64,000 bases of DNA from Clostridium sp. CAG:245 (GCA_000435175.1 FR880082.1:31476-95475); one strand, 5' to 3'; shown: positions 1 through 64,000, counted from the first letter of the stretch. The notes: generated from the sequence alone by a model not told the origin. Translations and numbers: made by a program.

Positions 1-552
1 CAAATTTTCCAACATGTCTTCATCTACTTCAGTAGTACGATACATCAGGTCCTCATCAGGGTCTGTTTCAGGTTCAAGAGTTGGCACGCTCTTTACCTTA
101 GGCCACTTGCCCCAATATTCCACATTTACTGTAGAAGTAGTGGTGAGTTTTTCAACCACATCAGAGAGATGCTTATCAACATCCTTTGACTCGAAATACG
201 GAGTAAGCAATATTATCTGAGCATTGTTTGCCTCTACGCTTTCTCTGCCTGTAGTATTCCAGCAGTCACTGATGACGTATATGTTAACATAGCCGTCGTC
301 AATAGCTTTCTGCACTTCATCATAGAGTGCAGTCTTGCCATTTTTTCCAAACCGAACAATGTCAGCAGATGTGTTATTCAAGTACTCCGAGACAGTCGGC
401 TCATAGCTAAAGTACCGCGACGAATAGGTCTCGTCAACCAATACAACTGTTGTTTTTGCCGCCGCACTTGCATTTATGCAAAATAACGCAAGTGTGGTCA
501 GGCTTATTGCAAAAGCTAGCAATGCCTTTGCTATCGTTTTTTTCAGAGTCAT
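1..552 (-). CDS. secreted or membrane-anchored protein, N-terminal part only (ORF runs off the left edge); possibly vWA-like
   Basis: Own minus-strand translation. ATG at 552 follows an AGGAGAG RBS. N-terminus MTLKKTIAKALLAFAISLTTLALFCINASAAAK looks like a signal peptide. The frame stays open to position 1, so the ORF track omits it. VLVDETYS...IYVISDCWNTTG weakly resembles vWA MIDAS strands (tentative). Confidence 0.55.
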   Translation of the reverse strand, partial: MTLKKTIAKALLAFAISLTTLALFCINASAAAKTTVVLVDETYSSRYFSYEPTVSEYLNNTSADIVRFGKNGKTALYDEVQKAIDDGYVNIYVISDCWNTTGRESVEANNAQIILLTPYFESKDVDKHLSDVVEKLTTTSTVNVEYWGKWPKVKSVPTLEPETDPDEDLMYRTTEVDEDMLENL

Positions 553-646
553 ATTGACTCTCCTTTCTTTTTCTACATACCACTTTGGTTACGTAGATTG
601 CGTACTCTTGTGCAGAGAGTACTGGGGTGTATTGCTAACAAAATTT

Positions 647-675
647 ATTATACCATTTTGCACTAATTATGTCAA
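647..675 (-). promoter_or_regulatory. sigma-70/SigA-type promoter: TTGACA, 17 nt spacer, TATAAT with TGn extension
   Basis: Minus strand reads TTGACA (675-670), a 17-nt spacer, then TGG-TATAAT (652-647), about 95 nt upstream of the ATG at 552. Confidence 0.6.
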
Positions 676-677
676 TT

Positions 678-713
678 AAAGAACAGGCATGTATTTTAAC
701 ACACCTGCTCTTT
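678..713 (-). terminator. hairpin after the six-gene operon (weak T tract)
   Basis: AAGAGCAGG ... CCTGTTCTT forms a 9-bp stem directly after the stop at 715. Only a short T run follows. Confidence 0.4.
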
Positions 714-714
714 G

Positions 715-1362
715 TTATAGAAATTTTTTCAATCTTTCTATTGTTTTTTGATGCTTTTCAATTTCTTTCTTCAAAGCAACCACTTCAAGTTGAATCAAGG
801 TTTCATCCTTAATTTGCTCATACTCTGCACTTTTTTCAGCATACAAGAATACCTCCAAAGGAACCATACCTCTGTAGTCGTCGTATTGGTTCTCATCATT
901 TCTGTTTATACGAGCATACCAGCAGTTTTCTGTTCCTTTGCATTTTCTGTCATAATATTGCTTATCACATCCAACATCTTCGTATTTTTGAAATTTTTGA
1001 ATTGCAGAATATATGACATCTTGATTCATCACACATAACATAAAATTTTTATTCTTAAAATCAAATGTTAGTGTATCAAAACAACCACATTCACCAAATA
1101 TATCAGTCTCAACTTTTAACTCATACCACCTTCCACATAATCCCGGTATAGTAGTTTTAAACTTACAATTACCCTGATTAACAATTAAAATCTGAGCACT
1201 AACATTAAATTCTGTACAGTGCAATTCTAAGGATTCATGGCTTTTTTGTGTATCATGCCAATTACGTCTTTTTTCAAAGCAATGTTTCTTTCCGCAATAC
1301 GGACACTGAAAACCCACAAAATCTAAGCTCTTAAAAACATTTTCATGTAATATTTTCATCAT
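715..1362 (-). CDS. Cys-rich zinc-ribbon (CPYCGKKH) protein with C-terminal coiled coil; unknown function
   Basis: 215-aa ORF. Its ATGA start/stop overlaps the upstream gene. N-terminal FQCPYCGKKH motif, 12 Cys in total, heptad-like tail LQLEVVALKKEIEKHQKTIERLKKFL. Confidence 0.6.
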   Translation of the reverse strand: MMKILHENVFKSLDFVGFQCPYCGKKHCFEKRRNWHDTQKSHESLELHCTEFNVSAQILIVNQGNCKFKTTIPGLCGRWYELKVETDIFGECGCFDTLTFDFKNKNFMLCVMNQDVIYSAIQKFQKYEDVGCDKQYYDRKCKGTENCWYARINRNDENQYDDYRGMVPLEVFLYAEKSAEYEQIKDETLIQLEVVALKKEIEKHQKTIERLKKFL

Positions 1363-2135
1363 TCAATCCTCTTTTGAAAATATAATGTCCTCCTTTTCTT
1401 TGGATAACATTTCTTGTGTTTTTCTTGTGGCTCGACCTTTTTTCTTGTTTTAATATCTGATTCCAGAGTTTTCTCCTGCTCAACCTGCCTTTCAGTTTCT
1501 GATAGCTTTGTTTGTTCAACCTGTTTTTCAGAATTTAATACCTCATCTTCTTGTAAATTAGACGGTAAACATTGAGTATCAACCTGTTGCATCAACCTTT
1601 CTTCTTCAGCTCTTAGTTTTTGTTCCATCTTTTGTAAGTTTTCTCTTTGTCTAATTGTAGCATGTACTGCATAATCCTTAGAGTCAAATTCCAATGCAAA
1701 CTGAATATTTGAACTTCTCTTTCTTATACAAACTGTAGAAAACTCACAGTCGCTTCGAGTACAGAGTTCTGCTTCAGCAAATGGTTGTAGTAAATAAACT
1801 CTTGGCTCTGTTTCAGACTCTTTAAAGTCATATAAATAATAGACATCTTCATAGATACATTTTTCATTTTCAAAACCAGTAGAGATTACTAAGCTAAAAT
1901 TGCATGTTATAACAATATTATAAGATGCATAAAAAGACATTTTTATAAAAACACCTTTTTCATACCATTCTTCTTCTATACTGTCACAGCTCAAATATAT
2001 TTTATATTTTTTCCCGTACTCTGAACGTTTAACTTCTCCATCCGAAAAACTAAATCTTGAATTCCAATTATGCCATTTTCCACAAATCGGGCATAAAAAT
2101 CTCTTCACATGGCAGCTTAACAATTCAGGGTTCAT
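1359..2135 (-). CDS. zinc-ribbon (CPICGKWH) protein with charged coiled-coil C-terminus; distant paralog of 715..1362
   Basis: ORF 1359..2141. The ATG at 2135 has an AGAGGA RBS 5 nt upstream, so it is the likelier start. It overlaps the 3' end of the upstream gene. Motif FLCPICGKWH; E/K/Q-rich tail. Confidence 0.6.
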   Translation of the reverse strand: MNPELLSCHVKRFLCPICGKWHNWNSRFSFSDGEVKRSEYGKKYKIYLSCDSIEEEWYEKGVFIKMSFYASYNIVITCNFSLVISTGFENEKCIYEDVYYLYDFKESETEPRVYLLQPFAEAELCTRSDCEFSTVCIRKRSSNIQFALEFDSKDYAVHATIRQRENLQKMEQKLRAEEERLMQQVDTQCLPSNLQEDEVLNSEKQVEQTKLSETERQVEQEKTLESDIKTRKKVEPQEKHKKCYPKKRRTLYFQKRIE

Positions 2136-3003
2136 ACTCATCCTCTTCTACATAGTCTTTACAAAATACATTGTCACTTGAGAAGTATCTCATAAACATA
2201 CTACCATCGGTATGACCTATGCTTGCTCTCTGAAAATTTAGACCAATTAGTGACTGTACAATAATGATTATGTTACCTCCGTTTATTTTTTTCAACATTT
2301 CCAAAGACTTGGTATCCATCGGATTTGTACCATAGTCCATTATAAAAATGAATTTTGTATATCCAGTGTAGAAACAATTTTTCATCATTATAATAGCTTG
2401 TTTAAGATGTTCATCTCTTTCCATGTTTCTATTTATTCTTTGCATCATAGCCAAACCTGACATATATTCCGTGTCAACTTCTCTACGAACAACCTGTTCA
2501 AGTTCTCTTAAAATTGCACGACTATCATAACTTCTATTATCATATTTTTGGTGTTTCTCCAATACTGACGCACCCATAGCGGCATAAACATCCGTATCCA
2601 AAGTTATTGGGATTTTGTTGAAAATAACAATATTTCTAACATGTCTCAATGCATCTTTTACCAGTTCGTCAGCTCCCGTTCCGAAAACACCGATTAAGCC
2701 ACAAGTATCATTGTCACTCTCAGAAATATTTCTCAGTTTTCTCACTAACCGCTGAAGTTTCAGTTCTTCATCAGTACGAGAATGGTACTGCCGTTCGTTT
2801 TCATATGTATCTTGTATTGTTGTTTCTACTCTTATGTTCTCATATGGTTGTACATATGTCGGTTGCTCCTCATCGCGGATTTCTATTCTAGGATTAGTAG
2901 TTCGCGGAGCACTCCTTGTTTCTCCTGGTCTAGAGTTTGCAGTTCCATTCGTTCCTGCTTTGTTCTCATAGCCCGGAATATACAAATGGCGTCTTTTGCC
3001 CAT
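2125..3003 (-). CDS. hypothetical protein: low-complexity N-terminal region plus alpha/beta-looking C-terminal domain
   Basis: ORF 2125..3036. The internal ATG at 3003 follows GAAAGGAGAA. No motif I can assign; GLIGVFGTGADELV looks like a nucleotide-binding loop (speculative). Confidence 0.55.
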   Translation of the reverse strand: MGKRRHLYIPGYENKAGTNGTANSRPGETRSAPRTTNPRIEIRDEEQPTYVQPYENIRVETTIQDTYENERQYHSRTDEELKLQRLVRKLRNISESDNDTCGLIGVFGTGADELVKDALRHVRNIVIFNKIPITLDTDVYAAMGASVLEKHQKYDNRSYDSRAILRELEQVVRREVDTEYMSGLAMMQRINRNMERDEHLKQAIIMMKNCFYTGYTKFIFIMDYGTNPMDTKSLEMLKKINGGNIIIIVQSLIGLNFQRASIGHTDGSMFMRYFSSDNVFCKDYVEEDEYEP

Positions 3004-3028
3004 AATTGTTCTCCTTTCACATTTGTGA

Positions 3029-4390
3029 TCAGGCATTGTTTAATAATAAACTTCTTGCTTTATTTTTTTGTTGTTCTTTAAAATCTCCTTTTTCCATTAT
3101 CTCATAAAACTTTGTTTTTGCTTCATCAGTATAGACGCTCAAGTTTTTCTTAACTCTTTCAAAGTCAAAATCACTCCTAGCCTCAATAATTTGAAGCATA
3201 ACACTTCGGAATACCCGTTCGAACTCAAGTTTTTCCTCCGTATCTGTTCCGGCAATATACGCATACTTTTGTCTCGCTTCTGCCTTAAAAATATTTTTTG
3301 GCATTTGCTTTAAAGCATGATTTACCGTAAAGAATTCGTCAAAAACACTTTTGGGTTCTCCATCAGGTGCAGGATAGCATGTTGCAGAAAACTCTTGCAT
3401 AATACATTCCATCCTTCTTTTCTTGGTTTTGGCTGGTATTTGTTTTGGTAATTCAGCTGCCAGAGTGCCTTCAACAGGTTCGTAGCTTGCAACTCCAATA
3501 TCATCAAAGTATCCCTTTTTAAGATATTTTACAAGTTCCTGAAATTGTAAACTTGTTTCTCCTGGAAATCCCGTAATCACCTCTGTTGAAATAACTAAGT
3601 CTGGTCTGACCGTTTTCAAAATCCGAATTTTTTCATCTACAATGTCAAAAGCAGGTCTATTCATATCCTTTAGGATTTTCTTAGATACATGCTGAATATG
3701 TAACATTATTTCTACAATATTCTCATTCTCCAAAATAAGAGTCATAACCTCTTCTGTTAATCCTGCAGGATGAAACCAACCTATAACATAATTGCAATCC
3801 GGAAATCTTGTAACAATTTTTCTCATTAACTCAGCAAAGTTTCTCTTGCCATACAAGTCAACACCATAATCAGCCGTTTCTTGTGCTCCGGTTATATAAA
3901 TAGTAGACTCATTAGCATGCATTGCTTCAATTTCATCCAAGATATCTTCCATTGGTCTGCTCTTATACATTCCTACAATTTTCGGATATACACAATAAGA
4001 ACATTTATGAAGGCATCCTGTAGAAATAATTACTTTGTTCTGTGGAATATACTGTTTAACTGTAGTCGGCTTTGCAAGTGTAACAAAAACCTCATTTAAC
4101 GGTATTACGTCAATCCCGGGAATTGCTTCCAAGTCGGAGTGGCATAATTTTTCAAGGCAACCAGTAACAATGATTTTTGCACTAGGTTTTGCATTAATTC
4201 TAACGTCTGCAATCACATCAACAGAATACATCTTATGTGGGCCGAAGGCGCATGTGAGAATAATCACTGTATCAGCAATAGTATAATCACATACGACTTC
4301 GTACCCTGTTGCCATAAGATGATTTACGATGGTGTTTGCATTAGCTATATCCATGTGCATATCATTGCAAATAACTAATGCAACTTTCAA
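3029..4390 (-). CDS. radical SAM methylthiotransferase-family enzyme (MiaB/RimO/MtaB-like) with a non-TRAM C-terminal domain
   Basis: 453 aa. TTG start 8 nt after an AGGAGG RBS. CLHKCSYC gives the CxxxCxxC radical-SAM cluster. Three N-terminal Cys (ICND, LTCAFG, VTGCLEK) match the MTTase N-domain pattern. The last ~110 aa are helical/charged rather than TRAM-like. Confidence 0.8.
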   Translation of the reverse strand: MKVALVICNDMHMDIANANTIVNHLMATGYEVVCDYTIADTVIILTCAFGPHKMYSVDVIADVRINAKPSAKIIVTGCLEKLCHSDLEAIPGIDVIPLNEVFVTLAKPTTVKQYIPQNKVIISTGCLHKCSYCVYPKIVGMYKSRPMEDILDEIEAMHANESTIYITGAQETADYGVDLYGKRNFAELMRKIVTRFPDCNYVIGWFHPAGLTEEVMTLILENENIVEIMLHIQHVSKKILKDMNRPAFDIVDEKIRILKTVRPDLVISTEVITGFPGETSLQFQELVKYLKKGYFDDIGVASYEPVEGTLAAELPKQIPAKTKKRRMECIMQEFSATCYPAPDGEPKSVFDEFFTVNHALKQMPKNIFKAEARQKYAYIAGTDTEEKLEFERVFRSVMLQIIEARSDFDFERVKKNLSVYTDEAKTKFYEIMEKGDFKEQQKNKARSLLLNNA

Positions 4391-4391
4391 T

Positions 4392-4973
4392 TTAGTAGCC
4401 TCCTACCCTCAATTTCTGACGGTTTTCTGTCTTAACTTCTGCTGCACTTTCCTTCAAGTATTCTTTGGTAAATTCTCTTTGCTCAATTTTTCCCAAAGAA
4501 TCTTCAAGTTGAAGATACTTCGCACATTTTTTTCCTTTCAACCCCTTAGGTTCAAAAGTCAGATTTCCATCTTTAGATACTGTTACCAACATATGGCCAC
4601 CATCGGTATCCTGTGGATCCCTTACCTTATAGATGTCATTACCCTTCGGAGTTACATAAAAATGTAATCTTTTTGCAACCTTTTTAAGCATCTCAACAGA
4701 ATAATTGTGCAGAAGAATGCTACCTCTCGGTCCAATAGTCCTTTCAACATACCCACCATAAAAATCAGCAGTAATGCGATAAGAACCAGTACCATTCTTT
4801 TCCAGAGCCATATCATATTGTCCAGGCAATCTGACAACATTCTCTTTCATTTCTGTTCCAAAATAATACCGACAGCTTCCATAGCTTTGCATGGTAAGCC
4901 CCATATTATTAAGAGCTTTGTTGCAAGCGTCAAGATCTCTGATTTCAGCAGAAACATGCGTAAAGTGACTCAT
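4392..4973 (-). CDS. DUF1257 (Ycf35-like) and DUF2997 fusion protein
   Basis: N-terminus MSHFTHVSAEIRDLDACNKALNNMGL...YDMALEKNGTGSYRITADFYGG resembles Ycf35/DUF1257. C-terminal MLVTVSKDGNLTFEPKGLKGKKCAKYLQLEDSLGKIEQREFTKEY resembles DUF2997. ATGA overlap with the AAA+ gene stop; GGAGGAAATAAGGA RBS. Confidence 0.7.
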   Translation of the reverse strand: MSHFTHVSAEIRDLDACNKALNNMGLTMQSYGSCRYYFGTEMKENVVRLPGQYDMALEKNGTGSYRITADFYGGYVERTIGPRGSILLHNYSVEMLKKVAKRLHFYVTPKGNDIYKVRDPQDTDGGHMLVTVSKDGNLTFEPKGLKGKKCAKYLQLEDSLGKIEQREFTKEYLKESAAEVKTENRQKLRVGGY

Positions 4974-6697
4974 TCCTTATTTCCTCCAACTCTTCTAATA
5001 ACACGGCCACCAGGCGTCTTTTTAGTTGCGGTCTTTTTTGCAGAGTTCTCATTTTGAGTACATACAGTAGAATTAGCGTTCCGAACATTTTCTTTGCTAG
5101 CCCATTCATTAAGAGCTTCTACGGTATCTTTCATAATTCCCTCAGAAGCGGGTTGGCAGCTCTTCATCTGCGAAATAATGTCATCACTCGTTAATTCCCT
5201 TGCATTATCTGCATAAGCTTCAAACATTGCTGATACGATAGCTTCTTCGATTTCAGCTCCTGTAAATCCATCGCAACTTTGTGCAATTTTCTTAACATCG
5301 AAGTTTTTTTGCTTCCTACCTTTTCTTTCAAGCTGGATTGCAACAATTTCTTCGCGTTCTTCCTGAGTAGGAAGCCCAACAAAAAAGATTTCGTCGAATC
5401 TACCTTTTCTTAAAAGTTCAGAAGGCAAAGATATAATACTATTTGCAGTTGCCACGACATAAACAGGAGATTTCTTTTCCTGCATCCATGTAAGGATGCT
5501 GGCAAACATTCTCGAAGATACGCCAGAATCATTTCTACCACTAGAACCAGCACCAGCTAATCCTTTTTCAATTTCGTCAATCCACAACACACAAGGTGCC
5601 ATAGCTTCTGCAATCTGAAGGGCTTTTCTAGTATTAGCTTCGGTGTCTCCAACATAGCTTCCGAAAAGTTTTCCTAAATCGCACTTAATCAGCGGAACAT
5701 TCCAACTGTGTGCAATTGACTTAGCAGCCAAACTTTTACCACAACCGGGAATGCCGACCAACAATACACCTTTAGGATTAGGCAATCCATATTTTTTTGC
5801 TTCATCGGAATACGCCAAAATTCTTCTTGCAGTGTATTCCTTTAAATTTTTCATGCCACCAATCTTAGAATCTTCACTATTACTCCAGAATTCCAGCAAA
5901 CCATCTTTGCAAATAGTTTGTGCTTTAACTTCTGCAATAACATCAATATCAATCTTCCTTTTCAGGAAAACAGATGTAAACAATGCACTGTCAGCCTGAG
6001 TATACGTTAAGCCGATAGAAATTTCTGCCGCCTTTTTTATGGTACTCTGCTTCTGTTCCTCGCTTTCGAAAGCCAATAGCCCTTTATTGTTTCTGTCAAT
6101 ATATCTGATTGTTTCATTGAATGAATCTACAAGATCTTCTTTAGTTGGAAGTTCGAGTTCAATAGAAATAATCGTCTCCTGCCAATCAGCCGGAACTTCA
6201 AACTTGCTGCTAATAAAAATATAGCTAACACCCAAGTTCTCAGCTTTTTCAAAAGCATCTTTTGCTGCTCTTAAGACCATCGGCTGGTTCAGATAATGAT
6301 GAAAATCGATAATACAGAAAATGTATCTTCCTTCACCGCCATTTAATTCAAGGCCTTTAACAAGAGCCTCTTGCGGATCAGTCATATCTGGATCGCGCTT
6401 TTTAAATACGTATCCATCCATAACTTCGTATTCTTCCGGATTTTTTTCTATTTCTCTTGTCAATTCGTTGTAATAATTGACACCAGTGTCATCTTCGGCT
6501 TCGTTTTCAGGTTCATCTTCTACTTCATAAGGCAATATTTCTACAATGCCTCTCGTACAGGTCCAACCAAACAGCTTAATTCCATATTCAATACTTGCTT
6601 GCAGGCACTCCTTAATCGCCCGAGTTTCTTCTGTGGTATTAATCAACACAGAAGAGTACCCGGAACCAATACAATCCCGAACAGATAATTTACTCAT
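4970..6697 (-). CDS. Ycf46-like AAA+ ATPase (classical AAA clade) with a large N-terminal domain
   Basis: Walker A GIPGCGKS, Walker B VLWIDEIEK, and second region of homology ATANSIISLPSELLRKGRFDEIFF. The ATG at 6697 follows GGAGGAAAAAAC; the track start at 6736 lacks an RBS. Confidence 0.85.
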   Translation of the reverse strand: MSKLSVRDCIGSGYSSVLINTTEETRAIKECLQASIEYGIKLFGWTCTRGIVEILPYEVEDEPENEAEDDTGVNYYNELTREIEKNPEEYEVMDGYVFKKRDPDMTDPQEALVKGLELNGGEGRYIFCIIDFHHYLNQPMVLRAAKDAFEKAENLGVSYIFISSKFEVPADWQETIISIELELPTKEDLVDSFNETIRYIDRNNKGLLAFESEEQKQSTIKKAAEISIGLTYTQADSALFTSVFLKRKIDIDVIAEVKAQTICKDGLLEFWSNSEDSKIGGMKNLKEYTARRILAYSDEAKKYGLPNPKGVLLVGIPGCGKSLAAKSIAHSWNVPLIKCDLGKLFGSYVGDTEANTRKALQIAEAMAPCVLWIDEIEKGLAGAGSSGRNDSGVSSRMFASILTWMQEKKSPVYVVATANSIISLPSELLRKGRFDEIFFVGLPTQEEREEIVAIQLERKGRKQKNFDVKKIAQSCDGFTGAEIEEAIVSAMFEAYADNARELTSDDIISQMKSCQPASEGIMKDTVEALNEWASKENVRNANSTVCTQNENSAKKTATKKTPGGRVIRRVGGNKE

Positions 6698-6779
6698 GTT
6701 TTTTCCTCCAATATTGTTTATTATTAAACTTATCATTTATGAAATAATTACCTCATAAATAACAAATTTTTACGTGAAT

Positions 6780-6808
6780 ATTATATCATTCTATCTGTGT
6801 TATGTCAA
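6780..6808 (-). promoter_or_regulatory. perfect consensus promoter (TTGACA, 17 nt spacer, TATAAT) for the six-gene operon
   Basis: Minus strand: TTGACA (6808-6803), 17-nt spacer, TATAAT (6785-6780), about 80 nt upstream of the AAA+ start. Confidence 0.6.
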
Positions 6809-6850
6809 ATTGATCATGTTGTTTCAGTTTTCTTAATTTATGCTTTCTAT

Positions 6851-6900
6851 AAATAAAAAATAACCCACCATATATAGGATATACACTATATATGTGGTTT
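6851..6900 (-). terminator. rho-independent terminator of zupT
   Basis: AAACCACATATATAG...CTATATATGGTGGGTT stem followed by ATTTTTTATTT, read on the minus strand just after the stop at 6909. Confidence 0.65.
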
Positions 6901-6908
6901 ATTATTTA

Positions 6909-7791
6909 CTATCCCAACGCAACATCCAAAAGCATCATTATTACAAAGCCTATACCTACACTAATAGTCACTAAATTTGATTTTTTTTCAGCTTGTGCTT
7001 CAGGTATTAGCTCAGATGATACTACATAAATCATTGCTCCTGCTGCAAATGATAGAAAATATGGTAAAATTGGCACTACAATCCTCGTTAATGCGATGGT
7101 TATTATTGCCCCAATTGGTTCTACTATTCCAGATAAAGTTCCTCCTAAGAATGACTTAAATTTACTTTTTCCAGAGCTATGAAGTGGCATTGATATAATT
7201 GCCCCTTCTGGTATATTTTGTATCGCTATTCCAATAGCTAACGCAAATGCCTCTGCGAGTGTTATTCCTGTATTTTGTGAGAATAATCCTGCAAACGCAA
7301 CTCCAACTGCCATCCCTTCCGGAATGTTATGTAGTGTTACTGCAAGCATTAGCATTGTAGTACTCTTTACTTTTTCTTTGATGGTTAATTTTTCTTTATT
7401 TTTTATTACAATTTTTTCATCATTTTCTTCTGTGGTTAATAAATTCTCGATATCATCACAAATAGCACATTCGTTTTTCTTATTATTTCTTTTTTCTATT
7501 TTTTCTGCCAGATTATTTACACCAATTAATGTTACAATTCCTATCATAAAGCCGACAGAAGCGGGTAACCACGCAGTTTTTCCTTGTGTTTCTGCCATTT
7601 CTATTGATGGAATTAGAAGTGACCATACAGAAGCGGCTATCATCACCCCTGCAGCAAATCCGAGCAATAATTTTTGTATTATTGGTTTAATTTCTTTTTT
7701 CAGTAAAAATACTAAAGCAGAACCGTAGTGTTGTTCCTATAAAAGGTACTAATAAACCAATAGCAATTTGTGTCGTACTATTAATACTCAC
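6909..7791 (-). pseudogene. zupT: ZIP-family zinc transporter ZupT, interrupted by a 1-nt frameshift near 7725
   Basis: HNIPEGMAVGVAFAG ZIP signature. A GTG start at 7791 follows AGGAGG and encodes VSINSTTQIAIGLLVPFIGTTL. One extra base then shifts the frame relative to GSALVFLLKKEIKPIIQKLLLGFAAGVM, which continues into ORF 6909..7667. Confidence 0.7.
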
Positions 7792-7914
7792 GTAAAGTTC
7801 CTCCTTGAAGCCCTATTATTTTACCTATAAAATGTAATTTTATTAGGACTTCTCTTTTATATAATATGAACTTTACATAAGGTTGTGAATGATTTTTAAT
7901 TAGCAATTCAGACA

Positions 7915-8012
7915 AGTCCATACGATCCGCTAGATCCGTCTGGTCCGCCCGGGCCGCGCCATCCCCTTCTTCGTAGGGTATGACGCGATAAAAGGGCACT
8001 GCTCGTTTCACT
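7915..8012 (-). other. unclassified GC-rich structured element between the ftsZ-like gene and zupT (includes the ftsZ terminator hairpin)
   Basis: About 65% GC in a ~28% GC background. GGGCAC...GTGCCC-TTTTAT hairpin, then a CGCGTCAT-ACCC...GGGG-ATGGCGCG nested hairpin, a GCCCGGGC palindrome and CAGAC...GTCTG pairing. Confidence 0.3.
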
Positions 8013-8045
8013 CGCTGTGCCCCTCTATATGTTTATGTTTATTTT

Positions 8046-9035
8046 TTATATATTATATTTTATTACTTTTGCATCTGCGTTTTCTTCTATTCCAGTTGCT
8101 ATTACTGTTACCATTATTGCATCATGTATTCTTTCGTCTACTATTGTACCGAAGATTATGTTTGCTTCTGGGTCTAAGAATTCTTTTATGTATCCAACAG
8201 CAGTACTTACTTCGCTTAGTCCTAGGTCCATACCACCTGTAACATTTACAATTAATCCTTTTGCACCTTTTACAGATGTTTCTAGAAGTGGGCTATCCAT
8301 AGCAGCCATTGCAGCATCTAAAGCTCTTTGGTCGCCTTCAGCTACACCAACACCCATATGAGCAATTCCACTATCTCTCATTATTGTTTTTATATCTGCA
8401 AAATCTATATTTATAAATCCTGGTATTGTAATTAAGTCTGTTATACCTTGAACACCTTTTCTTAGAACACTATCAGCCTCTTGGAATGCTTGTATCATTG
8501 TTGTTCCCTTTGGCATTGCTTTTAATAAGTTGTTATTTTCTACAACTATAAGAGCATCAACATTCTTCTTCATTCTAACAATACCGTCATCGGCATTTGC
8601 TTTTCTTTTTCTTCCCTCAAATAAGAATGGCTTTGTTACAATTCCTACTGTTAAAATTCCCATTGATTTTGCTATTTCACATACAACTGGGGCAGCACCT
8701 GTTCCAGTGCCTCCACCCATACCACATGTTACAAATACCATGTCTGTATTTGCTAATGCTTTCTTTATATTTTCTTCATCTTCTCTTGCAGCCATTTCTC
8801 CTAAAACAGGGTTAGCTCCAGCGCCTAAACCTTTTGTTGTACCTTTTCCAATATGCATAACAGTTGTAGCTTTATTTTGTGCTAAAGCCTGTTCTTCTGT
8901 ATTTATCGCAATAAATTGTACATTACGTATTCCTTCATCTATCATTCTATTTACAGCGTTGTTTCCAGCACCACCAACACCAATTACTTTAATTCTTACT
9001 AAATCGTCTTCATTATCTTGTTCTGTGTATCTCAT
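8046..9035 (-). CDS. ftsZ: FtsZ-family tubulin-like GTPase lacking the C-terminal linker and tail
   Basis: [25 protein letters not shown] and NxDFAD ([10 protein letters not shown]) motifs. Only 329 aa; it ends 13 residues after the core VTVIATGI. Confidence 0.85.
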
Positions 9036-9206
9036 TTTTTACATCCTTGTTTATTATAAATTTAGGTTTCTGGGAGTGTCCTATAACCCATAAAGCTTGT
9101 CTGCTTTTTGCTTCCTATATATTACTACTTTTTCGTCCAATTGGCAACAGTAAATTCAATAATTTATGTGTCTATTTTGTAATTTTTTATGCAATAAGAA
9201 ATATTA

Positions 9207-9860
9207 TTATAAAATATCAGTTAGCTCTGTAAATTTACGAATAGTAGCCATTATATGTTCATTCGAATTTATCTTTATATTGTTTCTATCATAGAATATC
9301 ACATTCATATTAGCATTTACAGCTCCAGATACGTCTGTTTTTAGGCTATCTCCTACCATTACACATTCAGAAAATTCATATGGTCCTTTAGCAATTTCAA
9401 ATGCTTCTTTGTTAGGCTTCATTGGAATGTTTTCTGTCATATATGTTGTTGAAAAATACTTATCTAACCCTAATCTTTTTAGTCTTTCATCTTGCGATTT
9501 TTTAAACCAATTTGAAAGAACAACTAAATCATATTTTTGTTTCAAATATTGCAATGTGTATACAACTTCATCATCAGCTTTTTCTGGTACGCACATACCT
9601 AAATAACGTATCCATATTCCAAAAAAGCTCTCTGGCAATTTATATCCTAATTCTTCTTCTATAGCTTTCATCATAGATTCTTTTGTGTATGTAAAATTTG
9701 TACCGTCTTCATAGTTGTCTACAGCATGCTGAATTTTTGCTTTAATCTCACTTGAATATGGTAAATTAAGCTCATCAAAAACATTTTTCAAGCAATCCCA
9801 GTATTCAGCTTTCCAATCTATTAATGTATTATCTATGTCAAAAATAATTCGTTTAATCAT
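9207..9860 (-). CDS. HAD-superfamily hydrolase
   Basis: DIDNTLID (DxDxT motif I), SN (motif II region) and VGDSLKTD (motif IV). Confidence 0.8.
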   Translation of the reverse strand: MIKRIIFDIDNTLIDWKAEYWDCLKNVFDELNLPYSSEIKAKIQHAVDNYEDGTNFTYTKESMMKAIEEELGYKLPESFFGIWIRYLGMCVPEKADDEVVYTLQYLKQKYDLVVLSNWFKKSQDERLKRLGLDKYFSTTYMTENIPMKPNKEAFEIAKGPYEFSECVMVGDSLKTDVSGAVNANMNVIFYDRNNIKINSNEHIMATIRKFTELTDIL

Positions 9861-9941
9861 GGTTCCTCCAAAATTTTTAATAATGCAAATATTATCATAT
9901 AAAAGAGGAAATGTAAATTGTTTATTACTAAATTGAATAAA

Positions 9942-10517
9942 TTAATTCCACCATATTTCTTTCCCTTGTGGTTCCCCCCAATCAATTTCATATGGGATAT
10001 ATGTTTCTTGAATATTCATAAATATACTTCTACGTCTAGCGTCTCTTTTTATTTCAGATATAAATTGTGGCAGATTCGTTAAAGTTACTATTTTGCCCAA
10101 ATTAGTTAACCTGAGTACTTCTTTTGCTTTCTTTAATACCTCTGCTTTTTCTGTTTTTGGAACCTTAATTATACCATTATTAGTTTTATATATTCCTATA
10201 ACATAATTCTCTAATGTCGGAAACATATTTTGAATAAGAAATACTCCTCTTTTTCCGGCAATATTTTCAAAAAACACAAAATTGTTCGGCTCTTTTTTTA
10301 TTTTTTCTCTAATTCTTATATATATTTTTTGATATTTCTCATACTGTGTTGACATTGGTATAACCCAAAGTATTTCTTTTTCTTTGCTATCTCTAAAGCA
10401 AAAATATGCTGGTCTTTTATTTTCGCTTCCTTTGTTTTCCATTATGCTATATTTGATACCATACTTGTCCATAAACTCATCACAAATAAAGCATAAGTTT
10501 CCTTCTTTTAATTCCAT
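9942..10517 (-). CDS. type III toxin-antitoxin toxin, ToxN/AbiQ/CptN-like endoribonuclease
   Basis: 191 aa. RPAYFCF...LWVIPMST and FLIQNMFPTLENYV align by eye with ToxN KAFIGIV...YLAPLTSP and LINLKFMIPIIEAEV. The repeat-terminator-toxin architecture upstream supports the call. Confidence 0.7.
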   Translation of the reverse strand: MELKEGNLCFICDEFMDKYGIKYSIMENKGSENKRPAYFCFRDSKEKEILWVIPMSTQYEKYQKIYIRIREKIKKEPNNFVFFENIAGKRGVFLIQNMFPTLENYVIGIYKTNNGIIKVPKTEKAEVLKKAKEVLRLTNLGKIVTLTNLPQFISEIKRDARRRSIFMNIQETYIPYEIDWGEPQGKEIWWN

Positions 10518-10530
10518 ATATTACCTCCAT

Positions 10531-10577
10531 AAAAAAATGGAGAAACTCAATTTACTACTGCATTTAAGTTTCTCCAT
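10531..10577 (-). terminator. intrinsic terminator between the antitoxin repeats and the toxin (type III TA attenuator)
   Basis: ATGGAGAAACT / AGTTTCTCCAT gives an 11-bp perfect stem followed by TTTTTTT on the minus strand. The GGAGG RBS and toxin ATG at 10517 lie directly downstream. Confidence 0.7.
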
Positions 10578-10587
10578 CTATATATTT

Positions 10588-10681
10588 TTTCATAGCATAT
10601 TTATACTAGCCTGCTAAGGGGCATTTGTATATCGTTTCATAGCATATTTACCCAATCGCCTACTAAGGGGCTGACATTATA
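10588..10681 (-). ncRNA. candidate type III antitoxin RNA: two tandem 47-nt repeats
   Basis: Plus-strand units 10588-10634 and 10635-10681 share the blocks TTTCATAGCATATTTA (16/16) and CTAAGGGGC (9/9). They sit between the promoter and the terminator. Confidence 0.65.
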
Positions 10682-10692
10682 TTTACATATTT

Positions 10693-10721
10693 ATTGTACC
10701 ATCAGACTTTTGCTAAGTCAA
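10693..10721 (-). promoter_or_regulatory. promoter of the type III TA locus (TTGACT, 17 nt spacer, TGG-TACAAT)
   Basis: Minus strand: -35 at 10721-10716 and -10 at 10698-10693. The predicted TSS lies just before repeat unit 2. Confidence 0.55.
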
Positions 10722-10778
10722 TAGTATTAATAAATATTCATTTATATTCTATGATATTTTGTAAAATTAATTCACAAT

Positions 10779-12866
10779 TTATTTTCCTGAATTTGTTTCT
10801 TTATTTTCTTCGTTATTTGTTGTATTTTCGCTATTTTCTACTGGCATGTTGCTTTCTTCTTTTTTACTGTCTTTTTTCAAGCTATCTACTACAAATATGA
10901 ATTTTGTTGTTCCTTCCGCTTCTTCGTCTTTTCCTGCAAAGCTATTGTATTCGTTTGCTAAGTCTTGTAGTTTTTCTACTCTTGTTTGTAAGTCTTTTAC
11001 GTCTCCGTTTACCATTGAAACTATTTTGTTTATTCCTTCTTTATCAAATTCAGATATTCCTTCTGCTAGTGTTTTAGCACCGTCAGATATTGTACTTGCA
11101 CCTTCTAATAATTGCTTGTTAGCACTGTTTAATTTATCACTTGATGTGTTTAATGTGCTTAATCCTGTTTTTAACTCTTTTGAACCGCTTGCAAGTGTGC
11201 TTACTCCTGTTTGTAATTTGCTTGTTCCTTGGCTTAATGTTGATGTACCATTCTTTAATTCGTTTGATCCTGCTATTAATTCTGTTGTTCCGTCTGTTAT
11301 AGCATCAAATCCTGATGAGATTTCGCTTATTCCACTCTTTATGCTTGATGTAGCTTGTGTCTTTAATGTATTTAATCCAGCTTTTACGCCTTTTTCATTA
11401 TCATTTATTGCATCTAATCCCGCTTCTTGTGCCTTTGTTGTTTGAGTAACTGCACTGTCTATTGCTGTTCCAATTTGTTTTGACATAGCTTGTTTTTCTG
11501 CATCTGATATTGATATACTTGAAAGTGCTTTTTGAATTGCAAGTTTTTCCTCTTTTGTTAATGTTTCATCTGCAAGAATTTCTTTTTGTACACTTGCCAT
11601 TTTCTTTTCCATTGTGCTATCTATTGCAGAAGATACTGCTGAGCTTACTCCTGTTTTTAATCCTTCTGATAATTTGCTGTTTGCATTTTCTATTACTTGT
11701 TCTTTTATTGTTTCTACTTCTTGGTCTTTTCCTGCTATTATTTTGTCGATTCCAACAGATAATGTTTTGCTACTTTCTTCTAATGAAGAAACAGCTTGTT
11801 CTTTTCCGGCAGATACTCCTGTTTGTAATGAATTTAATCCATCACTTAAATCACTTGCACCTCGATTTAATTTATTTGCACCGCTCTTTAGTGTGCTTAT
11901 GTTTGAATTTACAGAATCAATTCCTTCGTCTATTTTATTGTAGCTGTTTGTAGCAGTGTTTATTCCTTGATTGAAGGCTTCTAATCCATCAGCAAATTCT
12001 GTACTCTTTGAAACATATTCTTCTGTTCCGTCTTGTAAAGTCTTTGCACCCTCAACTAATTGTGTTGAAGCGGATTTTAAATCATTTATTTGGCTATAAA
12101 CTTCGTCTAATTTATCCATTGCAGAAACATCAGTATCATCAAATATTTTTGGTGTTACATATGACATTATATTTCCCATTTCAAAGTCTGTTGCTTCAAA
12201 GCTTATTTCAACCTTATTTAAATCTGGTAAATCTTCGTCTTCTAATCCTAAGCTTTCTATTAGTCCTGGGCAAGCAAGACCAACAACTACTGTCTTTTGG
12301 CCATTATCTAGAACTTTACCATTTGTAACTTCTATGTTTTTCATTTTTGTGTTATCTAGCATAGTTCCAGCCATTACAACAAATGGTACATACATTTTCT
12401 CACTCTTACCATTTATATTAACAAATCTTTCTTCTTTATTTGTATATTCTATTGTTATTTTTACATTTCCACTCTTGCCAATTAAATCATTTGGAGCAAT
12501 TTCTTCTCCGTTTAATTCATATTTAATTGTACAATCTAATGGTAATTCTCTGTCTGTATTTCCTTGATAATAAATATCATTTCCAGATGTCTTCCATTCA
12601 AGTGAAGTTCCATTTTGAGAAGCTTCTTCATCTCCATTAGTATTCTTTATGTTTAACAATGTAGACATATCTTTTAGCAATTCTGCATTGTCAGAATTCT
12701 TTAAATGCTCACTTACTATTGTTTGGTATGAGCTACCATTTGCATTTGCTTTAGTATAAACAGTCTCATCTTTGCTATATGCGAAAACTGGAACCGCATT
12801 AATTGTTCCTAATGCTAGCACCAAAGATGAAGCAATAACCTTTGACATTATTTTTTTATTATTCAT
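10779..12866 (-). CDS. secreted protein with an N-terminal beta-rich domain and a long LxxG heptad-repeat (YhgE/Pip-type) coiled region
   Basis: Signal peptide MNNKKIMSKVIASSLVLALGTINAVPVFA. Many L-x-x-G-x-x-x repeats (LKSGANKLNRGASDLSDGLNSLQTG...). Immediately downstream of the MMPL gene. Confidence 0.65.
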   Translation of the reverse strand: MNNKKIMSKVIASSLVLALGTINAVPVFAYSKDETVYTKANANGSSYQTIVSEHLKNSDNAELLKDMSTLLNIKNTNGDEEASQNGTSLEWKTSGNDIYYQGNTDRELPLDCTIKYELNGEEIAPNDLIGKSGNVKITIEYTNKEERFVNINGKSEKMYVPFVVMAGTMLDNTKMKNIEVTNGKVLDNGQKTVVVGLACPGLIESLGLEDEDLPDLNKVEISFEATDFEMGNIMSYVTPKIFDDTDVSAMDKLDEVYSQINDLKSASTQLVEGAKTLQDGTEEYVSKSTEFADGLEAFNQGINTATNSYNKIDEGIDSVNSNISTLKSGANKLNRGASDLSDGLNSLQTGVSAGKEQAVSSLEESSKTLSVGIDKIIAGKDQEVETIKEQVIENANSKLSEGLKTGVSSAVSSAIDSTMEKKMASVQKEILADETLTKEEKLAIQKALSSISISDAEKQAMSKQIGTAIDSAVTQTTKAQEAGLDAINDNEKGVKAGLNTLKTQATSSIKSGISEISSGFDAITDGTTELIAGSNELKNGTSTLSQGTSKLQTGVSTLASGSKELKTGLSTLNTSSDKLNSANKQLLEGASTISDGAKTLAEGISEFDKEGINKIVSMVNGDVKDLQTRVEKLQDLANEYNSFAGKDEEAEGTTKFIFVVDSLKKDSKKEESNMPVENSENTTNNEENKETNSGK

Positions 12867-13014
12867 AATATTTTTACTTCCTTTCTAACTCGACCCTAAA
12901 GAATTAAATTTTAACAAGGAAAACGATATTTAAAAAGCAATGGCGCATACTTTGTGTATGTAACTGCGTTTTAAATGTTGTTTGACGTAGGTAAAATTGT
13001 AATTATTTAGTGGT

Positions 13015-15093
13015 CTAATATTTTATATCTGCATGTCTAGTTCGTTTAGTAGTCTTGCAAATAATCTTATCAAATACCATTAAGAATGCTGGTAACATTG
13101 TAATTACTACAACCATGCTTATTAGAGCACCTCTTGAAATTAATGTACAAATTGAACCTATCATATCTATCTTTGATATTATTGAAACTCCACATGTTGC
13201 TGCAAAGAAGCATGACGCACTTACTATTATTGATTTCGCTGAATTTTCAAGTGCATATTTTGCAGATTCTTGTTTATTCTTTCCGTCACATCTTGCATCT
13301 AAGTATTTGTTAGTCATTAATATTGCATAATCGACTGTTGCTCCTAACTGAATTGTTCCAATTACTATAGAAGCTACGAATGGGATTGTTACATTTGCGT
13401 AACATGTGCAAGACATATTAACAAATATTGCAAACTCTATTACGGCTATTAATATGAATGGTATCGAACCTGATTTGAATACAAATATCATTAAGATAAA
13501 TATTACCGCTATTGAACTTATATTTACACTGTTGAAGTCTTGGTCTGCAATCTCTACTAAGTCTTTCATAAGAGGAGCTTCTCCTGCAAGAATTCCGTCT
13601 TCATCATATTTCTTTATTACATCATTTATCTTGTTTACTAACTCATTCTCTTCGTTTGTTGCAGTCTCATAACTTGAGTTGATAACAATCATTTGATACT
13701 TGTCACTCTCGAAAATGCTCTTTATGTCGTCATCAATCATCTCGTCAGGAACTAATCCATTCGTAATCTTCGCCTTTGCGATTGACCATTCTACACCGTC
13801 TAGGCTATCAATTTCGTCTAACATTGCCTTAACTTTTGAATCTGACATATCTTTATTTACCAATGCAATCTGTGTAGAAACCATATTAAAGTCATCTGCT
13901 AAAGCTTTATTAGCTGGCACACTTGCTAAACTTTCCGGCAATGAACTATTGATGTTGTAATATACGTTTACATGACTGTTTCCATAAATTGCTGGAACTA
14001 ACAGTATTAAGAATACTATAATTGCAGCCTTGTAATGCTTTACAACAAAATCTATCAGATGGGTAAACTCTGGTAATATAACCTTATGTGATGTTTTTTC
14101 TATTAGCTTGTCGAATACAAGTATTGTTGCAGGTAAAACTGTTACAACACAAATTAATCCAATTAAAACACCCTTTGCCATTACCAAACCTATATCTCTA
14201 CCAATTGCAAGTTGCATTGTACATAATGCCAAGAAACCTGCGATTGTTGTTATAGAACTTCCTACAACAGATGAAATTGTACTCGTAATAGCCTTTTCCA
14301 TAGCTTCGTATATATCTTTAGAGGTTTGTTTTTCTTTGATATAGCTGTGATACAAGAATATTGAGAAATCCATTGTAACACCTAATTGAAGTACACTTGC
14401 AATAGCTTTTGTAATATAAGAAATCTCTCCAAACATAATGTTTGTTCCCATATTATATAAAATTGCAATTCCTATACTTCCCAACAAAAATAGAGGAACT
14501 ATATAAGAATCAAGTGCTATACTTAAAACTATCATACAAAGAGCAGCTGCAACCACAACATAAATTGCCATTTCAGAATTCAAAATATCCTTCATGTCGT
14601 CTTCTGTTGCAGATAAACCTGCAACCGCACACTTTTCCTTTGCAATATCTCTGATGTCATCAATAGCCTTAAGAGTATCATCAGCTGCAATACCTGTTTT
14701 AAAAGTAACAAGGATTGGCGTCTTGCCATCTGCACTAATCTTCTCTTTAACATCATCTGGAAGAGAATCAAGAGGAACCTGAGTTCCAAGAACATCGTAA
14801 ACACCAACAACCTTGTCTACACATTCAATATCCTTAATCTTATCCTCCATGCTTAAAATATCTTTAGCTCTCATATCGTCATCTACAATCAAAACTGCAA
14901 ACGAACCCATGTTGAACTGTTCAGACAAAATATTCTGTCCTTGAATTGTTGCTACATCATCTGGCAAGTAAGTTAAAATATCGTAATTAATTCTTGTAGC
15001 TACCATTCCAATAGCAGATGGAATTAATAATAAAAGTGCTACAATAATAATTGCAACTCTGTACTTGCAGACAAACTTTCCAAACTTATTCAT
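13015..15093 (-). CDS. MMPL/RND-superfamily membrane exporter
   Basis: 692 aa built as two (TM-loop-5TM) halves. The two hydrophobic blocks with intervening soluble domains are typical of MMPL proteins. Confidence 0.8.
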   Translation of the reverse strand: MNKFGKFVCKYRVAIIIVALLLLIPSAIGMVATRINYDILTYLPDDVATIQGQNILSEQFNMGSFAVLIVDDDMRAKDILSMEDKIKDIECVDKVVGVYDVLGTQVPLDSLPDDVKEKISADGKTPILVTFKTGIAADDTLKAIDDIRDIAKEKCAVAGLSATEDDMKDILNSEMAIYVVVAAALCMIVLSIALDSYIVPLFLLGSIGIAILYNMGTNIMFGEISYITKAIASVLQLGVTMDFSIFLYHSYIKEKQTSKDIYEAMEKAITSTISSVVGSSITTIAGFLALCTMQLAIGRDIGLVMAKGVLIGLICVVTVLPATILVFDKLIEKTSHKVILPEFTHLIDFVVKHYKAAIIVFLILLVPAIYGNSHVNVYYNINSSLPESLASVPANKALADDFNMVSTQIALVNKDMSDSKVKAMLDEIDSLDGVEWSIAKAKITNGLVPDEMIDDDIKSIFESDKYQMIVINSSYETATNEENELVNKINDVIKKYDEDGILAGEAPLMKDLVEIADQDFNSVNISSIAVIFILMIFVFKSGSIPFILIAVIEFAIFVNMSCTCYANVTIPFVASIVIGTIQLGATVDYAILMTNKYLDARCDGKNKQESAKYALENSAKSIIVSASCFFAATCGVSIISKIDMIGSICTLISRGALISMVVVITMLPAFLMVFDKIICKTTKRTRHADIKY

Positions 15094-15157
15094 AATTTCA
15101 CATTCCTTTCTTTTTCGCTTTGTATATTTGCCAGTTTCAACCTCGTTTGGTTAATTC

Positions 15158-15206
15158 TGACTATCAGTCACTTTTTATATTTTATGACTTTTCTGACCAT
15201 TAGTCA
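15158..15206. promoter_or_regulatory. two TGAC-N5-GTCA palindromes (putative TetR operators) over the MMPL promoter
   Basis: TGACTATCAGTCA (15158-15170) and TGACCATTAGTCA (15194-15206). The minus-strand promoter TTGACT-17-TAAAAT overlaps them. Confidence 0.5.
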
Positions 15207-15341
15207 ATATAGTTCACAAAACTTTCACAATTTTATTTAACTATTTAAATTATTATATTATAAGGTTTTATTTTATTATTCATATTTTTTAGCTTTGTTG
15301 CTCCTGAATTTCAGCATTTTTCGACCATACAATAATTTTTT

Positions 15342-15369
15342 GCCCAAAAAGGGGCGTCCCTATTGGGCG
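15342..15369 (+). repeat. GC-rich twin-hairpin repeat, copy 1
   Basis: GCCCAAAAAGGGGCGTCCCTATTGGGCG. Its 21-nt core AAAAGGGGCGTCCCTATTGGG is identical to the inverted copy at 24142-24168. Confidence 0.6.
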
Positions 15370-15375
15370 AAGCAT

Positions 15376-15404
15376 TTGACCAAAAGTCATTTTAGTGTTA
15401 TAAT
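15376..15404 (+). promoter_or_regulatory. tetR promoter (TTGACC, 17 nt spacer, TGT-TATAAT) overlapped by a third TGAC-N5-GTCA operator
   Basis: -35 at 15376-15381 and -10 at 15399-15404. TGACCAAAAGTCA at 15377-15389. Confidence 0.55.
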
Positions 15405-15457
15405 CTATTTAGTTTAAATTTTATTAAGGCTTATTGCCTTAAAGAACGAAGGTTAAT

Positions 15458-16057
15458 ATGATGGATAAAAAAGAGAAAGAAAATAAATTAATGGAAAAAG
15501 CTTTAAAACTATTTACTGAAAAAGGTGTAAACAATACTTCAATTCAAGATATTGCTGATGAAGCGGGTGTTGGTAAAGGTACTTTTTACTTGTATTTTAA
15601 AGATAAATATGATATTAGAGATAAGGTTATTGCAAGTTGTTCTAATAAGCTGTTTGCTGATGCTTTAGATGCTTTAAACAATAGCTATATACAAAATTTT
15701 GAAGATCAAATTATATTTGTAATTAATCATATATTAGATGAATTAAATAAAAATAAGGTTTTGTTAAAATTAATATCCAAGAATCTATCTTTTGGATTAT
15801 TTAACAACACCATATCAAATTTGTCGAATCTATCTAATATAAATAATGATACTTCGACACTATATGAAAAATTCGTAAATCGTGTTAATGAAAATAATGT
15901 TAATCTGAAGAACCCAAAGGTTACACTATTTACAATTATTGAACTTGTTAGCTCGACAGGATTTAACTCTATATTGTATTCAGAGCCACTACCACTAGAC
16001 GAATACAAGCCATATCTGTACTCAATTATAAGAGGAATATTAAAAGAGAATATTTAA
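15458..16057 (+). CDS. TetR/AcrR-family transcriptional regulator
   Basis: N-terminal HTH region FTEKGVNNTSIQDIADEAGVGKGTFYLYFKDK. Divergent from the MMPL operon. Confidence 0.85.
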   Translation: MMDKKEKENKLMEKALKLFTEKGVNNTSIQDIADEAGVGKGTFYLYFKDKYDIRDKVIASCSNKLFADALDALNNSYIQNFEDQIIFVINHILDELNKNKVLLKLISKNLSFGLFNNTISNLSNLSNINNDTSTLYEKFVNRVNENNVNLKNPKVTLFTIIELVSSTGFNSILYSEPLPLDEYKPYLYSIIRGILKENI

Positions 16058-16065
16058 TGCAGTAA

Positions 16066-16099
16066 AAGACTAATTCAAATACGAATTAGTCTTCTTTAT
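16066..16099. terminator. bidirectional hairpin terminator
   Basis: AAGACTAATTC / GAATTAGTCTT stem with T/A runs on both sides. Confidence 0.5.
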
Positions 16100-16258
16100 C
16101 TAAGTCTCTCCACATTTCTTCTAAATTTATATAACCTTTACTCAATCCCGTTTCATTTTCTATTTTTTTAATTTGTTCTTTTAATTTTTCATCCGTATCT
16201 ATTGGGATCATATTAGCATCTCCGCATATGTTTATGTATGTAGCATTTGGCGTATATT

Positions 16259-16822
16259 TTACCTTTCAAAATCATCTTTTATTATTTTTTCCATCTTTCT
16301 TGAATTATCATATTGAAGAACCTCACAATTTTTAAGTTTGTAATTATTATAAATTCCGTCTTTGGGTTCACCCTCAAAATAACATCTTACATAAATACTA
16401 ACTCCAGCATGAGTTACTACCAATACATCTTTCCCTACATATTTTTCACATAGTTCATCAAAAAAACTAGTTATCCTTCCTCTGAAATCAGGTAAAGATT
16501 CAATTCCTAACTTTACTTCATTTTCATCTGTAAAATCAACCATATTTTCGCATTCTGTTTTTAGTTTGCCTTCTAATTGGCCATTACATCTTTCGATTAT
16601 TCTGTCATCAATATCAATCGGTTCATCTGTGATAATTTTTGCTGTCTCTAGCGCTCTTTTTAATGGGCTTGAAAATACTTTATCAAATTTAATTCCTTCT
16701 AATTTTTCTTTTGTCTTTTTTGCTTGGCTTTTTCCTTTTTCATTTAAAGGAATATCTATTCTTCCTTGAAATCTTCCTTCTAAATTCCAATCCGTTTGTC
16801 CATGTCTTACAACGTAAATCAT
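16259..16822 (-). CDS. histidine phosphatase family protein (phosphoglycerate mutase/CobC-like)
   Basis: VVRHGQTDWN (RHG motif) and VTHAG near the C-terminal half. Confidence 0.8.
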   Translation of the reverse strand: MIYVVRHGQTDWNLEGRFQGRIDIPLNEKGKSQAKKTKEKLEGIKFDKVFSSPLKRALETAKIITDEPIDIDDRIIERCNGQLEGKLKTECENMVDFTDENEVKLGIESLPDFRGRITSFFDELCEKYVGKDVLVVTHAGVSIYVRCYFEGEPKDGIYNNYKLKNCEVLQYDNSRKMEKIIKDDFER

Positions 16823-17035
16823 CTATTTTTCCTCCTTTTTTAGTTTACTATAGTTTTTATTTTATGTCAACGATCAACTAATCTTACATAATGTGTTAAA
16901 ATTTTATATTGTAACATTTTTTTTACCTCTCTATTATCTATTTCAGACTTTCTTCGCAATTTTTTGCTTTATAATTGTTGCAAATTATGTAAATTGGTAT
17001 TATAATAGATAATCGTTAAAAGGAGATAATTCAAG

Positions 17036-18097
17036 ATGAATAATTACTTAGATTTAAAAAATATAAAAGCTTTTTCTGAATATTCAAAATTAGAAGAAGC
17101 GGGACAAGTCATCAGAAATGGTGGTCTCGTTCTGTTCCCTACCGAAACTGTTTATGGCCTAGGTGCAAATGGACTCAATTCAGAAGCGGTTAAGAATATT
17201 TACGTAGCTAAAGGACGTAGCTCAGATAACCCATTAATTTTACATATTTCTGATATTGAGATGCTTGGCAAAATTGCAAAAGATATTTCTGACGTCGAAT
17301 TCAAATTGATGAATGCCTTCTGGCCAGGTCCATTCACAATAATTCTTAACAAGACCGATGCCGTGCCTTCTGTTGTAGCCGGAGGCTTGGATACTGTTGG
17401 CATTCGTATGCCTAGTAACGAGATTGCTAAAAATTTAATAAAATACGCTGATGTTCCGATTGCTGCACCGAGTGCCAATATTTCTGGGAGGCCTAGTGGT
17501 ACAAATGTTGAAGATATTGACCAGGAGCTTAAAGATAGAGTTGACTATATAATTGATGGTGGAGAGTGCCAGATTGGAGTTGAATCTACTGTAGTAAGGG
17601 TTATAGATGGCATTCCACATATTCTAAGACCTGGAAAAATCACAGCCGAAGAGATTAAAGAAATTGCTGGCAGTGTTATAATAGACAAACACATTTTAGG
17701 GAAATTAGATGTAAACGAGAAGGTTATGTCTCCAGGAATGAAATATAAGCATTACGCTCCCAACACCAAATGTGTATTAGTGTACAATGAGAATACAGAA
17801 ATTTTACGTGCAAATATTTGTAAAATAGTCGGAGATTGTTATACATCTAACAAAGTACCACTTGTAATGTGCTTAGATGAAAATGCAGAATTCTTAAAAA
17901 ATATGTATCAAAATCTACAAATATTTAACCTTGGTTCTTCTCTTGATGAAATGTCTAAAAACATATTTACTGATTTACGAAAAGCCGATAAAACCAATGC
18001 AGATTTAATCATAATTCAAGGAGTCTCAACTGATGGATTAGGCCTTGCTATAATGAATAGATTATTACGAGCTTGTAATTTTAATATTATTAGATAA
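17036..18097 (+). CDS. tsaC: L-threonylcarbamoyladenylate synthase (TsaC/Sua5/YwlC, long form with Sua5 C-domain)
   Basis: FPTETVYGLGAN, KGRSSDNPLILHI and PSANISGRPS motifs; 353 aa. Confidence 0.85.
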   Translation: MNNYLDLKNIKAFSEYSKLEEAGQVIRNGGLVLFPTETVYGLGANGLNSEAVKNIYVAKGRSSDNPLILHISDIEMLGKIAKDISDVEFKLMNAFWPGPFTIILNKTDAVPSVVAGGLDTVGIRMPSNEIAKNLIKYADVPIAAPSANISGRPSGTNVEDIDQELKDRVDYIIDGGECQIGVESTVVRVIDGIPHILRPGKITAEEIKEIAGSVIIDKHILGKLDVNEKVMSPGMKYKHYAPNTKCVLVYNENTEILRANICKIVGDCYTSNKVPLVMCLDENAEFLKNMYQNLQIFNLGSSLDEMSKNIFTDLRKADKTNADLIIIQGVSTDGLGLAIMNRLLRACNFNIIR

Positions 18098-18124
18098 AAA
18101 ATTTCTCAATACTTAATGTAGAAA

Positions 18125-18165
18125 GAGTATATAGAATAATTTGTGTAAAATTATTCTATATACTC
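18125..18165. terminator. bidirectional terminator hairpin
   Basis: GAGTATATAGAATAAT / ATTATTCTATATACTC, a 16-bp stem between the convergent tsaC and rpn-like genes. Confidence 0.55.
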
Positions 18166-18197
18166 AAATCGTCACTTTTCTTTCTATAATTTAATTG

Positions 18198-19136
18198 TTA
18201 TTTAATTATTTGTTTTACTTCCTCAGTGCTTATATTTACAATTTCAGCTATTTTTTCAATTGGAGTATTTAAAGAATGAAGTTTTTTTACAATTTCTACT
18301 TCTTTTTCTTTTCTGCCACGTGCTTCGCCTTCTTTTTCTCCAAGTTCTCTGTTTGTTTTCATCTCAACATTGTATCTCATTATACTCCATTCACGTTCTT
18401 CATATTTAGCTATTTCATCTGGATCTTTGCTTAATTTATCTAATTCTTTTACTGTTTTGTCTATTTCTTCATTTTCCTTCGCCGACATTTTTACCTTCTC
18501 CTCCTTACTTCCATCTATCAACCATAGCCATTGCTCTAGCTTTGTGTTGCAGTCTGGATTTTTTTCTTTAAATTTAGGCAGTTCTATAAAGTGCATTTCA
18601 AATATATTTGTTGCCTCTTCCTCTTCTTTTTTATAACCCATATCAACAAATTCTATTGGTTTTGTTTCTTCATATTTCATTTTGGCTATTGAATGATATG
18701 AATTTCTCTCTAAATAATTATATTTCAATATGTTTATTGTTATTATCTTTTTTAATTCTTTATAATTCTGCTTAGCTTTTAATTGCTCTGCTGCAAGTTT
18801 TGATAAATATGTACTAGACCTTTCTTTTATATTGTGTTCATTTGAGACCTGCATCTCTACATCTACTACTTTTTCATTATCTATATCCAATTTTAAATCT
18901 AATATTCCAAGTTTTTCGTCTGCCATATTAGGTGTTAATTCTGGATTTTTTACTTCTACTTTATTTATATGTATATTTAAAATTGATTCTAAAAAATCCT
19001 TTAACATTGAATTATTTTCTTCTCTTGCAAATATTCTTTTAAAGACATAATCTGATGTTAATGGCAATCTTTTTACTTTTTGTTCTTCTGTTCTAATATT
19101 ATTTTCTTGTAAATCGTCCATTGGCTTCCTTTCCAT
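18198..19136 (-). CDS. Rpn-family recombination-promoting nuclease / putative transposase (PD-(D/E)xK, YhgA-like)
   Basis: N-terminal LTSDYVFKRIFAREEN and LGILDLKLDIDNEKVVDVEMQV (D...E-x-Q core), typical of this family. Confidence 0.7.
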   Translation of the reverse strand: MERKPMDDLQENNIRTEEQKVKRLPLTSDYVFKRIFAREENNSMLKDFLESILNIHINKVEVKNPELTPNMADEKLGILDLKLDIDNEKVVDVEMQVSNEHNIKERSSTYLSKLAAEQLKAKQNYKELKKIITINILKYNYLERNSYHSIAKMKYEETKPIEFVDMGYKKEEEEATNIFEMHFIELPKFKEKNPDCNTKLEQWLWLIDGSKEEKVKMSAKENEEIDKTVKELDKLSKDPDEIAKYEEREWSIMRYNVEMKTNRELGEKEGEARGRKEKEVEIVKKLHSLNTPIEKIAEIVNISTEEVKQIIK

Positions 19137-19422
19137 TTTACCATCTTATTTACTATTTTTCAACTAATAAGTAAAATTTTTGTATATTTTCTTTCATACT
19201 TTTATCTGGAAGTTCTCAATATAATATTTCTCTTTGGATCACAATTGTTTTAATATAAAGTTTGGTATTCAACCTTTCGCTATAGCGAATACAGAAATTA
19301 AATTCTTAGATTTAATAGTAGTTTGATAAAATTTTTTAGAATTCTAATAAAAATTAACGTTAATTACTCTTTATAGGTTTTCATCTACTTAAAGTATCTG
19401 AATTATATACCTAAAAATGCAT

Positions 19423-19473
19423 AAAAACAAGCATAACCGTGTGTCAAATTTCGACACATTTACGCTTGTTTTT
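19423..19473. terminator. terminator downstream of fabI (nested hairpin)
   Basis: AAAAACAAGC...GCTTGTTTTT outer stem with a GTGTC...GACAC inner stem. Confidence 0.55.
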
Positions 19474-19531
19474 CATTACACCATAAACACATAAATTTCA
19501 AGAGCAAATAGTACAATAATTATAATCTACC

Positions 19532-20305
19532 TTATGCTCCCATTATATTGTACCCATTATCTGCATATATCACTTGTCCTGTTATTGCATCTGACATATC
19601 ACTTAGCAAAAATGTAGCTACATTTCCAACTTGTTTTGTAGTTACATTTTTGTGTAACGGTGCTTTTTCTTCCACTATTGTAAGCATTGATGAAAAGTCT
19701 TTTATTCCTTTAGCAGATAGTGTTTTTATTGGTCCTGCAGATATTGCGTTTACACGCATTTCTTCTTTTCCAAGGTTTTCTGCAAGATATCTTACATTTG
19801 CTTCTAATGCTGCTTTTGCGGCTCCCATTACATTGTAACCGTTTATTACTTTCGTAGAACCATGATATGTTAATGTTACTATGCTAGAGTGTTCATTTAG
19901 CATATCTATTTCTTTTGCTTTTCTTGTAGCAAGTAGCAATGAATATGCACTGGTTTCCATAGCATGTAAATACCCGTTTTTACTTGTATATATAAAATCA
20001 TTATGCAAGTCTTCTGTGTTTGCATGTGCTATTGAATGTACTATTCCATCTATTTTTCCATTTTCTTCTTTTATATTTTCAAAAACAGATTTTACCTGTT
20101 CGTCATCAGAAGCATCATCTAGTGCATATATTTTGCTGCCTTTAAATTCAGATACAAGTTCTTTTACTTTTTCTTTGTTGCTCTCTCCTCTATATGTAAA
20201 TATAAGTTTGCCTCCATTTTCATACACTGATTGTGCGATGCCAAACGCAATACTCCATTTATTTCTAATTCCCATTATTAATATTTTTTTGCCTTCTAGT
20301 AACAT
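19532..20305 (-). CDS. fabI: enoyl-[ACP] reductase (NADH), FabI
   Basis: Matches E. coli FabI along its full length by eye: GKKILIMG...SIAFGIAQ, YNVMGAAKAALEANVRYLA, RVNAISAGPIKTLSAKGI. Confidence 0.9.
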   Translation of the reverse strand: MLLEGKKILIMGIRNKWSIAFGIAQSVYENGGKLIFTYRGESNKEKVKELVSEFKGSKIYALDDASDDEQVKSVFENIKEENGKIDGIVHSIAHANTEDLHNDFIYTSKNGYLHAMETSAYSLLLATRKAKEIDMLNEHSSIVTLTYHGSTKVINGYNVMGAAKAALEANVRYLAENLGKEEMRVNAISAGPIKTLSAKGIKDFSSMLTIVEEKAPLHKNVTTKQVGNVATFLLSDMSDAITGQVIYADNGYNIMGA

Positions 20306-20308
20306 TAG

Positions 20309-21256
20309 CTAAACCTCCTTAAATCCGCTTATTTTTCTAAATTTTTGGTATCTTTCTTCTACAATTTCATCATTTGTTTTACTTTTTAATTCTTGAACTG
20401 TTGTTTGTATTTCTTGTTTTATTTTACCTGTTATATTTTTAAACAATTCTTTTTCTATTTTCTCGTTATCATTTATTTTGTTTTCTTTCAGTGTTTTTCT
20501 TATTTCTTCTACTTGCATATTGGGTTTCATTTCTATATCCATTGTTTTTTTAATATTTTGATTTTTTTCTATTGTATAATTTTCAATTGACTCCTTAATT
20601 ACTGTTTCTATTATCCCCATGTCATATAAATCGTTTGCTGTTAATTTCATTCTGTCTGCAGCCTCTTTGAACCTACTCGAATCTTTCCATAGTATACTAC
20701 TATATCCTTCCGGAGACAATATTGAATATATAGCATTTTCCAACATTATTACCTTGTTTGCAACCCCTATTGCCAAAGCTCCTCCTGACGAGCCTTCTCC
20801 GATTACAATTGCAATTACTGGTACTGTGAGTTTTGCCATTTCAAACATAGATTTTGCAATTGCCTCACCCTGTCCTCTTTGTTCCGCTTCTACACCAGGA
20901 TAAGCTCCTTTTGTATCTATAAATGTAATTACGGGTCTATTAAATTTTTCAGCCTGTTTCATAATCCTAATTGCTTTTCTATAACTTTCTGGATTTGGCA
21001 TTCCAAAATTTCTTTCGATATTTTCCTTGGTATTTCTGCCCTTCTGTTCTGCAATTATTGTATAATTTTGATTTTCAATCCTGCCTAATCCACATACCAT
21101 AGCTTTGTCATCTCCATAGCATCTATCACCATGAAGCTCTATAAATTCATCAAATATTTCATTTATATAATCTAATGCTGTTTTTCTCTTTGGGTTTCTT
21201 GCAATTTCAACACGTTCCCAAGCCGTAAGCACATTTTTTTCTATTTTTTCTACCAT
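20309..21256 (-). CDS. accA: acetyl-CoA carboxylase carboxyltransferase alpha subunit
   Basis: [15 protein letters not shown] and [10 protein letters not shown] motifs. Carries a ~60-aa lysine-rich C-terminal extension. Confidence 0.9.
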
Positions 21257-21293
21257 ATAAAAACTCCTCTTCGAAATTTTTTCTGCTTAGCAA

Positions 21294-22133
21294 TCATCTA
21301 TTTAATTTTAATAGTCTGCTTAGTGTTTCTTTCATATCTTTTCTTTCTACTATTTTGTCTATAAACCCATGTTCTAGCAAAAACTCTGCAGTTTGAAATC
21401 CTTCAGGTAGCTCTTCTCCAATGGTTTGTTTTATTACTCTTTGCCCTGCAAACCCAATCATTGCACCCGGTTCTGCTAAAATTATATCTCCTAAGCTTGC
21501 AAAAGAAGCCGTAACTCCACCATATGTTGGGTCTGTTAGTACAGATATATACAACAAGCCTGCTTTGTCTAGCTTTGTTAGTGCAGCAGTAGTTTTTGCC
21601 ATCTGCATAAGTGATATTATTCCTTCTTGCATTCTTGCACCTCCAGAGCAACAAAATATTACAATTGGCATCTTAAATTCAATTGCCTTTTCTATGCTGT
21701 ATGTTATTTTTTCACCCACTACTGCACCCATGCTACCCATCAAAAAACCACTATCCATTATGCATATTACTACATCTTCTCCATTTATCTTGCCTATTCC
21801 ACAGCTTACTGCTTCCTCGAGCCTTGTCTTTTCTCTTAATGACTTTATTTTCTTTTCATAATCTTCCAGTCCTAATGGATTGGTAGTATCTATGTTTAAA
21901 TTAAACCTTTTATATGTTCCTTCATCTATTATTTGCTCTAGCCTTCTGCCAATATGCATTCTAAAATAATGACCACAATTAGGGCACACACTTAAATTGT
22001 TTCTCAGATTTTCCTTGTATAAAATTTCTTTGCAATTTTCACACTTTACCCATTTTCCGACTGGTATGTCAATTCTAGAATTTTTGTTATTTATTAGCTT
22101 ATTTTCTCTTTTCTTTATCTGGTCTACAATCAT
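21294..22133 (-). CDS. accD: acetyl-CoA carboxylase carboxyltransferase beta subunit
   Basis: N-terminal Zn ribbon [28 protein letters not shown], plus SGGARMQEG. Confidence 0.9.
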
Positions 22134-22252
22134 TGCATTTTCCTCTCTTTTATGCTTTTACATTTCTTAATATAATCTTAGCCAAGTATTATAATGAACT
22201 ATGTATTGTATTTTTACTTTAATTATTCCAACTCTAAGAAACTATATTTATT

Positions 22253-23599
22253 TCAGGATTTTTCTTCCGTCATCTTTTCTATAAAGGATGTGTCAAAGTT
22301 TCCTCTTATAAAGTCTGGATGAGTGATTATACTATATAAGAAATCTCTATTAGTATCTATTCCCTCAACTACAAGCTCTTCCAATGCTCTTTTCATTTTA
22401 CTTATAGCCTCTCCTCTAGTCTGCCCATGCACAATTATTTTTGCTATCATAGAATCATAATTTGCAGGAACAGTGTAACCCGCATAAATTGCAGTATCAA
22501 CACGTACACCATTTCCTCCTGGAAGGTTTATTCCAGTTATAGTTCCTGGTGAAGGTCTAAATTTTTTACTTGGATTTTCTGCATTTATTCTACACTCAAT
22601 AGAGCTTCCTCTAAACTCAATATCTTTTTGCTTAAATCTTAATTTTTCTCCTGCTGCAATCTTTATTTGTTCTTTTACTATGTCTATTCCTGTACGCATT
22701 TCTGTAATTGGATGTTCTACCTGAATTCTAGTATTCATTTCCATAAAATAAAAATTCTTATCTTTATCCACTAAAAATTCTACAGTTCCACAACTAGTAT
22801 ATCCAGCTGCTTTTGCTGCTTTTATTGCCGCATTTCCCATTTTATTTCTTAGTTTTTCGTCAATAGCAGTTGATGGTGTTTCTTCTATTATTTTTTGATG
22901 GTTTCTCTGAAGTGAACAATCTCTTTCTCCTAAATGAACAATGTTTCCATGTTCATCTGCTAATATTTGAATCTCAACGTGTCTAGGATTTTGAATAAAT
23001 TTCTCTATATATATTTCATCATCATTAAAAGCATTTTTTGCCTCTTGCTTAACAATATTATAATTAGTTTCTAATTCATCAAATGAATTTACTTGCCTTA
23101 TTCCTTTTCCACCACCACCGGCAGAAGCTTTTAAAAGCACAGGATAGCCAATTTTTTCGCACACTAGAACTGCTTCTTTCAAATTTTTCACACTGCCATC
23201 TGAGCCAGGAATTGTTGGAACTCCTTCTTGTTGCATTAATTTTTTGCTATTTGATTTGTTACCTAAAAGATTTATTACATTTGACTTTGGTCCAATAAAT
23301 TTAATATTTGATTCTTCACAAATTTTTGCAAACTCTGCATTTTCAGATAAAAATCCAAAACCTGGATGAATGCTATCTGTTTTAGTAATGTTAGCAGCCT
23401 CTATTATGTTCTTAATGTTTAAATAACTTTGTTTAGGGTTTGCTGGTCCTATACAAATAGCCTCATCTGCAAGTTTAGTGTGTAGTGCTTCTTTATCAGC
23501 CTCTGAATATACAGCAACAGTTTTTATATTCATTTCTTTGCACGCTCTTATAATACGAACTGCAATTTCTCCTCTATTAGCAATCAAAATCTTGTTCAT
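22253..23599 (-). CDS. accC: biotin carboxylase
   Basis: ILIANRGEIAVRIIRA, GGGGKGIR and EMNTRIQVEHPITE. Confidence 0.95.
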   Translation of the reverse strand: MNKILIANRGEIAVRIIRACKEMNIKTVAVYSEADKEALHTKLADEAICIGPANPKQSYLNIKNIIEAANITKTDSIHPGFGFLSENAEFAKICEESNIKFIGPKSNVINLLGNKSNSKKLMQQEGVPTIPGSDGSVKNLKEAVLVCEKIGYPVLLKASAGGGGKGIRQVNSFDELETNYNIVKQEAKNAFNDDEIYIEKFIQNPRHVEIQILADEHGNIVHLGERDCSLQRNHQKIIEETPSTAIDEKLRNKMGNAAIKAAKAAGYTSCGTVEFLVDKDKNFYFMEMNTRIQVEHPITEMRTGIDIVKEQIKIAAGEKLRFKQKDIEFRGSSIECRINAENPSKKFRPSPGTITGINLPGGNGVRVDTAIYAGYTVPANYDSMIAKIIVHGQTRGEAISKMKRALEELVVEGIDTNRDFLYSIITHPDFIRGNFDTSFIEKMTEEKS

Positions 23600-23703
23600 T
23601 TTTTAAATTATTCCTAGCCTTTCTTTATTTTTAGTCTTTGTAAAGTTTATAACATACTACTAGCATTTGACTCGTAACTATTTTGAGATGTGCACATCAT
23701 TTT

Positions 23704-24126
23704 TTAGACAACCGCAAACGTAAACTCTCCCTTTGCAGCAAGTTTACCGTCCACTGTTGCAATTCCTTCTCCGATTCCTATCGGACCTTTCTTCTTTATA
23801 ATTTTTACTTCTAGTTTTAATTTATCTCCTGGCACAACCATTTTTTTAAATCTTAATTTATCAATTCCACCGAATAAAGCATTTTTTCCTTTATTCTCTT
23901 CTAGGCTTAATATTGCAACCGCACCAGTTTGAGCTAAGCTCTCTGTAATTAATACACCTGGCATAATCGGATTACCTGGAAAATGTCCCTTAAAATACCA
24001 TTCATTTTCGTTCACATTCTTATAAGCTATAGCCATTTCTCCAGGTACAAATTCTTCTACCTCATCAATCATTAAAAATGGATCCCTTTGCGGAATTATT
24101 TTTTCTATATCTTCTTTCTCTAACAT
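23704..24126 (-). CDS. fabZ: 3-hydroxyacyl-ACP dehydratase
   Basis: LPQRDPFLMID-type start (IPQRDPFLMIDEV) and HFPGNPIMPGVL. Confidence 0.95.
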   Translation of the reverse strand: MLEKEDIEKIIPQRDPFLMIDEVEEFVPGEMAIAYKNVNENEWYFKGHFPGNPIMPGVLITESLAQTGAVAILSLEENKGKNALFGGIDKLRFKKMVVPGDKLKLEVKIIKKKGPIGIGEGIATVDGKLAAKGEFTFAVV

Positions 24127-24141
24127 TTTTCCTCCTTTTCT

Positions 24142-24168
24142 CCCAATAGGGACGCCCCTTTTGGGGCG
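24142..24168 (-). repeat. GC-rich twin-hairpin repeat, copy 2 (in the accB-fabZ spacer)
   Basis: The reverse complement CGCCCCAAAAGGGGCGTCCCTATTGGG shares a 21-nt core with 15342-15369. It can fold as CGCCCC-AAAA-GGGGCG and TCCC-TATT-GGGA hairpins. Confidence 0.6.
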
Positions 24169-24176
24169 AAATATTT

Positions 24177-24653
24177 TTAAGCAATTTCAAATAGTGGCGT
24201 GCCATATTCTACTGGTTGTCCATCTTCTACCAATATTTTTTCTATTTTGCCATTATAATCTGATTCAATTTCATTCATTAGTTTCATTGCCTCTATTATA
24301 CAAAGTGTGTCTCCTTTTTTTACTTCTTTTCCAACTTCAACATAAGCATTTGATGTTGGCGAAGGTTTTAGATAAAATGTTCCAACCATAGGAGATTTAA
24401 CGATATTGTTTTTTTCTTTTGTTTTTTCCGAGTAATCAGTCTTTTGTCTAGAATTTTCTTCTACAATCCCTTGCAAGTTTTCTATTTTTTCTTGTTTGTT
24501 ATTATTTTCTTCTATTACACAATTATTTTCTATTGTCTGATTGTTTTGTTTAGTCATTTTTATCTTTGTTCCATCTGCAAAATCGATGTCTATAGATGTC
24601 AACTTAGAATTTCCCATATCTTCCATTAACTGTTTTATTTTGTCATATTCCAT
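24177..24653 (-). CDS. accB: biotin carboxyl carrier protein
   Basis: [11 protein letters not shown] biotinylation motif. Confidence 0.9.
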
Positions 24654-24681
24654 TTTAATAATCGCACTCCTTTCTTAATTT

Positions 24682-25926
24682 TTAATCTTCAAATTTTTTT
24701 ATTGCAATGCAAGCATTGTGTCCACCAAAGCCCAATGAATTGGATAATACTATGTTTAAGTTTTCTTTTATTGAATCTCCAACAACTAAATTCAAGTCGC
24801 ACTCTTCGTCTTTTTCCTTGTAATTTATATTTGATGGAACAATTCCTTCCTCTATTGCTTTTGTACATATTACTGCTTCAACTGCACCCGCAGCTCCAAG
24901 CAAGTGCCCTGTGTTGCCTTTTGTTGAACTTACCATTACATCAGTATTGTTTCCAAATACTTTCTTTATTGCTAGAGTCTCTGTTAAATCATTTAAATGA
25001 GTAGACGTTCCATGTGCATTTATATAATCTACTTCATTTGCCAATATTTTGGCATCGTCCAGAGCTCTTTGCATTGCACAGGCGCCTCCTTCTCCGTCAG
25101 GACATGGTGATGTTATATGATATGCATCTGTTGTTGCTCCAAAACCGATTACTTCTCCGTATATATTTGCATTTCTGCGTTTTGCATGTTCTAGCTCTTC
25201 TAGCACAACAATTCCAGCACCTTCTCCCATTACAAAACCGTTTCTTTGCTTATCAAAAGGAATGCTTGCTCTATTTTTATCTGTTTCAAATGATAATGCC
25301 TTCATATTCTCGAATCCAGCAATTCCAACCTCACATATAGCTGCCTCTGCTCCACCTGCTATAACAACATCTTCAAGTCCTAATTTGATTGTTTTATATG
25401 CTTCTCCAATTGCATGAGTTGAAGATGCACAAGCAGTTAAAATAGACATTGATTCTCCTTTAAAACCAAATTCAATTGCTATATTTCCAGCAGCCATATT
25501 AGCTATTGACATCGGAATAAACATTGGAGATACTCTTTTATTGCCTTTTTCGTTGTCTATTCTACATTGTTCTTGAATAGTAGTAAGCCCTCCAATTCCT
25601 GAACTTACAAATATTCCAACTCTATTAAAATCTGTATTTTCTTTTGAAATTTCACTAGATTTTACAGCCTCTCTTGCTGCAATTATTGCAAATTGAGAAT
25701 ATCTATCTAATCTTTTTGCCTGCTTTGCTTCAAAGTGTTCAAGCGGATTGTATTCTTTTACTTCTGCAGCAAGCTTAGTTTTAAAGTTTTCTGTATTAAA
25801 TAAAGTAATTTCATCTATTCCGCATTTCTTTTCCTTTATTGAATTCCAGTTTTCCTCAACATTTTTTCCAATTGGAGTTATCGCACCTAATCCTGTTATA
25901 ACAACTCTTTTATCCATTTTCTCCAT
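24682..25926 (-). CDS. fabF: 3-oxoacyl-ACP synthase II
   Basis: RVVITGLGAITPIG; active-site region ACASSTHAIG, HGTSTHLND and GHLLGAAGAVEA. Confidence 0.95.
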   Translation of the reverse strand: MEKMDKRVVITGLGAITPIGKNVEENWNSIKEKKCGIDEITLFNTENFKTKLAAEVKEYNPLEHFEAKQAKRLDRYSQFAIIAAREAVKSSEISKENTDFNRVGIFVSSGIGGLTTIQEQCRIDNEKGNKRVSPMFIPMSIANMAAGNIAIEFGFKGESMSILTACASSTHAIGEAYKTIKLGLEDVVIAGGAEAAICEVGIAGFENMKALSFETDKNRASIPFDKQRNGFVMGEGAGIVVLEELEHAKRRNANIYGEVIGFGATTDAYHITSPCPDGEGGACAMQRALDDAKILANEVDYINAHGTSTHLNDLTETLAIKKVFGNNTDVMVSSTKGNTGHLLGAAGAVEAVICTKAIEEGIVPSNINYKEKDEECDLNLVVGDSIKENLNIVLSNSLGFGGHNACIAIKKFED

Positions 25927-25998
25927 TCCTCTCTAACCGATTTTACTCTTTACCAGCATTTTAAATAAGACTGGTTAAGTCTTTCTATTTTTGCCAAA

Positions 25999-26733
25999 TT
26001 ACATTAACATTCCACCATCTACATTAATAATCTGTCCTGTTATGTATGAACTTTGTTCTCCTGCCAAAAATTTTACAACATTTGCCACATCTTCTGGCGT
26101 TCCCATTCTGCGTAATGGTATGTTTTTTGCAATTTCTTCTTTTACTTCTTGTTTCAAAACATCTGTCATTTGTGTTTCTATAAATCCTGGTGCTACCGCA
26201 TTTACCAAAATGTTTCTACTTGCGACTTCTTTTGCCAAACTCTTTGTAAATCCTATTATTCCTGCTTTAGAAGCCGAATAGTTTGTTTGACCAGCATTTC
26301 CGCTTACTCCAACCACTGAAGAAATGTTTATAATTCTTCCACTTCTTTGTTTTATCATGTATGGTATTACGTTTTTTGTTACATTGAATGTACCTACAAG
26401 ATTAACATTTATAACATCTTCAAAATCCTCTTTTTTCATTCTCATCAATAATGCATCTTTTGTAATCCCTGCATTATTTACTAAAACATCAATCTTTCCA
26501 AATTCATTTATAATCTGGTTTACCATATTTGCAGTATCATCAAAAATTGATACATCACCTTTTACTGGCAAGCATCTTACATTTAACTCTTTTATCTGTT
26601 TCTTTATATTTTCTAAGTCTTCATTTTCTTTTCTATAATTAAATGCAATGTCATAACCATCTTTTGCAAATTCTATTGCAATTTGCTTTCCAATCCCTCT
26701 GGTTGCTCCTGTTATAAATGCTACTTTAGCCAT
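25999..26733 (-). CDS. fabG: 3-oxoacyl-ACP reductase
   Basis: TGATRGIG, NNAGI and YSASKAG SDR motifs. Confidence 0.9.
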   Translation of the reverse strand: MAKVAFITGATRGIGKQIAIEFAKDGYDIAFNYRKENEDLENIKKQIKELNVRCLPVKGDVSIFDDTANMVNQIINEFGKIDVLVNNAGITKDALLMRMKKEDFEDVINVNLVGTFNVTKNVIPYMIKQRSGRIINISSVVGVSGNAGQTNYSASKAGIIGFTKSLAKEVASRNILVNAVAPGFIETQMTDVLKQEVKEEIAKNIPLRRMGTPEDVANVVKFLAGEQSSYITGQIINVDGGMLM

Positions 26734-27664
26734 TCTCTTTAACCTCCTTAATCACTTGCTCTAAACTTTGGACATTATTTATATTCATTATTTTTACATT
26801 TTCAAACTTCATTCTTTTTACAAAACCGCTTAAAGTTTTTCCTGGGCCAATTTCTATGAATGTGTCTATTCCACTTTCATACATGGTTTTTAGGCATTTC
26901 GTAAACCTTACTGGATTCATTATATGTTTTGCCAAAATTTCAGATATATTGTCTTTTTCTTCATAATACTTTCCATCTAAATTCTTTATTACTATAGAAT
27001 TTTTCGAGTTTATACTTATCTTATCTAATTCCTTCTTCAATTCTATTGAACATTTACTTAATTTTTCTGTATGAAATGGTCCTGAAGTGTTAAGCAGACT
27101 TACCTTCTTAGCTCCTGCTTTTTTTGCCTCTTCTCCAGCATTTAACACAGCCTGTTCTTCACCAGAAACCACAACTTGTCCAAGTGTATTGTAATTTGCT
27201 GGCTTTACAAAACCAGATGAAATATTTTTGCAGATTTCTTCTACATTTTCATCATCTAAGCCAAGTATTGCAGCCATTTTCCAATTTCCTTTCGGAGTAA
27301 AATTTTGCATTATTTCCCCTCTTTTAGAAACTATATTTATTCCATCTTCTATATTAAAAACACCATCTTCTATTAAAGCTGTATATTCTCCAAGGCTTAG
27401 TCCTGCCATTGCATCTGGTATAATTCCATTTTTCTTTAATATTTGCGATATTCCTAAGCATTCTATTAAAATAGCAAGTTGTGTATTTTGAGTCTTGTTG
27501 AGTTCAACATCTGGTCCATCAAAACAAATTTTAGCAATATCTATTCCAGTTATTTTTTCTGAGTATTCATATAATTTTTTTATTTCTGTAAAATTTTCAT
27601 ACAAGTCTTTGCCCATTCCAACAGATTGTGAGCCTTGCCCAGAAAATAAAAATCCAATTTTCAT
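26726..27664 (-). CDS. fabD: malonyl-CoA:ACP transacylase
   Basis: FSGQGSQ and GLSLGEY active-site motifs. Confidence 0.9.
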   Translation of the reverse strand: MKIGFLFSGQGSQSVGMGKDLYENFTEIKKLYEYSEKITGIDIAKICFDGPDVELNKTQNTQLAILIECLGISQILKKNGIIPDAMAGLSLGEYTALIEDGVFNIEDGINIVSKRGEIMQNFTPKGNWKMAAILGLDDENVEEICKNISSGFVKPANYNTLGQVVVSGEEQAVLNAGEEAKKAGAKKVSLLNTSGPFHTEKLSKCSIELKKELDKISINSKNSIVIKNLDGKYYEEKDNISEILAKHIMNPVRFTKCLKTMYESGIDTFIEIGPGKTLSGFVKRMKFENVKIMNINNVQSLEQVIKEVKENG

Positions 27665-27756
27665 AGTGTATCTTATTCCTTTCTTACAATTAAGCCAAAA
27701 AATTTACATTTTCAGCCATTATTCATCCACTAGCACTGCATATGTTGATGTTCTAT

Positions 27757-28344
27757 TTAATCTTTGTTCTTTGAAATCCTTGTCTCTAGCACTTTTTCAA
27801 ATCTATTACAAAATTCTGATATTATTTTTTCTCTATCAATGTCAATTCCAGTTTCCTTTTTTATTGATGTTGCAATCTGCTTTATATCTTCTGAAAAGTG
27901 TATTTTGCAAGTATTTATTCCAATTCCAATAACTAAAAATTTAGTTATTCCATTCTCCACTTTAGATTGTGTTAATATTCCTCCAACTTTTTTGTTGTTA
28001 AGCATTAGGTCATTTGGACTCTTTATTGTAAGTTTCACTTTATATAAGTCTTCAAATATTTTCTGTATTATTGTAGCCATGTCTATTGTTATTCCTTCTA
28101 ATCTCTCTGGTTTGTCATTTATCTTTACATAGAAAGAAAAGGCAATATTTTCAGTTTCGTCTGTGTGCCATACTCTGCCATGAGTTCCCTGCCCATTGGT
28201 CTGAATGTTACTCATCACAAGCATTCCATCTGCTATCTTATCAGAATCAACAAGTCTCCAAATTTCACTTTGCGTTGAATCTATTTTCTCATAATACTTA
28301 AAATTTTGGCCTAATTTATTAGTTTTCAGATTTATTAATTTCAT
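27757..28344 (-). CDS. birA: biotin-protein ligase, short form (no N-terminal HTH)
   Basis: QTNGQGTHGRVWHT (GRGRxGRxW-type motif), and KVGGIL. Only 195 aa. Confidence 0.75.
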   Translation of the reverse strand: MKLINLKTNKLGQNFKYYEKIDSTQSEIWRLVDSDKIADGMLVMSNIQTNGQGTHGRVWHTDETENIAFSFYVKINDKPERLEGITIDMATIIQKIFEDLYKVKLTIKSPNDLMLNNKKVGGILTQSKVENGITKFLVIGIGINTCKIHFSEDIKQIATSIKKETGIDIDREKIISEFCNRFEKVLETRISKNKD

Positions 28345-30049
28345 CCAAATTTGCCTGCCTCTTTATCTTATTCGTTGTTGTTTTTATTAATGGTTCTTCC
28401 GTCAAAATTATACCTCTAATTGCTTTATACTTTGGCATTTGCGTGTTAATTGTCTTTATCTTGCCTGCTAATGTTTTTCGTATTTCTTCATCAGTAGTTG
28501 CTCCATAAACATCTTTTAAAATCTCTCTGTCAAATACTATTTTTACATTTATCTTGATATCATTTTTATCACTACTTTGTTGCTTTCCAAATATAAAAGA
28601 TTCTTTTACACCTTCTATCTTGTTTACCAAACATTCCATTTCTTCTGGGAATATATTCTTACCATTTTTTAGTACTATTACGCTCTTCTTTCTGCCACAG
28701 ATAAATATGTAGCCTTCGTCATCTATTTTAGCTAAATCTCCGGTATGGAACCAATCTCCCTCAAAGGCCTCCTTAGTAGCTTGTTCATCATTATAATAGC
28801 ATAATGCAACATTTGGACCTTTTACCAATAATTCTCCCATTCCATCTTTATCTGTATTTGCAAGTTTAACCTCTACACCTGGAATAGCCTTACCGATCGA
28901 GCCTGTTTTATATTCTTTATTAGTTCCAACAGCAACTACTGGTGATGTTTCAGTTAGACCATATCCTTGCACAATATTTATTCCAAGTAACCTATATCTT
29001 GCTTCTATTTCTGAATCTAAAGCTGCTGCTCCACTTATAAACAATTTAATGTTTCCGCCTATTAAATTATGAATTTCCTTAAAAGCCTGTTTTCTTTCTT
29101 CCATTGATGAATTTTTATATTCTTCTTCTTTTCTTAATATTTCTTCTAATTTTCCTTGCTTTTCTAAGTTCTTTCTAATCATCATAAAAATTCTCTCATA
29201 AATTCCTGGGACACAAGCCATAACGGTAACTTTATATTCATTTAAATTTTCTACAACATGCCTTATTCCATCACAAAAAACTGTTTGAGCACCTTTATAA
29301 AGCGAAAATAAAAAACCTACGGTGCACTCAAAAACATGATGAATTGGCAATATTGAAAGTATAGTATCTGTTGAATTTACATCTAAAACGCTCCCAATTG
29401 CCATCAAATTAGAGCTTATATTTTTATGTGATAACGCAACCACCTTTGAATTTGATGTTGTTCCTGAAGTAAATAACATTATACTCATCTCGTCAGCATT
29501 TATCTTTGCATCTATAAACTCTTTGTTACCTTGTTTTACCAGCTCTTTACCTTGTTTTATCAATTCTTGCATTGAATAAATTCCGTCTGTATTTTCTAAA
29601 TTATCCATTGATATAAGATGTTTTAATTTATTCTCTGGACTTCTTTTTATTTTTTCTAGTATTTCTTCATATTTACTAGAGTAGAAAATAGCTTCAATCT
29701 CAGAGCGTTCTATCAAATTTTCAAGTTCGTTTTCTGGAAGTGCCTTATCTAATGGTACAACTGTTCCTGTTCCACAAACTACCGAAAGATACGCAATCTC
29801 CCACTCATACCTATTTTCTCCTATTACTGCTATTCTTTTATCTTTAAGCCCTATATCTATTAATGCTGTTCCTAGAGCATCTATCATATTTCTAACTTCT
29901 TTATGTGTTATAACCTTATAATTTGGTTGTGTATTCTCATCTTTTTGCTTTATTTTATATGCTGGTTTATCTCCATATAATTCTTTTGTTTTGTTCAGCA
30001 TATCTTTTAAATCTGTAATTTCTATTGTTTCATATAATTTTTCTGACAT
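28319..30049 (-). CDS. long-chain acyl-CoA synthetase (AMP-forming, FadD-like)
   Basis: LFTSGTTSNSKVV AMP-binding motif, GYGLTETS and TGDLAKIDDEGY. The ATG at 30049 follows AAAGGAGGAATAT, and the track extension to 30190 has no RBS. Confidence 0.85.
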   Translation of the reverse strand: MSEKLYETIEITDLKDMLNKTKELYGDKPAYKIKQKDENTQPNYKVITHKEVRNMIDALGTALIDIGLKDKRIAVIGENRYEWEIAYLSVVCGTGTVVPLDKALPENELENLIERSEIEAIFYSSKYEEILEKIKRSPENKLKHLISMDNLENTDGIYSMQELIKQGKELVKQGNKEFIDAKINADEMSIMLFTSGTTSNSKVVALSHKNISSNLMAIGSVLDVNSTDTILSILPIHHVFECTVGFLFSLYKGAQTVFCDGIRHVVENLNEYKVTVMACVPGIYERIFMMIRKNLEKQGKLEEILRKEEEYKNSSMEERKQAFKEIHNLIGGNIKLFISGAAALDSEIEARYRLLGINIVQGYGLTETSPVVAVGTNKEYKTGSIGKAIPGVEVKLANTDKDGMGELLVKGPNVALCYYNDEQATKEAFEGDWFHTGDLAKIDDEGYIFICGRKKSVIVLKNGKNIFPEEMECLVNKIEGVKESFIFGKQQSSDKNDIKINVKIVFDREILKDVYGATTDEEIRKTLAGKIKTINTQMPKYKAIRGIILTEEPLIKTTTNKIKRQANLDEINKSEN

Positions 30050-30154
30050 ATATTCCTCCTTTGAATTTGCAATATTTTTATACCACAAATTGTAGGAAAT
30101 GTCCTTAGACTGAAAGGTCAGTTCAAATTTATTATTTGGACAATTTTTGCATAA

Positions 30155-30217
30155 AAAAAGAGATTCTGAATATAAAATTTCACTTTTCATAAAAATTTTT
30201 TTCAGAAATCTCTTTTT
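30155..30217 (-). terminator. valS terminator (long hairpin)
   Basis: AAAAAGAGATTCTGAA ... TTCAGAAATCTCTTTTT inverted repeat 87 nt past the valS stop. Confidence 0.5.
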
Positions 30218-30303
30218 ATTTTCTAGAATTGTTTTTGTAGACTATCTATTTTTTTATACAATTATTTAATTAAATTTTTAAAAATTTAATTGATAATATA
30301 TTG

Positions 30304-32997
30304 TTATATTTGCTCTAATCTCTTTATTGTGTCTTCTAGCATTTCTTTGTATTTTTGCATTTTTTCTTTTTCTTCTTGAACCTTAGCCTCTGGAGCCTTG
30401 TTTATAAATCCAGGATTTGAAAGCATTTTTGTACTTCTTGCAACCTCTGCTTCAAGTCTTGTTTTTTCAGCCTCTAGCTTTGCCTTTTCCTCAGCTAAAT
30501 CAACTAATTCTTCTGACGGAATGAATGCTTTTATTCCGTCTGCAAGCAATGTTACAACATGTTTTGGTATGTTTGTTTCATCTTTTTCTATCTCAATCTT
30601 AGAAGCAAATCCAAGTTTTTCAATCCATGATTTAGAATTTTCTATTAATGTCTTGTATTCATCATCATCTATTACAAAAATTAATTCAGATTTCTTAGAT
30701 GGATGAACATTCATGTTTGTTCTTGTATTTCTAATTTGAATTATTATTTTTTTGATTTCTTCTAGATGATATTCTTCTTTCTCAAACTCATATTCTTCGC
30801 AATATGTTGGCCAAGCAGAAATCATTATGCTTTCATCGTTTGTATATAGCTCATCATATATTTTTTCTGTTATGAATGGCATGATTGGGTGTAATAATTT
30901 TAATATATCTCCCAATACCTTGTTTAGAACTTTTTGAGCTGTTATTCTTGATTCTACTGCTTTTTCGTCTGTATTTTCTTGGTTGTATAGACGAGATTTT
31001 ACGATTTCAATATACCAATCGCAGAATTCATTCCATGTGAAATCATATATTTTCTGAGCATATACTCCCATGTCGAAATTATCTAGATTTGCTGTAGCTT
31101 CTTTTATTAAAGTATTTAATTTAGATAAAATCCACTTATCTTCATATTCAAGTTTTGAAACATCTATGCTCATTATTGATGATGATACATTTTTTCCTCC
31201 GTCCCCAGATTGTATTCCATTTATATTCATTAGAACGAATTTTGATGCGTTCCATAGTTTGTTTGCAAAGTTTGAAGCTGATTCTAGTTTTTCTGGCATG
31301 TATCTTATGTCATTTCCTGGTGTTATTCCCATTATTAATGATAGACGTAAGGCGTCTGTTCCATATTTGTCTATTATTTCTAATGGATCTATTCCGTTTC
31401 CAAGACTCTTAGACATTTTTCTGCCTTGAGCATCTCTTACAATTCCATGTATTAATACGTCTTTAAATGGAACTTCTCCTGTGTGTTCTATTCCTGAGAA
31501 CATCATTCTTATTACCCAGAATAATATTATGTCATATCCTGTTACTAGTGTTGAAGTTGGATAGAAGTATTTGAAGTCTTCTGTTTGTTCTGGCCAGCCA
31601 AGTGTTGAGAATGGCCATAATGCAGAGCTGAACCAAGTATCTAATGTATCTTCATCCTGATGTAGATGTGTGCTTCCACATTTATCGCATTTTGCTGGCA
31701 TTTCTTTTCCAACCATTATTTCACCACAGTCATCACAGTAATATGCAGGTATTCTATGTCCCCACCATAATTGTCTTGATATGCACCAATCTTTGATGTT
31801 TTCTAGCCAGTTGAAATATGTTTTTTCAAATCTTTCTGGTATGAATCTTGTTTTTCCTGTTTTTACGGCTTCAATTGCTGGTTTTGCAAGTGGCTCCATT
31901 TTTACAAACCATTGTTTTGAAATCATTGGCTCTATTGTTTGATGGCATCTATAGCATTTTCCTACATCATGTGTGTAGTCTTCTATTTTTATTAATGCAC
32001 CAATTTCTTTCAATTTTTCTACAATACGTTTTCTTGCTTCATATATATCTAATCCTGCAAATTCAGGAACTATATCATTCATTATTCCATTTTCATCAAA
32101 TACTTTTATCATTTCTAGATTATTATCTAGTCCTGCTTGATAATCGTTTACGTCATGTGCAGGAGTAAGCTTTACTGCACCTGTTCCGAACTCTGTCTCA
32201 ACGAAATCTGCTGCAATTATTGGAATTTCTCTTCCTACTATTGGAAGCATAACTGTCTTTCCAATGTAAGCCTTATATCTTTCATCATTTGGATTTACTG
32301 CAACACCAGTGTCTCCAAGCATTGTTTCTGGTCTTGTTGTGGCAACTATTAAATATTTTCCTTCTTCTCCTTTTATTGGATATTTAATATGCCACAAATG
32401 AGTTGGTTCTTGCTCGTATTCAACTTCTGAATCTGAAATTGATGTATGACAAGTTGGGCACCAATTTATCATTCTTTCGCCTCTGTATATTAAACCTTTA
32501 TTATATAAATTGATAAATACAGTTTGAACAGCGTTAGAAAGTCCTTCGTCTAGAGTAAATCTTTCTCTTGACCAGTCGCAAGAACTTCCAAGCTTTCTGA
32601 TTTGCTTTGTAATTATTCCTCCGTACTCCTTTTTCCAATCCCAAGCTCTTTTTAAGAATTCTTCTCTACCTAAGTCTTCCTTAGTAATTCCTTCTTCTTT
32701 TAATTTAGCAACAATCTTAGCCTCTGTTGCAATAGAAGCATGGTCTGTTCCTGGAACCCAAAGAGCATTATATCCAGCCATTCTCTTATATCTAATTAAT
32801 ATATCTTGCAAAGTCTCATCTAAAGCATGTCCCATGTGTAATCTACCAGTAATGTTTGGTGGTGGAATTACTATTGTATATGGCTTTTTAGACTTATCAT
32901 TGCTAGGTTTAAAATAGCCTTTCTTCTCCCAATTTTCATAAATTTCATCTTCAAAATCTTTTGGATTAAATTTTCCTTCCAATTCGTGTTTACTCAT
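30304..32997 (-). CDS. valS: valyl-tRNA synthetase
   Basis: PPPNITGRLHMGH (HIGH), KMSKS (RKMSKSLGN) and a C-terminal coiled coil. 897 aa. Confidence 0.97.
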   Translation of the reverse strand: MSKHELEGKFNPKDFEDEIYENWEKKGYFKPSNDKSKKPYTIVIPPPNITGRLHMGHALDETLQDILIRYKRMAGYNALWVPGTDHASIATEAKIVAKLKEEGITKEDLGREEFLKRAWDWKKEYGGIITKQIRKLGSSCDWSRERFTLDEGLSNAVQTVFINLYNKGLIYRGERMINWCPTCHTSISDSEVEYEQEPTHLWHIKYPIKGEEGKYLIVATTRPETMLGDTGVAVNPNDERYKAYIGKTVMLPIVGREIPIIAADFVETEFGTGAVKLTPAHDVNDYQAGLDNNLEMIKVFDENGIMNDIVPEFAGLDIYEARKRIVEKLKEIGALIKIEDYTHDVGKCYRCHQTIEPMISKQWFVKMEPLAKPAIEAVKTGKTRFIPERFEKTYFNWLENIKDWCISRQLWWGHRIPAYYCDDCGEIMVGKEMPAKCDKCGSTHLHQDEDTLDTWFSSALWPFSTLGWPEQTEDFKYFYPTSTLVTGYDIILFWVIRMMFSGIEHTGEVPFKDVLIHGIVRDAQGRKMSKSLGNGIDPLEIIDKYGTDALRLSLIMGITPGNDIRYMPEKLESASNFANKLWNASKFVLMNINGIQSGDGGKNVSSSIMSIDVSKLEYEDKWILSKLNTLIKEATANLDNFDMGVYAQKIYDFTWNEFCDWYIEIVKSRLYNQENTDEKAVESRITAQKVLNKVLGDILKLLHPIMPFITEKIYDELYTNDESIMISAWPTYCEEYEFEKEEYHLEEIKKIIIQIRNTRTNMNVHPSKKSELIFVIDDDEYKTLIENSKSWIEKLGFASKIEIEKDETNIPKHVVTLLADGIKAFIPSEELVDLAEEKAKLEAEKTRLEAEVARSTKMLSNPGFINKAPEAKVQEEKEKMQKYKEMLEDTIKRLEQI

Positions 32998-33054
32998 AAA
33001 ACATCATCCCTTCTTTAAATATTTCGTTTTTTAGTTACAGTAGCATTTTTCATA

Positions 33055-33310
33055 TAAAACAAAAAATTGCCACTTAACCTAAATTTAGTTAAGGGCAAGA
33101 ATATTTCTCGCGGTACCACCTTATTTGTATACTTTCTATAAAATATACATCTCATTTGTTTTGTAACGTAAACTACACGGATATATTTACTATTATTTCT
33201 ATATATCAGCTCCCAAGCTACATTCAGTTTAACTTTCTATAAGAAGATCTCAGCATTTTTCTTCTTTTCTCTGGATAGATGTTCCAAACTTACTCCTCTT
33301 GTTCTTTGCT
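33055..33310 (-). promoter_or_regulatory. T-box leader (valine specifier) with terminator/antiterminator
   Basis: The minus strand contains GGTGGTACCGCG (33120-33109), an AGAGA box, a candidate GUU specifier (33233-33231, followed by A), and the terminator TTGCCCTTAAC...GTTAAGTGGCAATTTTTT (33099-33061). Confidence 0.8.
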
Positions 33311-33536
33311 TTTAATTATTATGTTACTATAATAACATATTTTATACAGAAAAATCAATAGAATTAAATAAATTCCATTGATTTTATTAGTTTCCTTATA
33401 TATTATTCCTTTATAAATTTTTTTATTTTCTTTTCATCTTTTCCTTCGTAATTTCGATTTTTTCTTCCATGATATTCCTCCTTAAAAATGTGAAACATTT
33501 CTAGCTTTTTTTGCTAATTTTGTTTCACATTTTATT

Positions 33537-33737
33537 TTACATTTTTATTTTCGTAATATATATCATTAGTAAGCTTATTATTAGAGCAATAAAACCAACT
33601 ATTTTCAATACTTTCGTTGTTTCGTTTGTCTCATTTGAGCTAAATGTTTTTGTTGCTATCTTTCTAGCATCATATATCATTATTACAGAAATTCCAAGAA
33701 CAATTAATTCAATAATTATAAATATAATTTTGGCCAT
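33537..33737 (-). CDS. small two-TM membrane protein
   Basis: 66 aa with two hydrophobic helices. AAGGGA RBS. AATGTGAAACA/TGTTTCACATT terminator immediately downstream. Confidence 0.45.
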   Translation of the reverse strand: MAKIIFIIIELIVLGISVIMIYDARKIATKTFSSNETNETTKVLKIVGFIALIISLLMIYITKIKM

Positions 33738-33785
33738 TTTGATAAAATCCCTTTCTTATAGTTCTTCTCAGCTATTTTTCAACTA

Positions 33786-34664
33786 CTAGTTAAAGAATTC
33801 AACAGTATATTTACATTCAAACTCTTTTCTTGGTGCTAATGTTAACATGTCTGTCTTTTGCGTAAATACACCAGTCGATTTTATTGCATCTGCTGTTGTA
33901 TACCATGGTTCTAAGCAGATAAATGGTGCTCCTGGTTTTGACCATACAGCTAAATATGGAAATCCTTCAAAGTCCATTGTTAACAAAGTCTTGTTTCCAG
34001 TCTTCTTTTTTAGACTAACTCTATGAGAAGTCAAACCTTTCATTATTATAGCATCATTCTTGAAAGAATCTTGATTTATTGGTATTCTTCTTAAATCTTG
34101 CATTATATTTCTGGCATATTCTGTTCCAATCAAACCATCAACAAGATATAAGAAATGTATTTTATTCTCATCTTCTTCGAATTCCAAATAGTATTCATCA
34201 CTGTATAAATCTCGTTGATCTATTTTGAAAGCCGGATGTCCGCCTATTCCAAATGTCATATTGTTATCGCCTTCATTTACAACTTTATACATTGTTGTAA
34301 GTTTGTTTTCATCGGTTCTATATGTTACATATAAAGAAAAATCGAATGGATATTTTACAAAAGTGCTGGGATTACTTTTTAAAACATATGAGTGAAAATT
34401 ATCCAATTTTGTAACAGGTTCAAACTCCATGTCTCTAGCAAATCCATGTTGTCCCATTTCATATGTCCTGCCATTTATAATTGTCTTGTTTTGTTTTAAC
34501 TTTCCCACAATTGGAAATAGTACTGGAAAATGACGTTTCCAGTAGACTCTCCCATTCTCATCTATGCAATCTTGTCCTTGGTGTATTTTTTCTATGCCAT
34601 CTAGCTTGTAACTTATTAATTCTGCTCCAAGCCTAGATGTAAGCATTTGACTATGCATATACAT
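33786..34664 (-). CDS. aldose 1-epimerase family protein (LacX/galactose mutarotase-like)
   Basis: FPIVGKL...GQHGFARD...GGHPAF pattern of the mutarotase superfamily. Adjacent to galE. Confidence 0.7.
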   Translation of the reverse strand: MYMHSQMLTSRLGAELISYKLDGIEKIHQGQDCIDENGRVYWKRHFPVLFPIVGKLKQNKTIINGRTYEMGQHGFARDMEFEPVTKLDNFHSYVLKSNPSTFVKYPFDFSLYVTYRTDENKLTTMYKVVNEGDNNMTFGIGGHPAFKIDQRDLYSDEYYLEFEEDENKIHFLYLVDGLIGTEYARNIMQDLRRIPINQDSFKNDAIIMKGLTSHRVSLKKKTGNKTLLTMDFEGFPYLAVWSKPGAPFICLEPWYTTADAIKSTGVFTQKTDMLTLAPRKEFECKYTVEFFN

Positions 34665-34757
34665 TACTCCTTTAATACTTGATTTATTTGTGCGTTTTAG
34701 AACCCGTACTTTTTTCTTAAGTAGATTATTACCTCTTTAATATATTTTTCTTACATA

Positions 34758-35762
34758 TTACTTATTCTTCTGTATGAAGTTCCAAGAATCTTCACACATT
34801 TCTTTTATTCCTTTTTTTGCTTCCCAACCAAGTTCTTCTTTTGCCTTTTTAGTGTCTGAATAACATGTTGCAATATCCCCTGGTCTTCTTTGTGTTATTT
34901 TATATGGAACTTTATTTCCAGTAATTTCTTCGAAAGATTTCACCATATCTAAAACACTGTATCCAGTTCCTGTTCCAAGATTATAAATATATAAGCCTTT
35001 TCCTTCTTTATCTAGTTTATTTAGTGCTGCTAAATGTCCTTTTGCTAAATCTACAACATGAATATAGTCTCTAACACCTGTTCCATCTGGAGTATCGTAA
35101 TCATTTCCAAATATAGATAATTCTTTTAATTCTCCTGATGCAACTCTTACAACATATGGCATTAAATTGTTTGGTATTCCCTGTGGTTCTTCTCCAATTA
35201 ATCCGCTTTCATGAGCTCCTACTGGATTGAAATATCTTAATATACAAATATCCCATGAATTATCAGATGCATATAAATCTTTAAGTATTTGCTCTATGAA
35301 TAATTTTGATGTTCCATATGGATTTGTTGTTCCACCAGTTTTACAATCTTCTGTTAGCGGAATTCTTTCTGGCTCTCCATATACTGTTGCAGATGAGCTG
35401 AATACGAATTTCTTTACTCCATATTTTTGCATTGTTTCTAATAATACAAGACATCCAGAAATATTGTTATCATAATATTCTAATGGCTTTCTAACAGACT
35501 CTCCAACAGATTTATAACCTGCAAAGTTTAGAACTGCCTCAATATCATTTTCTTCGAATACCTTTTTTAACTTTTCTCTATCCAAATAATTTATTTCATA
35601 AAATTTAAAATCTTTTCCAGTAATTTTCTTAATAGCTTCTAAAGCCTTTGGCTTACTGTTAGAAAAATTATCTACTATAACAATATCCTTTCCTGAATTT
35701 AATAACTCAACTGCTGTGTGGCTTCCAATAAAGCCAGCACCTCCTGTAACTAATATAGCCAT
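34758..35762 (-). CDS. galE: UDP-glucose 4-epimerase
   Basis: ILVTGGAGFIGSH, YGTSK (YxxxK) and RYFNPVGAH. Confidence 0.92.
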   Translation of the reverse strand: MAILVTGGAGFIGSHTAVELLNSGKDIVIVDNFSNSKPKALEAIKKITGKDFKFYEINYLDREKLKKVFEENDIEAVLNFAGYKSVGESVRKPLEYYDNNISGCLVLLETMQKYGVKKFVFSSSATVYGEPERIPLTEDCKTGGTTNPYGTSKLFIEQILKDLYASDNSWDICILRYFNPVGAHESGLIGEEPQGIPNNLMPYVVRVASGELKELSIFGNDYDTPDGTGVRDYIHVVDLAKGHLAALNKLDKEGKGLYIYNLGTGTGYSVLDMVKSFEEITGNKVPYKITQRRPGDIATCYSDTKKAKEELGWEAKKGIKEMCEDSWNFIQKNK

Positions 35763-35789
35763 AAATATCATCTTCCCTTCTTTAATAAT

Positions 35790-37337
35790 TTATATTTCTT
35801 GATATTTTCCATAAATGATTCCAATGTTTAATTGTCCAAAGTCGTCTGTTGAAGCACTTCCACCATTATTGCTTGTACAAGATGCACAGTTAGTGTTTGT
35901 ATCTTCATTTGGTATAATTTCTTTTCCAGAACCACTTATAGCTCCATTATTTTCACAAAGTTCTACTATACTATTATTATACAAAATTCCACAAATTCCT
36001 CCTAGATTAACCAAAGTATCTGTTTCGGAATTTACATTTCCATAATTTTTTGAATTTGATAATCTAGCTGCTTCACCATTTTTTCCGACTAATCCACCTA
36101 AATTTACAGTTTTACATATAACTCCTACAACTTTAGATACTTGTCCATCATTTCGGCATTGTGTAATTGTTCCTTTACTTTCTCCTGCTATTCCTCCAAT
36201 ATTAGTACTTCCAATTACATTTCCAGTATTTTTAGAATTTTCTATTGTAGCTGTTTCTAATATTGCAACAATTCCGCCTGCAAATTCTTCATCATTTGAA
36301 TTTTCTTTTAAGTTACTTATTTCTGCAGTATTCTGACAAGCAACTATGTATCCAGTTGATTTTCCTACTATTCCACCAACAATTTTTCCATCAATCTTTC
36401 CATTATTGGTGCAACTCGTAATGTTTCCATTTTGATTATCTGCAACAATACCAGCTGTATAATATTTTGATCCTGTTTGTTCTTCAATCTTACCTTCATT
36501 TGTACAGTTTGTAATTTCACCACTATTTTCTGTATTATTTTCAACATAATTTAAAGCAACTATTCCAGCTTTTAATTGATTTGATATAATTGCAATGCTA
36601 TTTGCTGTATCAATTATTTTTCCGCTATTTTCTGCGCAAATTCCAGCAACTTCTATATTTGAACTCTCTGCGTTAATATTTGCTGTTATTGTTCCCTCCG
36701 TTTTGCAAGTCTGAATTATCCCAGAATTTTTTGCTGATATAGTTCCAATTAATACTTTTGTATTTTCAATGTTTTCGTCCACAGAAATTGTTACTGTCAC
36801 TTTTAAATTTATTATTCTACCTTTATTATTACCAAATACTCCAACTAATACATTATTTTCTGCACCTTGAGCTATATTTACAGAATAATTTCTTATTGTT
36901 TTATCATTTCCATTAAATATCCCCTCAAAGGCATGTTCTGAGTCTCCAATCGGCAAAAAACCGTTTGCAGTAGTCAGCTCTGTTTTTATATCTTCAACTT
37001 TGCCATCTTTATTTACGTCATCATACTTAGCTTTTGGATTTTTATATGACTCATCACTTTGAAAATCTAGCTTATTTGTAAGTTCAAAATACTGGTTGCT
37101 ATATGTAATTCCGCTATTTACATTTTCTGATAATTTTAATAAGTCCTCTATGTTCTCTATTTTATATGGATCATCACTCGTTCCACTACCATTAAAATCA
37201 CTGGCCTTTCCAGTCGCAATTCTATTTGTTTTTGGTACATGTTTCTTAACAATCGAAACAGTTACTATTATTGCAATTATTACCATCAATGCTATGAAAA
37301 TTTGATATACACTTATAGTAATTTGTTTTTTCTTCAT
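35790..37337 (-). CDS. membrane-anchored GLUG-motif repeat protein
   Basis: N-terminal TM anchor. Repeated GGI(V/A)G / GGLVG beta-helix-type units (GLUG motif). Confidence 0.65.
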   Translation of the reverse strand: MKKKQITISVYQIFIALMVIIAIIVTVSIVKKHVPKTNRIATGKASDFNGSGTSDDPYKIENIEDLLKLSENVNSGITYSNQYFELTNKLDFQSDESYKNPKAKYDDVNKDGKVEDIKTELTTANGFLPIGDSEHAFEGIFNGNDKTIRNYSVNIAQGAENNVLVGVFGNNKGRIINLKVTVTISVDENIENTKVLIGTISAKNSGIIQTCKTEGTITANINAESSNIEVAGICAENSGKIIDTANSIAIISNQLKAGIVALNYVENNTENSGEITNCTNEGKIEEQTGSKYYTAGIVADNQNGNITSCTNNGKIDGKIVGGIVGKSTGYIVACQNTAEISNLKENSNDEEFAGGIVAILETATIENSKNTGNVIGSTNIGGIAGESKGTITQCRNDGQVSKVVGVICKTVNLGGLVGKNGEAARLSNSKNYGNVNSETDTLVNLGGICGILYNNSIVELCENNGAISGSGKEIIPNEDTNTNCASCTSNNGGSASTDDFGQLNIGIIYGKYQEI

Positions 37338-37343
37338 CTTTTG

Positions 37344-37916
37344 TTATGCTCCTTCATAAATAATCTGGTACATTCTATAATTATTAATAATCTTCCTAAC
37401 ATACATATTTGTTTCTTTATATGGAATGTTCTCTATGTCACTCCCATCGGCTTTTATTATTCCATCTCTAATCCATTGATTTACGTTTCCCATTCCAGCA
37501 TTATATGCCGTGATTGCAAGTAACATATTTCCGTCAAAATTTTTTAATAATTCCGAATAGTATTTTGTGCCAATCATTATATTTTTTTCTGGCTCTAATA
37601 AGCTTTCTTCTTCAACCAACGGTTCATCTATTTTATCAGCAATTTCGTTTGCCGTGGCCTCCATTAACTGCATTAAGCCCTTTGCTCCACTCGATGATTT
37701 AGCCTTTTCTTTAAAATTGCTTTCGGCTTTTATCATGGAAAAAATTAGTAATGGATCCACGTTAAATTCTTGTGCATATTTTTCTACATATTCTGAGTAC
37801 TTTTTAGGATATATTTTTTGTAATATAATTTGCTTTATGTTAAATACTTTTATAATAGTTATAAGTAGTATAATACCAATTAGAACACCCACTATAACCT
37901 TATATTGTTTTTTCAA
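37344..37916 (-). CDS. lytic transglycosylase (SLT domain), membrane-anchored
   Basis: AESNF, GLMQL and AYNAG motifs. Confidence 0.85.
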   Translation of the reverse strand: MKKQYKVIVGVLIGIILLITIIKVFNIKQIILQKIYPKKYSEYVEKYAQEFNVDPLLIFSMIKAESNFKEKAKSSSGAKGLMQLMEATANEIADKIDEPLVEEESLLEPEKNIMIGTKYYSELLKNFDGNMLLAITAYNAGMGNVNQWIRDGIIKADGSDIENIPYKETNMYVRKIINNYRMYQIIYEGA

Positions 37917-37937
37917 ATTACATCTACTCTCCTTTGT

Positions 37938-40667
37938 TTATTTTACTTCATACCAGTCCTCACCCTCAGAGATTTCTACTTCAAGTGGAACTGATAATTT
38001 CATTGCATTTTCCATGCATTGTTTTAGAATTTCTTTTGCCTGTTGTTTATCTTCTTTGCTAACTTCTAATAACAATTCGTCATGTATTTGCAGTACAATT
38101 TTACCATTAATATGCTTTTCTTTCAATGCTTTATTTACATTTATCATAGCAATTTTCATAATATCTGCTGCTGTTCCCTGTATTGGAGTATTCATAGCAA
38201 CACGACTTCCAAATTGTCTTACCATATAATTTGAAGATTTTATTTCTGGAATGTATCTTCTTCTTCCAAAAAGAGTTTCTACATATCCCTTTGCCTTTGC
38301 ACTTTCTACTATATCATCCATGAAGTGTTTTATTCCTTGATATTTTTCAAGGTACTGATTAATGTATTCTTTAGCTTGTTTGTTGCTCACTCCTAACTGA
38401 TTTGCAAGTCCAAAGTCACTTATTCCATACACTATTCCAAAGTTTACGGCCTTTGCAGATGACCTTTGCTCCTTTGTAACTTCTTCAATTGGAATTCCTA
38501 AAACCTTTGATGCAGCCTGTTTGTGAATATCTTCTCCGTGATTAAATGCGTGTATCATATTTTCATCTTGTGAAATATGTGCAAGCACTCTTAATTCTAC
38601 TTGAGAATAATCTGCATCTATATAAATATTGCCTTCTGCAGGTTTAAAGGCTTTTCTTATTTGCTTTCCTAATTCTGCTCTAGTAGGAATGTTTTGTAAA
38701 TTTGGCTCTGTACTGCTTATTCTTCCTGTTGCAGTAATTATTTGATGGAAACTCGAGTGTATTCTCTTAGTTTTAGGGTTTATATAAGGAATTAACCCCT
38801 CAACATAAGTAGAATTTAATTTAGCAAGTGTTCTATATTCCAATATTTTTTCTATAATAGGATGTTGACCTTTTAACTTTTCTAACACTTCAACATCAGT
38901 TGTGTAGCCATTTTTAGTCTTTTTATAAACTGGTAATTGTAATTTTTCAAATAATATTTTTCCTAGTTGTTGATGAGAATTTACATTAAATTCTTCTCCT
39001 GCTAAATCACATATTTCATGTGATAAGGTTTCTACTTGGGCTTTTAATGTATCTCCAAAATCTTTTAATTCACTTTCATCTACCATCATTCCATTAAATT
39101 GCATTTGTGCCAATACTGGTACTAACGGCATTTCGATATTATTAAATAAGCTTAATGAACCTACTTCTTCTAGCTTTTTCGTTGTAACTTCTTCTAAATT
39201 TGCTATTGCATAACAAATTAAAGCACTCTGATATTTGCTTCTTTCGTCGACTTTATCATCTTTTTGTTCCAAATTATCAAATAAATTCATCTGGTCACTC
39301 TTCTTCTCATCTGCGCCATTAAATTCATTCTCTAAATATTCATCCATGTCTAATTCTAAATACTTTTTAGACATTTCTTCAATATTGTTTTTATCTGTTG
39401 GGTTTAAATTATATCCGGCAATCTCAGCATCATATTTTATGTTATTATATTCACAGTCATGTTCTTTAAGAATGATATAGTCTGGTTTAGTTCTATAGCT
39501 TATTTTGTCTATTTTCTCGTCTGCAAAGATATTAATAATTTCAGGAGTTAACTCAAAGTCTTTTACATAAAGTACCTTCTTATCTTTATAAAAATATAAT
39601 GATTTAAAAGTTTCTTTTATAATTGCACTTTCATCTTCAATCTTTTCTTTTTCGATATAATAAATAAATTTATCATTAATCTTTGAAATCTCGTCTTTTA
39701 AAGTATTTTTGTCTAACTCTACTAATGTAAATAAATCTTCAATCTTAGCTTCTTTCTTGGGTGTACCAAGTCCATTCAAATCAAATCTTTCTATAAATCG
39801 ATTAAATTGAAGCTCTTTAAATTTATTTGTTACTGCTTCTTTATCCCACTCCTTAGTCCTTAAATCTTCTATATTAACTCCGAGTGGTGCATCTCTTAGA
39901 ATAGTTCCAAGAGTCCTAGATAGCATTGCTAAATCCTTGTTATTTTCAAGTTTAGTTTTTAATGCACCTTTGATATCATCTGCTTGTCCAGCCTCCAATT
40001 TTTCATACAAATTATCTATATTTTCATATTCTTTAATTAATTTTAGAGCAGTCTTTTCTCCTACTCCTGGAACTCCTGGAATATTATCAGATGTATCTCC
40101 CATCAAGCCTTTTACTTGAATTAGCTGAACTGGTTTAACACCATATTCTTCGATTATCTTAGAATCATCATAATCCTCTGTCTCGGTCTTGCCCATTTTA
40201 GTACGAGGAATACGAATTGTAACTTTATCACTTGCAAGTTGAAAGTTATCTCTATCTCCAGAAAGAATAGTAACATAATGTCCAGCATCAGATGCTTGCT
40301 TAGAAATAGTTCCTATAACGTCATCTGCCTCATAGCCCTCTTTTTCGATTATTGCTATATTCATTGCTTTTAAAACTTCTTTAATAACAGGCATTTGCTC
40401 AGCAAGTTCTTGTGGCATCGCATGGCGAGTACCTTTGTATTCTTTATACATCTTGTGTCTGTGAGTTGGAGCCTTCAAATCAAAGGCAACTGCAATATAA
40501 TCTGGTTTTAAATCCTCTAAATCTTTAAATAAAATTGATAAAAATCCATATACCGCATTCGTATATTTACCATCAGCAGACATCAAAGATTTAGAGCTCA
40601 TTATTCCATAAAAAGCCCTATTCATAATGCTGTTTCCATCTATTATTAATAATCTATTACTATCCAA
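37938..40667 (-). CDS. polA: DNA polymerase I
   Basis: 5' nuclease motifs (GDTSDNIPGVPGVGEKTA) and polymerase motifs DYSQVELRVLAH, RSSAKAVNFGIVYG and QIHDELLLE. Confidence 0.97.
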   Translation of the reverse strand: MDSNRLLIIDGNSIMNRAFYGIMSSKSLMSADGKYTNAVYGFLSILFKDLEDLKPDYIAVAFDLKAPTHRHKMYKEYKGTRHAMPQELAEQMPVIKEVLKAMNIAIIEKEGYEADDVIGTISKQASDAGHYVTILSGDRDNFQLASDKVTIRIPRTKMGKTETEDYDDSKIIEEYGVKPVQLIQVKGLMGDTSDNIPGVPGVGEKTALKLIKEYENIDNLYEKLEAGQADDIKGALKTKLENNKDLAMLSRTLGTILRDAPLGVNIEDLRTKEWDKEAVTNKFKELQFNRFIERFDLNGLGTPKKEAKIEDLFTLVELDKNTLKDEISKINDKFIYYIEKEKIEDESAIIKETFKSLYFYKDKKVLYVKDFELTPEIINIFADEKIDKISYRTKPDYIILKEHDCEYNNIKYDAEIAGYNLNPTDKNNIEEMSKKYLELDMDEYLENEFNGADEKKSDQMNLFDNLEQKDDKVDERSKYQSALICYAIANLEEVTTKKLEEVGSLSLFNNIEMPLVPVLAQMQFNGMMVDESELKDFGDTLKAQVETLSHEICDLAGEEFNVNSHQQLGKILFEKLQLPVYKKTKNGYTTDVEVLEKLKGQHPIIEKILEYRTLAKLNSTYVEGLIPYINPKTKRIHSSFHQIITATGRISSTEPNLQNIPTRAELGKQIRKAFKPAEGNIYIDADYSQVELRVLAHISQDENMIHAFNHGEDIHKQAASKVLGIPIEEVTKEQRSSAKAVNFGIVYGISDFGLANQLGVSNKQAKEYINQYLEKYQGIKHFMDDIVESAKAKGYVETLFGRRRYIPEIKSSNYMVRQFGSRVAMNTPIQGTAADIMKIAMINVNKALKEKHINGKIVLQIHDELLLEVSKEDKQQAKEILKQCMENAMKLSVPLEVEISEGEDWYEVK

Positions 40668-40684
40668 AAATTATACCTCCAAAA

Positions 40685-41512
40685 CTATTCGTATATTCCT
40701 ATACTTCTCATATAATTTATATATCCTTTATCTATATTGTTCCACTTATCAATTTTATCATTTAAAATCTCCATGTTTACTGGTGCTTTTGAGTATGACT
40801 CATAACTCTTTACAATGCCATTTTTAAACTTTTCTGGGCATCTTCCAATTATTCTAGAAATATCATCATATTTATCTCCAAAACCACCAAATCCGAAATC
40901 TATAATAGCCGCAACATTATTATTATCATCTAACAATACATTGCTTGGGTTCAAATCACCATGAACCAAGTTATTGCAACTATCATCTATTTTACTCTCT
41001 TTCCAGAATTTTATATCATCTTCACTCAAATGCAAATTTAAAAGTTCGTCTAGGAAATCTGGTAGTTTCAAGCCAATATTTCTTGTATTAAATACTTCGT
41101 CTTTATTAAAATCTAAGTTATGCAATTCATACATAAATTTTGCAATTTCATTTCCAACATTCTCAACTTCTTTATCACTAAGTGAATCCATCTTCTTAGC
41201 AAGTGGAGTGCCTTTTATTTTTTTATGTACACTAAATGGTTTACCATTATAATATTTTAGTTCTAGCTTACTAGTATTAAAATCTGTTTTATTATATATG
41301 TAACCTGCAAATTCACAGTCCTTTACAATAGTTCTAGACCAGAATTCATCACGTGGAAATCTAAAGAAATAGTTCCCTTCATCAGTTTCAACCTCATATA
41401 CTATGTTAGTCCAGCCAGTTGTAATCTGGTTTGCTTTTACTATTTTTTTCCCTTTTAGGGTATCTGCAATTATTTTTTCAAAATTTTCATCACTTTTAAA
41501 AAATATATCCAT
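40685..41512 (-). CDS. phosphotransferase (APH/choline kinase-like) family protein
   Basis: LVHGDLNPSNVLL and IIDFG catalytic motifs. The ATG at 41512 follows GAAAGGA. Confidence 0.75.
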   Translation of the reverse strand: MDIFFKSDENFEKIIADTLKGKKIVKANQITTGWTNIVYEVETDEGNYFFRFPRDEFWSRTIVKDCEFAGYIYNKTDFNTSKLELKYYNGKPFSVHKKIKGTPLAKKMDSLSDKEVENVGNEIAKFMYELHNLDFNKDEVFNTRNIGLKLPDFLDELLNLHLSEDDIKFWKESKIDDSCNNLVHGDLNPSNVLLDDNNNVAAIIDFGFGGFGDKYDDISRIIGRCPEKFKNGIVKSYESYSKAPVNMEILNDKIDKWNNIDKGYINYMRSIGIYE

Positions 41513-41681
41513 ATTAATCCTTTCAATACTCAATTTAAAGAAAATAAAACACTCATATTCTGCATTTAAATATGACTCATTTATTTCCATTTTATTGTTC
41601 CTTTGTCAACAATTATTAAAGTAAAACATTTGTATTCATTCTGTTAACCTAGCTTGTTAACATACTCTGTTACTAGCTCAA

Positions 41682-42242
41682 CTACTCATTATTTTGCATT
41701 TTATCCTTAATCAATTTAATAAGTTCATCTTTTGATTTTTCGTCATAATTATTATATATTATGTAATCAAACATATCTTGTAATTTCTTATCACTCATAA
41801 AATTTTTATATTGTTCTTCTGTCTCTTTAATTCTCTCGTTTTCTTTCTCTGGTGTTAAATTTCTTTTCTTTACTTGTTCTAATGCCACATTTATATCATT
41901 TGGCAATATATAAATAGTGACAATATCTGGTCTTATTCTTTTCCAGTCTTGAATAGTAGTATAATACATTTCAAACACATAATTTTCATTAGATAAAATT
42001 TCATCTTTTTTATATGCATATGTACCACCAAACACATCAAAATCGTAAGCAATTTTCCCATCATCTTTGAGTTTTTGTAACTCTTCATGAGTCATAAAAA
42101 GTCCAGTTTTTCCGTTTTGTTCACCTATTCTCATAGTTCTTGTTCTTATAGTATGTACCTTTTTGAAATCAAGCTTTTTTGCAATTTCTTCTGCATAAAA
42201 ACTTTTTCCCACTCCAGTAATACCAGAAAGTGCTAATAACAT
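41682..42242 (-). CDS. guanylate-kinase-like P-loop kinase
   Basis: SGITGVGKS P-loop and TIRTRTMRIGEQNGKTGLFMTHEEL, which resembles the TTRxxRxGExxG GK signature. Confidence 0.55.
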   Translation of the reverse strand: MLLALSGITGVGKSFYAEEIAKKLDFKKVHTIRTRTMRIGEQNGKTGLFMTHEELQKLKDDGKIAYDFDVFGGTYAYKKDEILSNENYVFEMYYTTIQDWKRIRPDIVTIYILPNDINVALEQVKKRNLTPEKENERIKETEEQYKNFMSDKKLQDMFDYIIYNNYDEKSKDELIKLIKDKMQNNE

Positions 42243-42590
42243 TATGTTCTCCTTTTGTTCTTATATTTTGTTGTTATTTTTCATTGCAAACTATATCATA
42301 TTTTAGGAGATTTATCAATGAAAAATATATAAAATAATTGTAAGTGCTAAATAAAACAGCGTAAAATAACCCCAGATTTTTAAGTTTTGCTTAAATTTCT
42401 GGGGGTATTATTTTATTCCAAATTTTTATCATATCCTTCTTGAAGTTCTATCTTTATTTTGCTACTTACAAAAACGGTCGGTTTTAATATATTTGACATT
42501 ACTGGTTGTTTTTCTTTATCTAATTTGTTTAAATTGATTTACTTTCCTTTTTTAAAGGCTCAAGTTGTCTACTAAAAATATTTTTTGATT

Positions 42591-43491
42591 CTAGAAAGTA
42601 GTAGCTAGACGAACATGGTAAGTATTCTTCTTATCCAAAAAATCTATTGTCCACTCACTAAATTCTATTTGCCATGCTCCAAAACTACCTGTCCAATCAG
42701 GTTCTCTTGTTGAAGACCAATAATTTGCTGCTAATTTATAAGTGGTATAGTTTGATTTTGTAATTCCTAGTTTTGTTGCAAACGCTGCCCATTCATTTTT
42801 TGGAGGTACAATCCATACCCCATTAACCTTATTTTGTGCATCCCAATATCCATAAGTATTATTATCTACATCTTCTAATGCCATTACATAAAATCTATTA
42901 TTTCCATTTTCACTTTTCGCTCTTAAAACATCCTTAGTTCCAAATGGTCCTTTATACCCTATTTCACTAATATAATATTCCTTCAAATCCGTCACTTCAT
43001 TAATAGAATAATCACCCTTATAACACCAGCTTCCACTATCAGCCTTAGAGAAATCTTCAAATATTATTCCATCTGGGGTTCCATCTCCATCTGTATCTGC
43101 ATAATAACCTACACCTGAATCTGCTGTAAATGTCGGATTTTTTACAGTTACTGTATATGTTGCTGTTTTTTCATTATAGTTTGTACTTGCTGCACTCTTT
43201 ACAGTTATTGTTGCACTTCCTGCACCAACTGATTTTACTGTTACCGTACTTCCACTTATGCTTACTGTTGCCACACTTGTATTGCTTGAAGATACACTTA
43301 AAGTTCCTGTATTTCCGCTAACTGTAAATGTTGTACTATTAGGATAATTAATTGTTCCACTGGTTGCTGATAATGTTAATCTTCCTGCTGCTTTGTTTAC
43401 TTTTACTGTTTGTGTTGTACTTTGTGTTTTATAACCTGCTTTACTTGCTCTTACTGTTACTGTAAATGATGATGTATTTGTTATTGTTGGC
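42591..43491 (-). pseudogene. promoterless 5'-truncated cassette: Ig-like repeat plus DUF1566/Lcl-C-like C-terminal domain
   Basis: The frame of ORF 42591..43274 stays open upstream to the 93-nt repeat copy at 43399-43491 (PTITNTSSFTVTVRASKAGYKTQ...). No start codon or RBS at its 5' end. C-terminal region contains NYWSSTREPD...AWQIEF...HVRLATTF. Confidence 0.55.
43399..43491 (-). repeat. 93-nt direct repeat, copy B
   Basis: 87/93 identical to 44043-44135. The 42 nt nearest the junction are identical. Confidence 0.8.
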
Positions 43492-45415
43492 TACATGTTT
43501 TGCATCATCATCTGCATCTGAATACCCTCCGCTTTTGTATGCTTTTGTATAATTTTCTAAATCCGCTGTTATTTTTGTGTATGCTGCACTATCAAAATTA
43601 GTTATATTAGTTCCTGCTGTTGGATATACCGTAGATGTTTTTGGTACTTCTATCCATACATACTGACTTCCATCTTTATCTTCTATTACTAATCCGTTAC
43701 TTAAGTCTGTGCCATCCACCTTTTTAAAGTCATTGCCTGGCAAATATGGGTTAGAGCCAGTTGATGAACTCATATATTGATTTACAGTAACACTAACTGT
43801 CTTTTTACTTGTTATTCCATTACTTGTACCTGTTACTGTAAACGTGTAAGTTCCATTCTTAGTAACTTTATATGGCAAACTAGGTGATACACTTGTGCTT
43901 CCTGATGCTATTGAATGGCTAAATGTTATATATAAATCTTTGCCTGTCAAAGCTCCATTAGCTGCTATTGCTGTTCCACTTCCATTACTGTTTTCTACTA
44001 CTTTTATAGTTCCTATTACTATCTGCCCTCCAACTTTTACAGTCTGCGTTGTACTTTGTGTCTTATATCCTGCTTTACTTGCCCTTACTGTTACTGTAAA
44101 TGATGATGTATTTGTTATTGTTGGCATTGTTGTACTATATGTTGTTCCATTTGTTGAATATTCTATCTTTGCATCACTTGGTGTTACTGTTACTTTTGTT
44201 ATCGCATTGTGTGCCTTTCCATCATATGTTCCTGTGTATGGTGTTGCACTTAAACTTATTGTTCCATTATTTACTGTTGCTATGTATGTTGCAGATTTTG
44301 CATTATAATTTGTTGCAGCCGCACTTGTTACTGTTATTGTTGCTTTTCCTGCTGTTGTTCCTGGTTTTACCGTTACTGTATTTCCACTTATACTTGCAGT
44401 TGCTATATTTGTGTTATTTGAAGATACACTCAATGTTCCTGTATTTCCGCTTATTGTAAAGCTTGTGCTTGTTGGATATGTTAATGTTCCACTTGTTGAA
44501 GATAATATTAAACTTCCATTTGCTTTATTTACTTTTACTGTTTCTGTTGTAGATACTGTTTTGTATCCTTCTTTACTTGCCACCACTGTTACACTAAACT
44601 CCGATGTATCTTTTATCTTTGGCATCTCTTCACTATATTTTCCACCATTTATAGAATATTCTAATTTAGCATCACTTGGCTCAACACTTATATTAGATAA
44701 CGCATCATGTTCTTGTCCATCATATGTTCCAACATATGGTGTTACTTCTAATTTAATTGTTCCATTTTGGACCGTTGCTATGTGAATTACTTTATTCTCT
44801 GCATAATCTCCATTTGCTGCACTTTTTACAACTATATTAGCCTTTCCGGCTGTTATACCGTGGTTTTACTGTTACAGTATTTCCATCTAAACTTGCCGTG
44901 GCAATGTTTGGTGCATCTGAGTTTACCGTTAGCTCTCCTCCAGAAGCATTATTTGTTATTTCAAAACTGCCACTGTTTGGATACGTATATGTTCCATCAT
45001 ATGAAGATAATGTTAAATCTCCTGAAACTGCCACTCCTTCATACGTTATTTCTACGTCTCCATTTTCCTTATCTTTTAACAAAAATTTGTATTGGTCATT
45101 AATTATAATGTATGCATTCTTGTTATCTATCTTTTCTGTTGAACTCAAATCATAATTTTTCTTTCCTGTACTTATTTGCTCCAAATAATTTTCTAAATTT
45201 ACAGTTTTGCTTTCAACTTGAATATCTGCTTTTTCAAGTTCCAATGCCTCTTTTATTCCAGCTATTGTTTGAATTTTCTGTGTGCTTTTCGCTTTGTCAA
45301 ATAAATTATTATTTCCAATTACTAAGCTTACACTTACCCCTGCTAATATTAATAAAACTACTATTGTTACCACTAGCGAAATTATTGTAATTCCTCTTAC
45401 TTCTTTTGTTTTCAT
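43441..45415 (-). pseudogene. pilin-like (class III signal-type N-terminus) surface protein with tandem Ig-like repeats; +1 nt frameshift near 44860
   Basis: N-terminus MKTKEVRGITIISLVVTIVVLLILAG. The ORF 44837..45415 frame ends in TVKPRYNSRKG*, whereas sister repeats read TVKPGTTAGKA. The frame of ORF 43441..44625 is open up to 44865. CCGTGG here replaces CCTGG in the sister repeat. Confidence 0.65.
44043..44135 (-). repeat. 93-nt direct repeat, copy A
   Basis: See copy B. Both encode PTITNTSSFTVTVRASKAGYKTQSTTQTVKV. Confidence 0.8.
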
Positions 45416-45687
45416 GTATTATATCCTCCCGCTTTTATTGTTAAGTAATATACTTAATGAATTTTTAACGTTCAATATGTTTTTTATTTAAATCAATTTT
45501 AAATTTTCAATTGTATATTTTTTATTTTATTGCTAATTTTTTTCAACTTCATTTTTTCATTGCACTAAATTAAACTTATTCTATTAATTTTTCTTTTATC
45601 TCAATTTTCAACATACTAATAAAAAAGAAGCATTAGTTGCATGTAGCTACTTTTCTGTACTCGCACTATAAACTTCTTTTTTATTTT

Positions 45688-46188
45688 TTATTTTTTCTCT
45701 AATCTAAAGTTATAAGCATTTGCATATTGGTCATTTATTCCAGCTTGTATTCCAACTGTTTCACCAATTTGTGTTTCTGGTATAGCCACTGGTATTCTTC
45801 CTTGTTCTTTTCCTTCTTTGTCTAGTAATACTATTTCTGCCATAAAGTTACCTTGTGCAGTACCTGTCATATTTGTTACATCTGCTTCTAAACTTGTATG
45901 TCCATCTTTTTCAGAAAAATTTATATTTGATATTTCAAATCCAGATTCTACCTTATCTTCTTTTAATTTATTACTTGTATTTACTACTGTTCCATCACTT
46001 TCTGTTTTTGTAAACTCTCCACGGCTTGCATCAACCTGTGATTGGTTAGTATCACTTATTGTTTGATTTGCTGTGTTTGTGTTTTTATTTTCATTCTTTG
46101 ATCCATGTGTTATGCCATATATCACTGCAATTATTACTATAGATACTAGTATTAGAATTAAAATTCCCTTCTTTTCACTACTTTTCAT
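45688..46188 (-). CDS. membrane-anchored hypothetical protein
   Basis: 166 aa: N-terminal TM helix, an N/T/Q-rich linker, then a beta-rich domain. Confidence 0.5.
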   Translation of the reverse strand: MKSSEKKGILILILVSIVIIAVIYGITHGSKNENKNTNTANQTISDTNQSQVDASRGEFTKTESDGTVVNTSNKLKEDKVESGFEISNINFSEKDGHTSLEADVTNMTGTAQGNFMAEIVLLDKEGKEQGRIPVAIPETQIGETVGIQAGINDQYANAYNFRLEKK

Positions 46189-46323
46189 TTTGTTTTCCTC
46201 CTTAATTTTACATACGTTTAATTTTCATTAAAATGATAACACAAAAAATCAGTATTTACAATACACTTTTTAATTTGAAATAAAATTGTAATAATCTGTT
46301 TTTTCACAACAATTCAGTCATAA

Positions 46324-46351
46324 AAAGAACGCCCATCTAGAGCGTTCTTGT
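46324..46351 (-). terminator. rho-independent terminator
   Basis: AAGAACGC...GCGTTCTT stem followed by TTTTAT on the minus strand. Confidence 0.6.
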
Positions 46352-46359
46352 CTTATGCA

Positions 46360-46776
46360 TTAGTCTTTTTTATCTAGCTTTTTGTTTATTTCTGTTGTGT
46401 TTCTGCATATAATAAGTCTAACTAATATAAGCTCATATGCTATTCTTACAATAAGGTTGCCTACAACTAAATATAATAAGAAAGCTATAAAACTTGTAGA
46501 TATTGTAGCAAATGAAGATAATGTAACAAATATAGCACATATTAAGTATAATATTTTTAATACATTCTCAATTGTTAATTTTTTAAATGTTAAAAAATCA
46601 TACATCCAACCTAAAAAGCCAGTATATTTTCCTTCATTATCTTTTTTTAAGAATGTAAAGTACAATACTATGCCTCCTACAATAGCTAATACTAAAGATA
46701 CAATTATCCATATAGCACTAGATGCTACAGAATTCATCGTTGATGCGCTTCTTGCATATGATGATGATGCGTACAT
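46360..46776 (-). CDS. small multi-TM membrane protein (DUF4282-like)
   Basis: The ATG at 46776 follows AAGGGGGAG. Three hydrophobic helices. Confidence 0.55.
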   Translation of the reverse strand: MYASSSYARSASTMNSVASSAIWIIVSLVLAIVGGIVLYFTFLKKDNEGKYTGFLGWMYDFLTFKKLTIENVLKILYLICAIFVTLSSFATISTSFIAFLLYLVVGNLIVRIAYELILVRLIICRNTTEINKKLDKKD

Positions 46777-46885
46777 ATGAACTCCCCCTTTCAAATTTTT
46801 TTCAAATATAGAATACTATAAAATAGTTCAATTTTCAAGAAATATTCATGATTTTTTTAAAGAAATTTTCATAATTTTTTTTAAA

Positions 46886-46942
46886 TTGACAACTTGGCTT
46901 TATTTGTAGTATAATTAACTTGTAAGCGTGTAATTATTACAC
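46886..46942 (+). promoter_or_regulatory. promoter (TTGACA, 18 nt spacer, TATAAT) plus a 15-nt palindrome GTGTAATTATTACAC
   Basis: -35 at 46886-46891, -10 at 46910-46915, palindrome at 46928-46942, just before the RBS GGAGG. Confidence 0.55.
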
Positions 46943-46972
46943 ATCACTTTGTTAAGCATTATGGAGGCATAT

Positions 46973-47455
46973 ATGAACATCATGCTTGTTATTGTCGCTT
47001 TGCTATTTAACCTGTTGGCCGGCAACGGAACGGCCAACATCTCCAACACCACTTCAGTTGACAGTTCAGCTTGGGCAAATCCCAACTATCTTGTTCAGCT
47101 CATGTACATGTACGGCGGCAACGTCGACATGAACAGATCCTATGAACAAGAGTATGACAAGACCTATGTCTTTGAAGACGGCTTCAAAGATTATGGTTGG
47201 GGCAAAGGCTCGTCCGTTCGTGTTCATGGTAACATGAACACGGGTATCTACTTTGATTTTGATATCAAAGTGGATCAACACCAGCAAGAAGTCACTGTCG
47301 ACACTCCGGTGGAAGGTTTGAAAGTTGTGACCAGCCAGTACTCTAACGGAGAAGCTGGATACAGCTTTAGTGTCGGCCCCATCAACCTCTATAATGCAAT
47401 GCAGCTTTTCAACTCTGCATCGTCTTATATGGTGCAGAGCAATACAGCAAGTTAA
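46973..47455 (+). CDS. GC-rich orphan gene: small protein with an N-terminal hydrophobic signal/anchor
   Basis: The ATG at 46973 lies 6 nt after GGAGG. MNIMLVIVALLFNLLAG hydrophobic N-terminus. Local GC is about 45-58% with GC-ending codons (GGC, AAC, GTC, GAC, CTG), unlike any neighbour. Confidence 0.6.
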   Translation: MNIMLVIVALLFNLLAGNGTANISNTTSVDSSAWANPNYLVQLMYMYGGNVDMNRSYEQEYDKTYVFEDGFKDYGWGKGSSVRVHGNMNTGIYFDFDIKVDQHQQEVTVDTPVEGLKVVTSQYSNGEAGYSFSVGPINLYNAMQLFNSASSYMVQSNTAS

Positions 47456-47487
47456 AGAAATTTGCTTGCCGCAAAGCTGTAATTACA

Positions 47488-47521
47488 AAATCTCTCAGAG
47501 TCAATTGGCTCTGAGAGATTT
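47488..47521 (+). terminator. terminator of the orphan gene (also serves the convergent queH)
   Basis: AAATCTCTCAGAG / CTCTGAGAGATTT, a 13-bp stem. Confidence 0.6.
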
Positions 47522-47629
47522 ATATATATTCACATTATCTTTTAGTCATAAAAAAACTCTACATTTTTCATGCCAATTATGTATGCATTCTTATGCAAAA
47601 TTTCCAACAGCTTATGCATATTGCCTCCC

Positions 47630-48181
47630 TTATTCTTTATCTCTCTTAATCTGTTTACTATATCTATCTTCCTCACTAAATATGCATCCACAATATTTTT
47701 GCATGTATAGTCCTAAATCATGAGCTTTTTGATGTCCTTCCCAGAATCCGACTCTGAAATCTCTATACAAAAAATCTATTCCATACTCTTCACTATATTG
47801 TTCCATTAACTTTTTTATGAAGTCGTGTTTTTGATATATGCTGTATAGCAATGTAGTCGTAACGGTATCATATCCATGTTCTTTCGCATATTCAAATGTT
47901 TTTCTTAGCCTAACTGGATAGCAGTAGTTTACACATCTTGCATTTAAGTTTTTTACAGCTTCCTTGCAAAACTCATCTAAGCCATATTCTTCTTCGAATA
48001 TGGCTTGTACATTTATTGATTTTGTATATTCTTTTAGACATTCTCTACGTGCTTTGTATTCTGTATATGGATGGATATTGGGATTATACCAATATGCTGT
48101 TGGTTCTATTCCCTCTTTTCTTAGTTTGTCTATACAGTACACGCTACAAGGTGCACAGCATGTGTGCATTAATAGTTTCAT
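47630..48181 (-). CDS. queH: epoxyqueuosine reductase QueH (DUF208)
   Basis: LLMHTCCAPCS N-terminal Cys motif and a C-terminal CGC. Confidence 0.85.
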   Translation of the reverse strand: MKLLMHTCCAPCSVYCIDKLRKEGIEPTAYWYNPNIHPYTEYKARRECLKEYTKSINVQAIFEEEYGLDEFCKEAVKNLNARCVNYCYPVRLRKTFEYAKEHGYDTVTTTLLYSIYQKHDFIKKLMEQYSEEYGIDFLYRDFRVGFWEGHQKAHDLGLYMQKYCGCIFSEEDRYSKQIKRDKE

Positions 48182-48239
48182 TATAATTAATTTGTAATCA
48201 GTTACAAATTTTATTTAACTGATTTTCCTCCTTTTTATC

Positions 48240-49703
48240 TTATTTTTTTATTTCAATTTTGTTTGATAAGTATTCTACTTTATTTTTTACCATTGGCACG
48301 CTTGTCAAAATTCCAGTAACTATTGCCACTAAAAAAATATATAAAACACCTAAATTTTGTGCTTCACTATATAACGCAAAACTTCCAATATATGCAACTT
48401 CTACAGCATACGATAAATTTATTATCAGCCTTATATTTTTTCCATTTAAAAACATTAATGTTGGAAACAACCATAATATATACCAAGAATTGAAATTTGT
48501 TATTAATATAAATGTAAATATATATAATAACGTGCTATATTCTCTTATATATGATGAAAATATTTCTGTATTATTATTTAATAATAACTTAATAACCGTA
48601 TATACATAAAGTATTGCAAATACAACCAATAATGCAGTTTTTAATATATTTGTTGATTGTTCCCCAATCAAATAATAAAACACTAACATTATTGACCTGT
48701 TATACTTTGATTGTTGTATGAATAGACCTGCAAATATATTCAAATCTTTTACATATATTGCATAAAATCCTACAAGTATTACTATAAATTCTAGTCCATA
48801 CAATACACAATACTTTATTTTCTCTAATATGTTTTTTTTCCTTAGATGATATAAGATTATAAATGGTAATATTAGTATTCCCAAATATTTTATTGCTGTA
48901 GCCATTGCTACAAATGCAACTGATAGCATCAAATTGTTCTTTTTTGTAACAAAATATATTGCAAGTAATATAAATAAAACTATAAATATATCATTATGTA
49001 CATTTGATAAGGCCTCGAATAATATTGCTGGATTCGTACCATAAATCAAAACAAATTTCTTTTTATGAGTTATTTTCCAAATTAATAAGCAATTTATTAG
49101 ATGAACTATTAGATTAGTTCCTTTAAATATAGCTAATGCCACATCAATATTTCCAAATGAAATACTGGTTAATAATTTGCAGATTAAAGTCCAGAGTGGC
49201 CCATATACAACTGTTTCGTATCTCCAACAGTTTGCTACTTTATTGTACATTTGGTCTCTTACCTGATGCTCATTGCTAATTTGTCCAACAGATTTGTAAT
49301 ATGGATTTTCGTGATAGTGTGAAGCCGACCAACCATTTGCTATATAAGAATATACATCTGTACTTGTATATGGAATAATTAATGCAAATAAAACTGAAAT
49401 TATGCAAATTGCAATAATTAATTGTTTTTTGCTTTTAAAAATTTTATTGCTATGTTTTATTATTAATATATACAGAATAAACATTACTGACATAAGACCT
49501 ATAAAGGATATTGTGTTTATCCATTTTGCCGAAATCATCTTAGGAATTTTAAATATGAATGTCCACTGATAAATAAAATTATATATTGATTGATTTTTTG
49601 CCAAATATATTATTGATGGCATGGCAAAACATATAACTACAGTAATAAATAAAAGCAACCATTTTTTATTTTTCATATAAAAACTTTCCTTCCTTTTTAT
49701 CAT
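48240..49703 (-). CDS. polytopic membrane protein, GT-C-like glycosyltransferase (DUF2029/PMT-like)
   Basis: 487 aa with roughly 12 or more hydrophobic helices. No soluble domain recognised. Confidence 0.5.
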   Translation of the reverse strand: MIKRKESFYMKNKKWLLLFITVVICFAMPSIIYLAKNQSIYNFIYQWTFIFKIPKMISAKWINTISFIGLMSVMFILYILIIKHSNKIFKSKKQLIIAICIISVLFALIIPYTSTDVYSYIANGWSASHYHENPYYKSVGQISNEHQVRDQMYNKVANCWRYETVVYGPLWTLICKLLTSISFGNIDVALAIFKGTNLIVHLINCLLIWKITHKKKFVLIYGTNPAILFEALSNVHNDIFIVLFILLAIYFVTKKNNLMLSVAFVAMATAIKYLGILILPFIILYHLRKKNILEKIKYCVLYGLEFIVILVGFYAIYVKDLNIFAGLFIQQSKYNRSIMLVFYYLIGEQSTNILKTALLVVFAILYVYTVIKLLLNNNTEIFSSYIREYSTLLYIFTFILITNFNSWYILWLFPTLMFLNGKNIRLIINLSYAVEVAYIGSFALYSEAQNLGVLYIFLVAIVTGILTSVPMVKNKVEYLSNKIEIKK

Positions 49704-49818
49704 ATGTAATAATAAAAATGGTATTGTGTTGTCAAAACATTTTTAGTTTTAATACAACTCAGGATATCATTTTCTATTATATTAAGAACTACTTTAAGTT
49801 TTTTCTCATATTGTTTGA

Positions 49819-50829
49819 TTATAACTGTAATTGATATGATGCTCCGATATGTTTATATGCTGCTGGAAGTGGAACTCTTCCTCTTTGCGTTCTAGATATA
49901 AAACCAATTTGTATTAGATATGGTTCATAAACATCTTCAAGTGTATCTATATCTTCTCCCACTGTTGTTGCTAAAGCCTCTATTCCAATAGGTTTTCCTT
50001 GATATTTTAGTATCATAGTTTCTAGAATTTTTCTATCTATTTCATCTAATCCGAGTTCATCTATTTCTAGTTTATTTAATGCTGTTTTTGCAATTTTTAA
50101 ATCTATTTTACCATTTCCAAGAACCATAGCATAGTCTCTAACTCTTTTCAATAATCTATTTGCAATTCTTGGAGTTCCTCTAGATCTTCTTGCAATTTCT
50201 GTGCTTGCTTCTTCATCAATTTCTACACATAATATTTTTGCTGACCTGTTTATTATTTTAATTAAGTCTTTCTCATCATATAATTCTAATCTATGTACTA
50301 TTCCAAATCTATCTCTTAATGGAGTAGTAAGAGAACCTGCTTTTGTTGTAGCTCCAATTAATGTAAATGGTGGCAAATTTATTCTTATAGATTTTGCTGT
50401 TGGTCCTTTTCCAATTATAATGTCTAAAACATAATCTTCTAGGGCTGGATATAAAATTTCCTCTACATTTTTATTTAAACGATGAATCTCATCTATAAAT
50501 ATGACTTCGTTTGGAGTTAAATTTGTTAATAATGCTGCAAGGTCTCCAGGTTTTGTTATTGCTGGTCCAGATGTAATTTTTAATTTTGCTCCCATTTCAT
50601 TTGCAATTATCCCGGCAAGGGTAGTCTTACCAAGTCCTGGAGGACCATATAACAAAACATGGTCTAGTGACTCTCCTCTTTGTTTTGCGGCTTCTATATA
50701 TACCTTCATGCTTTCTTTTACTTTTGTTTGTCCTATGTATTCTTCTAGCAACTGAGGCCTTAGAGTAGTTTCAAGCGTTTCTTCATTATTATCGGTAATT
50801 TCCGGATTTATTACTAAGTTTTCTTTCAT
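49819..50829 (-). CDS. ruvB: Holliday junction branch-migration helicase RuvB
   Basis: [32 protein letters not shown] and TRxGxL-type motifs. Confidence 0.97.
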
Positions 50830-50879
50830 CTTGCACCTTTCTAGTAATTTTCTATATTCTTATGTTATTTTTTCAAAAC

Positions 50880-51827
50880 CTATTTATCATTCATTTCTTT
50901 TTCTCCATTGTATTCGTTTACTAAATATAATGGTCTATGTTTTGATTCATTGAATATTCTTCCTAAATATTCTCCCATTATTCCAATTAGTATTATTTGT
51001 ACTCCAGAGAAAAATAATATTAGTAATATGATTGCTTGGAATGCTTGTATTGCAGTATGAGTAACACATGCTTTTACAATTACATATATGAAATATATAA
51101 ATAATGCTAAAAATGTTGGAATGCTCAAGAATGTTGATATTCTAAGTGGTGATGTTGTAAATGATGTGATTCCGTCTATTGCTAAGTCTACCAATTTTTT
51201 GTAGTTCCATTTTGTTTTTCCGGCAATACGTGGATCTCTATCATACATTATTTCTTTCTTGTTATAACCTATCCAACTAAACATGCTTTTAGAGCATCTT
51301 CCTGTTTCTCTCATTTTTTTCAGTGCATTTACGCATCTTCTATCCAATAGTCTAAAATCACCTGTATCTTTTTGTATTTCAACCTTTGTTAGGCTTTGTA
51401 ATACTCTATAGTACATTTTTGATGTGAATTTTTTTAGCCATGTCTCTCCAGCTCTAGATCTTCTCTTAGCATATACGTCATCATAACCTTGTTCCCATAA
51501 TTTTATCATTTCTGGAATAAGCTCCGGTGGATCCTGAAGGTCTGCATCCATTATTATTACACAATCTCCAGTTGCATAGTCAAGCCCTGCTATCATTCCT
51601 ATTTCTTTTCCAAAGTTTCTTGAGAAGTCTACATAGCATACTCTTTTGTCTTGCTCTCTTAATTTTTTTATTTCATTTAATGTGTTGTCTTTACTTCCAT
51701 CGTTTACAAATAATAATTCGAATTCATAATCTTTTACTTCATTCATTATTTTGCTAACTCTTTCATATAAGAAAGGTAATGATTCTTCTTCATTATACGC
51801 TGGTACTAAAATTGTAATCTTTTTCAT
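50880..51827 (-). CDS. polyprenyl-phosphate glycosyltransferase (GT2, GtrB/CsbB-like)
   Basis: ILVPAYNEEESL, DGSKDNT and DADLQDPPE, plus two C-terminal TM helices. Confidence 0.85.
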   Translation of the reverse strand: MKKITILVPAYNEEESLPFLYERVSKIMNEVKDYEFELLFVNDGSKDNTLNEIKKLREQDKRVCYVDFSRNFGKEIGMIAGLDYATGDCVIIMDADLQDPPELIPEMIKLWEQGYDDVYAKRRSRAGETWLKKFTSKMYYRVLQSLTKVEIQKDTGDFRLLDRRCVNALKKMRETGRCSKSMFSWIGYNKKEIMYDRDPRIAGKTKWNYKKLVDLAIDGITSFTTSPLRISTFLSIPTFLALFIYFIYVIVKACVTHTAIQAFQAIILLILFFSGVQIILIGIMGEYLGRIFNESKHRPLYLVNEYNGEKEMNDK

Positions 51828-51849
51828 ATTATCGTCCTTTTCTACAAAT

Positions 51850-52980
51850 TTATATATTTTTATCAGTTCTGTTTGACTTTAGTTTTTCATTTTCTATTTC
51901 TTCATTATCTCTTAAATGTACTATGTCTTTATATCCTATTGCAACTATAGCAATTACAAGCAATGCAAATGATAATGCTTTCCATATGCCGCTATCAAGC
52001 AATATTATTGCAATCATTCCAAGTGTTGCAGTTACTCCATATAAGATTAAAACGGCTTGTCTTTGTGTATATCCTTTTGCCATTAGCCTATGGTGTAAAT
52101 GTCCTTTATCAGCTTTAAATACTCCTTTTATTGACTTTGTTTTTACAATTCTTCTTACAATAGCCCATAAAGTATCGAATATTGGAAGTGCAAGTACTAT
52201 TATTGGAGCAATAATTACAATTGCTGTGTATGTTTTTGCGACTCCTAATATTGATATTATTGAAATTGCATAGCCCATAAAGTTTGAGCCAACGTCCCCA
52301 ATGAATGTTTTTGCAGGATTAAAATTATATGGCAAAAATCCAACTATTGCACCTGCAAGAGCTGTTATTAATATAATTGCAATTAATGGTGATTCATTCA
52401 AAGAGAATATTATTAGCATTGAAATACATGCAATTAAGGTTATTCCAGATGATAGTCCATCTAATCCGTCAATTAAGTTTATTGCATTTGTTATTCCTAC
52501 AATCCAACCAATAGTTAAAATATAGCTTATTACCTCATTTATCATTATGCTGTTTTCTTTAAATGGTATAGTAAAGTTATCTATGCGTACTCCACAACTT
52601 ACTACTATTATTGCAGCAATTAATTGTCCTGCTAACTTAACTAATGGGCTTATTCCCTTAACATCATCAATATAACAGGTAATTCCAAGAACCATGGCTC
52701 CAAATAAAAAGCCTAATAATTTCTTTCCTAGTCCATCTGTTATAAAATCTATATTGTTTTCTATTCTCATTGTTATTATTAAATAAATTGCTGATACTAA
52801 AAAACCTGCAATTACAGCTATACCACCAAGCCTTGGCATTGGTTTTTTATTTACTCTTCTATCATTTGGATAATCTACCGCTCCTACTTTTTTCGCCAGT
52901 CTTATAGAGTATGGCGTTATAACAAATGCTGTTATAAATGCAAGTAAAAAAGCTATGGCTATATCTCCCCACATACGCAA
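51850..52980 (-). CDS. undecaprenyl-phosphate sugar-1-phosphate transferase (MraY/WecA/TagO family)
   Basis: NAINLIDGLDGL and FIGDVGSNFMG motifs; about 10-11 TM helices. Confidence 0.85.
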   Translation of the reverse strand: MRMWGDIAIAFLLAFITAFVITPYSIRLAKKVGAVDYPNDRRVNKKPMPRLGGIAVIAGFLVSAIYLIITMRIENNIDFITDGLGKKLLGFLFGAMVLGITCYIDDVKGISPLVKLAGQLIAAIIVVSCGVRIDNFTIPFKENSIMINEVISYILTIGWIVGITNAINLIDGLDGLSSGITLIACISMLIIFSLNESPLIAIILITALAGAIVGFLPYNFNPAKTFIGDVGSNFMGYAISIISILGVAKTYTAIVIIAPIIVLALPIFDTLWAIVRRIVKTKSIKGVFKADKGHLHHRLMAKGYTQRQAVLILYGVTATLGMIAIILLDSGIWKALSFALLVIAIVAIGYKDIVHLRDNEEIENEKLKSNRTDKNI

Positions 52981-53095
52981 AATTTCCTTCCAAATTTAAT
53001 TTATTTTCACACTAAAATTATATCATATTATAGTCATTTTTCAACTTTATTTCTCAGTTTTCGTGCATTTTTTATAAAATAATTTGATTATCTTT

Positions 53096-54001
53096 TTAAT
53101 CATGCTTTTTTATTCTTATTTTTGTTGCAATCTTTCCTGGCACAAATAAAATTGCAACCATTATTTTATTAAACAATCCATTAACATTTTTTATTGGATG
53201 CTTTTCTTTTGTCAAAACGCTAAATAATATGTAATGTTTATAAACATATAGTCTCTTTTTAAAAGTAACCCCACGCATATCTTGATTAAATATTTCTTTA
53301 AAATAACTATAATATCCGAATGGGCTCTCACTAAATAATTTATTAATATTTTGAGTATAGCCCTCCTTCTGATATTCGCATATCATTATTGGTCTGTTAA
53401 AGCACCTTACTTGATATTGTAAGTCCATTTCATGGTGTAATCTTGCCTCAGTTACAAATTTTTCATTATGTTCGAGCTTATATTCAAATTGTTTCCTTAT
53501 TGAAGCATTGTACACTAACGCTTTCTCGCCTGTTATGCCATTCTTAAAATATAAATCAAACATAGTGCTTGGATAATCATCTTCTATAAAATTATTCCCC
53601 ATGTTCTGTCCATCTTTAGTATATTTTAAAAATACTAAAGCATAAGTTTCTCCCATATCTTTGCATGCTTGTAAAGCTTGTACAACAACTCTAAAGGCGT
53701 CTCTAGTAAAGTAGTCATCTGAATCACATTCGACTATTAAATCTCCAGTTGCTACTTTCACCAAGTTATTTATTGCTGTCATTTTTCCCTGATTTTCTTG
53801 ATAAAAATATTTAATATCAATCAATCTTTCCTTACAATATTCTTCCATTATTCTCTTAGTGTTGTCTGTTGAGCCATCATCCATAACCAACCATTCTAGC
53901 TGGACATCTGGACAATTATTGCTGTTGATCAATAGGCTTGCATACAACTTATCTAAAAGATTTGCTCTATTATATGTAGCCGTAAGTACTGATATTTTCA
54001 C
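53096..54001 (-). CDS. GT2-family glycosyltransferase
   Basis: ISVLTATYNR, DDGSTDNT and ECDSDD (DxD). Confidence 0.8.
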   Translation of the reverse strand: MKISVLTATYNRANLLDKLYASLLINSNNCPDVQLEWLVMDDGSTDNTKRIMEEYCKERLIDIKYFYQENQGKMTAINNLVKVATGDLIVECDSDDYFTRDAFRVVVQALQACKDMGETYALVFLKYTKDGQNMGNNFIEDDYPSTMFDLYFKNGITGEKALVYNASIRKQFEYKLEHNEKFVTEARLHHEMDLQYQVRCFNRPIMICEYQKEGYTQNINKLFSESPFGYYSYFKEIFNQDMRGVTFKKRLYVYKHYILFSVLTKEKHPIKNVNGLFNKIMVAILFVPGKIATKIRIKKHD

Positions 54002-54031
54002 GTTTTTTCCTCCAAAGTATCTCTTTTTTAT

Positions 54032-55204
54032 TTAAATTATCTTGCTAATCCTATCTGGATGTTTTTTATTTTCTTCTATCATTTTTTCTATTTTCTCTAT
54101 TATTCTATCGTTTTTATATACATATTGATTATATTGATTATTCTTTTGCTTATAGTTTTTCACGGCAAACTTTATTGCATCTTCAACACCTGCATCATCA
54201 TTAGAAACAATATAACTTTTTTTCGAGTAATCAATTAATGCCTCTCTTGTAGCAGTATTCGTTGTTAAAATAAATTTATTTAAAATTTTTGCTTCTTCTA
54301 CTACCATTGGATATCCTTCAAAATTCGATAACAAACAAAAGAAATCGGCCCTCTTCACAAATGGATATGGGTTGTTCCTTGCACCTAATAGCTTAAAAGT
54401 TTCTTCTACGTTTTCTTCGTAAATCTGTTTTTCCAAGCTTTCCTTTAGTGGTCCGTCACCTATTACAAAAATTTTATGCTTATATCCTTGCTTTATAAGT
54501 TTAGAATGAACTCTTATCAGTCTTTCTATTGCTTTTTGACTTACAAGTCTTGAAACTTGAACTATTATTGGTCCATCATTTTCTTCTGTTGCAAATACTT
54601 TCTTATCTTGTTCTATTAAGTCCTTCTCTGCTAATTTTAGTATTCTTTCACTATTAATGTAATTGTTAATTACTTTTTCATGAGGTAAGTCCATGTCATC
54701 ATACACTTTGTTAAACTTGTCTAAATTATCTATACTAACAAAAACAAGAGTATCAAATTTTTCATATATATTTCTGTCTAAGATTCTCTTAATTCTAGAT
54801 TTTGGTCCTTTTCCAAAAACTTTAGAAATATCATTGTGAATCCATGCAATTTTAGTAGACTTTTTGTCTTTTACACTAAAAATTCTAGTAATAGGTCCCT
54901 CCAAAAAAGCGATTTGTGTAGAATATTCACCACTCTGAACATATTTTTTAAATATTTTTTTCTTTTCCAACAAGACTTTGATCGGTATTAATTTTTTCTT
55001 TAATTTTCCCATATCATTATACTTAAAATTGAATAGACTTATAAGTTTTATTTTAGAGTCAAGCTCTTTTTCTAGCTCTCCTCCAGCATAAATTGTAAAA
55101 ATTGTAACATCATACTTTGCTATAAGCTTATTTGCAACATCTACTAATACCCTCTCAGCACCTCCAAGTGTAAGACCAGTTATTCCAAAAATAATTTTTT
55201 TCAT
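54032..55204 (-). CDS. GT4-family (GT-B) glycosyltransferase
   Basis: GGAERV N-terminal motif and a C-terminal EGYPMVVEEA (E-x7-E). The ATG at 55204 follows GGAGGAAAAC. Confidence 0.8.
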   Translation of the reverse strand: MKKIIFGITGLTLGGAERVLVDVANKLIAKYDVTIFTIYAGGELEKELDSKIKLISLFNFKYNDMGKLKKKLIPIKVLLEKKKIFKKYVQSGEYSTQIAFLEGPITRIFSVKDKKSTKIAWIHNDISKVFGKGPKSRIKRILDRNIYEKFDTLVFVSIDNLDKFNKVYDDMDLPHEKVINNYINSERILKLAEKDLIEQDKKVFATEENDGPIIVQVSRLVSQKAIERLIRVHSKLIKQGYKHKIFVIGDGPLKESLEKQIYEENVEETFKLLGARNNPYPFVKRADFFCLLSNFEGYPMVVEEAKILNKFILTTNTATREALIDYSKKSYIVSNDDAGVEDAIKFAVKNYKQKNNQYNQYVYKNDRIIEKIEKMIEENKKHPDRISKII

Positions 55205-55255
55205 ATTGTAGTTTTCCTCCACCATACAAATCCTATTTTCAGGTTATATTTTTAA

Positions 55256-56767
55256 TCATTTTTTTATTTCATAAATCTTCATTTCATCATCTTCCAAATC
55301 TTTGCATCCATTAAATATAAGTGTTACAAGAACTATTATAATCATCATGCTTGATGAATTGAAAAATGTATATCCAGATAGAAATGATATGAATATGGCA
55401 AACCATAAGCCTAAAGTGCTCATCATAAATTCAATATTCATATTTTTTATTTTCTTTACTGCCATATAAGTTCCATACATTGCAATAGCTAAAAACGGCA
55501 TAAAATATAAGAAAAATCCTATTACTCCAAAATTATATAAAAATGCTGGAACTTCCATTTCAAAAATCATCTCATAAAAATGTACCATATATCCATTACC
55601 GAAAAGTAGCATTGGAATACTGTCTTGATTTTTTATTAATCTACTATGGTATATAAATTGCAATGCTCTCATATTAGTATTTTGAATTTGCTTTTCATTT
55701 GCAATATCATATAATTCTAAGTAAGTTTTTTGCATACTCTCAGGCATATAGCCTTCATCAATTTCGTTATTTTTTATTTTCTTCACAATATCAACAATAT
55801 CACCTGTTACATGAGCAGTTTTTCCAGTCATTGTATCTATAATTTGATTTTCTCTTTCTTGAAGGTCTTTTCTTCTTTCAATAGTTTTTGAGCCAAATGC
55901 AATTACTGCAATACCAATAACAACCAATGCAAGTAAAAATGCTGGCAGGGCCTTTTTGTTTAATTTGCTATTTTTTATCAAGCTGTTAATTATACAAATT
56001 ATGCAGTACATCAGTATTACAATTATAAAGCCAAATAAACCAGTTCTAGTTCCTAGTAAAGTACATAAATATGCTCCGGCAAGAACAATTGTCATAAAAG
56101 TCCATATTCTAATTCCAGTTTTATTATTTTTTCCTAAGTTTGGCAGAATAATAAACATTTCTAATAACATTATTGTACCTATACTATTTCCAGATTCAAA
56201 CCATCCCTTATAACCAATTTGAACTTCACTATATGTATATGAAGATGTTCCTGTAATTAGAGAAATATACATAAGCACAATATATACTGTAAACGAAATT
56301 AGCACAGACAATTTTAATTTATTTATAATCTTTGTACCATCTTCATTTTTAAGCTCTTTTTCTCTATTTTTATAAACAAAGAAATAAATGTAAATAAATA
56401 AATTCATTATCATGAAAGTGTAATTAACTAAATACTGAATTTCTTGAGTTATACCTCCATATGCACATTCCGTACTCTTTTTATAAAATATGTAAAGATG
56501 GCATATTGCATATATAAAATACGTGCCTCCCGCCATAAGAATATAAGGCTTTAACTTATCTTTAAAAAATATATAACAAATTGCAATTATTGGTATAATT
56601 GGTCTTATAAATGTAGATATCGAAATATTAGTGTTAAAATAGTTTCTAAACAGGAAACTTGCAGCATCCAATATCGGACATATTATTATTAAAAAACACA
56701 ATAAATTTTCTATTGTGATAATATTTTTCAAATTAAACTTTTTTTCTTTTTTGATATTATCTTCCAT
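55256..56767 (-). CDS. O-antigen polymerase/ligase-like (Wzy-type) membrane protein
   Basis: At least 10 TM helices with a large periplasmic-type loop, in a glycopolymer locus. The ATG at 56767 follows GAGGAAG. Confidence 0.55.
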   Translation of the reverse strand: MEDNIKKEKKFNLKNIITIENLLCFLIIICPILDAASFLFRNYFNTNISISTFIRPIIPIIAICYIFFKDKLKPYILMAGGTYFIYAICHLYIFYKKSTECAYGGITQEIQYLVNYTFMIMNLFIYIYFFVYKNREKELKNEDGTKIINKLKLSVLISFTVYIVLMYISLITGTSSYTYSEVQIGYKGWFESGNSIGTIMLLEMFIILPNLGKNNKTGIRIWTFMTIVLAGAYLCTLLGTRTGLFGFIIVILMYCIICIINSLIKNSKLNKKALPAFLLALVVIGIAVIAFGSKTIERRKDLQERENQIIDTMTGKTAHVTGDIVDIVKKIKNNEIDEGYMPESMQKTYLELYDIANEKQIQNTNMRALQFIYHSRLIKNQDSIPMLLFGNGYMVHFYEMIFEMEVPAFLYNFGVIGFFLYFMPFLAIAMYGTYMAVKKIKNMNIEFMMSTLGLWFAIFISFLSGYTFFNSSSMMIIIVLVTLIFNGCKDLEDDEMKIYEIKK

Positions 56768-56894
56768 AATTAATATCTTCCTCACTAAACATATATTGAG
56801 TTGAAAAAACTAAAATGGTAATCTTTTTTCAACCCTTTTCGATTGTAATTTTTCAAGATTATTATATATACTAAACGCTAAAAAAGCAATAGAA

Positions 56895-57014
56895 AAAGCC
56901 AGAACAATTTGTATTTTTTAAGTTTCAACACGTTGCTTTTGTTCGGAGCTTCTTCGAACTCCTCAAAAGGTGAGCTTTTAGTTTTGTTTGAAAAATACAA
57001 ATTGTTCTGGCTTT
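56895..57014. repeat. 120-nt element bounded by a 22-24 bp perfect inverted repeat
   Basis: AGCCAGAACAATTTGTATTTTT (56897-56918) pairs with AAAAATACAAATTGTTCTGGCT (56991-57012). The 72-nt interior has its own GGAGCTTC...GAACTCC hairpin. Confidence 0.7.
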
Positions 57015-57081
57015 AATACTTACATAAAAAAGGTTTTAGTATATTTTCTGCCTTTTACAGTACATACTAAAACCTTTTCTT

Positions 57082-57855
57082 TTACAATTCTTCTGCAAAT
57101 CTTCTTTCTAATTTTTTAAATACAAAATATCCAACAATACAAAGAACTATTCCCATTATAAATGCAATTAGCAATCCTCTAAAATCTGGCATTGTTTTAC
57201 TATAGAATATAGATCTATAGCCATCTATCAAATACGACATTGGATTTAATCTTAATAGCCATCTAAAATTTGCTGGTACAGCATCCATCGAATATACGAT
57301 TGGTGTTGCGTAAAATAACAATTGCATAAATACACCTAGTAAGTGTAATAAATCTCTAAAGTATACTGTTAAACTACTTACAAGAAGTGATATTCCTATA
57401 GATACAATGAATTGTATTGCAAGTATTAAGAAATACCATAATATGTTCCATGATAATCCGATTCCACCAAAAACAACAAATCCTAGTATAATTATTGTTG
57501 CAATTAAAAAGTTTACTCCTTCACTTGCAACAAGTGATATCGGCAGAATTTCTCGTGGAAAATACACTTTTTTTATAATATTGCCATTATCAACCATTAC
57601 AGCTGCACCTCTTATAACAACATTAGAAAAATATTGCCACGGAATTAAACCACAACACAAGTAAACGGCATAGTTCTCTATATCACTTTTTAATATTACT
57701 TGGAAAACTAATGCATATACAGCAATTTGAAGTAGTGGATTTAAAAAAGACCATAACACGCCTAAAAATGAGTGTTTATATTTTCCACCTACATCTTTTG
57801 TTATATTTGTTTTTAATAGTTCTCTATACGCGTACAAATCCTTTATTATGTTCAT
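57082..57855 (-). CDS. ABC-2 type polysaccharide/teichoic acid export permease (TagG/Wzm-like)
   Basis: 257 aa, 6 TM helices, and an N-terminal YRELLKTNITKDVGGKYKHSFLGVLW signature typical of ABC-2 permeases. Confidence 0.85.
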   Translation of the reverse strand: MNIIKDLYAYRELLKTNITKDVGGKYKHSFLGVLWSFLNPLLQIAVYALVFQVILKSDIENYAVYLCCGLIPWQYFSNVVIRGAAVMVDNGNIIKKVYFPREILPISLVASEGVNFLIATIIILGFVVFGGIGLSWNILWYFLILAIQFIVSIGISLLVSSLTVYFRDLLHLLGVFMQLLFYATPIVYSMDAVPANFRWLLRLNPMSYLIDGYRSIFYSKTMPDFRGLLIAFIMGIVLCIVGYFVFKKLERRFAEEL

Positions 57856-58635
57856 TTACAAAGTCTCCTTCAAATATTCTTCTATTACATCATCTGGTTT
57901 TCCATCCATTTTTACGACTCCGTCGCATAACCATACTGCTCTAGTACAAAATTCTTTTACTGTTCCCATACTATGAGTTACAAATACCATTGTTTTTCCT
58001 TGAGCCTTTAATTCTTTCATTTTTGCAATACATTTTTCTTGGAAATGTTGATCTCCAACAGCTAAGATTTCATCAACTAATAGTATATCCGCATCAACAT
58101 TAATAGCAACTGCAAATGCAAGCCTCATATACATTCCAGAAGAATAAGTTCTTACAGGGTTATCTATATAAGAACCCAATTCTGAAAATTCTATAATATC
58201 ATTAAGCCTTTCATCTATTTGCTTTCTTGTTAATCCAAATATTGATGCATTAAAATATATGTTTTCTCTTCCAGAGAAATCAGGGTGGAATCCTGCACCA
58301 AGTTCCAATAATGAAGTTAATTTTCCATGAGTTTCAATCTTACCTTTATTTGGATAAATTATTTTTGTCATTAATTTAAGCAAGGTGGATTTTCCACTTC
58401 CATTAACACCTATTAATGCAACAGCCTCACCATTTTTTATGGTAAGATTTATGTCTTTTAATACTTCTCTTTTTTCTTTTCTATTTCTGTTCCAAAATAA
58501 TAATTTTTCTTTTAAACTATTTGCCTTGTCCATATAAATATTGAATGTTTTATATACATGGTCCACAACAATTCTATTTTCTTGTTCAGCTTTTGACATC
58601 TTACTTTTGCCTTTCTTTTTATTTTTCGATATCAT
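57856..58635 (-). CDS. ABC export ATP-binding protein (TagH/Wzt-like)
   Basis: GVNGSGKST Walker A, YSSGMYMRLAF signature and LLVDEILAVGD Walker B. Confidence 0.9.
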   Translation of the reverse strand: MISKNKKKGKSKMSKAEQENRIVVDHVYKTFNIYMDKANSLKEKLLFWNRNRKEKREVLKDINLTIKNGEAVALIGVNGSGKSTLLKLMTKIIYPNKGKIETHGKLTSLLELGAGFHPDFSGRENIYFNASIFGLTRKQIDERLNDIIEFSELGSYIDNPVRTYSSGMYMRLAFAVAINVDADILLVDEILAVGDQHFQEKCIAKMKELKAQGKTMVFVTHSMGTVKEFCTRAVWLCDGVVKMDGKPDDVIEEYLKETL

Positions 58636-58680
58636 TATATTATATAATGTTTATATTGTCAAAATTTTTAGCTATTCATT

Positions 58681-59541
58681 TTAATGTTTTCTATTTTTCT
58701 TCCTTGTAAGCAACATAAAAATTACAATTACAGCCAATACCATTATTACACAAATAGCTGTTTTATTATCTTTTTTGTCTGTCGGAATACCAGATGTTTC
58801 TCGACTACTTTCTTTTATAACATCTATTTTATAAGATACTGTTTCAGTTTTGCCTTCTTTCGATACAGTTATAATAATAGTATTTTTTCCATCTTTTAGG
58901 TTTTCATTTCCTTCTACTGTAATTTTAGCATTTTCGTTTAAACATGACGTATCAACATCAATTTTTGAAGCTCCGTTATATATTTTTGCAGTATAACTAA
59001 ATACGTTTTCAGAAAACGATGGTGATAAATCAACTTCATCTTTATTTCCATTTTGGTCAACTGCATTTAATTTTATAGAAGAAAGTCTTAGAGTCTCATC
59101 TTGAATTTTTCTAGTTACTTTTATGAAATAAGTTCTTACAGTACCATTTTCTGCAGACACGTCAACTCTTAAATTATTTTCTCCAGTCTGAAGCTTTATA
59201 TTACCTGTGCCTGTAATGTTTGCTCTTTTATCATCAGCAATTGCCTTTATAGTTACATTATCTTCTTTCGTATCTGAATCTAATGTATATTCTTGAATTT
59301 GTTTATCAAATTCAGGTAATAATCTATATCCTTCTACTTCCAATGATGAAAGATAGTTATTACTTGATTTATTAGCATTTTCACTTTCTGCCTTTTGTTG
59401 ATTTGTAAGTTGTTCGTTTGCAAGTGTATCTGACATTTCATCTGTTAAATCTGCCATTCCAGCATATGATTTATTCATTGCTATCATTATCACCAATAGG
59501 ACCATCAATGATATAACTACCTTTATTTTACTTTTCTTCAT
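58681..59541 (-). CDS. cell-surface protein with two cadherin-like beta-sandwich domains and a C-terminal TM anchor
   Basis: Signal peptide. YLSSLEVEGYRLLPEFDKQIQEYTLD and LSSIKLNAVD...FSENVFSYTAKI repeats. C-terminal hydrophobic stretch followed by RKKNRKH. Confidence 0.6.
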   Translation of the reverse strand: MKKSKIKVVISLMVLLVIMIAMNKSYAGMADLTDEMSDTLANEQLTNQQKAESENANKSSNNYLSSLEVEGYRLLPEFDKQIQEYTLDSDTKEDNVTIKAIADDKRANITGTGNIKLQTGENNLRVDVSAENGTVRTYFIKVTRKIQDETLRLSSIKLNAVDQNGNKDEVDLSPSFSENVFSYTAKIYNGASKIDVDTSCLNENAKITVEGNENLKDGKNTIIITVSKEGKTETVSYKIDVIKESSRETSGIPTDKKDNKTAICVIMVLAVIVIFMLLTRKKNRKH

Positions 59542-59618
59542 ATTTTTTCCTCTCCTCAAGGTATAAAGTAGGCTGGAAATAATTTAATTATATTCAGCCT
59601 TTTTTATACTTTATAAAT

Positions 59619-62393
59619 TTATCTTAAATATTTGCTTGGTATAAATGCTTGTCTTCCATCTGAAATTATTATTCTATACCAATCATAACCATTTATATTT
59701 TTATAAGTAGAATTATCTATTACAGTTACTTCTGCATTTTCAGCTAATGCTGTAAGCTTTGCGACATCTGTACTTGGTCCAATTCTCACATTACATCCAT
59801 ATCCATCATTAGTCTTTACATTAGCTTTATAGTCACAAGTTTTAACATCATCTATTTGCTTTAAATATTTTCCAGACATATAGCCTATAGTTCCATCTGG
59901 TGTAACTACTTTCTGCCAATCTGAATTTATACCTCTTTCGATTGATAAGAAAACGGTTCCTTTGTCTGTAATTGTTTTAATTATATTTGAAGAAGTACTT
60001 GGTCCAGATCTTAATAATACGTTTGTTCCTGTCGTTTCAACATTCATAGGATATGTTTCAGAGCTAGCAGATGGTAATGGTGTAACCGTTTTATTCATTT
60101 GCTCATATAATGGAATTATGAAAGTAAAGCTTGAATCTAGCTTACTAGTATTTTTGTACATGCTTTGCAATGTTTTTGCTTCACTATAAGCTCCCATTAA
60201 GTTTTGCATATATTGATGAGTATATAATGAAGTTCCGTTTGTAGAGTCTATATCAAATCTATTTTGATATAATGTGTTTTGATAGTTTTCAAGCCAGTTG
60301 TCCTTACAGAACCCAATTCCGCCTTCTAGGGCTTTTTGCATTGTATCCCAACCTTCTTTTTTTGCTCTAGCTAAGGCATTTGCATAAATTTGCTCCCATC
60401 CAGTTCCATTTGCACTAATGTTGAATGGATTATAATACGTTTTTCCATCTCCACCATCCATGCCTCTTCCAATTTGCGTTCCATTATTTCCTTGTTCTTG
60501 AATTAGTCTTGCAATTATGTAATATGGGTTAACATTTGTGTTTCTACATGCTTTTTCTATATCGTCTGCATATTTTTCTAAATATGTACCTTTAACTTTA
60601 GCCTTTATTCCTTCTAGTGTGCAAGCTTCATCTAAATATTCATTTACATCTTGGAATTGAAATATATTTACTTCATCAAAAAAGTTTCTTGGGTCCATGT
60701 AATATGCTATAGCTTTTTCAGAAGCACAGTACCAGCCACTATCATATAGTTGTGTTCCACAAGTCGAACATACCCATTCTCCACTATTTGATGTTTCCAC
60801 TAAGTTTCTTCCATGTACTTCTGCTTCACCAGCAACTGCACTATCAAATTTCAATCCTGTATATAGGAATTTTACATTCCAATTTGGATGAGAGGCTAAT
60901 AATTTTTCGAGTGTTGCTTTATATCCGGGATATTTATTATCATCTATGTCTACAACAATTTTTGAATCAGTTATTGTAAATTTTTGTGCAACTCTTCCTG
61001 AATAATTTTGAATTGTTAAATTAGCACCTTCTTTAACTTCTTCATTCTCAACAGTCATATATAATTCACTATTTTTAGAAATTATGTAATATTCTCCATT
61101 TCCGGCTTCTTTTATAATCCATTTTTGTGCATCATAGCCATTGTTAGCATATTGAGTAATCTTAGTTCCAATTATTGTAGTTCCATTGGCAAGTTCTATT
61201 GATGTATTTGCATGTGTTGCAGTTATTGTGTAATATCCATCACCAACATATTTTATATTAAATTTTTGATTTGCAGTTTTGCCATTTTTCCAAAGTTCAA
61301 TCTTTTCACCATTATCTTTAGAGCTATGAGGAATATCTATTACAAGCCTTGTATTTACTACCGAAGCAATAGTATAAGTTCCATCTTCTAATGTTTTTGT
61401 ACCTTTCATTGCAGTTGGAACAGTAAGCTTAAATTTTTGGCTTGAAGAATTATTTAATTTTGATGTTACTATCTTTCCGTTATCAACTGTTAAATACAAG
61501 CCATTACATTTTGAAATTATGTAATAATATCCGTTTCCAGCGTCTCTAATTACCCATTGTTGGTTATTTCCACCATGGTACTCCCATTGGTCAACGGTTG
61601 CACCATTTTGTTTTGAGCTTCCTGCAACATCAATATATTTTCCAGAATGCATTGCAGATATTGTATAATAACCGTCATTTCTATATTTTATATTAAATTT
61701 TTGGTTGGCTGTAGATGAGTTTTCCCATACCCCAATATTTGTGCCATCTTGAGTAGAGCTTCCACCTATATCAACAACCTTTGATGTATCTTCAGCAGTT
61801 TGTATTTGATAAGTTCCATCATTTATTGTTTTAGTTCCTGTAGGTGTTTCTTCTCCCTCTTTTACAAATTTAAATTTTTGATTATTGCATCCATTACTAG
61901 TCCATACCTGCACTAATGAGCCATCATGAGCGTCAGAATGAGGTATATCTAAATATAATCCATTGCTCTTAGAAATTATGTTAAAATAGCCATTTCCAGC
62001 ATCTTTTATAATCCACTTTTGGTTATTTCCACCATGATATTCATATTGTAAAACTCGTGTTCCCGGTTTTTTTGAATTATTGGCAACATCAATAAGTTTT
62101 CCAGAATGTACAGGTGATATTGTATAACATCCATTTCCAATATACTTAATGGTAAATTTTTGGTTATTTGTTCCTCCACTTGTCCATAATTCCACCTTAG
62201 CATCGTTTGTTTTTAAACTGCTGTAAATATCAAACACAAATTTCTCGTTTAGAGCAGATTTTATAGTATATACTCCATCTTCAAGAGTTTGATTTGCATC
62301 AGTCGCAAAAGTAGTATTGCTGATGTTAAGAGTTCCAAAAAACACGCTAAGCAATACTACTATTTTTATAATATTTAAAATTTTTCTCTTCAT
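59619..62393 (-). CDS. secreted cell-wall hydrolase: ricin-type beta-trefoil lectin repeats, glucosaminidase-like domain and two SH3b domains
   Basis: Repeated (Q/N)xW motifs (NNQKW, ANQKF, NQQW). YIIARLIQEQGNNGT...YYNPFNISA glucosaminidase-like core. C-terminal NVLLRSGPSTSS and NVRIGPSTD SH3b-like units. Confidence 0.7.
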   Translation of the reverse strand: MKRKILNIIKIVVLLSVFFGTLNISNTTFATDANQTLEDGVYTIKSALNEKFVFDIYSSLKTNDAKVELWTSGGTNNQKFTIKYIGNGCYTISPVHSGKLIDVANNSKKPGTRVLQYEYHGGNNQKWIIKDAGNGYFNIISKSNGLYLDIPHSDAHDGSLVQVWTSNGCNNQKFKFVKEGEETPTGTKTINDGTYQIQTAEDTSKVVDIGGSSTQDGTNIGVWENSSTANQKFNIKYRNDGYYTISAMHSGKYIDVAGSSKQNGATVDQWEYHGGNNQQWVIRDAGNGYYYIISKCNGLYLTVDNGKIVTSKLNNSSSQKFKLTVPTAMKGTKTLEDGTYTIASVVNTRLVIDIPHSSKDNGEKIELWKNGKTANQKFNIKYVGDGYYTITATHANTSIELANGTTIIGTKITQYANNGYDAQKWIIKEAGNGEYYIISKNSELYMTVENEEVKEGANLTIQNYSGRVAQKFTITDSKIVVDIDDNKYPGYKATLEKLLASHPNWNVKFLYTGLKFDSAVAGEAEVHGRNLVETSNSGEWVCSTCGTQLYDSGWYCASEKAIAYYMDPRNFFDEVNIFQFQDVNEYLDEACTLEGIKAKVKGTYLEKYADDIEKACRNTNVNPYYIIARLIQEQGNNGTQIGRGMDGGDGKTYYNPFNISANGTGWEQIYANALARAKKEGWDTMQKALEGGIGFCKDNWLENYQNTLYQNRFDIDSTNGTSLYTHQYMQNLMGAYSEAKTLQSMYKNTSKLDSSFTFIIPLYEQMNKTVTPLPSASSETYPMNVETTGTNVLLRSGPSTSSNIIKTITDKGTVFLSIERGINSDWQKVVTPDGTIGYMSGKYLKQIDDVKTCDYKANVKTNDGYGCNVRIGPSTDVAKLTALAENAEVTVIDNSTYKNINGYDWYRIIISDGRQAFIPSKYLR

Positions 62394-62554
62394 AGTTTTA
62401 TCTTCTCCTGTTCTTAAACTTTTTGTCACAAAAACAAATTTTTTATCTAATTTTGTCTCTTTTATTTTAACATAAATTTAAGAATTAGAGAATAGTTTTT
62501 TATATTTTTTTATAACTTTTTTCTGATAAAATCCTTTTCTTGGTAATTGAATTT

Positions 62555-63493
62555 TTATTTTTTTAAATTTTCAATTTGTTCATATCTTAACAAATTTAAT
62601 TCATAATTTTCCCTGTGTTGTCTTGTTATTGTATCTAATATAATTGCACATTGGAAGGCAACAGCGGACAATCCCATAAAGCCTGTTGCAAGTATTGCAG
62701 AAGGCACCTTAGTAATAAAGTGTGTGTTAAAGAATTCAACAAGTACTGGTACTCCAACAGCAAGTCCCAATATAAAGAATATTAAGGCAATAGCTCCAAA
62801 AAATTTAAATGGTTTATAATCCTTAAACATTCTTGCAATTGTTTTTACAACTTTTATACCATCACTTATAGTGTTTAATTTTGAAGAGCTTCCCTCCGGT
62901 CTGTCTCTATAAATTATAGGAATTTCTTTTATAATATATTTTTTATCCAAGGCATATAAAGACATCTCTGTTTCTATCTCAAATTTAGGACTAAGAACAG
63001 GCATGTTTTTCACAAATCTCTTGTTAAATACTCTATATCCTGTCATAATGTCTTTTAAATCTGTCTTAAATAACACATTTATAGATTTTTTTACTAGATT
63101 ATTACCTAATTCGTGGAATGGTCTCTTGTTTTCCTTTTGATATGTTCCATTTGAAAGTCTATCTCCTATTGACATATCAGCCTCACCATTTTTTACTGGT
63201 TCAATCAGTTTGTGGACAAATTCAGCAGGATATGTGTCATCTCCATCAACCATTACATATATATCTGCTTCGATATCTCTAAATTGGCTTCTTACTACAT
63301 TGCCTTTTCCTTGTTTGTATTCATCTACAACTATTGCACCATTTTTCATAGCAATTTCTCTTGTTCTGTCTTTAGAATTGTTGTTGTAAACATATATATC
63401 GGCTTCTGGTAATTCTTTTTTAAAATCTTTTATTACTTTTTCGATTGTTAGTTCTTCATTATAACAAGGTATTAGTACTGCTATTTTTTCCAT
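62555..63493 (-). CDS. GT2 polyprenyl-phosphate glycosyltransferase-like protein with C-terminal TM helices
   Basis: VLIPCYNEELTI, NNNSKDRT and VDGDDTY. Confidence 0.8.
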   Translation of the reverse strand: MEKIAVLIPCYNEELTIEKVIKDFKKELPEADIYVYNNNSKDRTREIAMKNGAIVVDEYKQGKGNVVRSQFRDIEADIYVMVDGDDTYPAEFVHKLIEPVKNGEADMSIGDRLSNGTYQKENKRPFHELGNNLVKKSINVLFKTDLKDIMTGYRVFNKRFVKNMPVLSPKFEIETEMSLYALDKKYIIKEIPIIYRDRPEGSSSKLNTISDGIKVVKTIARMFKDYKPFKFFGAIALIFFILGLAVGVPVLVEFFNTHFITKVPSAILATGFMGLSAVAFQCAIILDTITRQHRENYELNLLRYEQIENLKK

Positions 63494-64000
63494 CTTCATT
63501 ATTTCCTTCCTTTATAAAATTCATTCCAAGATATACTGGTAATGCTAAGAATATTGGGTATGCATATCTGTATTCACAATAAGCAGGTGAAGCAATAAGC
63601 GTTAGCCATAATATAAATGTTGGTAGATAAACTAGCAAATATTTATATTTTTTCTTATAAATGGTATAACTTAGTGCAATTACAGTAAGTAAAACTCCTG
63701 CTCCAATGCTAAATACAAAGCCAAATACTGGTATTCCTCTTGCATCTATCAATCCATCTATCTGTTCAACCCATTTTCCATCTATTAATGGTGTTTGTTT
63801 AATTCCCATGTTATGGTCCATAGTAACTCTACTAACCACCGAATTTCTTACCTCTGGATAATAATATCCATACGAATTTGATATAAATGCTTCTATATAA
63901 TCTTTAGGATATTTTACGAATAATTTTAACCAAATCGATATAAATTCAGATTTATTTTCTGAAAAATATTCGTTATTAAAATTAAACTTTACAGGATCTG
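63459..64000 (-). CDS. membrane protein, C-terminal part (ORF continues past the right edge)
   Basis: My translation shows the frame of ORF 63459..63839 stays open to 64000 (...DPVKFNFNNEYFSENKSEFISIWLKLFVKYPKDYIEAF...). The TM-rich tail overlaps the next gene by 35-41 nt. Confidence 0.5.
   Translation of the reverse strand, partial: DPVKFNFNNEYFSENKSEFISIWLKLFVKYPKDYIEAFISNSYGYYYPEVRNSVVSRVTMDHNMGIKQTPLIDGKWVEQIDGLIDARGIPVFGFVFSIGAGVLLTVIALSYTIYKKKYKYLLVYLPTFILWLTLIASPAYCEYRYAYPIFLALPVYLGMNFIKEGNNEDGKNSSTNTLL

Follow-up and report, generated by a model that had tools for sequence, protein, structure and literature searches.

A short terminal peptide, R-x-I/V-x-F-like, is carried by accessory proteins co-encoded with a Ycf46-type AAA+ ATPase and is also present in the C-terminal tail of the ATPase itself. 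We describe it around a six-gene operon in a 64,000-nucleotide stretch (the window) of Clostridium sp. CAG:245, an abundant uncultured gut Clostridium. The operon's triad of AAA+ ATPase, DUF1257-DUF2997 fusion and RimO-derived radical-SAM methylthiotransferase (MTTase) is conserved across gut and rumen Clostridia, in about 28 species-level MAGs, with varying accessory genes, and a sister subfamily shows parallel tail mimicry. This tail-copying address-peptide design, which we found in no described system, recurs across many bacteria and archaea. Our preferred, still tentative, reading is an addressed client-processing machine in which the tag would dock clients, the AAA+ would remodel them and the MTTase would modify a protein. 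In this reading the operon would belong, as a diverged representative, to a family of systems that is widespread yet undescribed and joins a Ycf46-type AAA+ and DUF1257/DUF2997 to a radical-SAM enzyme.

Operon layout and expression signals

On re-reading the ORFs, all six genes lie on the minus strand in one direction and are tightly coupled, as the initial annotation held (Table 1). The ATPase start ATG lies 7 nt downstream of GGAGG, and gene calls from metagenomes give the protein the same length. ATGA overlaps join the ATPase to the fusion gene (4970-4973) and ZnR1 to ZnR2 (1359-1362), a 1-nt gap (TAA-A-TTG, 4390-4394) with AGGAGG upstream separates the fusion and MTTase genes, and unk292 overlaps ZnR1 by 11 or 17 nt (2125-2141), each as first described. 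Unmentioned there was the MTTase/unk292 junction: with ATG 3003 as the start, 25 nt separate the two genes and AAAGGAG provides the ribosome-binding site. The promoter scan returned 12/12 matches to TTGACA-17-TATAAT plus a TG extension, bearing out the claim of a perfect promoter, and the hairpin reported after the operon folds in RNAfold as a 15-bp stem of -22 kcal/mol followed by UUUAAUU. The reported GC excess is real at half the claimed size, +5.3 points (35.7% vs 30.4%) rather than about 10; no other 6.1-kb segment of the stretch exceeds 32.6%.

Table 1. Coordinates of the operon features in the window, with one sister-locus example
Feature	Position	Strand	Sequence or basis
Operon promoter	6780..6808	-	TTGACA, 17 nt, TG-extended TATAAT
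Ycf46-type AAA+ ATPase, 575 aa	4970..6697	-	
AAA+ C-terminal tail, bears R-x-I/V-x motif	4973..5011	-	GGRVIRRVGGNKE; clade conservation
DUF1257-DUF2997 fusion, 193 aa	4392..4973	-	
RimO-derived radical-SAM MTTase, 453 aa	3029..4390	-	
All-alpha C-terminal domain in place of TRAM (predicted), MTTase residues 318-453	3032..3439	-	AF2
Orphan protein unk292, 292 aa	2125..3003	-	
unk292 N-terminal address peptide (putative), degenerate clade motif	2968..2997	-	KRRHLYIPGY; positional equivalence with L037
Cys-rich protein ZnR1, 258-260 aa	1359..2141 (or 2135)	-	
ZnR1 C-terminal address peptide (putative)	1362..1400	-	KKRRTLYFQKRIE; string common to unk292 N-terminus
Cys-rich protein ZnR2, 215 aa	715..1362	-	
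Terminator-like hairpin, operon end	678..713	-	RNAfold
Sister-locus example	C. botulinum ATCC 25763, L177 6314-10414		

Core proteins and their relatives

The ATPase matches Pfam AAA (4e-31) and AAA_lid_3, and its nearest solved structures are Cdc48/p97 D2 domains (E 3e-55); by sequence, it is placed in the classic unfoldase clade. Walker A (GIPGCGKS), Walker B (VLWIDEIEK), the YVG pore loop (SYVGDTE) and the Arg finger are intact, and the LLRKGRFDE motif is present. Searched with its family profile, cyanobacterial and further Ycf46-like proteins match almost end to end (about 1e-150). Surveying Ycf46-like loci with this profile upheld the pairing with DUF1257/DUF2997 as a recurring one, and searching the literature for DUF1257, DUF2997 and Ycf46 yielded no mechanism, in keeping with its earlier description as uncharacterised. 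Cyanobacterial and plastid Ycf46 systems share the whole-length ATPase homology, an adjacent DUF1257 and a conserved C-terminal tail (e.g. ...YQRMEF); they differ in that cyanobacterial loci lack a radical-SAM gene and tagged neighbours and encode DUF1257 and DUF2997 as separate genes. A cyanobacterial Ycf46-type operon is induced by stress and the stringent response and encodes a KaiC-interacting ATPase (10.1101/2025.07.21.665879).

DUF2997 passes its Pfam cut-off in the fusion protein (7e-10); the DUF1257 match (0.0055, 17.3 bits) falls short of the 22.2-bit Pfam cut-off and is backed at family level. The N-terminal MSHF is invariant in a 115-sequence alignment. AF2 predicts an alpha+beta fold (pLDDT 82.9, pTM 0.76) for the fusion, which matched nothing in the PDB by sequence or fold. 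All fusion proteins of the MTTase clade keep one DUF2997 Cys, which is also visible in those stand-alone DUF2997 proteins that were inspected; it is missing from the larger alignment's invariant list only because DUF1257-only sequences are included there.

The MTTase consists of UPF0004 and Radical_SAM domains and keeps all six cluster Cys (auxiliary at 8, 47 and 78; CxxxCxxC at 126, 130 and 133). Against NCBIfam it scores 204 bits for RimO and 197 bits for the MiaB/RimO family, both under cut-off, and against the PDB its profile finds RimO 4jc0 (6e-55) and MiaB (5e-27), with the alignment stopping at column 333. The suggested replacement of TRAM is supported: there is no TRAM match, the PDB alignment stops at the column just given, and AF2 predicts eight helices for residues 318-453 (pLDDT 90.7). 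Foldseek of this domain against the PDB gave nothing with E below 1, and exhaustive HMMER over 1.84 billion representatives returned no more than 20 proteins, each a member of this MTTase family or a fragment of one. Its closest relative, RimO, beta-methylthiolates Asp88 of ribosomal protein S12, and most MiaB/RimO-family enzymes act on tRNA. The operon enzyme resembles RimO in its three auxiliary-cluster Cys and radical-SAM core, and differs in its sub-cut-off scores, its private domain and the embedding of its gene in an AAA+/DUF operon.

The triad co-occurs across relatives, mostly with unk292, which answers the question of neighbourhood conservation raised at the outset. Homologs of unk292 adjoin the MTTase in 17 other loci (phmmer), making it the clade's fourth conserved gene; a database search with it recovered only relatives at least 79% identical, and Pfam, NCBIfam, PADLOC and PHROG gave no match. 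The sister subfamily (AAA+ tail RGGRTIDF), with members in Bacillota, Actinomycetota, Melainabacteria and archaea, combines this AAA+/DUF core with an NrdG-like radical-SAM enzyme (28 of 59 loci) and membrane proteins ending GRxIDF. These loci, to which NCBIfam and PADLOC assign no name, differ from the operon in having a 190-aa glycyl-radical-activase-like radical-SAM protein in place of the MTTase, and in that their putative clients are membrane proteins bearing the tag at a free C-terminus together with a ComEA-like HhH domain. Their DUF1257-like protein has a hydrophobic N-terminal segment that, judged by eye, may be a membrane anchor.

A terminal peptide shared with the ATPase tail

We scored tags with a leave-one-locus-out PSSM, comparing operon-adjacent with flank genes. 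At a threshold of 10, 29/168 operon-adjacent genes scored as tagged, compared with 2/343 flank genes, both HAD hydrolases. A scan of whole proteins placed the matches at protein ends: 25 were N-terminal, and others lay at the C-termini of ZnR1 and of the AAA+ proteins. The motif is present in the AAA+ tails of all 29 clade members, and tail and tag variants pair by lineage: RVIRF with RVIRF, RIKR with RIKR, and RRIIP with RQIIP. Tail and tag co-vary (same-locus 13.5 vs cross-locus 8.7, permutation p = 5e-5, with shared ancestry left in). A low-complexity stretch follows the tag in tagged clients, as in unfoldase substrates of ClpX and the proteasome. Among sister loci with RGGRT(I/V/L)D(F/I) tails, 28/35 have co-oriented neighbours ending G-R-x-I/V-D-F/Y/L; such endings occur in 41/351 nearby ORFs vs 1/184 distant ones (p = 2.8e-7). 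The operon AAA+ tail resembles the sister tail.

The window's own tags are degenerate under the relatives' PSSM (ZnR1 C-terminus 5.6, AAA+ tail 4.2, unk292 N-terminus no score); 12% of control genes reach 7, and the ZnR1 score alone is without significance. For the window, the argument is thus one of positional homology with the related locus L037, together with a KRR-x-LY-I/F string common to the ZnR1 C-terminus and the unk292 N-terminus. The unk292 peptide sits where the L037 ortholog has MARRRQIYFEQ, and the L037 ortholog of ZnR1 terminates in SKRNIIFMKEDSDNE (PSSM 12.4). A loose terminal regex over 61 window ORFs flagged only unk292, ZnR1 and one signal peptide. Behind its tag, unk292 has a low-complexity linker and an alpha/beta-looking C-terminal domain.

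The two Cys-rich proteins had been called zinc-ribbon paralogs. They have in common an F-x-C-P-x-C-x-K knuckle (CPxCGK in ZnR1), three later Cys and a C-terminal coiled coil, and share nothing else; BLASTP relates them weakly over the 20-aa CPxCGK segment (E 0.004), and neither reaches the cut-off of any Pfam zinc-ribbon model, leaving both the paralogy and the zinc-ribbon assignment no more than plausible. ZnR1 has an ortholog only in L037 (E 1.5e-36), where ZnR2 also has one (5e-14). Both are confined to the source species and L037 and are therefore lineage-specific accessories rather than core parts.

Proposed mechanism and rival readings

In the client-processing reading, unk292 (N-terminal tag) and ZnR1 (C-terminal tag) would be the window's clients or partners, their tag copying the AAA+ tail. 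Tag and tail would share one receptor site, provided by either the N-domain of the AAA+ or DUF1257/DUF2997, bringing clients to the motor; the AAA+ would grip the tagged terminus and adjacent disordered linker and unfold or remodel the client; and the MTTase would methylthiolate one residue, either in the client or in the tag or tail itself. The distal MTTase C-domain was ruled out as receptor because a subclade with a 370-aa MTTase retains tags. Against this reading, ZnR2 lacks a clear tag, the relative L015 has its MTTase alone with the second auxiliary-cluster Cys lost, many Ycf46-like loci have neither tagged neighbours nor a radical-SAM gene, and the MTTase substrate could, by analogy with MiaB and MtaB, be RNA.

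About half of Ycf46-like loci have no radical-SAM gene nearby, which counts against the idea that AAA+/DUF1257/DUF2997 maintains the radical-SAM enzyme as activase, chaperone or electron/Fe-S supply, with tagged proteins secondary; one such task would be to restore the MTTase's sacrificial auxiliary cluster. We regard this as rather improbable. It would fit the pairing of two unrelated radical-SAM families with the same AAA+/DUF core, the conserved DUF2997 Cys, the clustering of the ferredoxin gene fed7 with DUF2997 and DUF1257 (ycf35) in cyanobacteria (PMC4284462), and the joint retention or loss of ycf34, ycf35 and ycf46 in red-algal plastids, a habitat pattern linked by its authors to iron (PMC5940233). 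It accounts neither for the tags and the way they co-vary with the AAA+ tail nor for the tail-bearing membrane proteins, and the conserved Cys/His of the DUF proteins are too few for a cluster of their own. In a nucleic-acid-directed reading, the MTTase would modify RNA or DNA brought by tagged nucleic-acid binders (ComEA-like HhH proteins in the sister subfamily, possibly the Cys-rich proteins here). This would suit the tRNA targets usual in the enzyme family, the HhH domains on tail-bearing clients at NrdG-type loci and the general tendency of CPxC-type knuckles to bind nucleic acids. It seems quite unlikely to us: the lost domain is exactly TRAM, the RNA-binding one; the closest relative is protein-modifying RimO rather than MiaB or MtaB; unk292 and most other tagged proteins lack a nucleic-acid-binding signature; and relatives carry separate canonical MiaB-like genes, seen as weaker MTTase-family matches several kb upstream of the operon, those of L016 and L022 having a MiaB-like N-terminus.

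Conflict or anti-phage defence, raised in the initial annotation, concerns role and can coexist with the tag mechanism; we judge it unlikely. The AAA+ would act as sensor or motor, the radical-SAM enzyme would make a modification that is either toxic or protective, and the paralogous, variable accessories (LRR_5 arrays, coiled-coil, Cys-rich) would be diversifying sensors or effectors. The accessory complement does change rapidly and includes arrays of paralogs (in L014, seven LRR_5 genes; in L018, five that are tagged), sister loci adjoin Hsp70-like, WD40, SbcCD-like and STAND-like genes, next to L071 lie a recombinase fragment and an ORF resembling an IS3 transposase (both judged by eye from translations), one tail-bearing protein weakly matches the BnzA N-terminus, the AAA domain is similar to IetA, and the operon is the window's highest-GC stretch. 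The island setting is nonetheless weak: no integrase or phage genes lie near, searches of phage databases gave no matches, and the locus is flanked by FtsZ/Zip and housekeeping genes, has a consensus sigma-70 promoter and belongs to the fixed gene content of a highly prevalent species (2995 blocks of the collection searched list the exact MTTase). There is no recognisable nuclease, protease, TIR, pore or other effector, and PADLOC gives only generic AAA or viperin-like radical-SAM models.

Comparison with known systems agreed with the claim that none is named for this composition: no PADLOC, NCBIfam, PDB or phage match supplies a name, NCBIfam and Pfam gave nothing for 4/6 operon proteins, and the sole PADLOC matches of the six are of the AAA domain to IetA/TRIP13 models. 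The similarity to IetA of Iet (IetA-IetS; PADLOC E 4e-30) is confined to that domain, at 94 bits against NF042959 far under the 510-bit cut-off, and the operon has no IetS protease and an unlike N-domain and partners. Terminal peptides address several AAA+ systems: ClpX/ssrA and the SspB XB tail, Vps4 MIT and ESCRT-III MIM tails, the p97 tail and cofactor motifs, and proteasomal HbYX. By analogy, short terminal peptides on several proteins may lead to one AAA+ here, with the ATPase tail docking too; the operon differs in having no sequence relation to these systems and no peptidase or ESCRT partner, and in including a radical-SAM enzyme. Leader-peptide-guided RiPP systems with an RRE likewise co-encode a radical-SAM enzyme with several substrates bearing a common short recognition peptide. 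The tagged proteins described here are folded proteins of 90-470 aa, unlike short precursors; SPASM and RRE domains are absent, and the ATPase carries the tag too.

A six-gene operon and its distribution

The six ORFs of the operon are arranged head to tail, all on the minus strand (table below), and encode an AAA+ ATPase, a DUF1257-DUF2997 fusion whose gene adjoins that of the ATPase and is translationally coupled to it, a radical-SAM methylthiotransferase (MTTase), the orphan protein unk292 and two Cys-rich proteins, ZnR1 and ZnR2. The junctions listed in the initial annotation (two ATGA overlaps, TAA-A-TTG behind AGGAGG, and an overlap of 11 or 17 nt) were all read in the sequence, and between the MTTase and unk292 genes lies a 25-nt gap carrying a separate ribosome-binding site. 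The GC excess that it reported was present, the operon being the richest of all 6.1-kb stretches, but at 35.7% versus 30.4% it amounted to half of what had been claimed. Outside the operon, the window is an ordinary low-GC Firmicute chromosome with 53 of its 61 ORFs on one strand, including genes for FtsZ, the Zip transporter, fatty-acid synthesis and ValRS behind a T-box. The T-box was the sole Rfam match, and the window held no tRNA genes.

Features of the operon, its surroundings in the window and a sister locus in a relative
Feature	Location	Strand	Details
344-aa signal-peptide protein	1..552	-	extends beyond the window's left end
Second promoter, TTGACA-17-TATAAT	647..675	-	perfect; directly past operon terminator
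Operon-closing hairpin	678..713	-	15 bp, -22 kcal/mol
ZnR2, Cys-rich protein	715..1362	-	
ZnR1, Cys-rich protein	1359..2141	-	
unk292, orphan protein	2125..3003	-	292 aa
Radical-SAM methylthiotransferase (MTTase)	3029..4390	-	453 aa
DUF1257-DUF2997 fusion	4392..4973	-	193 aa
AAA+ ATPase	4970..6697	-	575 aa, same in metagenome gene calls; GGAGG before ATG
Operon promoter, TTGACA-17-TATAAT with TG extension	6808..6780	-	12/12 matches
Zip-family zinc transporter	6909..7667	-	adjoins AAA+ gene
FtsZ homolog	8046..9035	-	short, 329 aa; stops soon after FtsZ_C
HAD-family hydrolase	9207..9860	-	
897-aa ORF	30304..32997	-	N-terminus resembles valyl-tRNA synthetase
T-box leader, Rfam RF00230	33088..33315	-	114.7 bits; directly upstream of 897-aa ORF
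Compact five-gene sister locus, C. botulinum ATCC 25763	L177 6314..10414		L132, L136 and others also carry such a system

The second promoter drives the 344-aa secreted protein, whose full sequence was taken from the locus L001 (13839-14873); in the species it is a conserved neighbour on the downstream side of the operon, and it carries no tag of the kind described below. The Zip gene also adjoins the AAA+ gene, on the opposite strand, in a distant relative (L013 3080..3658; 47% MTTase identity), and this adjacency could reflect synteny, or else metals may connect the transporter with the Cys-rich proteins. In the window homolog of FtsZ, the linker and tail usually present at the C-terminus appear reduced.

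The exact MTTase sequence was present in 2995 blocks of the assembly collection in a constant context (FtsZ, Zip, operon, secreted 344-aa protein, FAD enzyme, MnmA and so on); the operon occupies a fixed place in the chromosome of an uncultured gut Clostridium that is very common. Among the genomes scanned, one per species, the MTTase family occurred in about 28 metagenome-assembled genomes (MAGs), all belonging to Clostridia of the human, ruminant or mouse gut. The AAA+, DUF fusion and MTTase genes co-occurred in nearly all of these, 17 loci also had a detectable unk292 homolog alongside, and the ZnR1/ZnR2 pair was limited to the window species and one other locus (L037). Other accessory genes varied, encoding coiled-coil proteins, small helical proteins, a 430-aa family and LRR_5 arrays, with LRR_5 the sole Pfam match among them. 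One relative carried the MTTase by itself, with one auxiliary-cluster Cys missing.

For unk292, ZnR1 and ZnR2 we obtained no accepted match in Pfam, NCBIfam, PADLOC or PHROGs. A homolog search with unk292 returned only relatives at 79% identity or more. The cysteines of ZnR1 and ZnR2 form one CPxC knuckle and a C-x4/8-C-x5-C group, conserved in four sequences, with Pfam zinc-ribbon scores below threshold (14.7 versus 28.6 bits). We rejected a phage origin for the operon, as tblastn against a phage database gave no matches for the DUF protein and merely RimO-like matches for the MTTase. A sporulation link raised by CotJ/SpoIIID neighbours in two loci (L012, L014) was also set aside: these neighbours were judged synteny of the relatives, and the window promoter is of the sigma-70 type.

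Affinities of the core proteins

The MTTase combines a UPF0004 domain (Pfam 5e-9), in which the auxiliary [4Fe-4S] cluster cysteines C8, C47 and C78 (ICND, TCAF and TGC contexts) show 90% or higher conservation across the family, with a radical-SAM core (Pfam Radical_SAM 1.6e-16) whose CxxxCxxC cysteines C126, C130 and C133 are invariant in the family. NCBIfam scores were 204 bits for RimO, 143 for MtaB and 129 for MiaB, and PDB matches gave 6e-55 for RimO (4jc0) versus 5e-27 for MiaB; judging by these matches, RimO is its closest relative. Its scores nonetheless lie under the curated NCBIfam cut-offs (TIGR00089, 197.4 versus 251 bits; TIGR01125, 204 versus 357 bits). The proposal that its TRAM domain had been replaced held up, as Pfam found no TRAM match, the RimO alignment ends at about residue 333, and the last 136 residues are predicted to fold as eight helices (pLDDT 90.7). 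Exhaustive HMMER searching recovered this C-terminal domain in just 20 of 1.84 billion representative proteins, all from this MTTase family or fragments of it, and the domain that stands in for TRAM is an innovation peculiar to a small clade. Several relatives have weaker MTTase-family matches 6-10 kb upstream of the operon (L016 232..1650; L022 2413..3828; L020 84..1497), those in L016 and L022 being full length (~470 aa) with a MiaB-like N-terminus when read by eye. This makes the operon MTTase look like an additional paralog and not like the housekeeping enzyme.

The operon AAA+ protein matched Pfam AAA (4e-31) and AAA_lid_3, its nearest solved structures were Cdc48/p97 D2 domains, and its Walker A, Walker B, YVG pore loop and RKGRFDE element all read as intact; by these features it is a member of the classic unfoldase clade. 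The clade AAA+ profile matched Ycf46-like proteins, cyanobacterial ones among them, from position 5 to 500 (~1e-150), and the N-terminal half of the operon protein is, on profile similarity, of Ycf46 type. It also matched phrog_8638 (5.6e-125), although PHROG matches of the operon proteins are generic family matches.

Within the DUF fusion, DUF2997 scored 39 bits in Pfam (cut-off 24.1 bits). DUF1257 reached 17.3 bits in the window protein, under its 22.2-bit cut-off; many members of the fusion family have precomputed PF06868 matches, and the family profile retrieves stand-alone DUF1257 genes at ~1e-18. AlphaFold, supplied with 115 homologs, produced a confident model of alpha+beta type (pLDDT 82.9, pTM 0.76), and no solved relative was found by sequence or by fold (Foldseek against PDB). 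Since Foldseek likewise found no PDB relative of the MTTase C-terminal helical domain, the folds are uninformative on function. Fe-S binding by the DUF proteins was rejected because their conserved cysteines are too few. The MSHF N-terminus of DUF1257 is invariant across 115 aligned proteins. In the MTTase clade, the fused DUF proteins have ...(K/R)(L/V)(R/K)(V/L)GGY as their C-terminus (window 4395..4430, minus strand), and GG is frequent in AAA+ tails too; the idea was raised that the ...RVGGY and ...GGNKE tails might be ubiquitin-like.

Terminal peptides of the ATPase and its neighbours

In the relatives, a recurring motif lies right behind the initiator Met of accessory proteins (MAKKRQIIFPS, MIRRKIIFSS, MKIQRVIRFK, MPRQIIPIG and MAEKQRIIRKES are examples), with one to five proteins per locus bearing this R-x-I/V-x-F-like tag. 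Using a tag PSSM built leaving out the tested locus, we found scores of at least 10 in 29/168 operon-adjacent genes versus 2/343 flanking genes, both exceptions being HAD hydrolases with their own MIKRIIFDID motif. The HAD-family hydrolase of the window, which begins MIKRIIFDIDNTL, was the PSSM's sole strong false positive; the tag thus resembles HAD motif I. Scanning whole proteins placed the motif at termini, including the C-termini of ZnR1 and of the AAA+ protein. All clade AAA+ proteins carry the motif in their C-terminal tail, in the variant of their own lineage's tags (RVIRF with RVIRF, AARIKRAS with RIKR, RRRIIPV with PRQIIP), and tail-tag scores averaged 13.5 within a locus versus 8.7 across loci (permutation p = 5e-5, shared ancestry ignored). 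Tagged proteins share a layout of tag, low-complexity acidic or polar stretch and folded domain. AAA+ unfoldases engage terminal tags next to disordered segments, and docking peptides common to several partners are familiar from ClpX (ssrA, SspB XB tail), Vps4 (MIM tails) and p97, which the operon tags resemble by analogy, not homology.

Outside this clade we found no enrichment of the tag (6/497 versus 5/793), and we rejected it as a general trait of Ycf46-like loci. We also considered the MTTase C-terminal domain as an RRE-like tag receptor. This domain is all-alpha and has no relative, and because a subclade whose MTTase ends at ~370 aa retains tags, the distal C-domain is not the receptor; the common denominators are the AAA+ and DUF proteins. 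In one subclade (L014 9188..17056; L031-L033), the accessory genes form arrays encoding as many as seven LRR_5 (BspA-like) proteins that lack signal peptides; at the N-terminus each has a ...(R/K)I(K/R)(I/D)... strand, which may be the tag variant of this lineage.

The window species and L037 share a tag variant, KRR-x-(L/I)-Y-(I/F). The N-terminus of unk292 reads MGKRRHLYIPGYEN (MARRRQIYFEQ in the L037 ortholog), ZnR1 ends in KKRRTLYFQKRIE (L037 ortholog SKRNIIFMKEDSDNE), and the AAA+ C-terminus is GGRVIRRVGGNKE; ZnR2 has no clear tag. A loose terminal regex among the 61 window ORFs picked out only unk292 and ZnR1, plus one signal peptide. The relatives' PSSM scored 5.6 at the ZnR1 end and 4.2 at the AAA+ tail and gave no score for unk292, while 12% of controls reach 7, a result that runs against the tag model. 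As these scores are not significant, the window tag draws on position and orthology, not on statistics. The putative tag rests on L037 homology and on the KRR-x-LY-I/F string that unk292 (N-terminus) and ZnR1 (C-terminus) have in common.

A scan seeded with the AAA+ alignment found at least 587 stretches encoding Ycf46-like relatives in many phyla, with DUF1257 and/or DUF2997 beside the AAA+ gene in 41 of the 80 loci kept. After these, the most recurrent neighbours included a ~190-aa protein with Fer4_12 and Radical_SAM domains, which resembles NrdG and glycyl-radical activases (101-122 bits, cut-off 126 bits) and occurs in Firmicutes, Bacteroidota, Chloroflexi and archaea. Many Ycf46-like AAA+ proteins have conserved end tails (...RMEF, ...RKLEL, ...RGGRTLDF), and a further scan that started from one of these proteins revealed a large sister subfamily with the tail RGGRT(I/V/L)D(F/I), in Melainabacteria, Bacillus, Paenibacillus, Neobacillus, Romboutsia, C. 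botulinum ATCC 25763, Actinomycetota, Tenacibaculum and methanogens. The NrdG-like gene lay within 7 kb in 28/59 sister-subfamily loci. At least one co-oriented neighbour ended in G-R-x-(I/V)-D-(F/Y/L) in 28 of 35 RGGRT-tail loci, and ORFs with such ends were concentrated near the system (41/351 near versus 1/184 distant, Fisher p = 2.8e-7). The tail-bearing neighbours inspected had hydrophobic, membrane-like N-termini, several with a ComEA-like HhH domain. The C. botulinum locus encodes DUF2997, a ComEA-like HhH membrane protein ending GRRVDF, the NrdG-like enzyme, an AAA+ protein with the tail RGGRTIDF and a DUF1257-like protein whose N-terminus is hydrophobic and anchor-like; neither NCBIfam nor PADLOC has a name for sister-system proteins. 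The window AAA+ tail (GGRVI...) and the L037 tail (GRTINFE...) look like extended versions of RGGRTIDF.

We found no tail mimicry outside radical-SAM-containing loci, the cyanobacterial loci having none, and the NPFI-K tail type, though found beside NrdG-like genes, had no mimics among neighbours. In the sister locus L132, a second tail-bearing protein (10644..11510) ends GRGRIIDF, and its N-terminal 85 aa match PADLOC BnzA (Bunzi; E 1e-7). A glycyl-radical reading of the RGG tails was also raised as an idea; the Gly is not conserved in client tails.

Candidate roles of the system

Two independent subfamilies follow the same logic, with an AAA+/DUF1257/DUF2997 core, a radical-SAM enzyme and neighbours displaying a copy of the ATPase tail. 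We propose, tentatively, that these are tag-addressed client-processing systems. Most economically, tail and tags would bind a single receptor site that co-evolves with both, and tagged proteins would be clients or partners of the AAA+ machine. The MTTase would modify protein, with a client, the tag or the tail as its target. RimO is the one MiaB/RimO-family member that modifies a protein, and TRAM is an RNA-binding domain; a protein substrate is favoured because the MTTase descends from RimO and lost TRAM. A bolder version, which we regard as doubtful, is a new protein-processing class comprising the operon and its NrdG-type sisters, in which a Ycf46-type AAA+ unfoldase, with DUF1257/DUF2997 as cofactors throughout, would present clients to a radical-SAM enzyme for post-translational modification, each client being tagged at a terminus with a copy of the ATPase tail. 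To our knowledge, protein methylthiolation is so far known for ribosomal protein S12 only, and in such a class the window operon would represent its second kind, after RimO on S12.

A defence or conflict role concerns what the system does and is compatible with the tag mechanism. That the accessory genes turn over rapidly and form paralog arrays would suit it, as would the Hsp70-like, WD40, SbcCD-like and STAND-like genes adjoining sister loci and the IS3-like transposase and recombinase fragment read by eye alongside one of them. We nevertheless consider it unlikely, as no defence model matched beyond generic domains, no effector was recognisable, and the window locus is stable, constitutively promoted and part of a prevalent genome. 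Nucleic acid as the target, suggested by the HhH domains of clients and by tRNA being the usual substrate in the family, seems improbable given the loss of TRAM and the MTTase's affinity to RimO. It is just as hard to favour a radical-SAM maintenance or electron-supply module, which leaves the tags unexplained; pairing of the AAA+/DUF core with two radical-SAM families speaks for it, together with the cyanobacterial DUF2997-ycf35-fed7 gene cluster (PMC4284462) and the joint, iron-linked retention or loss of ycf34, ycf35 and ycf46 (PMC5940233).

The expectation that the operon matches no named system was borne out with PADLOC, in which only the AAA domain matched (IetA, TRIP13 and, weakly, mad8) and the other five proteins had no match; the relatives gave the same outcome, with no system represented by two or more specific components. 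The operon differs from Iet in that its AAA+ reaches only 94 bits against NF042959 (cut-off 510 bits), IetS serine protease is absent, and no operon gene encodes a protease. A search of the open-access literature found no mechanism for DUF1257 or DUF2997, nothing relevant on combinations of radical SAM with AAA+ ATPases, anti-phage activity or methylthiotransferases, and no description of the operon composition or the tail-mimicry logic. As a whole, with its function as proposed here, the system fits no kind known to us, its parts coming from known superfamilies.

Ycf46 and Ycf35 have for decades been conserved orphans of cyanobacteria and plastids, and their bacterial relatives are widespread, with more than 580 loci matched in one scan. 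With the core's repeated recruitment of radical-SAM enzymes and the proposed addressing of its partners by tail copies, what was a set of families of unknown function becomes a machine that can be tested; if true, the model would give a first mechanistic handle on Ycf46/Ycf35, and it points to protein as the substrate of a new RimO-like enzyme. Ycf46 itself has been described only as a stress-induced, KaiC-interacting ATPase (10.1101/2025.07.21.665879). The window host is a very prevalent, uncultured human-gut Clostridium, in which the operon stands under a consensus promoter, and sister systems occur in the cultured organisms Paenibacillus, Romboutsia faecis and C. botulinum ATCC 25763.

Follow-up and report, generated by a model that had tools for sequence, protein, structure and literature searches.

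Type III toxin-antitoxin loci of the CptIN family (Blower et al. 2012, PMC3401426) are the closest described systems to the locus reported here, and the E. rectale CptIN system (PDB 4RMO) provides the structural reference. Published cptIN loci are all chromosomal and carry 1.9-3.4 copies of a repeat of 40-48 nt (PMC3401426). The E. rectale CptI RNA is cut at GA^AA, with a cyclic phosphate on the A (PMC4627078), and the CptIN loci tested so far stabilise plasmids and confer no phage resistance in E. coli (PMC3401426, PMC4627078). Pectobacterium ToxIN and Lactococcus AbiQ likewise rely on a repeat RNA that is processed by, and inhibits, its own endoribonuclease; for these two systems abortive infection has been demonstrated, in contrast to the cptIN tests.

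The present locus lies in a window (the whole stretch of DNA analyzed, 64 kb long) that has the appearance of ordinary chromosome, with 31% GC and genes for fatty-acid synthesis, FtsZ, a HAD hydrolase, an MMPL transporter and a TetR regulator, together with ORFs of ValRS and PolA size. Read on the minus strand from 10721 to 9942, it consists of a promoter, two units of ~47 nt, a hairpin and T7 terminator, a GGAGG ribosome-binding site (RBS) and a 191-aa ORF, the same order of promoter, tandem repeats, terminator and toxin as in E. rectale. We consider it very likely that this is a chromosomal cptIN type III toxin-antitoxin module whose toxin bears a MazE-derived tail, and that the host is an uncultured low-GC gut Clostridia bacterium. 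That high confidence belongs to the two identity claims, the cptIN module and the MazE-derived tail on its toxin; the function of the tail is a separate question and is graded below. The cptIN core adds one more ordinary member to a known family, and it is the MazE-derived tail that sets the module apart from described cptIN modules. The individual features are:

10693-10721, minus strand: sigma-70-type promoter, with the -35 element TTGACT at 10721-10716, a 17-nt spacer and the extended -10 element TGgTACAAT at 10701-10693
10585-10686, minus strand: whole cptI antitoxin RNA region, comprising leader, unit 1, linker UGAAACGAUAUACAAAU, unit 2 and UGAAAAAAU
10640-10671, minus strand: cptI unit 1 pseudoknot core, with stems S1 and S2 and the A-rich loop L2 GAUUGGGUAAAUA
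10593-10622, minus strand: cptI unit 2 pseudoknot core, with S1, S2 and loop L2 UAGUAUAAAUA
10531-10577, minus strand: intrinsic terminator separating antitoxin from toxin; stem of 14 bp with 11 perfect pairs, then T7
10524-10528, minus strand: ribosome-binding site GGAGG, 6 nt upstream of the ATG at 10517
9942-10517, minus strand: cptN toxin gene, 191 aa, coordinates including the stop codon
10074-10517, minus strand: CptN endoribonuclease domain, residues 1-148, with a MazF/Kid-like fold (NCBIfam, 4rmo_A, AF2 and Foldseek)
9951-10037, minus strand: C-terminal segment, residues 161-189, very probably derived from MazE; an amphipathic stretch corresponding to MazE helix H2 and, after it, the extended motif YEIDWGEPQGKEIW

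Promoter, antitoxin RNA and terminator

A preliminary description of this DNA had proposed a complete type III toxin-antitoxin locus, and each element that it listed is found on the minus strand at the position given above. The promoter it named (TTGACT, a 17-nt spacer and TGgTACAAT, 10721-10693) matches the consensus at 10 of 12 positions, includes the TG of an extended -10 element and is the best promoter-like site between 9700 and 11000. The total of promoter-like sites in the AT-rich stretch around the locus shows no excess over chance, so the support for the cptI promoter comes from its conserved position in homologous loci. Transcription would start near 10686.

The two tandem 47-nt repeats with conserved blocks, also part of that description, can be recognized from two recurring blocks. 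The block TTTCATAGCATATTTA with its flanks occurs at 10575-10603 and 10622-10650, a spacing of 47 nt, and the block GCCT(A/G)CTAAGGGGC occurs at 10609-10622 and 10658-10671, a spacing of 49 nt; the two spacings indicate two units of ~47 nt that differ by a 2-nt indel in the inter-block loop. Tandem Repeats Finder reports no array at the locus because there are just two diverged copies, which a custom offset scan and a repeat search did detect. An Rfam search with the repeat RNA returns no family, the hits being lncRNA and miRNA noise with E > 0.3.

Both units follow the helix order of the H-type pseudoknot seen in crystallised CptI. In unit 1, S1 pairs GCC (10671-10669) with GGC (10660-10658) and S2 pairs UAGUA (10665-10661) with UGCUA (10644-10640). 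The corresponding helices of unit 2 are GCC (10622-10620) with GGC (10611-10609) and UAGCA (10616-10612) with UGCUA (10597-10593). The sole difference within the stems is U10662-G10643 in unit 1, which is a C-G pair in unit 2, so that pairing is kept.

Homologs of the toxin fall into 37 protein clusters. Of 122 genome matches, 80 loci were retained; almost all of them carry labels of uncultured gut Clostridia or Clostridium MAGs, and nearly all of these 80 have a promoter, two units of 46-49 nt, a hairpin with a U-run, an RBS and the toxin. The same layout occurs on one viral contig. The topology of the units is constant across loci: the 5' strand of S1 (for example GCCA, CGCA or GACAC), 1-2 nt, the 5' strand of S2 (CCAGU, CCUAU, CCUGC, CUAGG or UAGYA), the 3' strand of S1, an A-rich AUAAAU loop, the 3' strand of S2 and a linker of the UGAAA type, conserved from locus to locus with an invariant A. 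The L2 loops of the window family and of E. rectale CptI (UAUAAAU) have the motif AUAAAU in common; the E. rectale sequence was recovered from a primer in PMC4627078.

Covariation was evaluated on 23 units, taken from 12 loci and aligned with MAFFT. Within the pseudoknot helices 84.6% of cells are paired, compared with 31-45% when the 3' partners are slid, and 52 cells carry double changes (8-20 in the slid controls), with double changes in 8 of the 10 pairs. None of 500 shuffles reached the observed pairing values. Compensatory changes are seen even between the two units within one locus. The window units fit four of the five S2 pairs and three of the five S1 pairs of the alignment model; their S1 has only 3 bp, compared with 4-5 bp in relatives, and the two units have diverged from each other more than in most relatives. 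By analogy with the E. rectale RNA, processing sites are expected in the two UGAAA linkers, and the unit between them would span 10636-10590 (47 nt).

Between the antitoxin and the toxin, the arms ATGGAGAAACT and AGTTTCTCCAT form the 11-bp perfect stem with T7 that had been described, located at 10577-10531; the stem can be extended to 14 bp with one G-U pair. This hairpin appears in both the MFE and the centroid folds. In all homologous loci a hairpin with a U-run holds the same position, and the hairpin sequences are unrelated. An automatic terminator scan does not report the terminator at 10577-10531 because its loop is longer than 8 nt. The GGAGG site (10528-10524) and the 191-aa ORF (9942-10517) then follow, as the earlier account had them.

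The CptN toxin

A profile search of the ORF, which the preliminary description had suggested, places the toxin in NCBIfam NF047359 (CptIN family toxin) with 115.3 bits against a cut-off of 90, over residues 6-149. Residues 29-145 match chain A of PDB 4RMO, the E. rectale CptN (E = 2.7e-12). The AF2 model of the toxin has a mean pLDDT of 82.4, with about 90 for the CptN domain, and Foldseek identifies 4rmo_A as its top match (E = 8e-11, TM(target) 0.80), followed by MazF proteins, AbiQ and ToxN. The similarity in fold to ToxN and AbiQ is distant (E ~1e-3 to 1e-4). Type III toxins have a MazF/Kid-like fold (PMC5086642), and the model agrees with it. PHROGs yields one unnamed family (phrog_33519, E = 1e-13). 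Pfam and PADLOC searches give no family for the toxin, and an N-terminal AbrB/SpoVT-type domain is likewise without a Pfam match.

The CptIN toxin match, repeats within the published range and the covarying units of homologous loci together support the cptIN reading. In the length and number of its repeats, in toxin size and in its chromosomal location the module stays within published cptIN ranges (PMC3401426), and it shares with the family its roughly two repeats of 47 nt, its chromosomal setting and its occurrence in Clostridia. With the E. rectale system in particular it shares an H-type pseudoknot, an A-rich L2 containing AUAAAU and a GA/AA-type linker. The window module differs from ToxIN and AbiQ in the lack of a Pfam ToxN or PADLOC match for its toxin, in its longer and fewer repeats and in the type of its pseudoknot. 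The earlier guess that the locus stands closer to cptIN is thus upheld by NCBIfam, by 4RMO at the level of both sequence and fold, by repeat length and copy number and by unit covariation.

Other parts of that description need adjustment. The "ToxN-like core motifs" are imprecisely worded: they hold insofar as the protein is a toxin that matches CptN, and fail as an assignment to the Pfam ToxN family; similarity to ToxN/AbiQ profiles was not found, there being no Pfam or PADLOC match. The suggestion that the locus is probably unannotated applies to the RNA, which has no Rfam family, and not to the toxin: MFR7666456.1, from the 90%-identity cluster of the window protein, is already named "type III toxin-antitoxin system CptIN family toxin" in NCBI. 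Finally, of the proposed abortive-infection architecture the cptIN layout is present, whereas abortive infection itself is an extrapolation, since the tested CptIN loci gave no phage resistance (PMC3401426, PMC4627078).

The window toxin shares 24% identity with E. rectale CptN in the structural alignment. The active site of the latter has been described as a Ser-Ser/Thr-Arg triad with Tyr104, and Asp81 and Ser85 specify adenine (PMC4627078). The window toxin retains the conserved Ser56, Thr57 and Tyr110, and its Arg35 is found throughout the family without exception. In the alignment it has Gln58, Ala87 and Gly91 where the E. rectale enzyme has Arg53, Asp81 and Ser85, respectively; Arg53 counts as a triad residue only if the consecutive S-S-R run is the triad. 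In view of these substitutions, the substrate specificity of the window CptN, or even its activity, may differ from that of the E. rectale enzyme.

Could the module have decayed, or been domesticated, so that CptN is no longer toxic or the RNA no longer neutralises it? The Gln, Ala and Gly residues at the E. rectale Arg53, Asp81 and Ser85 positions would fit such a state, as would the 3-bp S1 and units more diverged than in most relatives. However, these substitutions are found throughout the subfamily at 50-60% identity, in which the repeats are intact and show compensatory changes. Residues that are invariant or nearly so (R35, P36, D43, S56, FLIQNMFP and Y105) are all kept in the window toxin, and comparison of its core with that of the homologous locus L083 gives 32 synonymous and 6 non-synonymous changes, indicating purifying selection. 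Decay is therefore highly improbable in our estimate. The position of the repeats in the 5' leader, upstream of a terminator, is also what a cis-regulatory leader (attenuator) of the ORF would show. We find an attenuator scarcely credible as a substitute for a trans-acting antitoxin, given that the toxin is CptN, that the units match the crystallised CptI pseudoknot in topology and L2 motif and covary, and that a single E. rectale CptI unit supplied in trans neutralises CptN (PMC4627078).

Most likely, then, the cptIN part works like E. rectale CptIN. One promoter would drive a short non-coding RNA, CptI, of two ~47-nt H-type pseudoknot units; the intrinsic terminator would halt most transcripts, and read-through would yield the CptN endoribonuclease. 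By homology with the E. rectale system, CptN would cut the precursor in the A-rich UGAAA linkers and would be held inactive on the processed pseudoknots in a ribonucleoprotein ring. If the labile RNA were not renewed, free CptN would be expected to cleave cellular RNA and arrest growth. Toxicity, RNA processing and neutralisation are attributed to the window locus on the strength of this homology.

The C-terminal tail of the toxin

Relatives of the window CptN that are 50-60% identical to it have a length of ~160-165 aa and, like E. rectale CptN, no tail. The ~30 additional residues of the 191-aa window toxin are limited to this protein and a close clade formed by L001, P0002 (93%), P0005 and P0004 (78%). 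In the window protein YEIDWGEPQGKEIW is followed by two extra residues, WN, and the stop. Residues 173-191 are predicted by AF2 to be disordered (pLDDT < 50), and the tail is not docked on the CptN domain. Antitoxin tails are typically disordered. The preliminary description makes no mention of a MazE-like tail.

Searched alone against the PDB and NCBIfam, the tail has MazE as its sole match (E = 0.046 and E = 0.01, respectively), aligned C-terminus to C-terminus. When the 46-aa tail was run against a large protein database, the only matches were two fragmentary copies of the protein itself, the word-based collection of candidates being ill-suited to a short motif. Metagenomes were also scanned for DNA encoding DWGEPx[G/D/E]KE[I/V]W, and 80 loci were kept. 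At 78 of these the motif stands at the exact end of a MazE-type antitoxin ORF, with the stop right after the Trp; nearly all of the 78 ORFs have an AbrB KWGNS N-terminus, and most are then followed or overlapped by mazF. The other two loci belong to the CptN clade with the tail.

The segment EIDWGEPQGKEIW is identical in 13 of 13 residues to the MazE proteins of the gut low-GC loci L137 and L150, and the tail is identical to E. coli MazE in 9 of 12 residues. The 20 residues upstream of the motif, which lie outside the scan pattern, are MazE-like as well: shuffles as good arise in 5 of 5000 trials for the window protein and in 0 of 5000 for P0004, and the hydrophobic positions of MazE helix H2 are retained. 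The MazE likeness of the tail spans about 30 residues. Over this length the C-terminus is in register with the MazF-binding region of E. coli MazE (PDB 1UB4) and of the gut Firmicutes proteins L137 and L150, presenting the hydrophobic pattern of helix H2 and then EIDWGEPQGKEIW at the extreme C-terminus. MazE residues 54-67 (helix H2) and 68-82 (extended) are MazF contact sites II and I, respectively (PMC12557383). In contrast to MazE, the window toxin has no AbrB/SpoVT DNA-binding domain, its N-terminal 150 residues being the CptN ribonuclease; no mazF adjoins it, and the original stop is lost, so that the protein ends in WN.

Codons 175-189 show 10 synonymous and 0 non-synonymous changes over two comparisons, with the 93% and 78% relatives, whereas the adjacent helix 149-172 shows 6 synonymous and 21 non-synonymous changes in the same comparisons. 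The toxin core in those tail-clade lineages differs at 6-27 residues. Judged by these codon changes, residues 175-189 are under purifying selection. Read-through junk, as an account of the tail, is rejected on the synonymous/non-synonymous pattern of codons 175-189 compared with 149-172.

The 78%-identical clade (L081/L082) retains a trace of the donor operon. Its gene ends in ...ATATGG-TGAAACAA, that is, a mazE stop overlapping a mazF start. The junction ATG GTG AAA CAA codes for MVKQ and matches the mazEF locus L134 exactly, and beyond it the mazF frame decays (MVKQFLIK*). A chance match to any of the observed junction 8-mers is expected at 0.13% of positions. The stop codon, TGA in L081, is mutated to TGG in the window, which adds WN. 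Changes within the core motif are seen in very close variants, namely WG to FW in L001 and E to G in P0001.

Tblastn with 43 MazF queries (E. coli MazF, B. subtilis EndoA and 41 metagenomic sequences) detects no mazF in the 64-kb window, and the same queries detect no MazF-like ORF on the related contigs L001, L083, L145 and L162. A six-frame motif scan of the 80 genome loci finds no MazE-type antitoxin. The synteny of relatives gave no date for the gain of the tail, conserved context being limited to L001 (98% identity), the sole relative with the neighbor genes of the window. The module occupies different sites in different genomes, as expected of a mobile toxin-antitoxin cassette.

Taken together, the motif scan, the upstream likeness, the selection pattern and the junction relic indicate that the tail is the 3' end of a mazE that was captured and has been maintained by selection, mazF having disappeared from the site. 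From these sequence comparisons the toxin lineage is in all probability a chimera whose last ~30 residues come from the C-terminal, MazF-binding segment of a type II MazE. The tail would have been captured from a mazEF operon, with mazF then lost at the site.

Possible roles of the tail

What the tail does is a matter for more cautious judgment. Exposed and disordered, it could bind a toxin of the MazF family whose gene lies elsewhere, making CptN both a toxin and a MazF antidote; among the readings of the tail this is the one that we prefer, tentatively and at less than even odds. In its fuller form, the CptN-MazE(C) chimera would bridge types III and II, being a toxin held by CptI and at the same time neutralising, through its tail, a MazF-family toxin from another locus, perhaps an orphan mazF. 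Such a bridge is conceivable but on the doubtful side. If it exists, a second ribonuclease would be freed whenever CptN, or its tail alone, was lost or proteolysed, giving a two-stage or mutually addictive toxin cascade.

Alternatively, the tail may act on CptN itself as a "safety catch" that fills the RNA groove, either in cis or between two CptN molecules. We regard this as unlikely, and equally the corollary that CptN would become active once Lon/Clp or a phage protease had degraded the tail. MazF is among the best structural matches of the model after CptN, alongside AbiQ and ToxN, and MazF becomes a self-inhibited toxin when the 35 C-terminal residues of MazE are fused to its own C-terminus (Shapira et al. 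2012, PMC3281143). That engineered zymoxin, MazF-linker-MazE(C-terminal 35 aa), resembles the window protein in combining a MazF-fold ribonuclease with a C-terminal MazE inhibitory peptide; it is man-made and its toxin is MazF, whereas the window toxin is CptN and cis-inhibition is hypothetical. Self-inhibition would also fit with the conservation of the tail despite the loss of the neighboring mazF, and with the finding of no mazF partner nearby. However, AF2 leaves the tail undocked, with pLDDT < 50 for residues 173-191. MazE occupies the concave face of the MazF homodimer (PMC12557383), whereas CptN is monomeric in its RNA ring (PMC4627078). Moreover, the RNA antitoxin is intact and conserved, and the need for a second inhibitor is not obvious. 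Still less probable is a tail with no present role, a non-functional remnant left when a deletion joined cptN to the 3' end of an adjacent mazE. The relic of the mazE-stop/mazF-start junction, the absence of mazF downstream, the drift of the stop codon (TGA in L081 compared with TGG and two further codons in the window) and the motif variants among near-identical sequences would all be in keeping with a remnant. Against it stand the 10 synonymous and 0 non-synonymous changes in codons 175-189, while helix 149-172 has 6 and 21, and the presence of the exact protein on at least 1000 contigs.

Modularity is a known property of antitoxins. In the literature searched, we found no description of a toxin of one toxin-antitoxin type equipped with the peptide by which another type neutralises its toxin. 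Binding of the tail to MazF, as we tentatively propose, or to CptN would mean that toxin-antitoxin types can be wired together through domain capture, and the engineered self-inhibited MazF zymogens would have a counterpart in nature in the window protein. The set of ~80 loci has a use of its own, as it offers direct covariation support for the CptI pseudoknot over a large clade of gut Clostridia and could seed an RNA family model, of which Rfam currently has none. The exact window protein is abundant in human-gut metagenomes, on those 1000 or more contigs, and the question of the tail is thus approachable with synthetic genes.

Paired CptI units and a cptIN locus on a viral contig

Compensatory changes in stem S2 usually separate the two CptI units of a single cptIN locus, as is seen when the region upstream of the toxin start (about -180 to -60) is compared in L030, L002, L023, L027, L063, and L080. 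For example, one unit carries the pair CCUAU/AUAGG where the other has CCUGC/GCAGG; a second example sets CUAGG/CCUAG against CCAGU/ACUGG. Each cptIN locus therefore supplies two distinct pseudoknot variants for one toxin. Because the units of one locus differ in S2, they are missed by tandem-repeat finders.

A cptIN locus is also found at about 3800-4480 of a 63-kb viral contig (L203, IMGVR_UViG_3300011008_002676). It comprises a terminator, a 159-aa CptN and two ~48-nt units that show compensatory changes. Phages or prophages are thus further carriers of the family, in agreement with the match of the window CptN to the unnamed PHROGs family phrog_33519.

The MazE tail and other C-terminal extensions

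The tail resembling the MazF-binding end of MazE antitoxins also terminates a 120-aa ORF (...TEIDWGEPVGKEVW) on a metagenome contig (L122, Ga0209125_1001179):

4051-4083, minus strand, MazE-tail motif at the end of the ORF

This ORF, which may encode a ribbon-helix-helix-type antitoxin, lacks the AbrB KWGNS N-terminus usual in MazE, and no recognisable mazF follows it. It would thus appear that the MazE tail is a portable module.

Nearly identical copies of the window CptN show changes in the motif core. In the 98%-identical locus L001 (5001-5576), three neighbouring G-to-T changes (TGGGGG to TTTTGG) convert WG to FW at codons 180-181, and the close protein variant P0001 carries E182G. These differences could be real polymorphism or assembly errors. 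Two other CptN homologues, P0021 (237 aa) and P0023 (263 aa), have long C-terminal extensions of 75-100 aa that differ from the MazE tail and show no relation to it; they could have arisen by fusion or be artefacts of gene calling.

Neighbouring genes in the window

A DUF2997 protein adjoins a 588-aa AAA+ ATPase. Downstream of this pair on the minus strand lie a 453-aa and a 303-aa ORF, then two Cys-rich (zinc-finger-like) ORFs, and the group (window 4392-6736 and 715-2141, both minus strand) looks like an uncharacterised operon. Two further genes stand out:

8046-9035, minus strand, FtsZ homologue, 329 aa, Tubulin and FtsZ_C domains
10779-12866, minus strand, secreted or membrane protein, 695 aa, long Ser/Thr/Ala-rich coiled repeats

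At only 329 aa, the FtsZ homologue is essentially devoid of a C-terminal linker or tail and may be a second, truncated-type paralogue. For the 695-aa protein no Pfam match was found at E<=1e-5; its gene neighbours are an MMPL transporter and a divergent TetR regulator.
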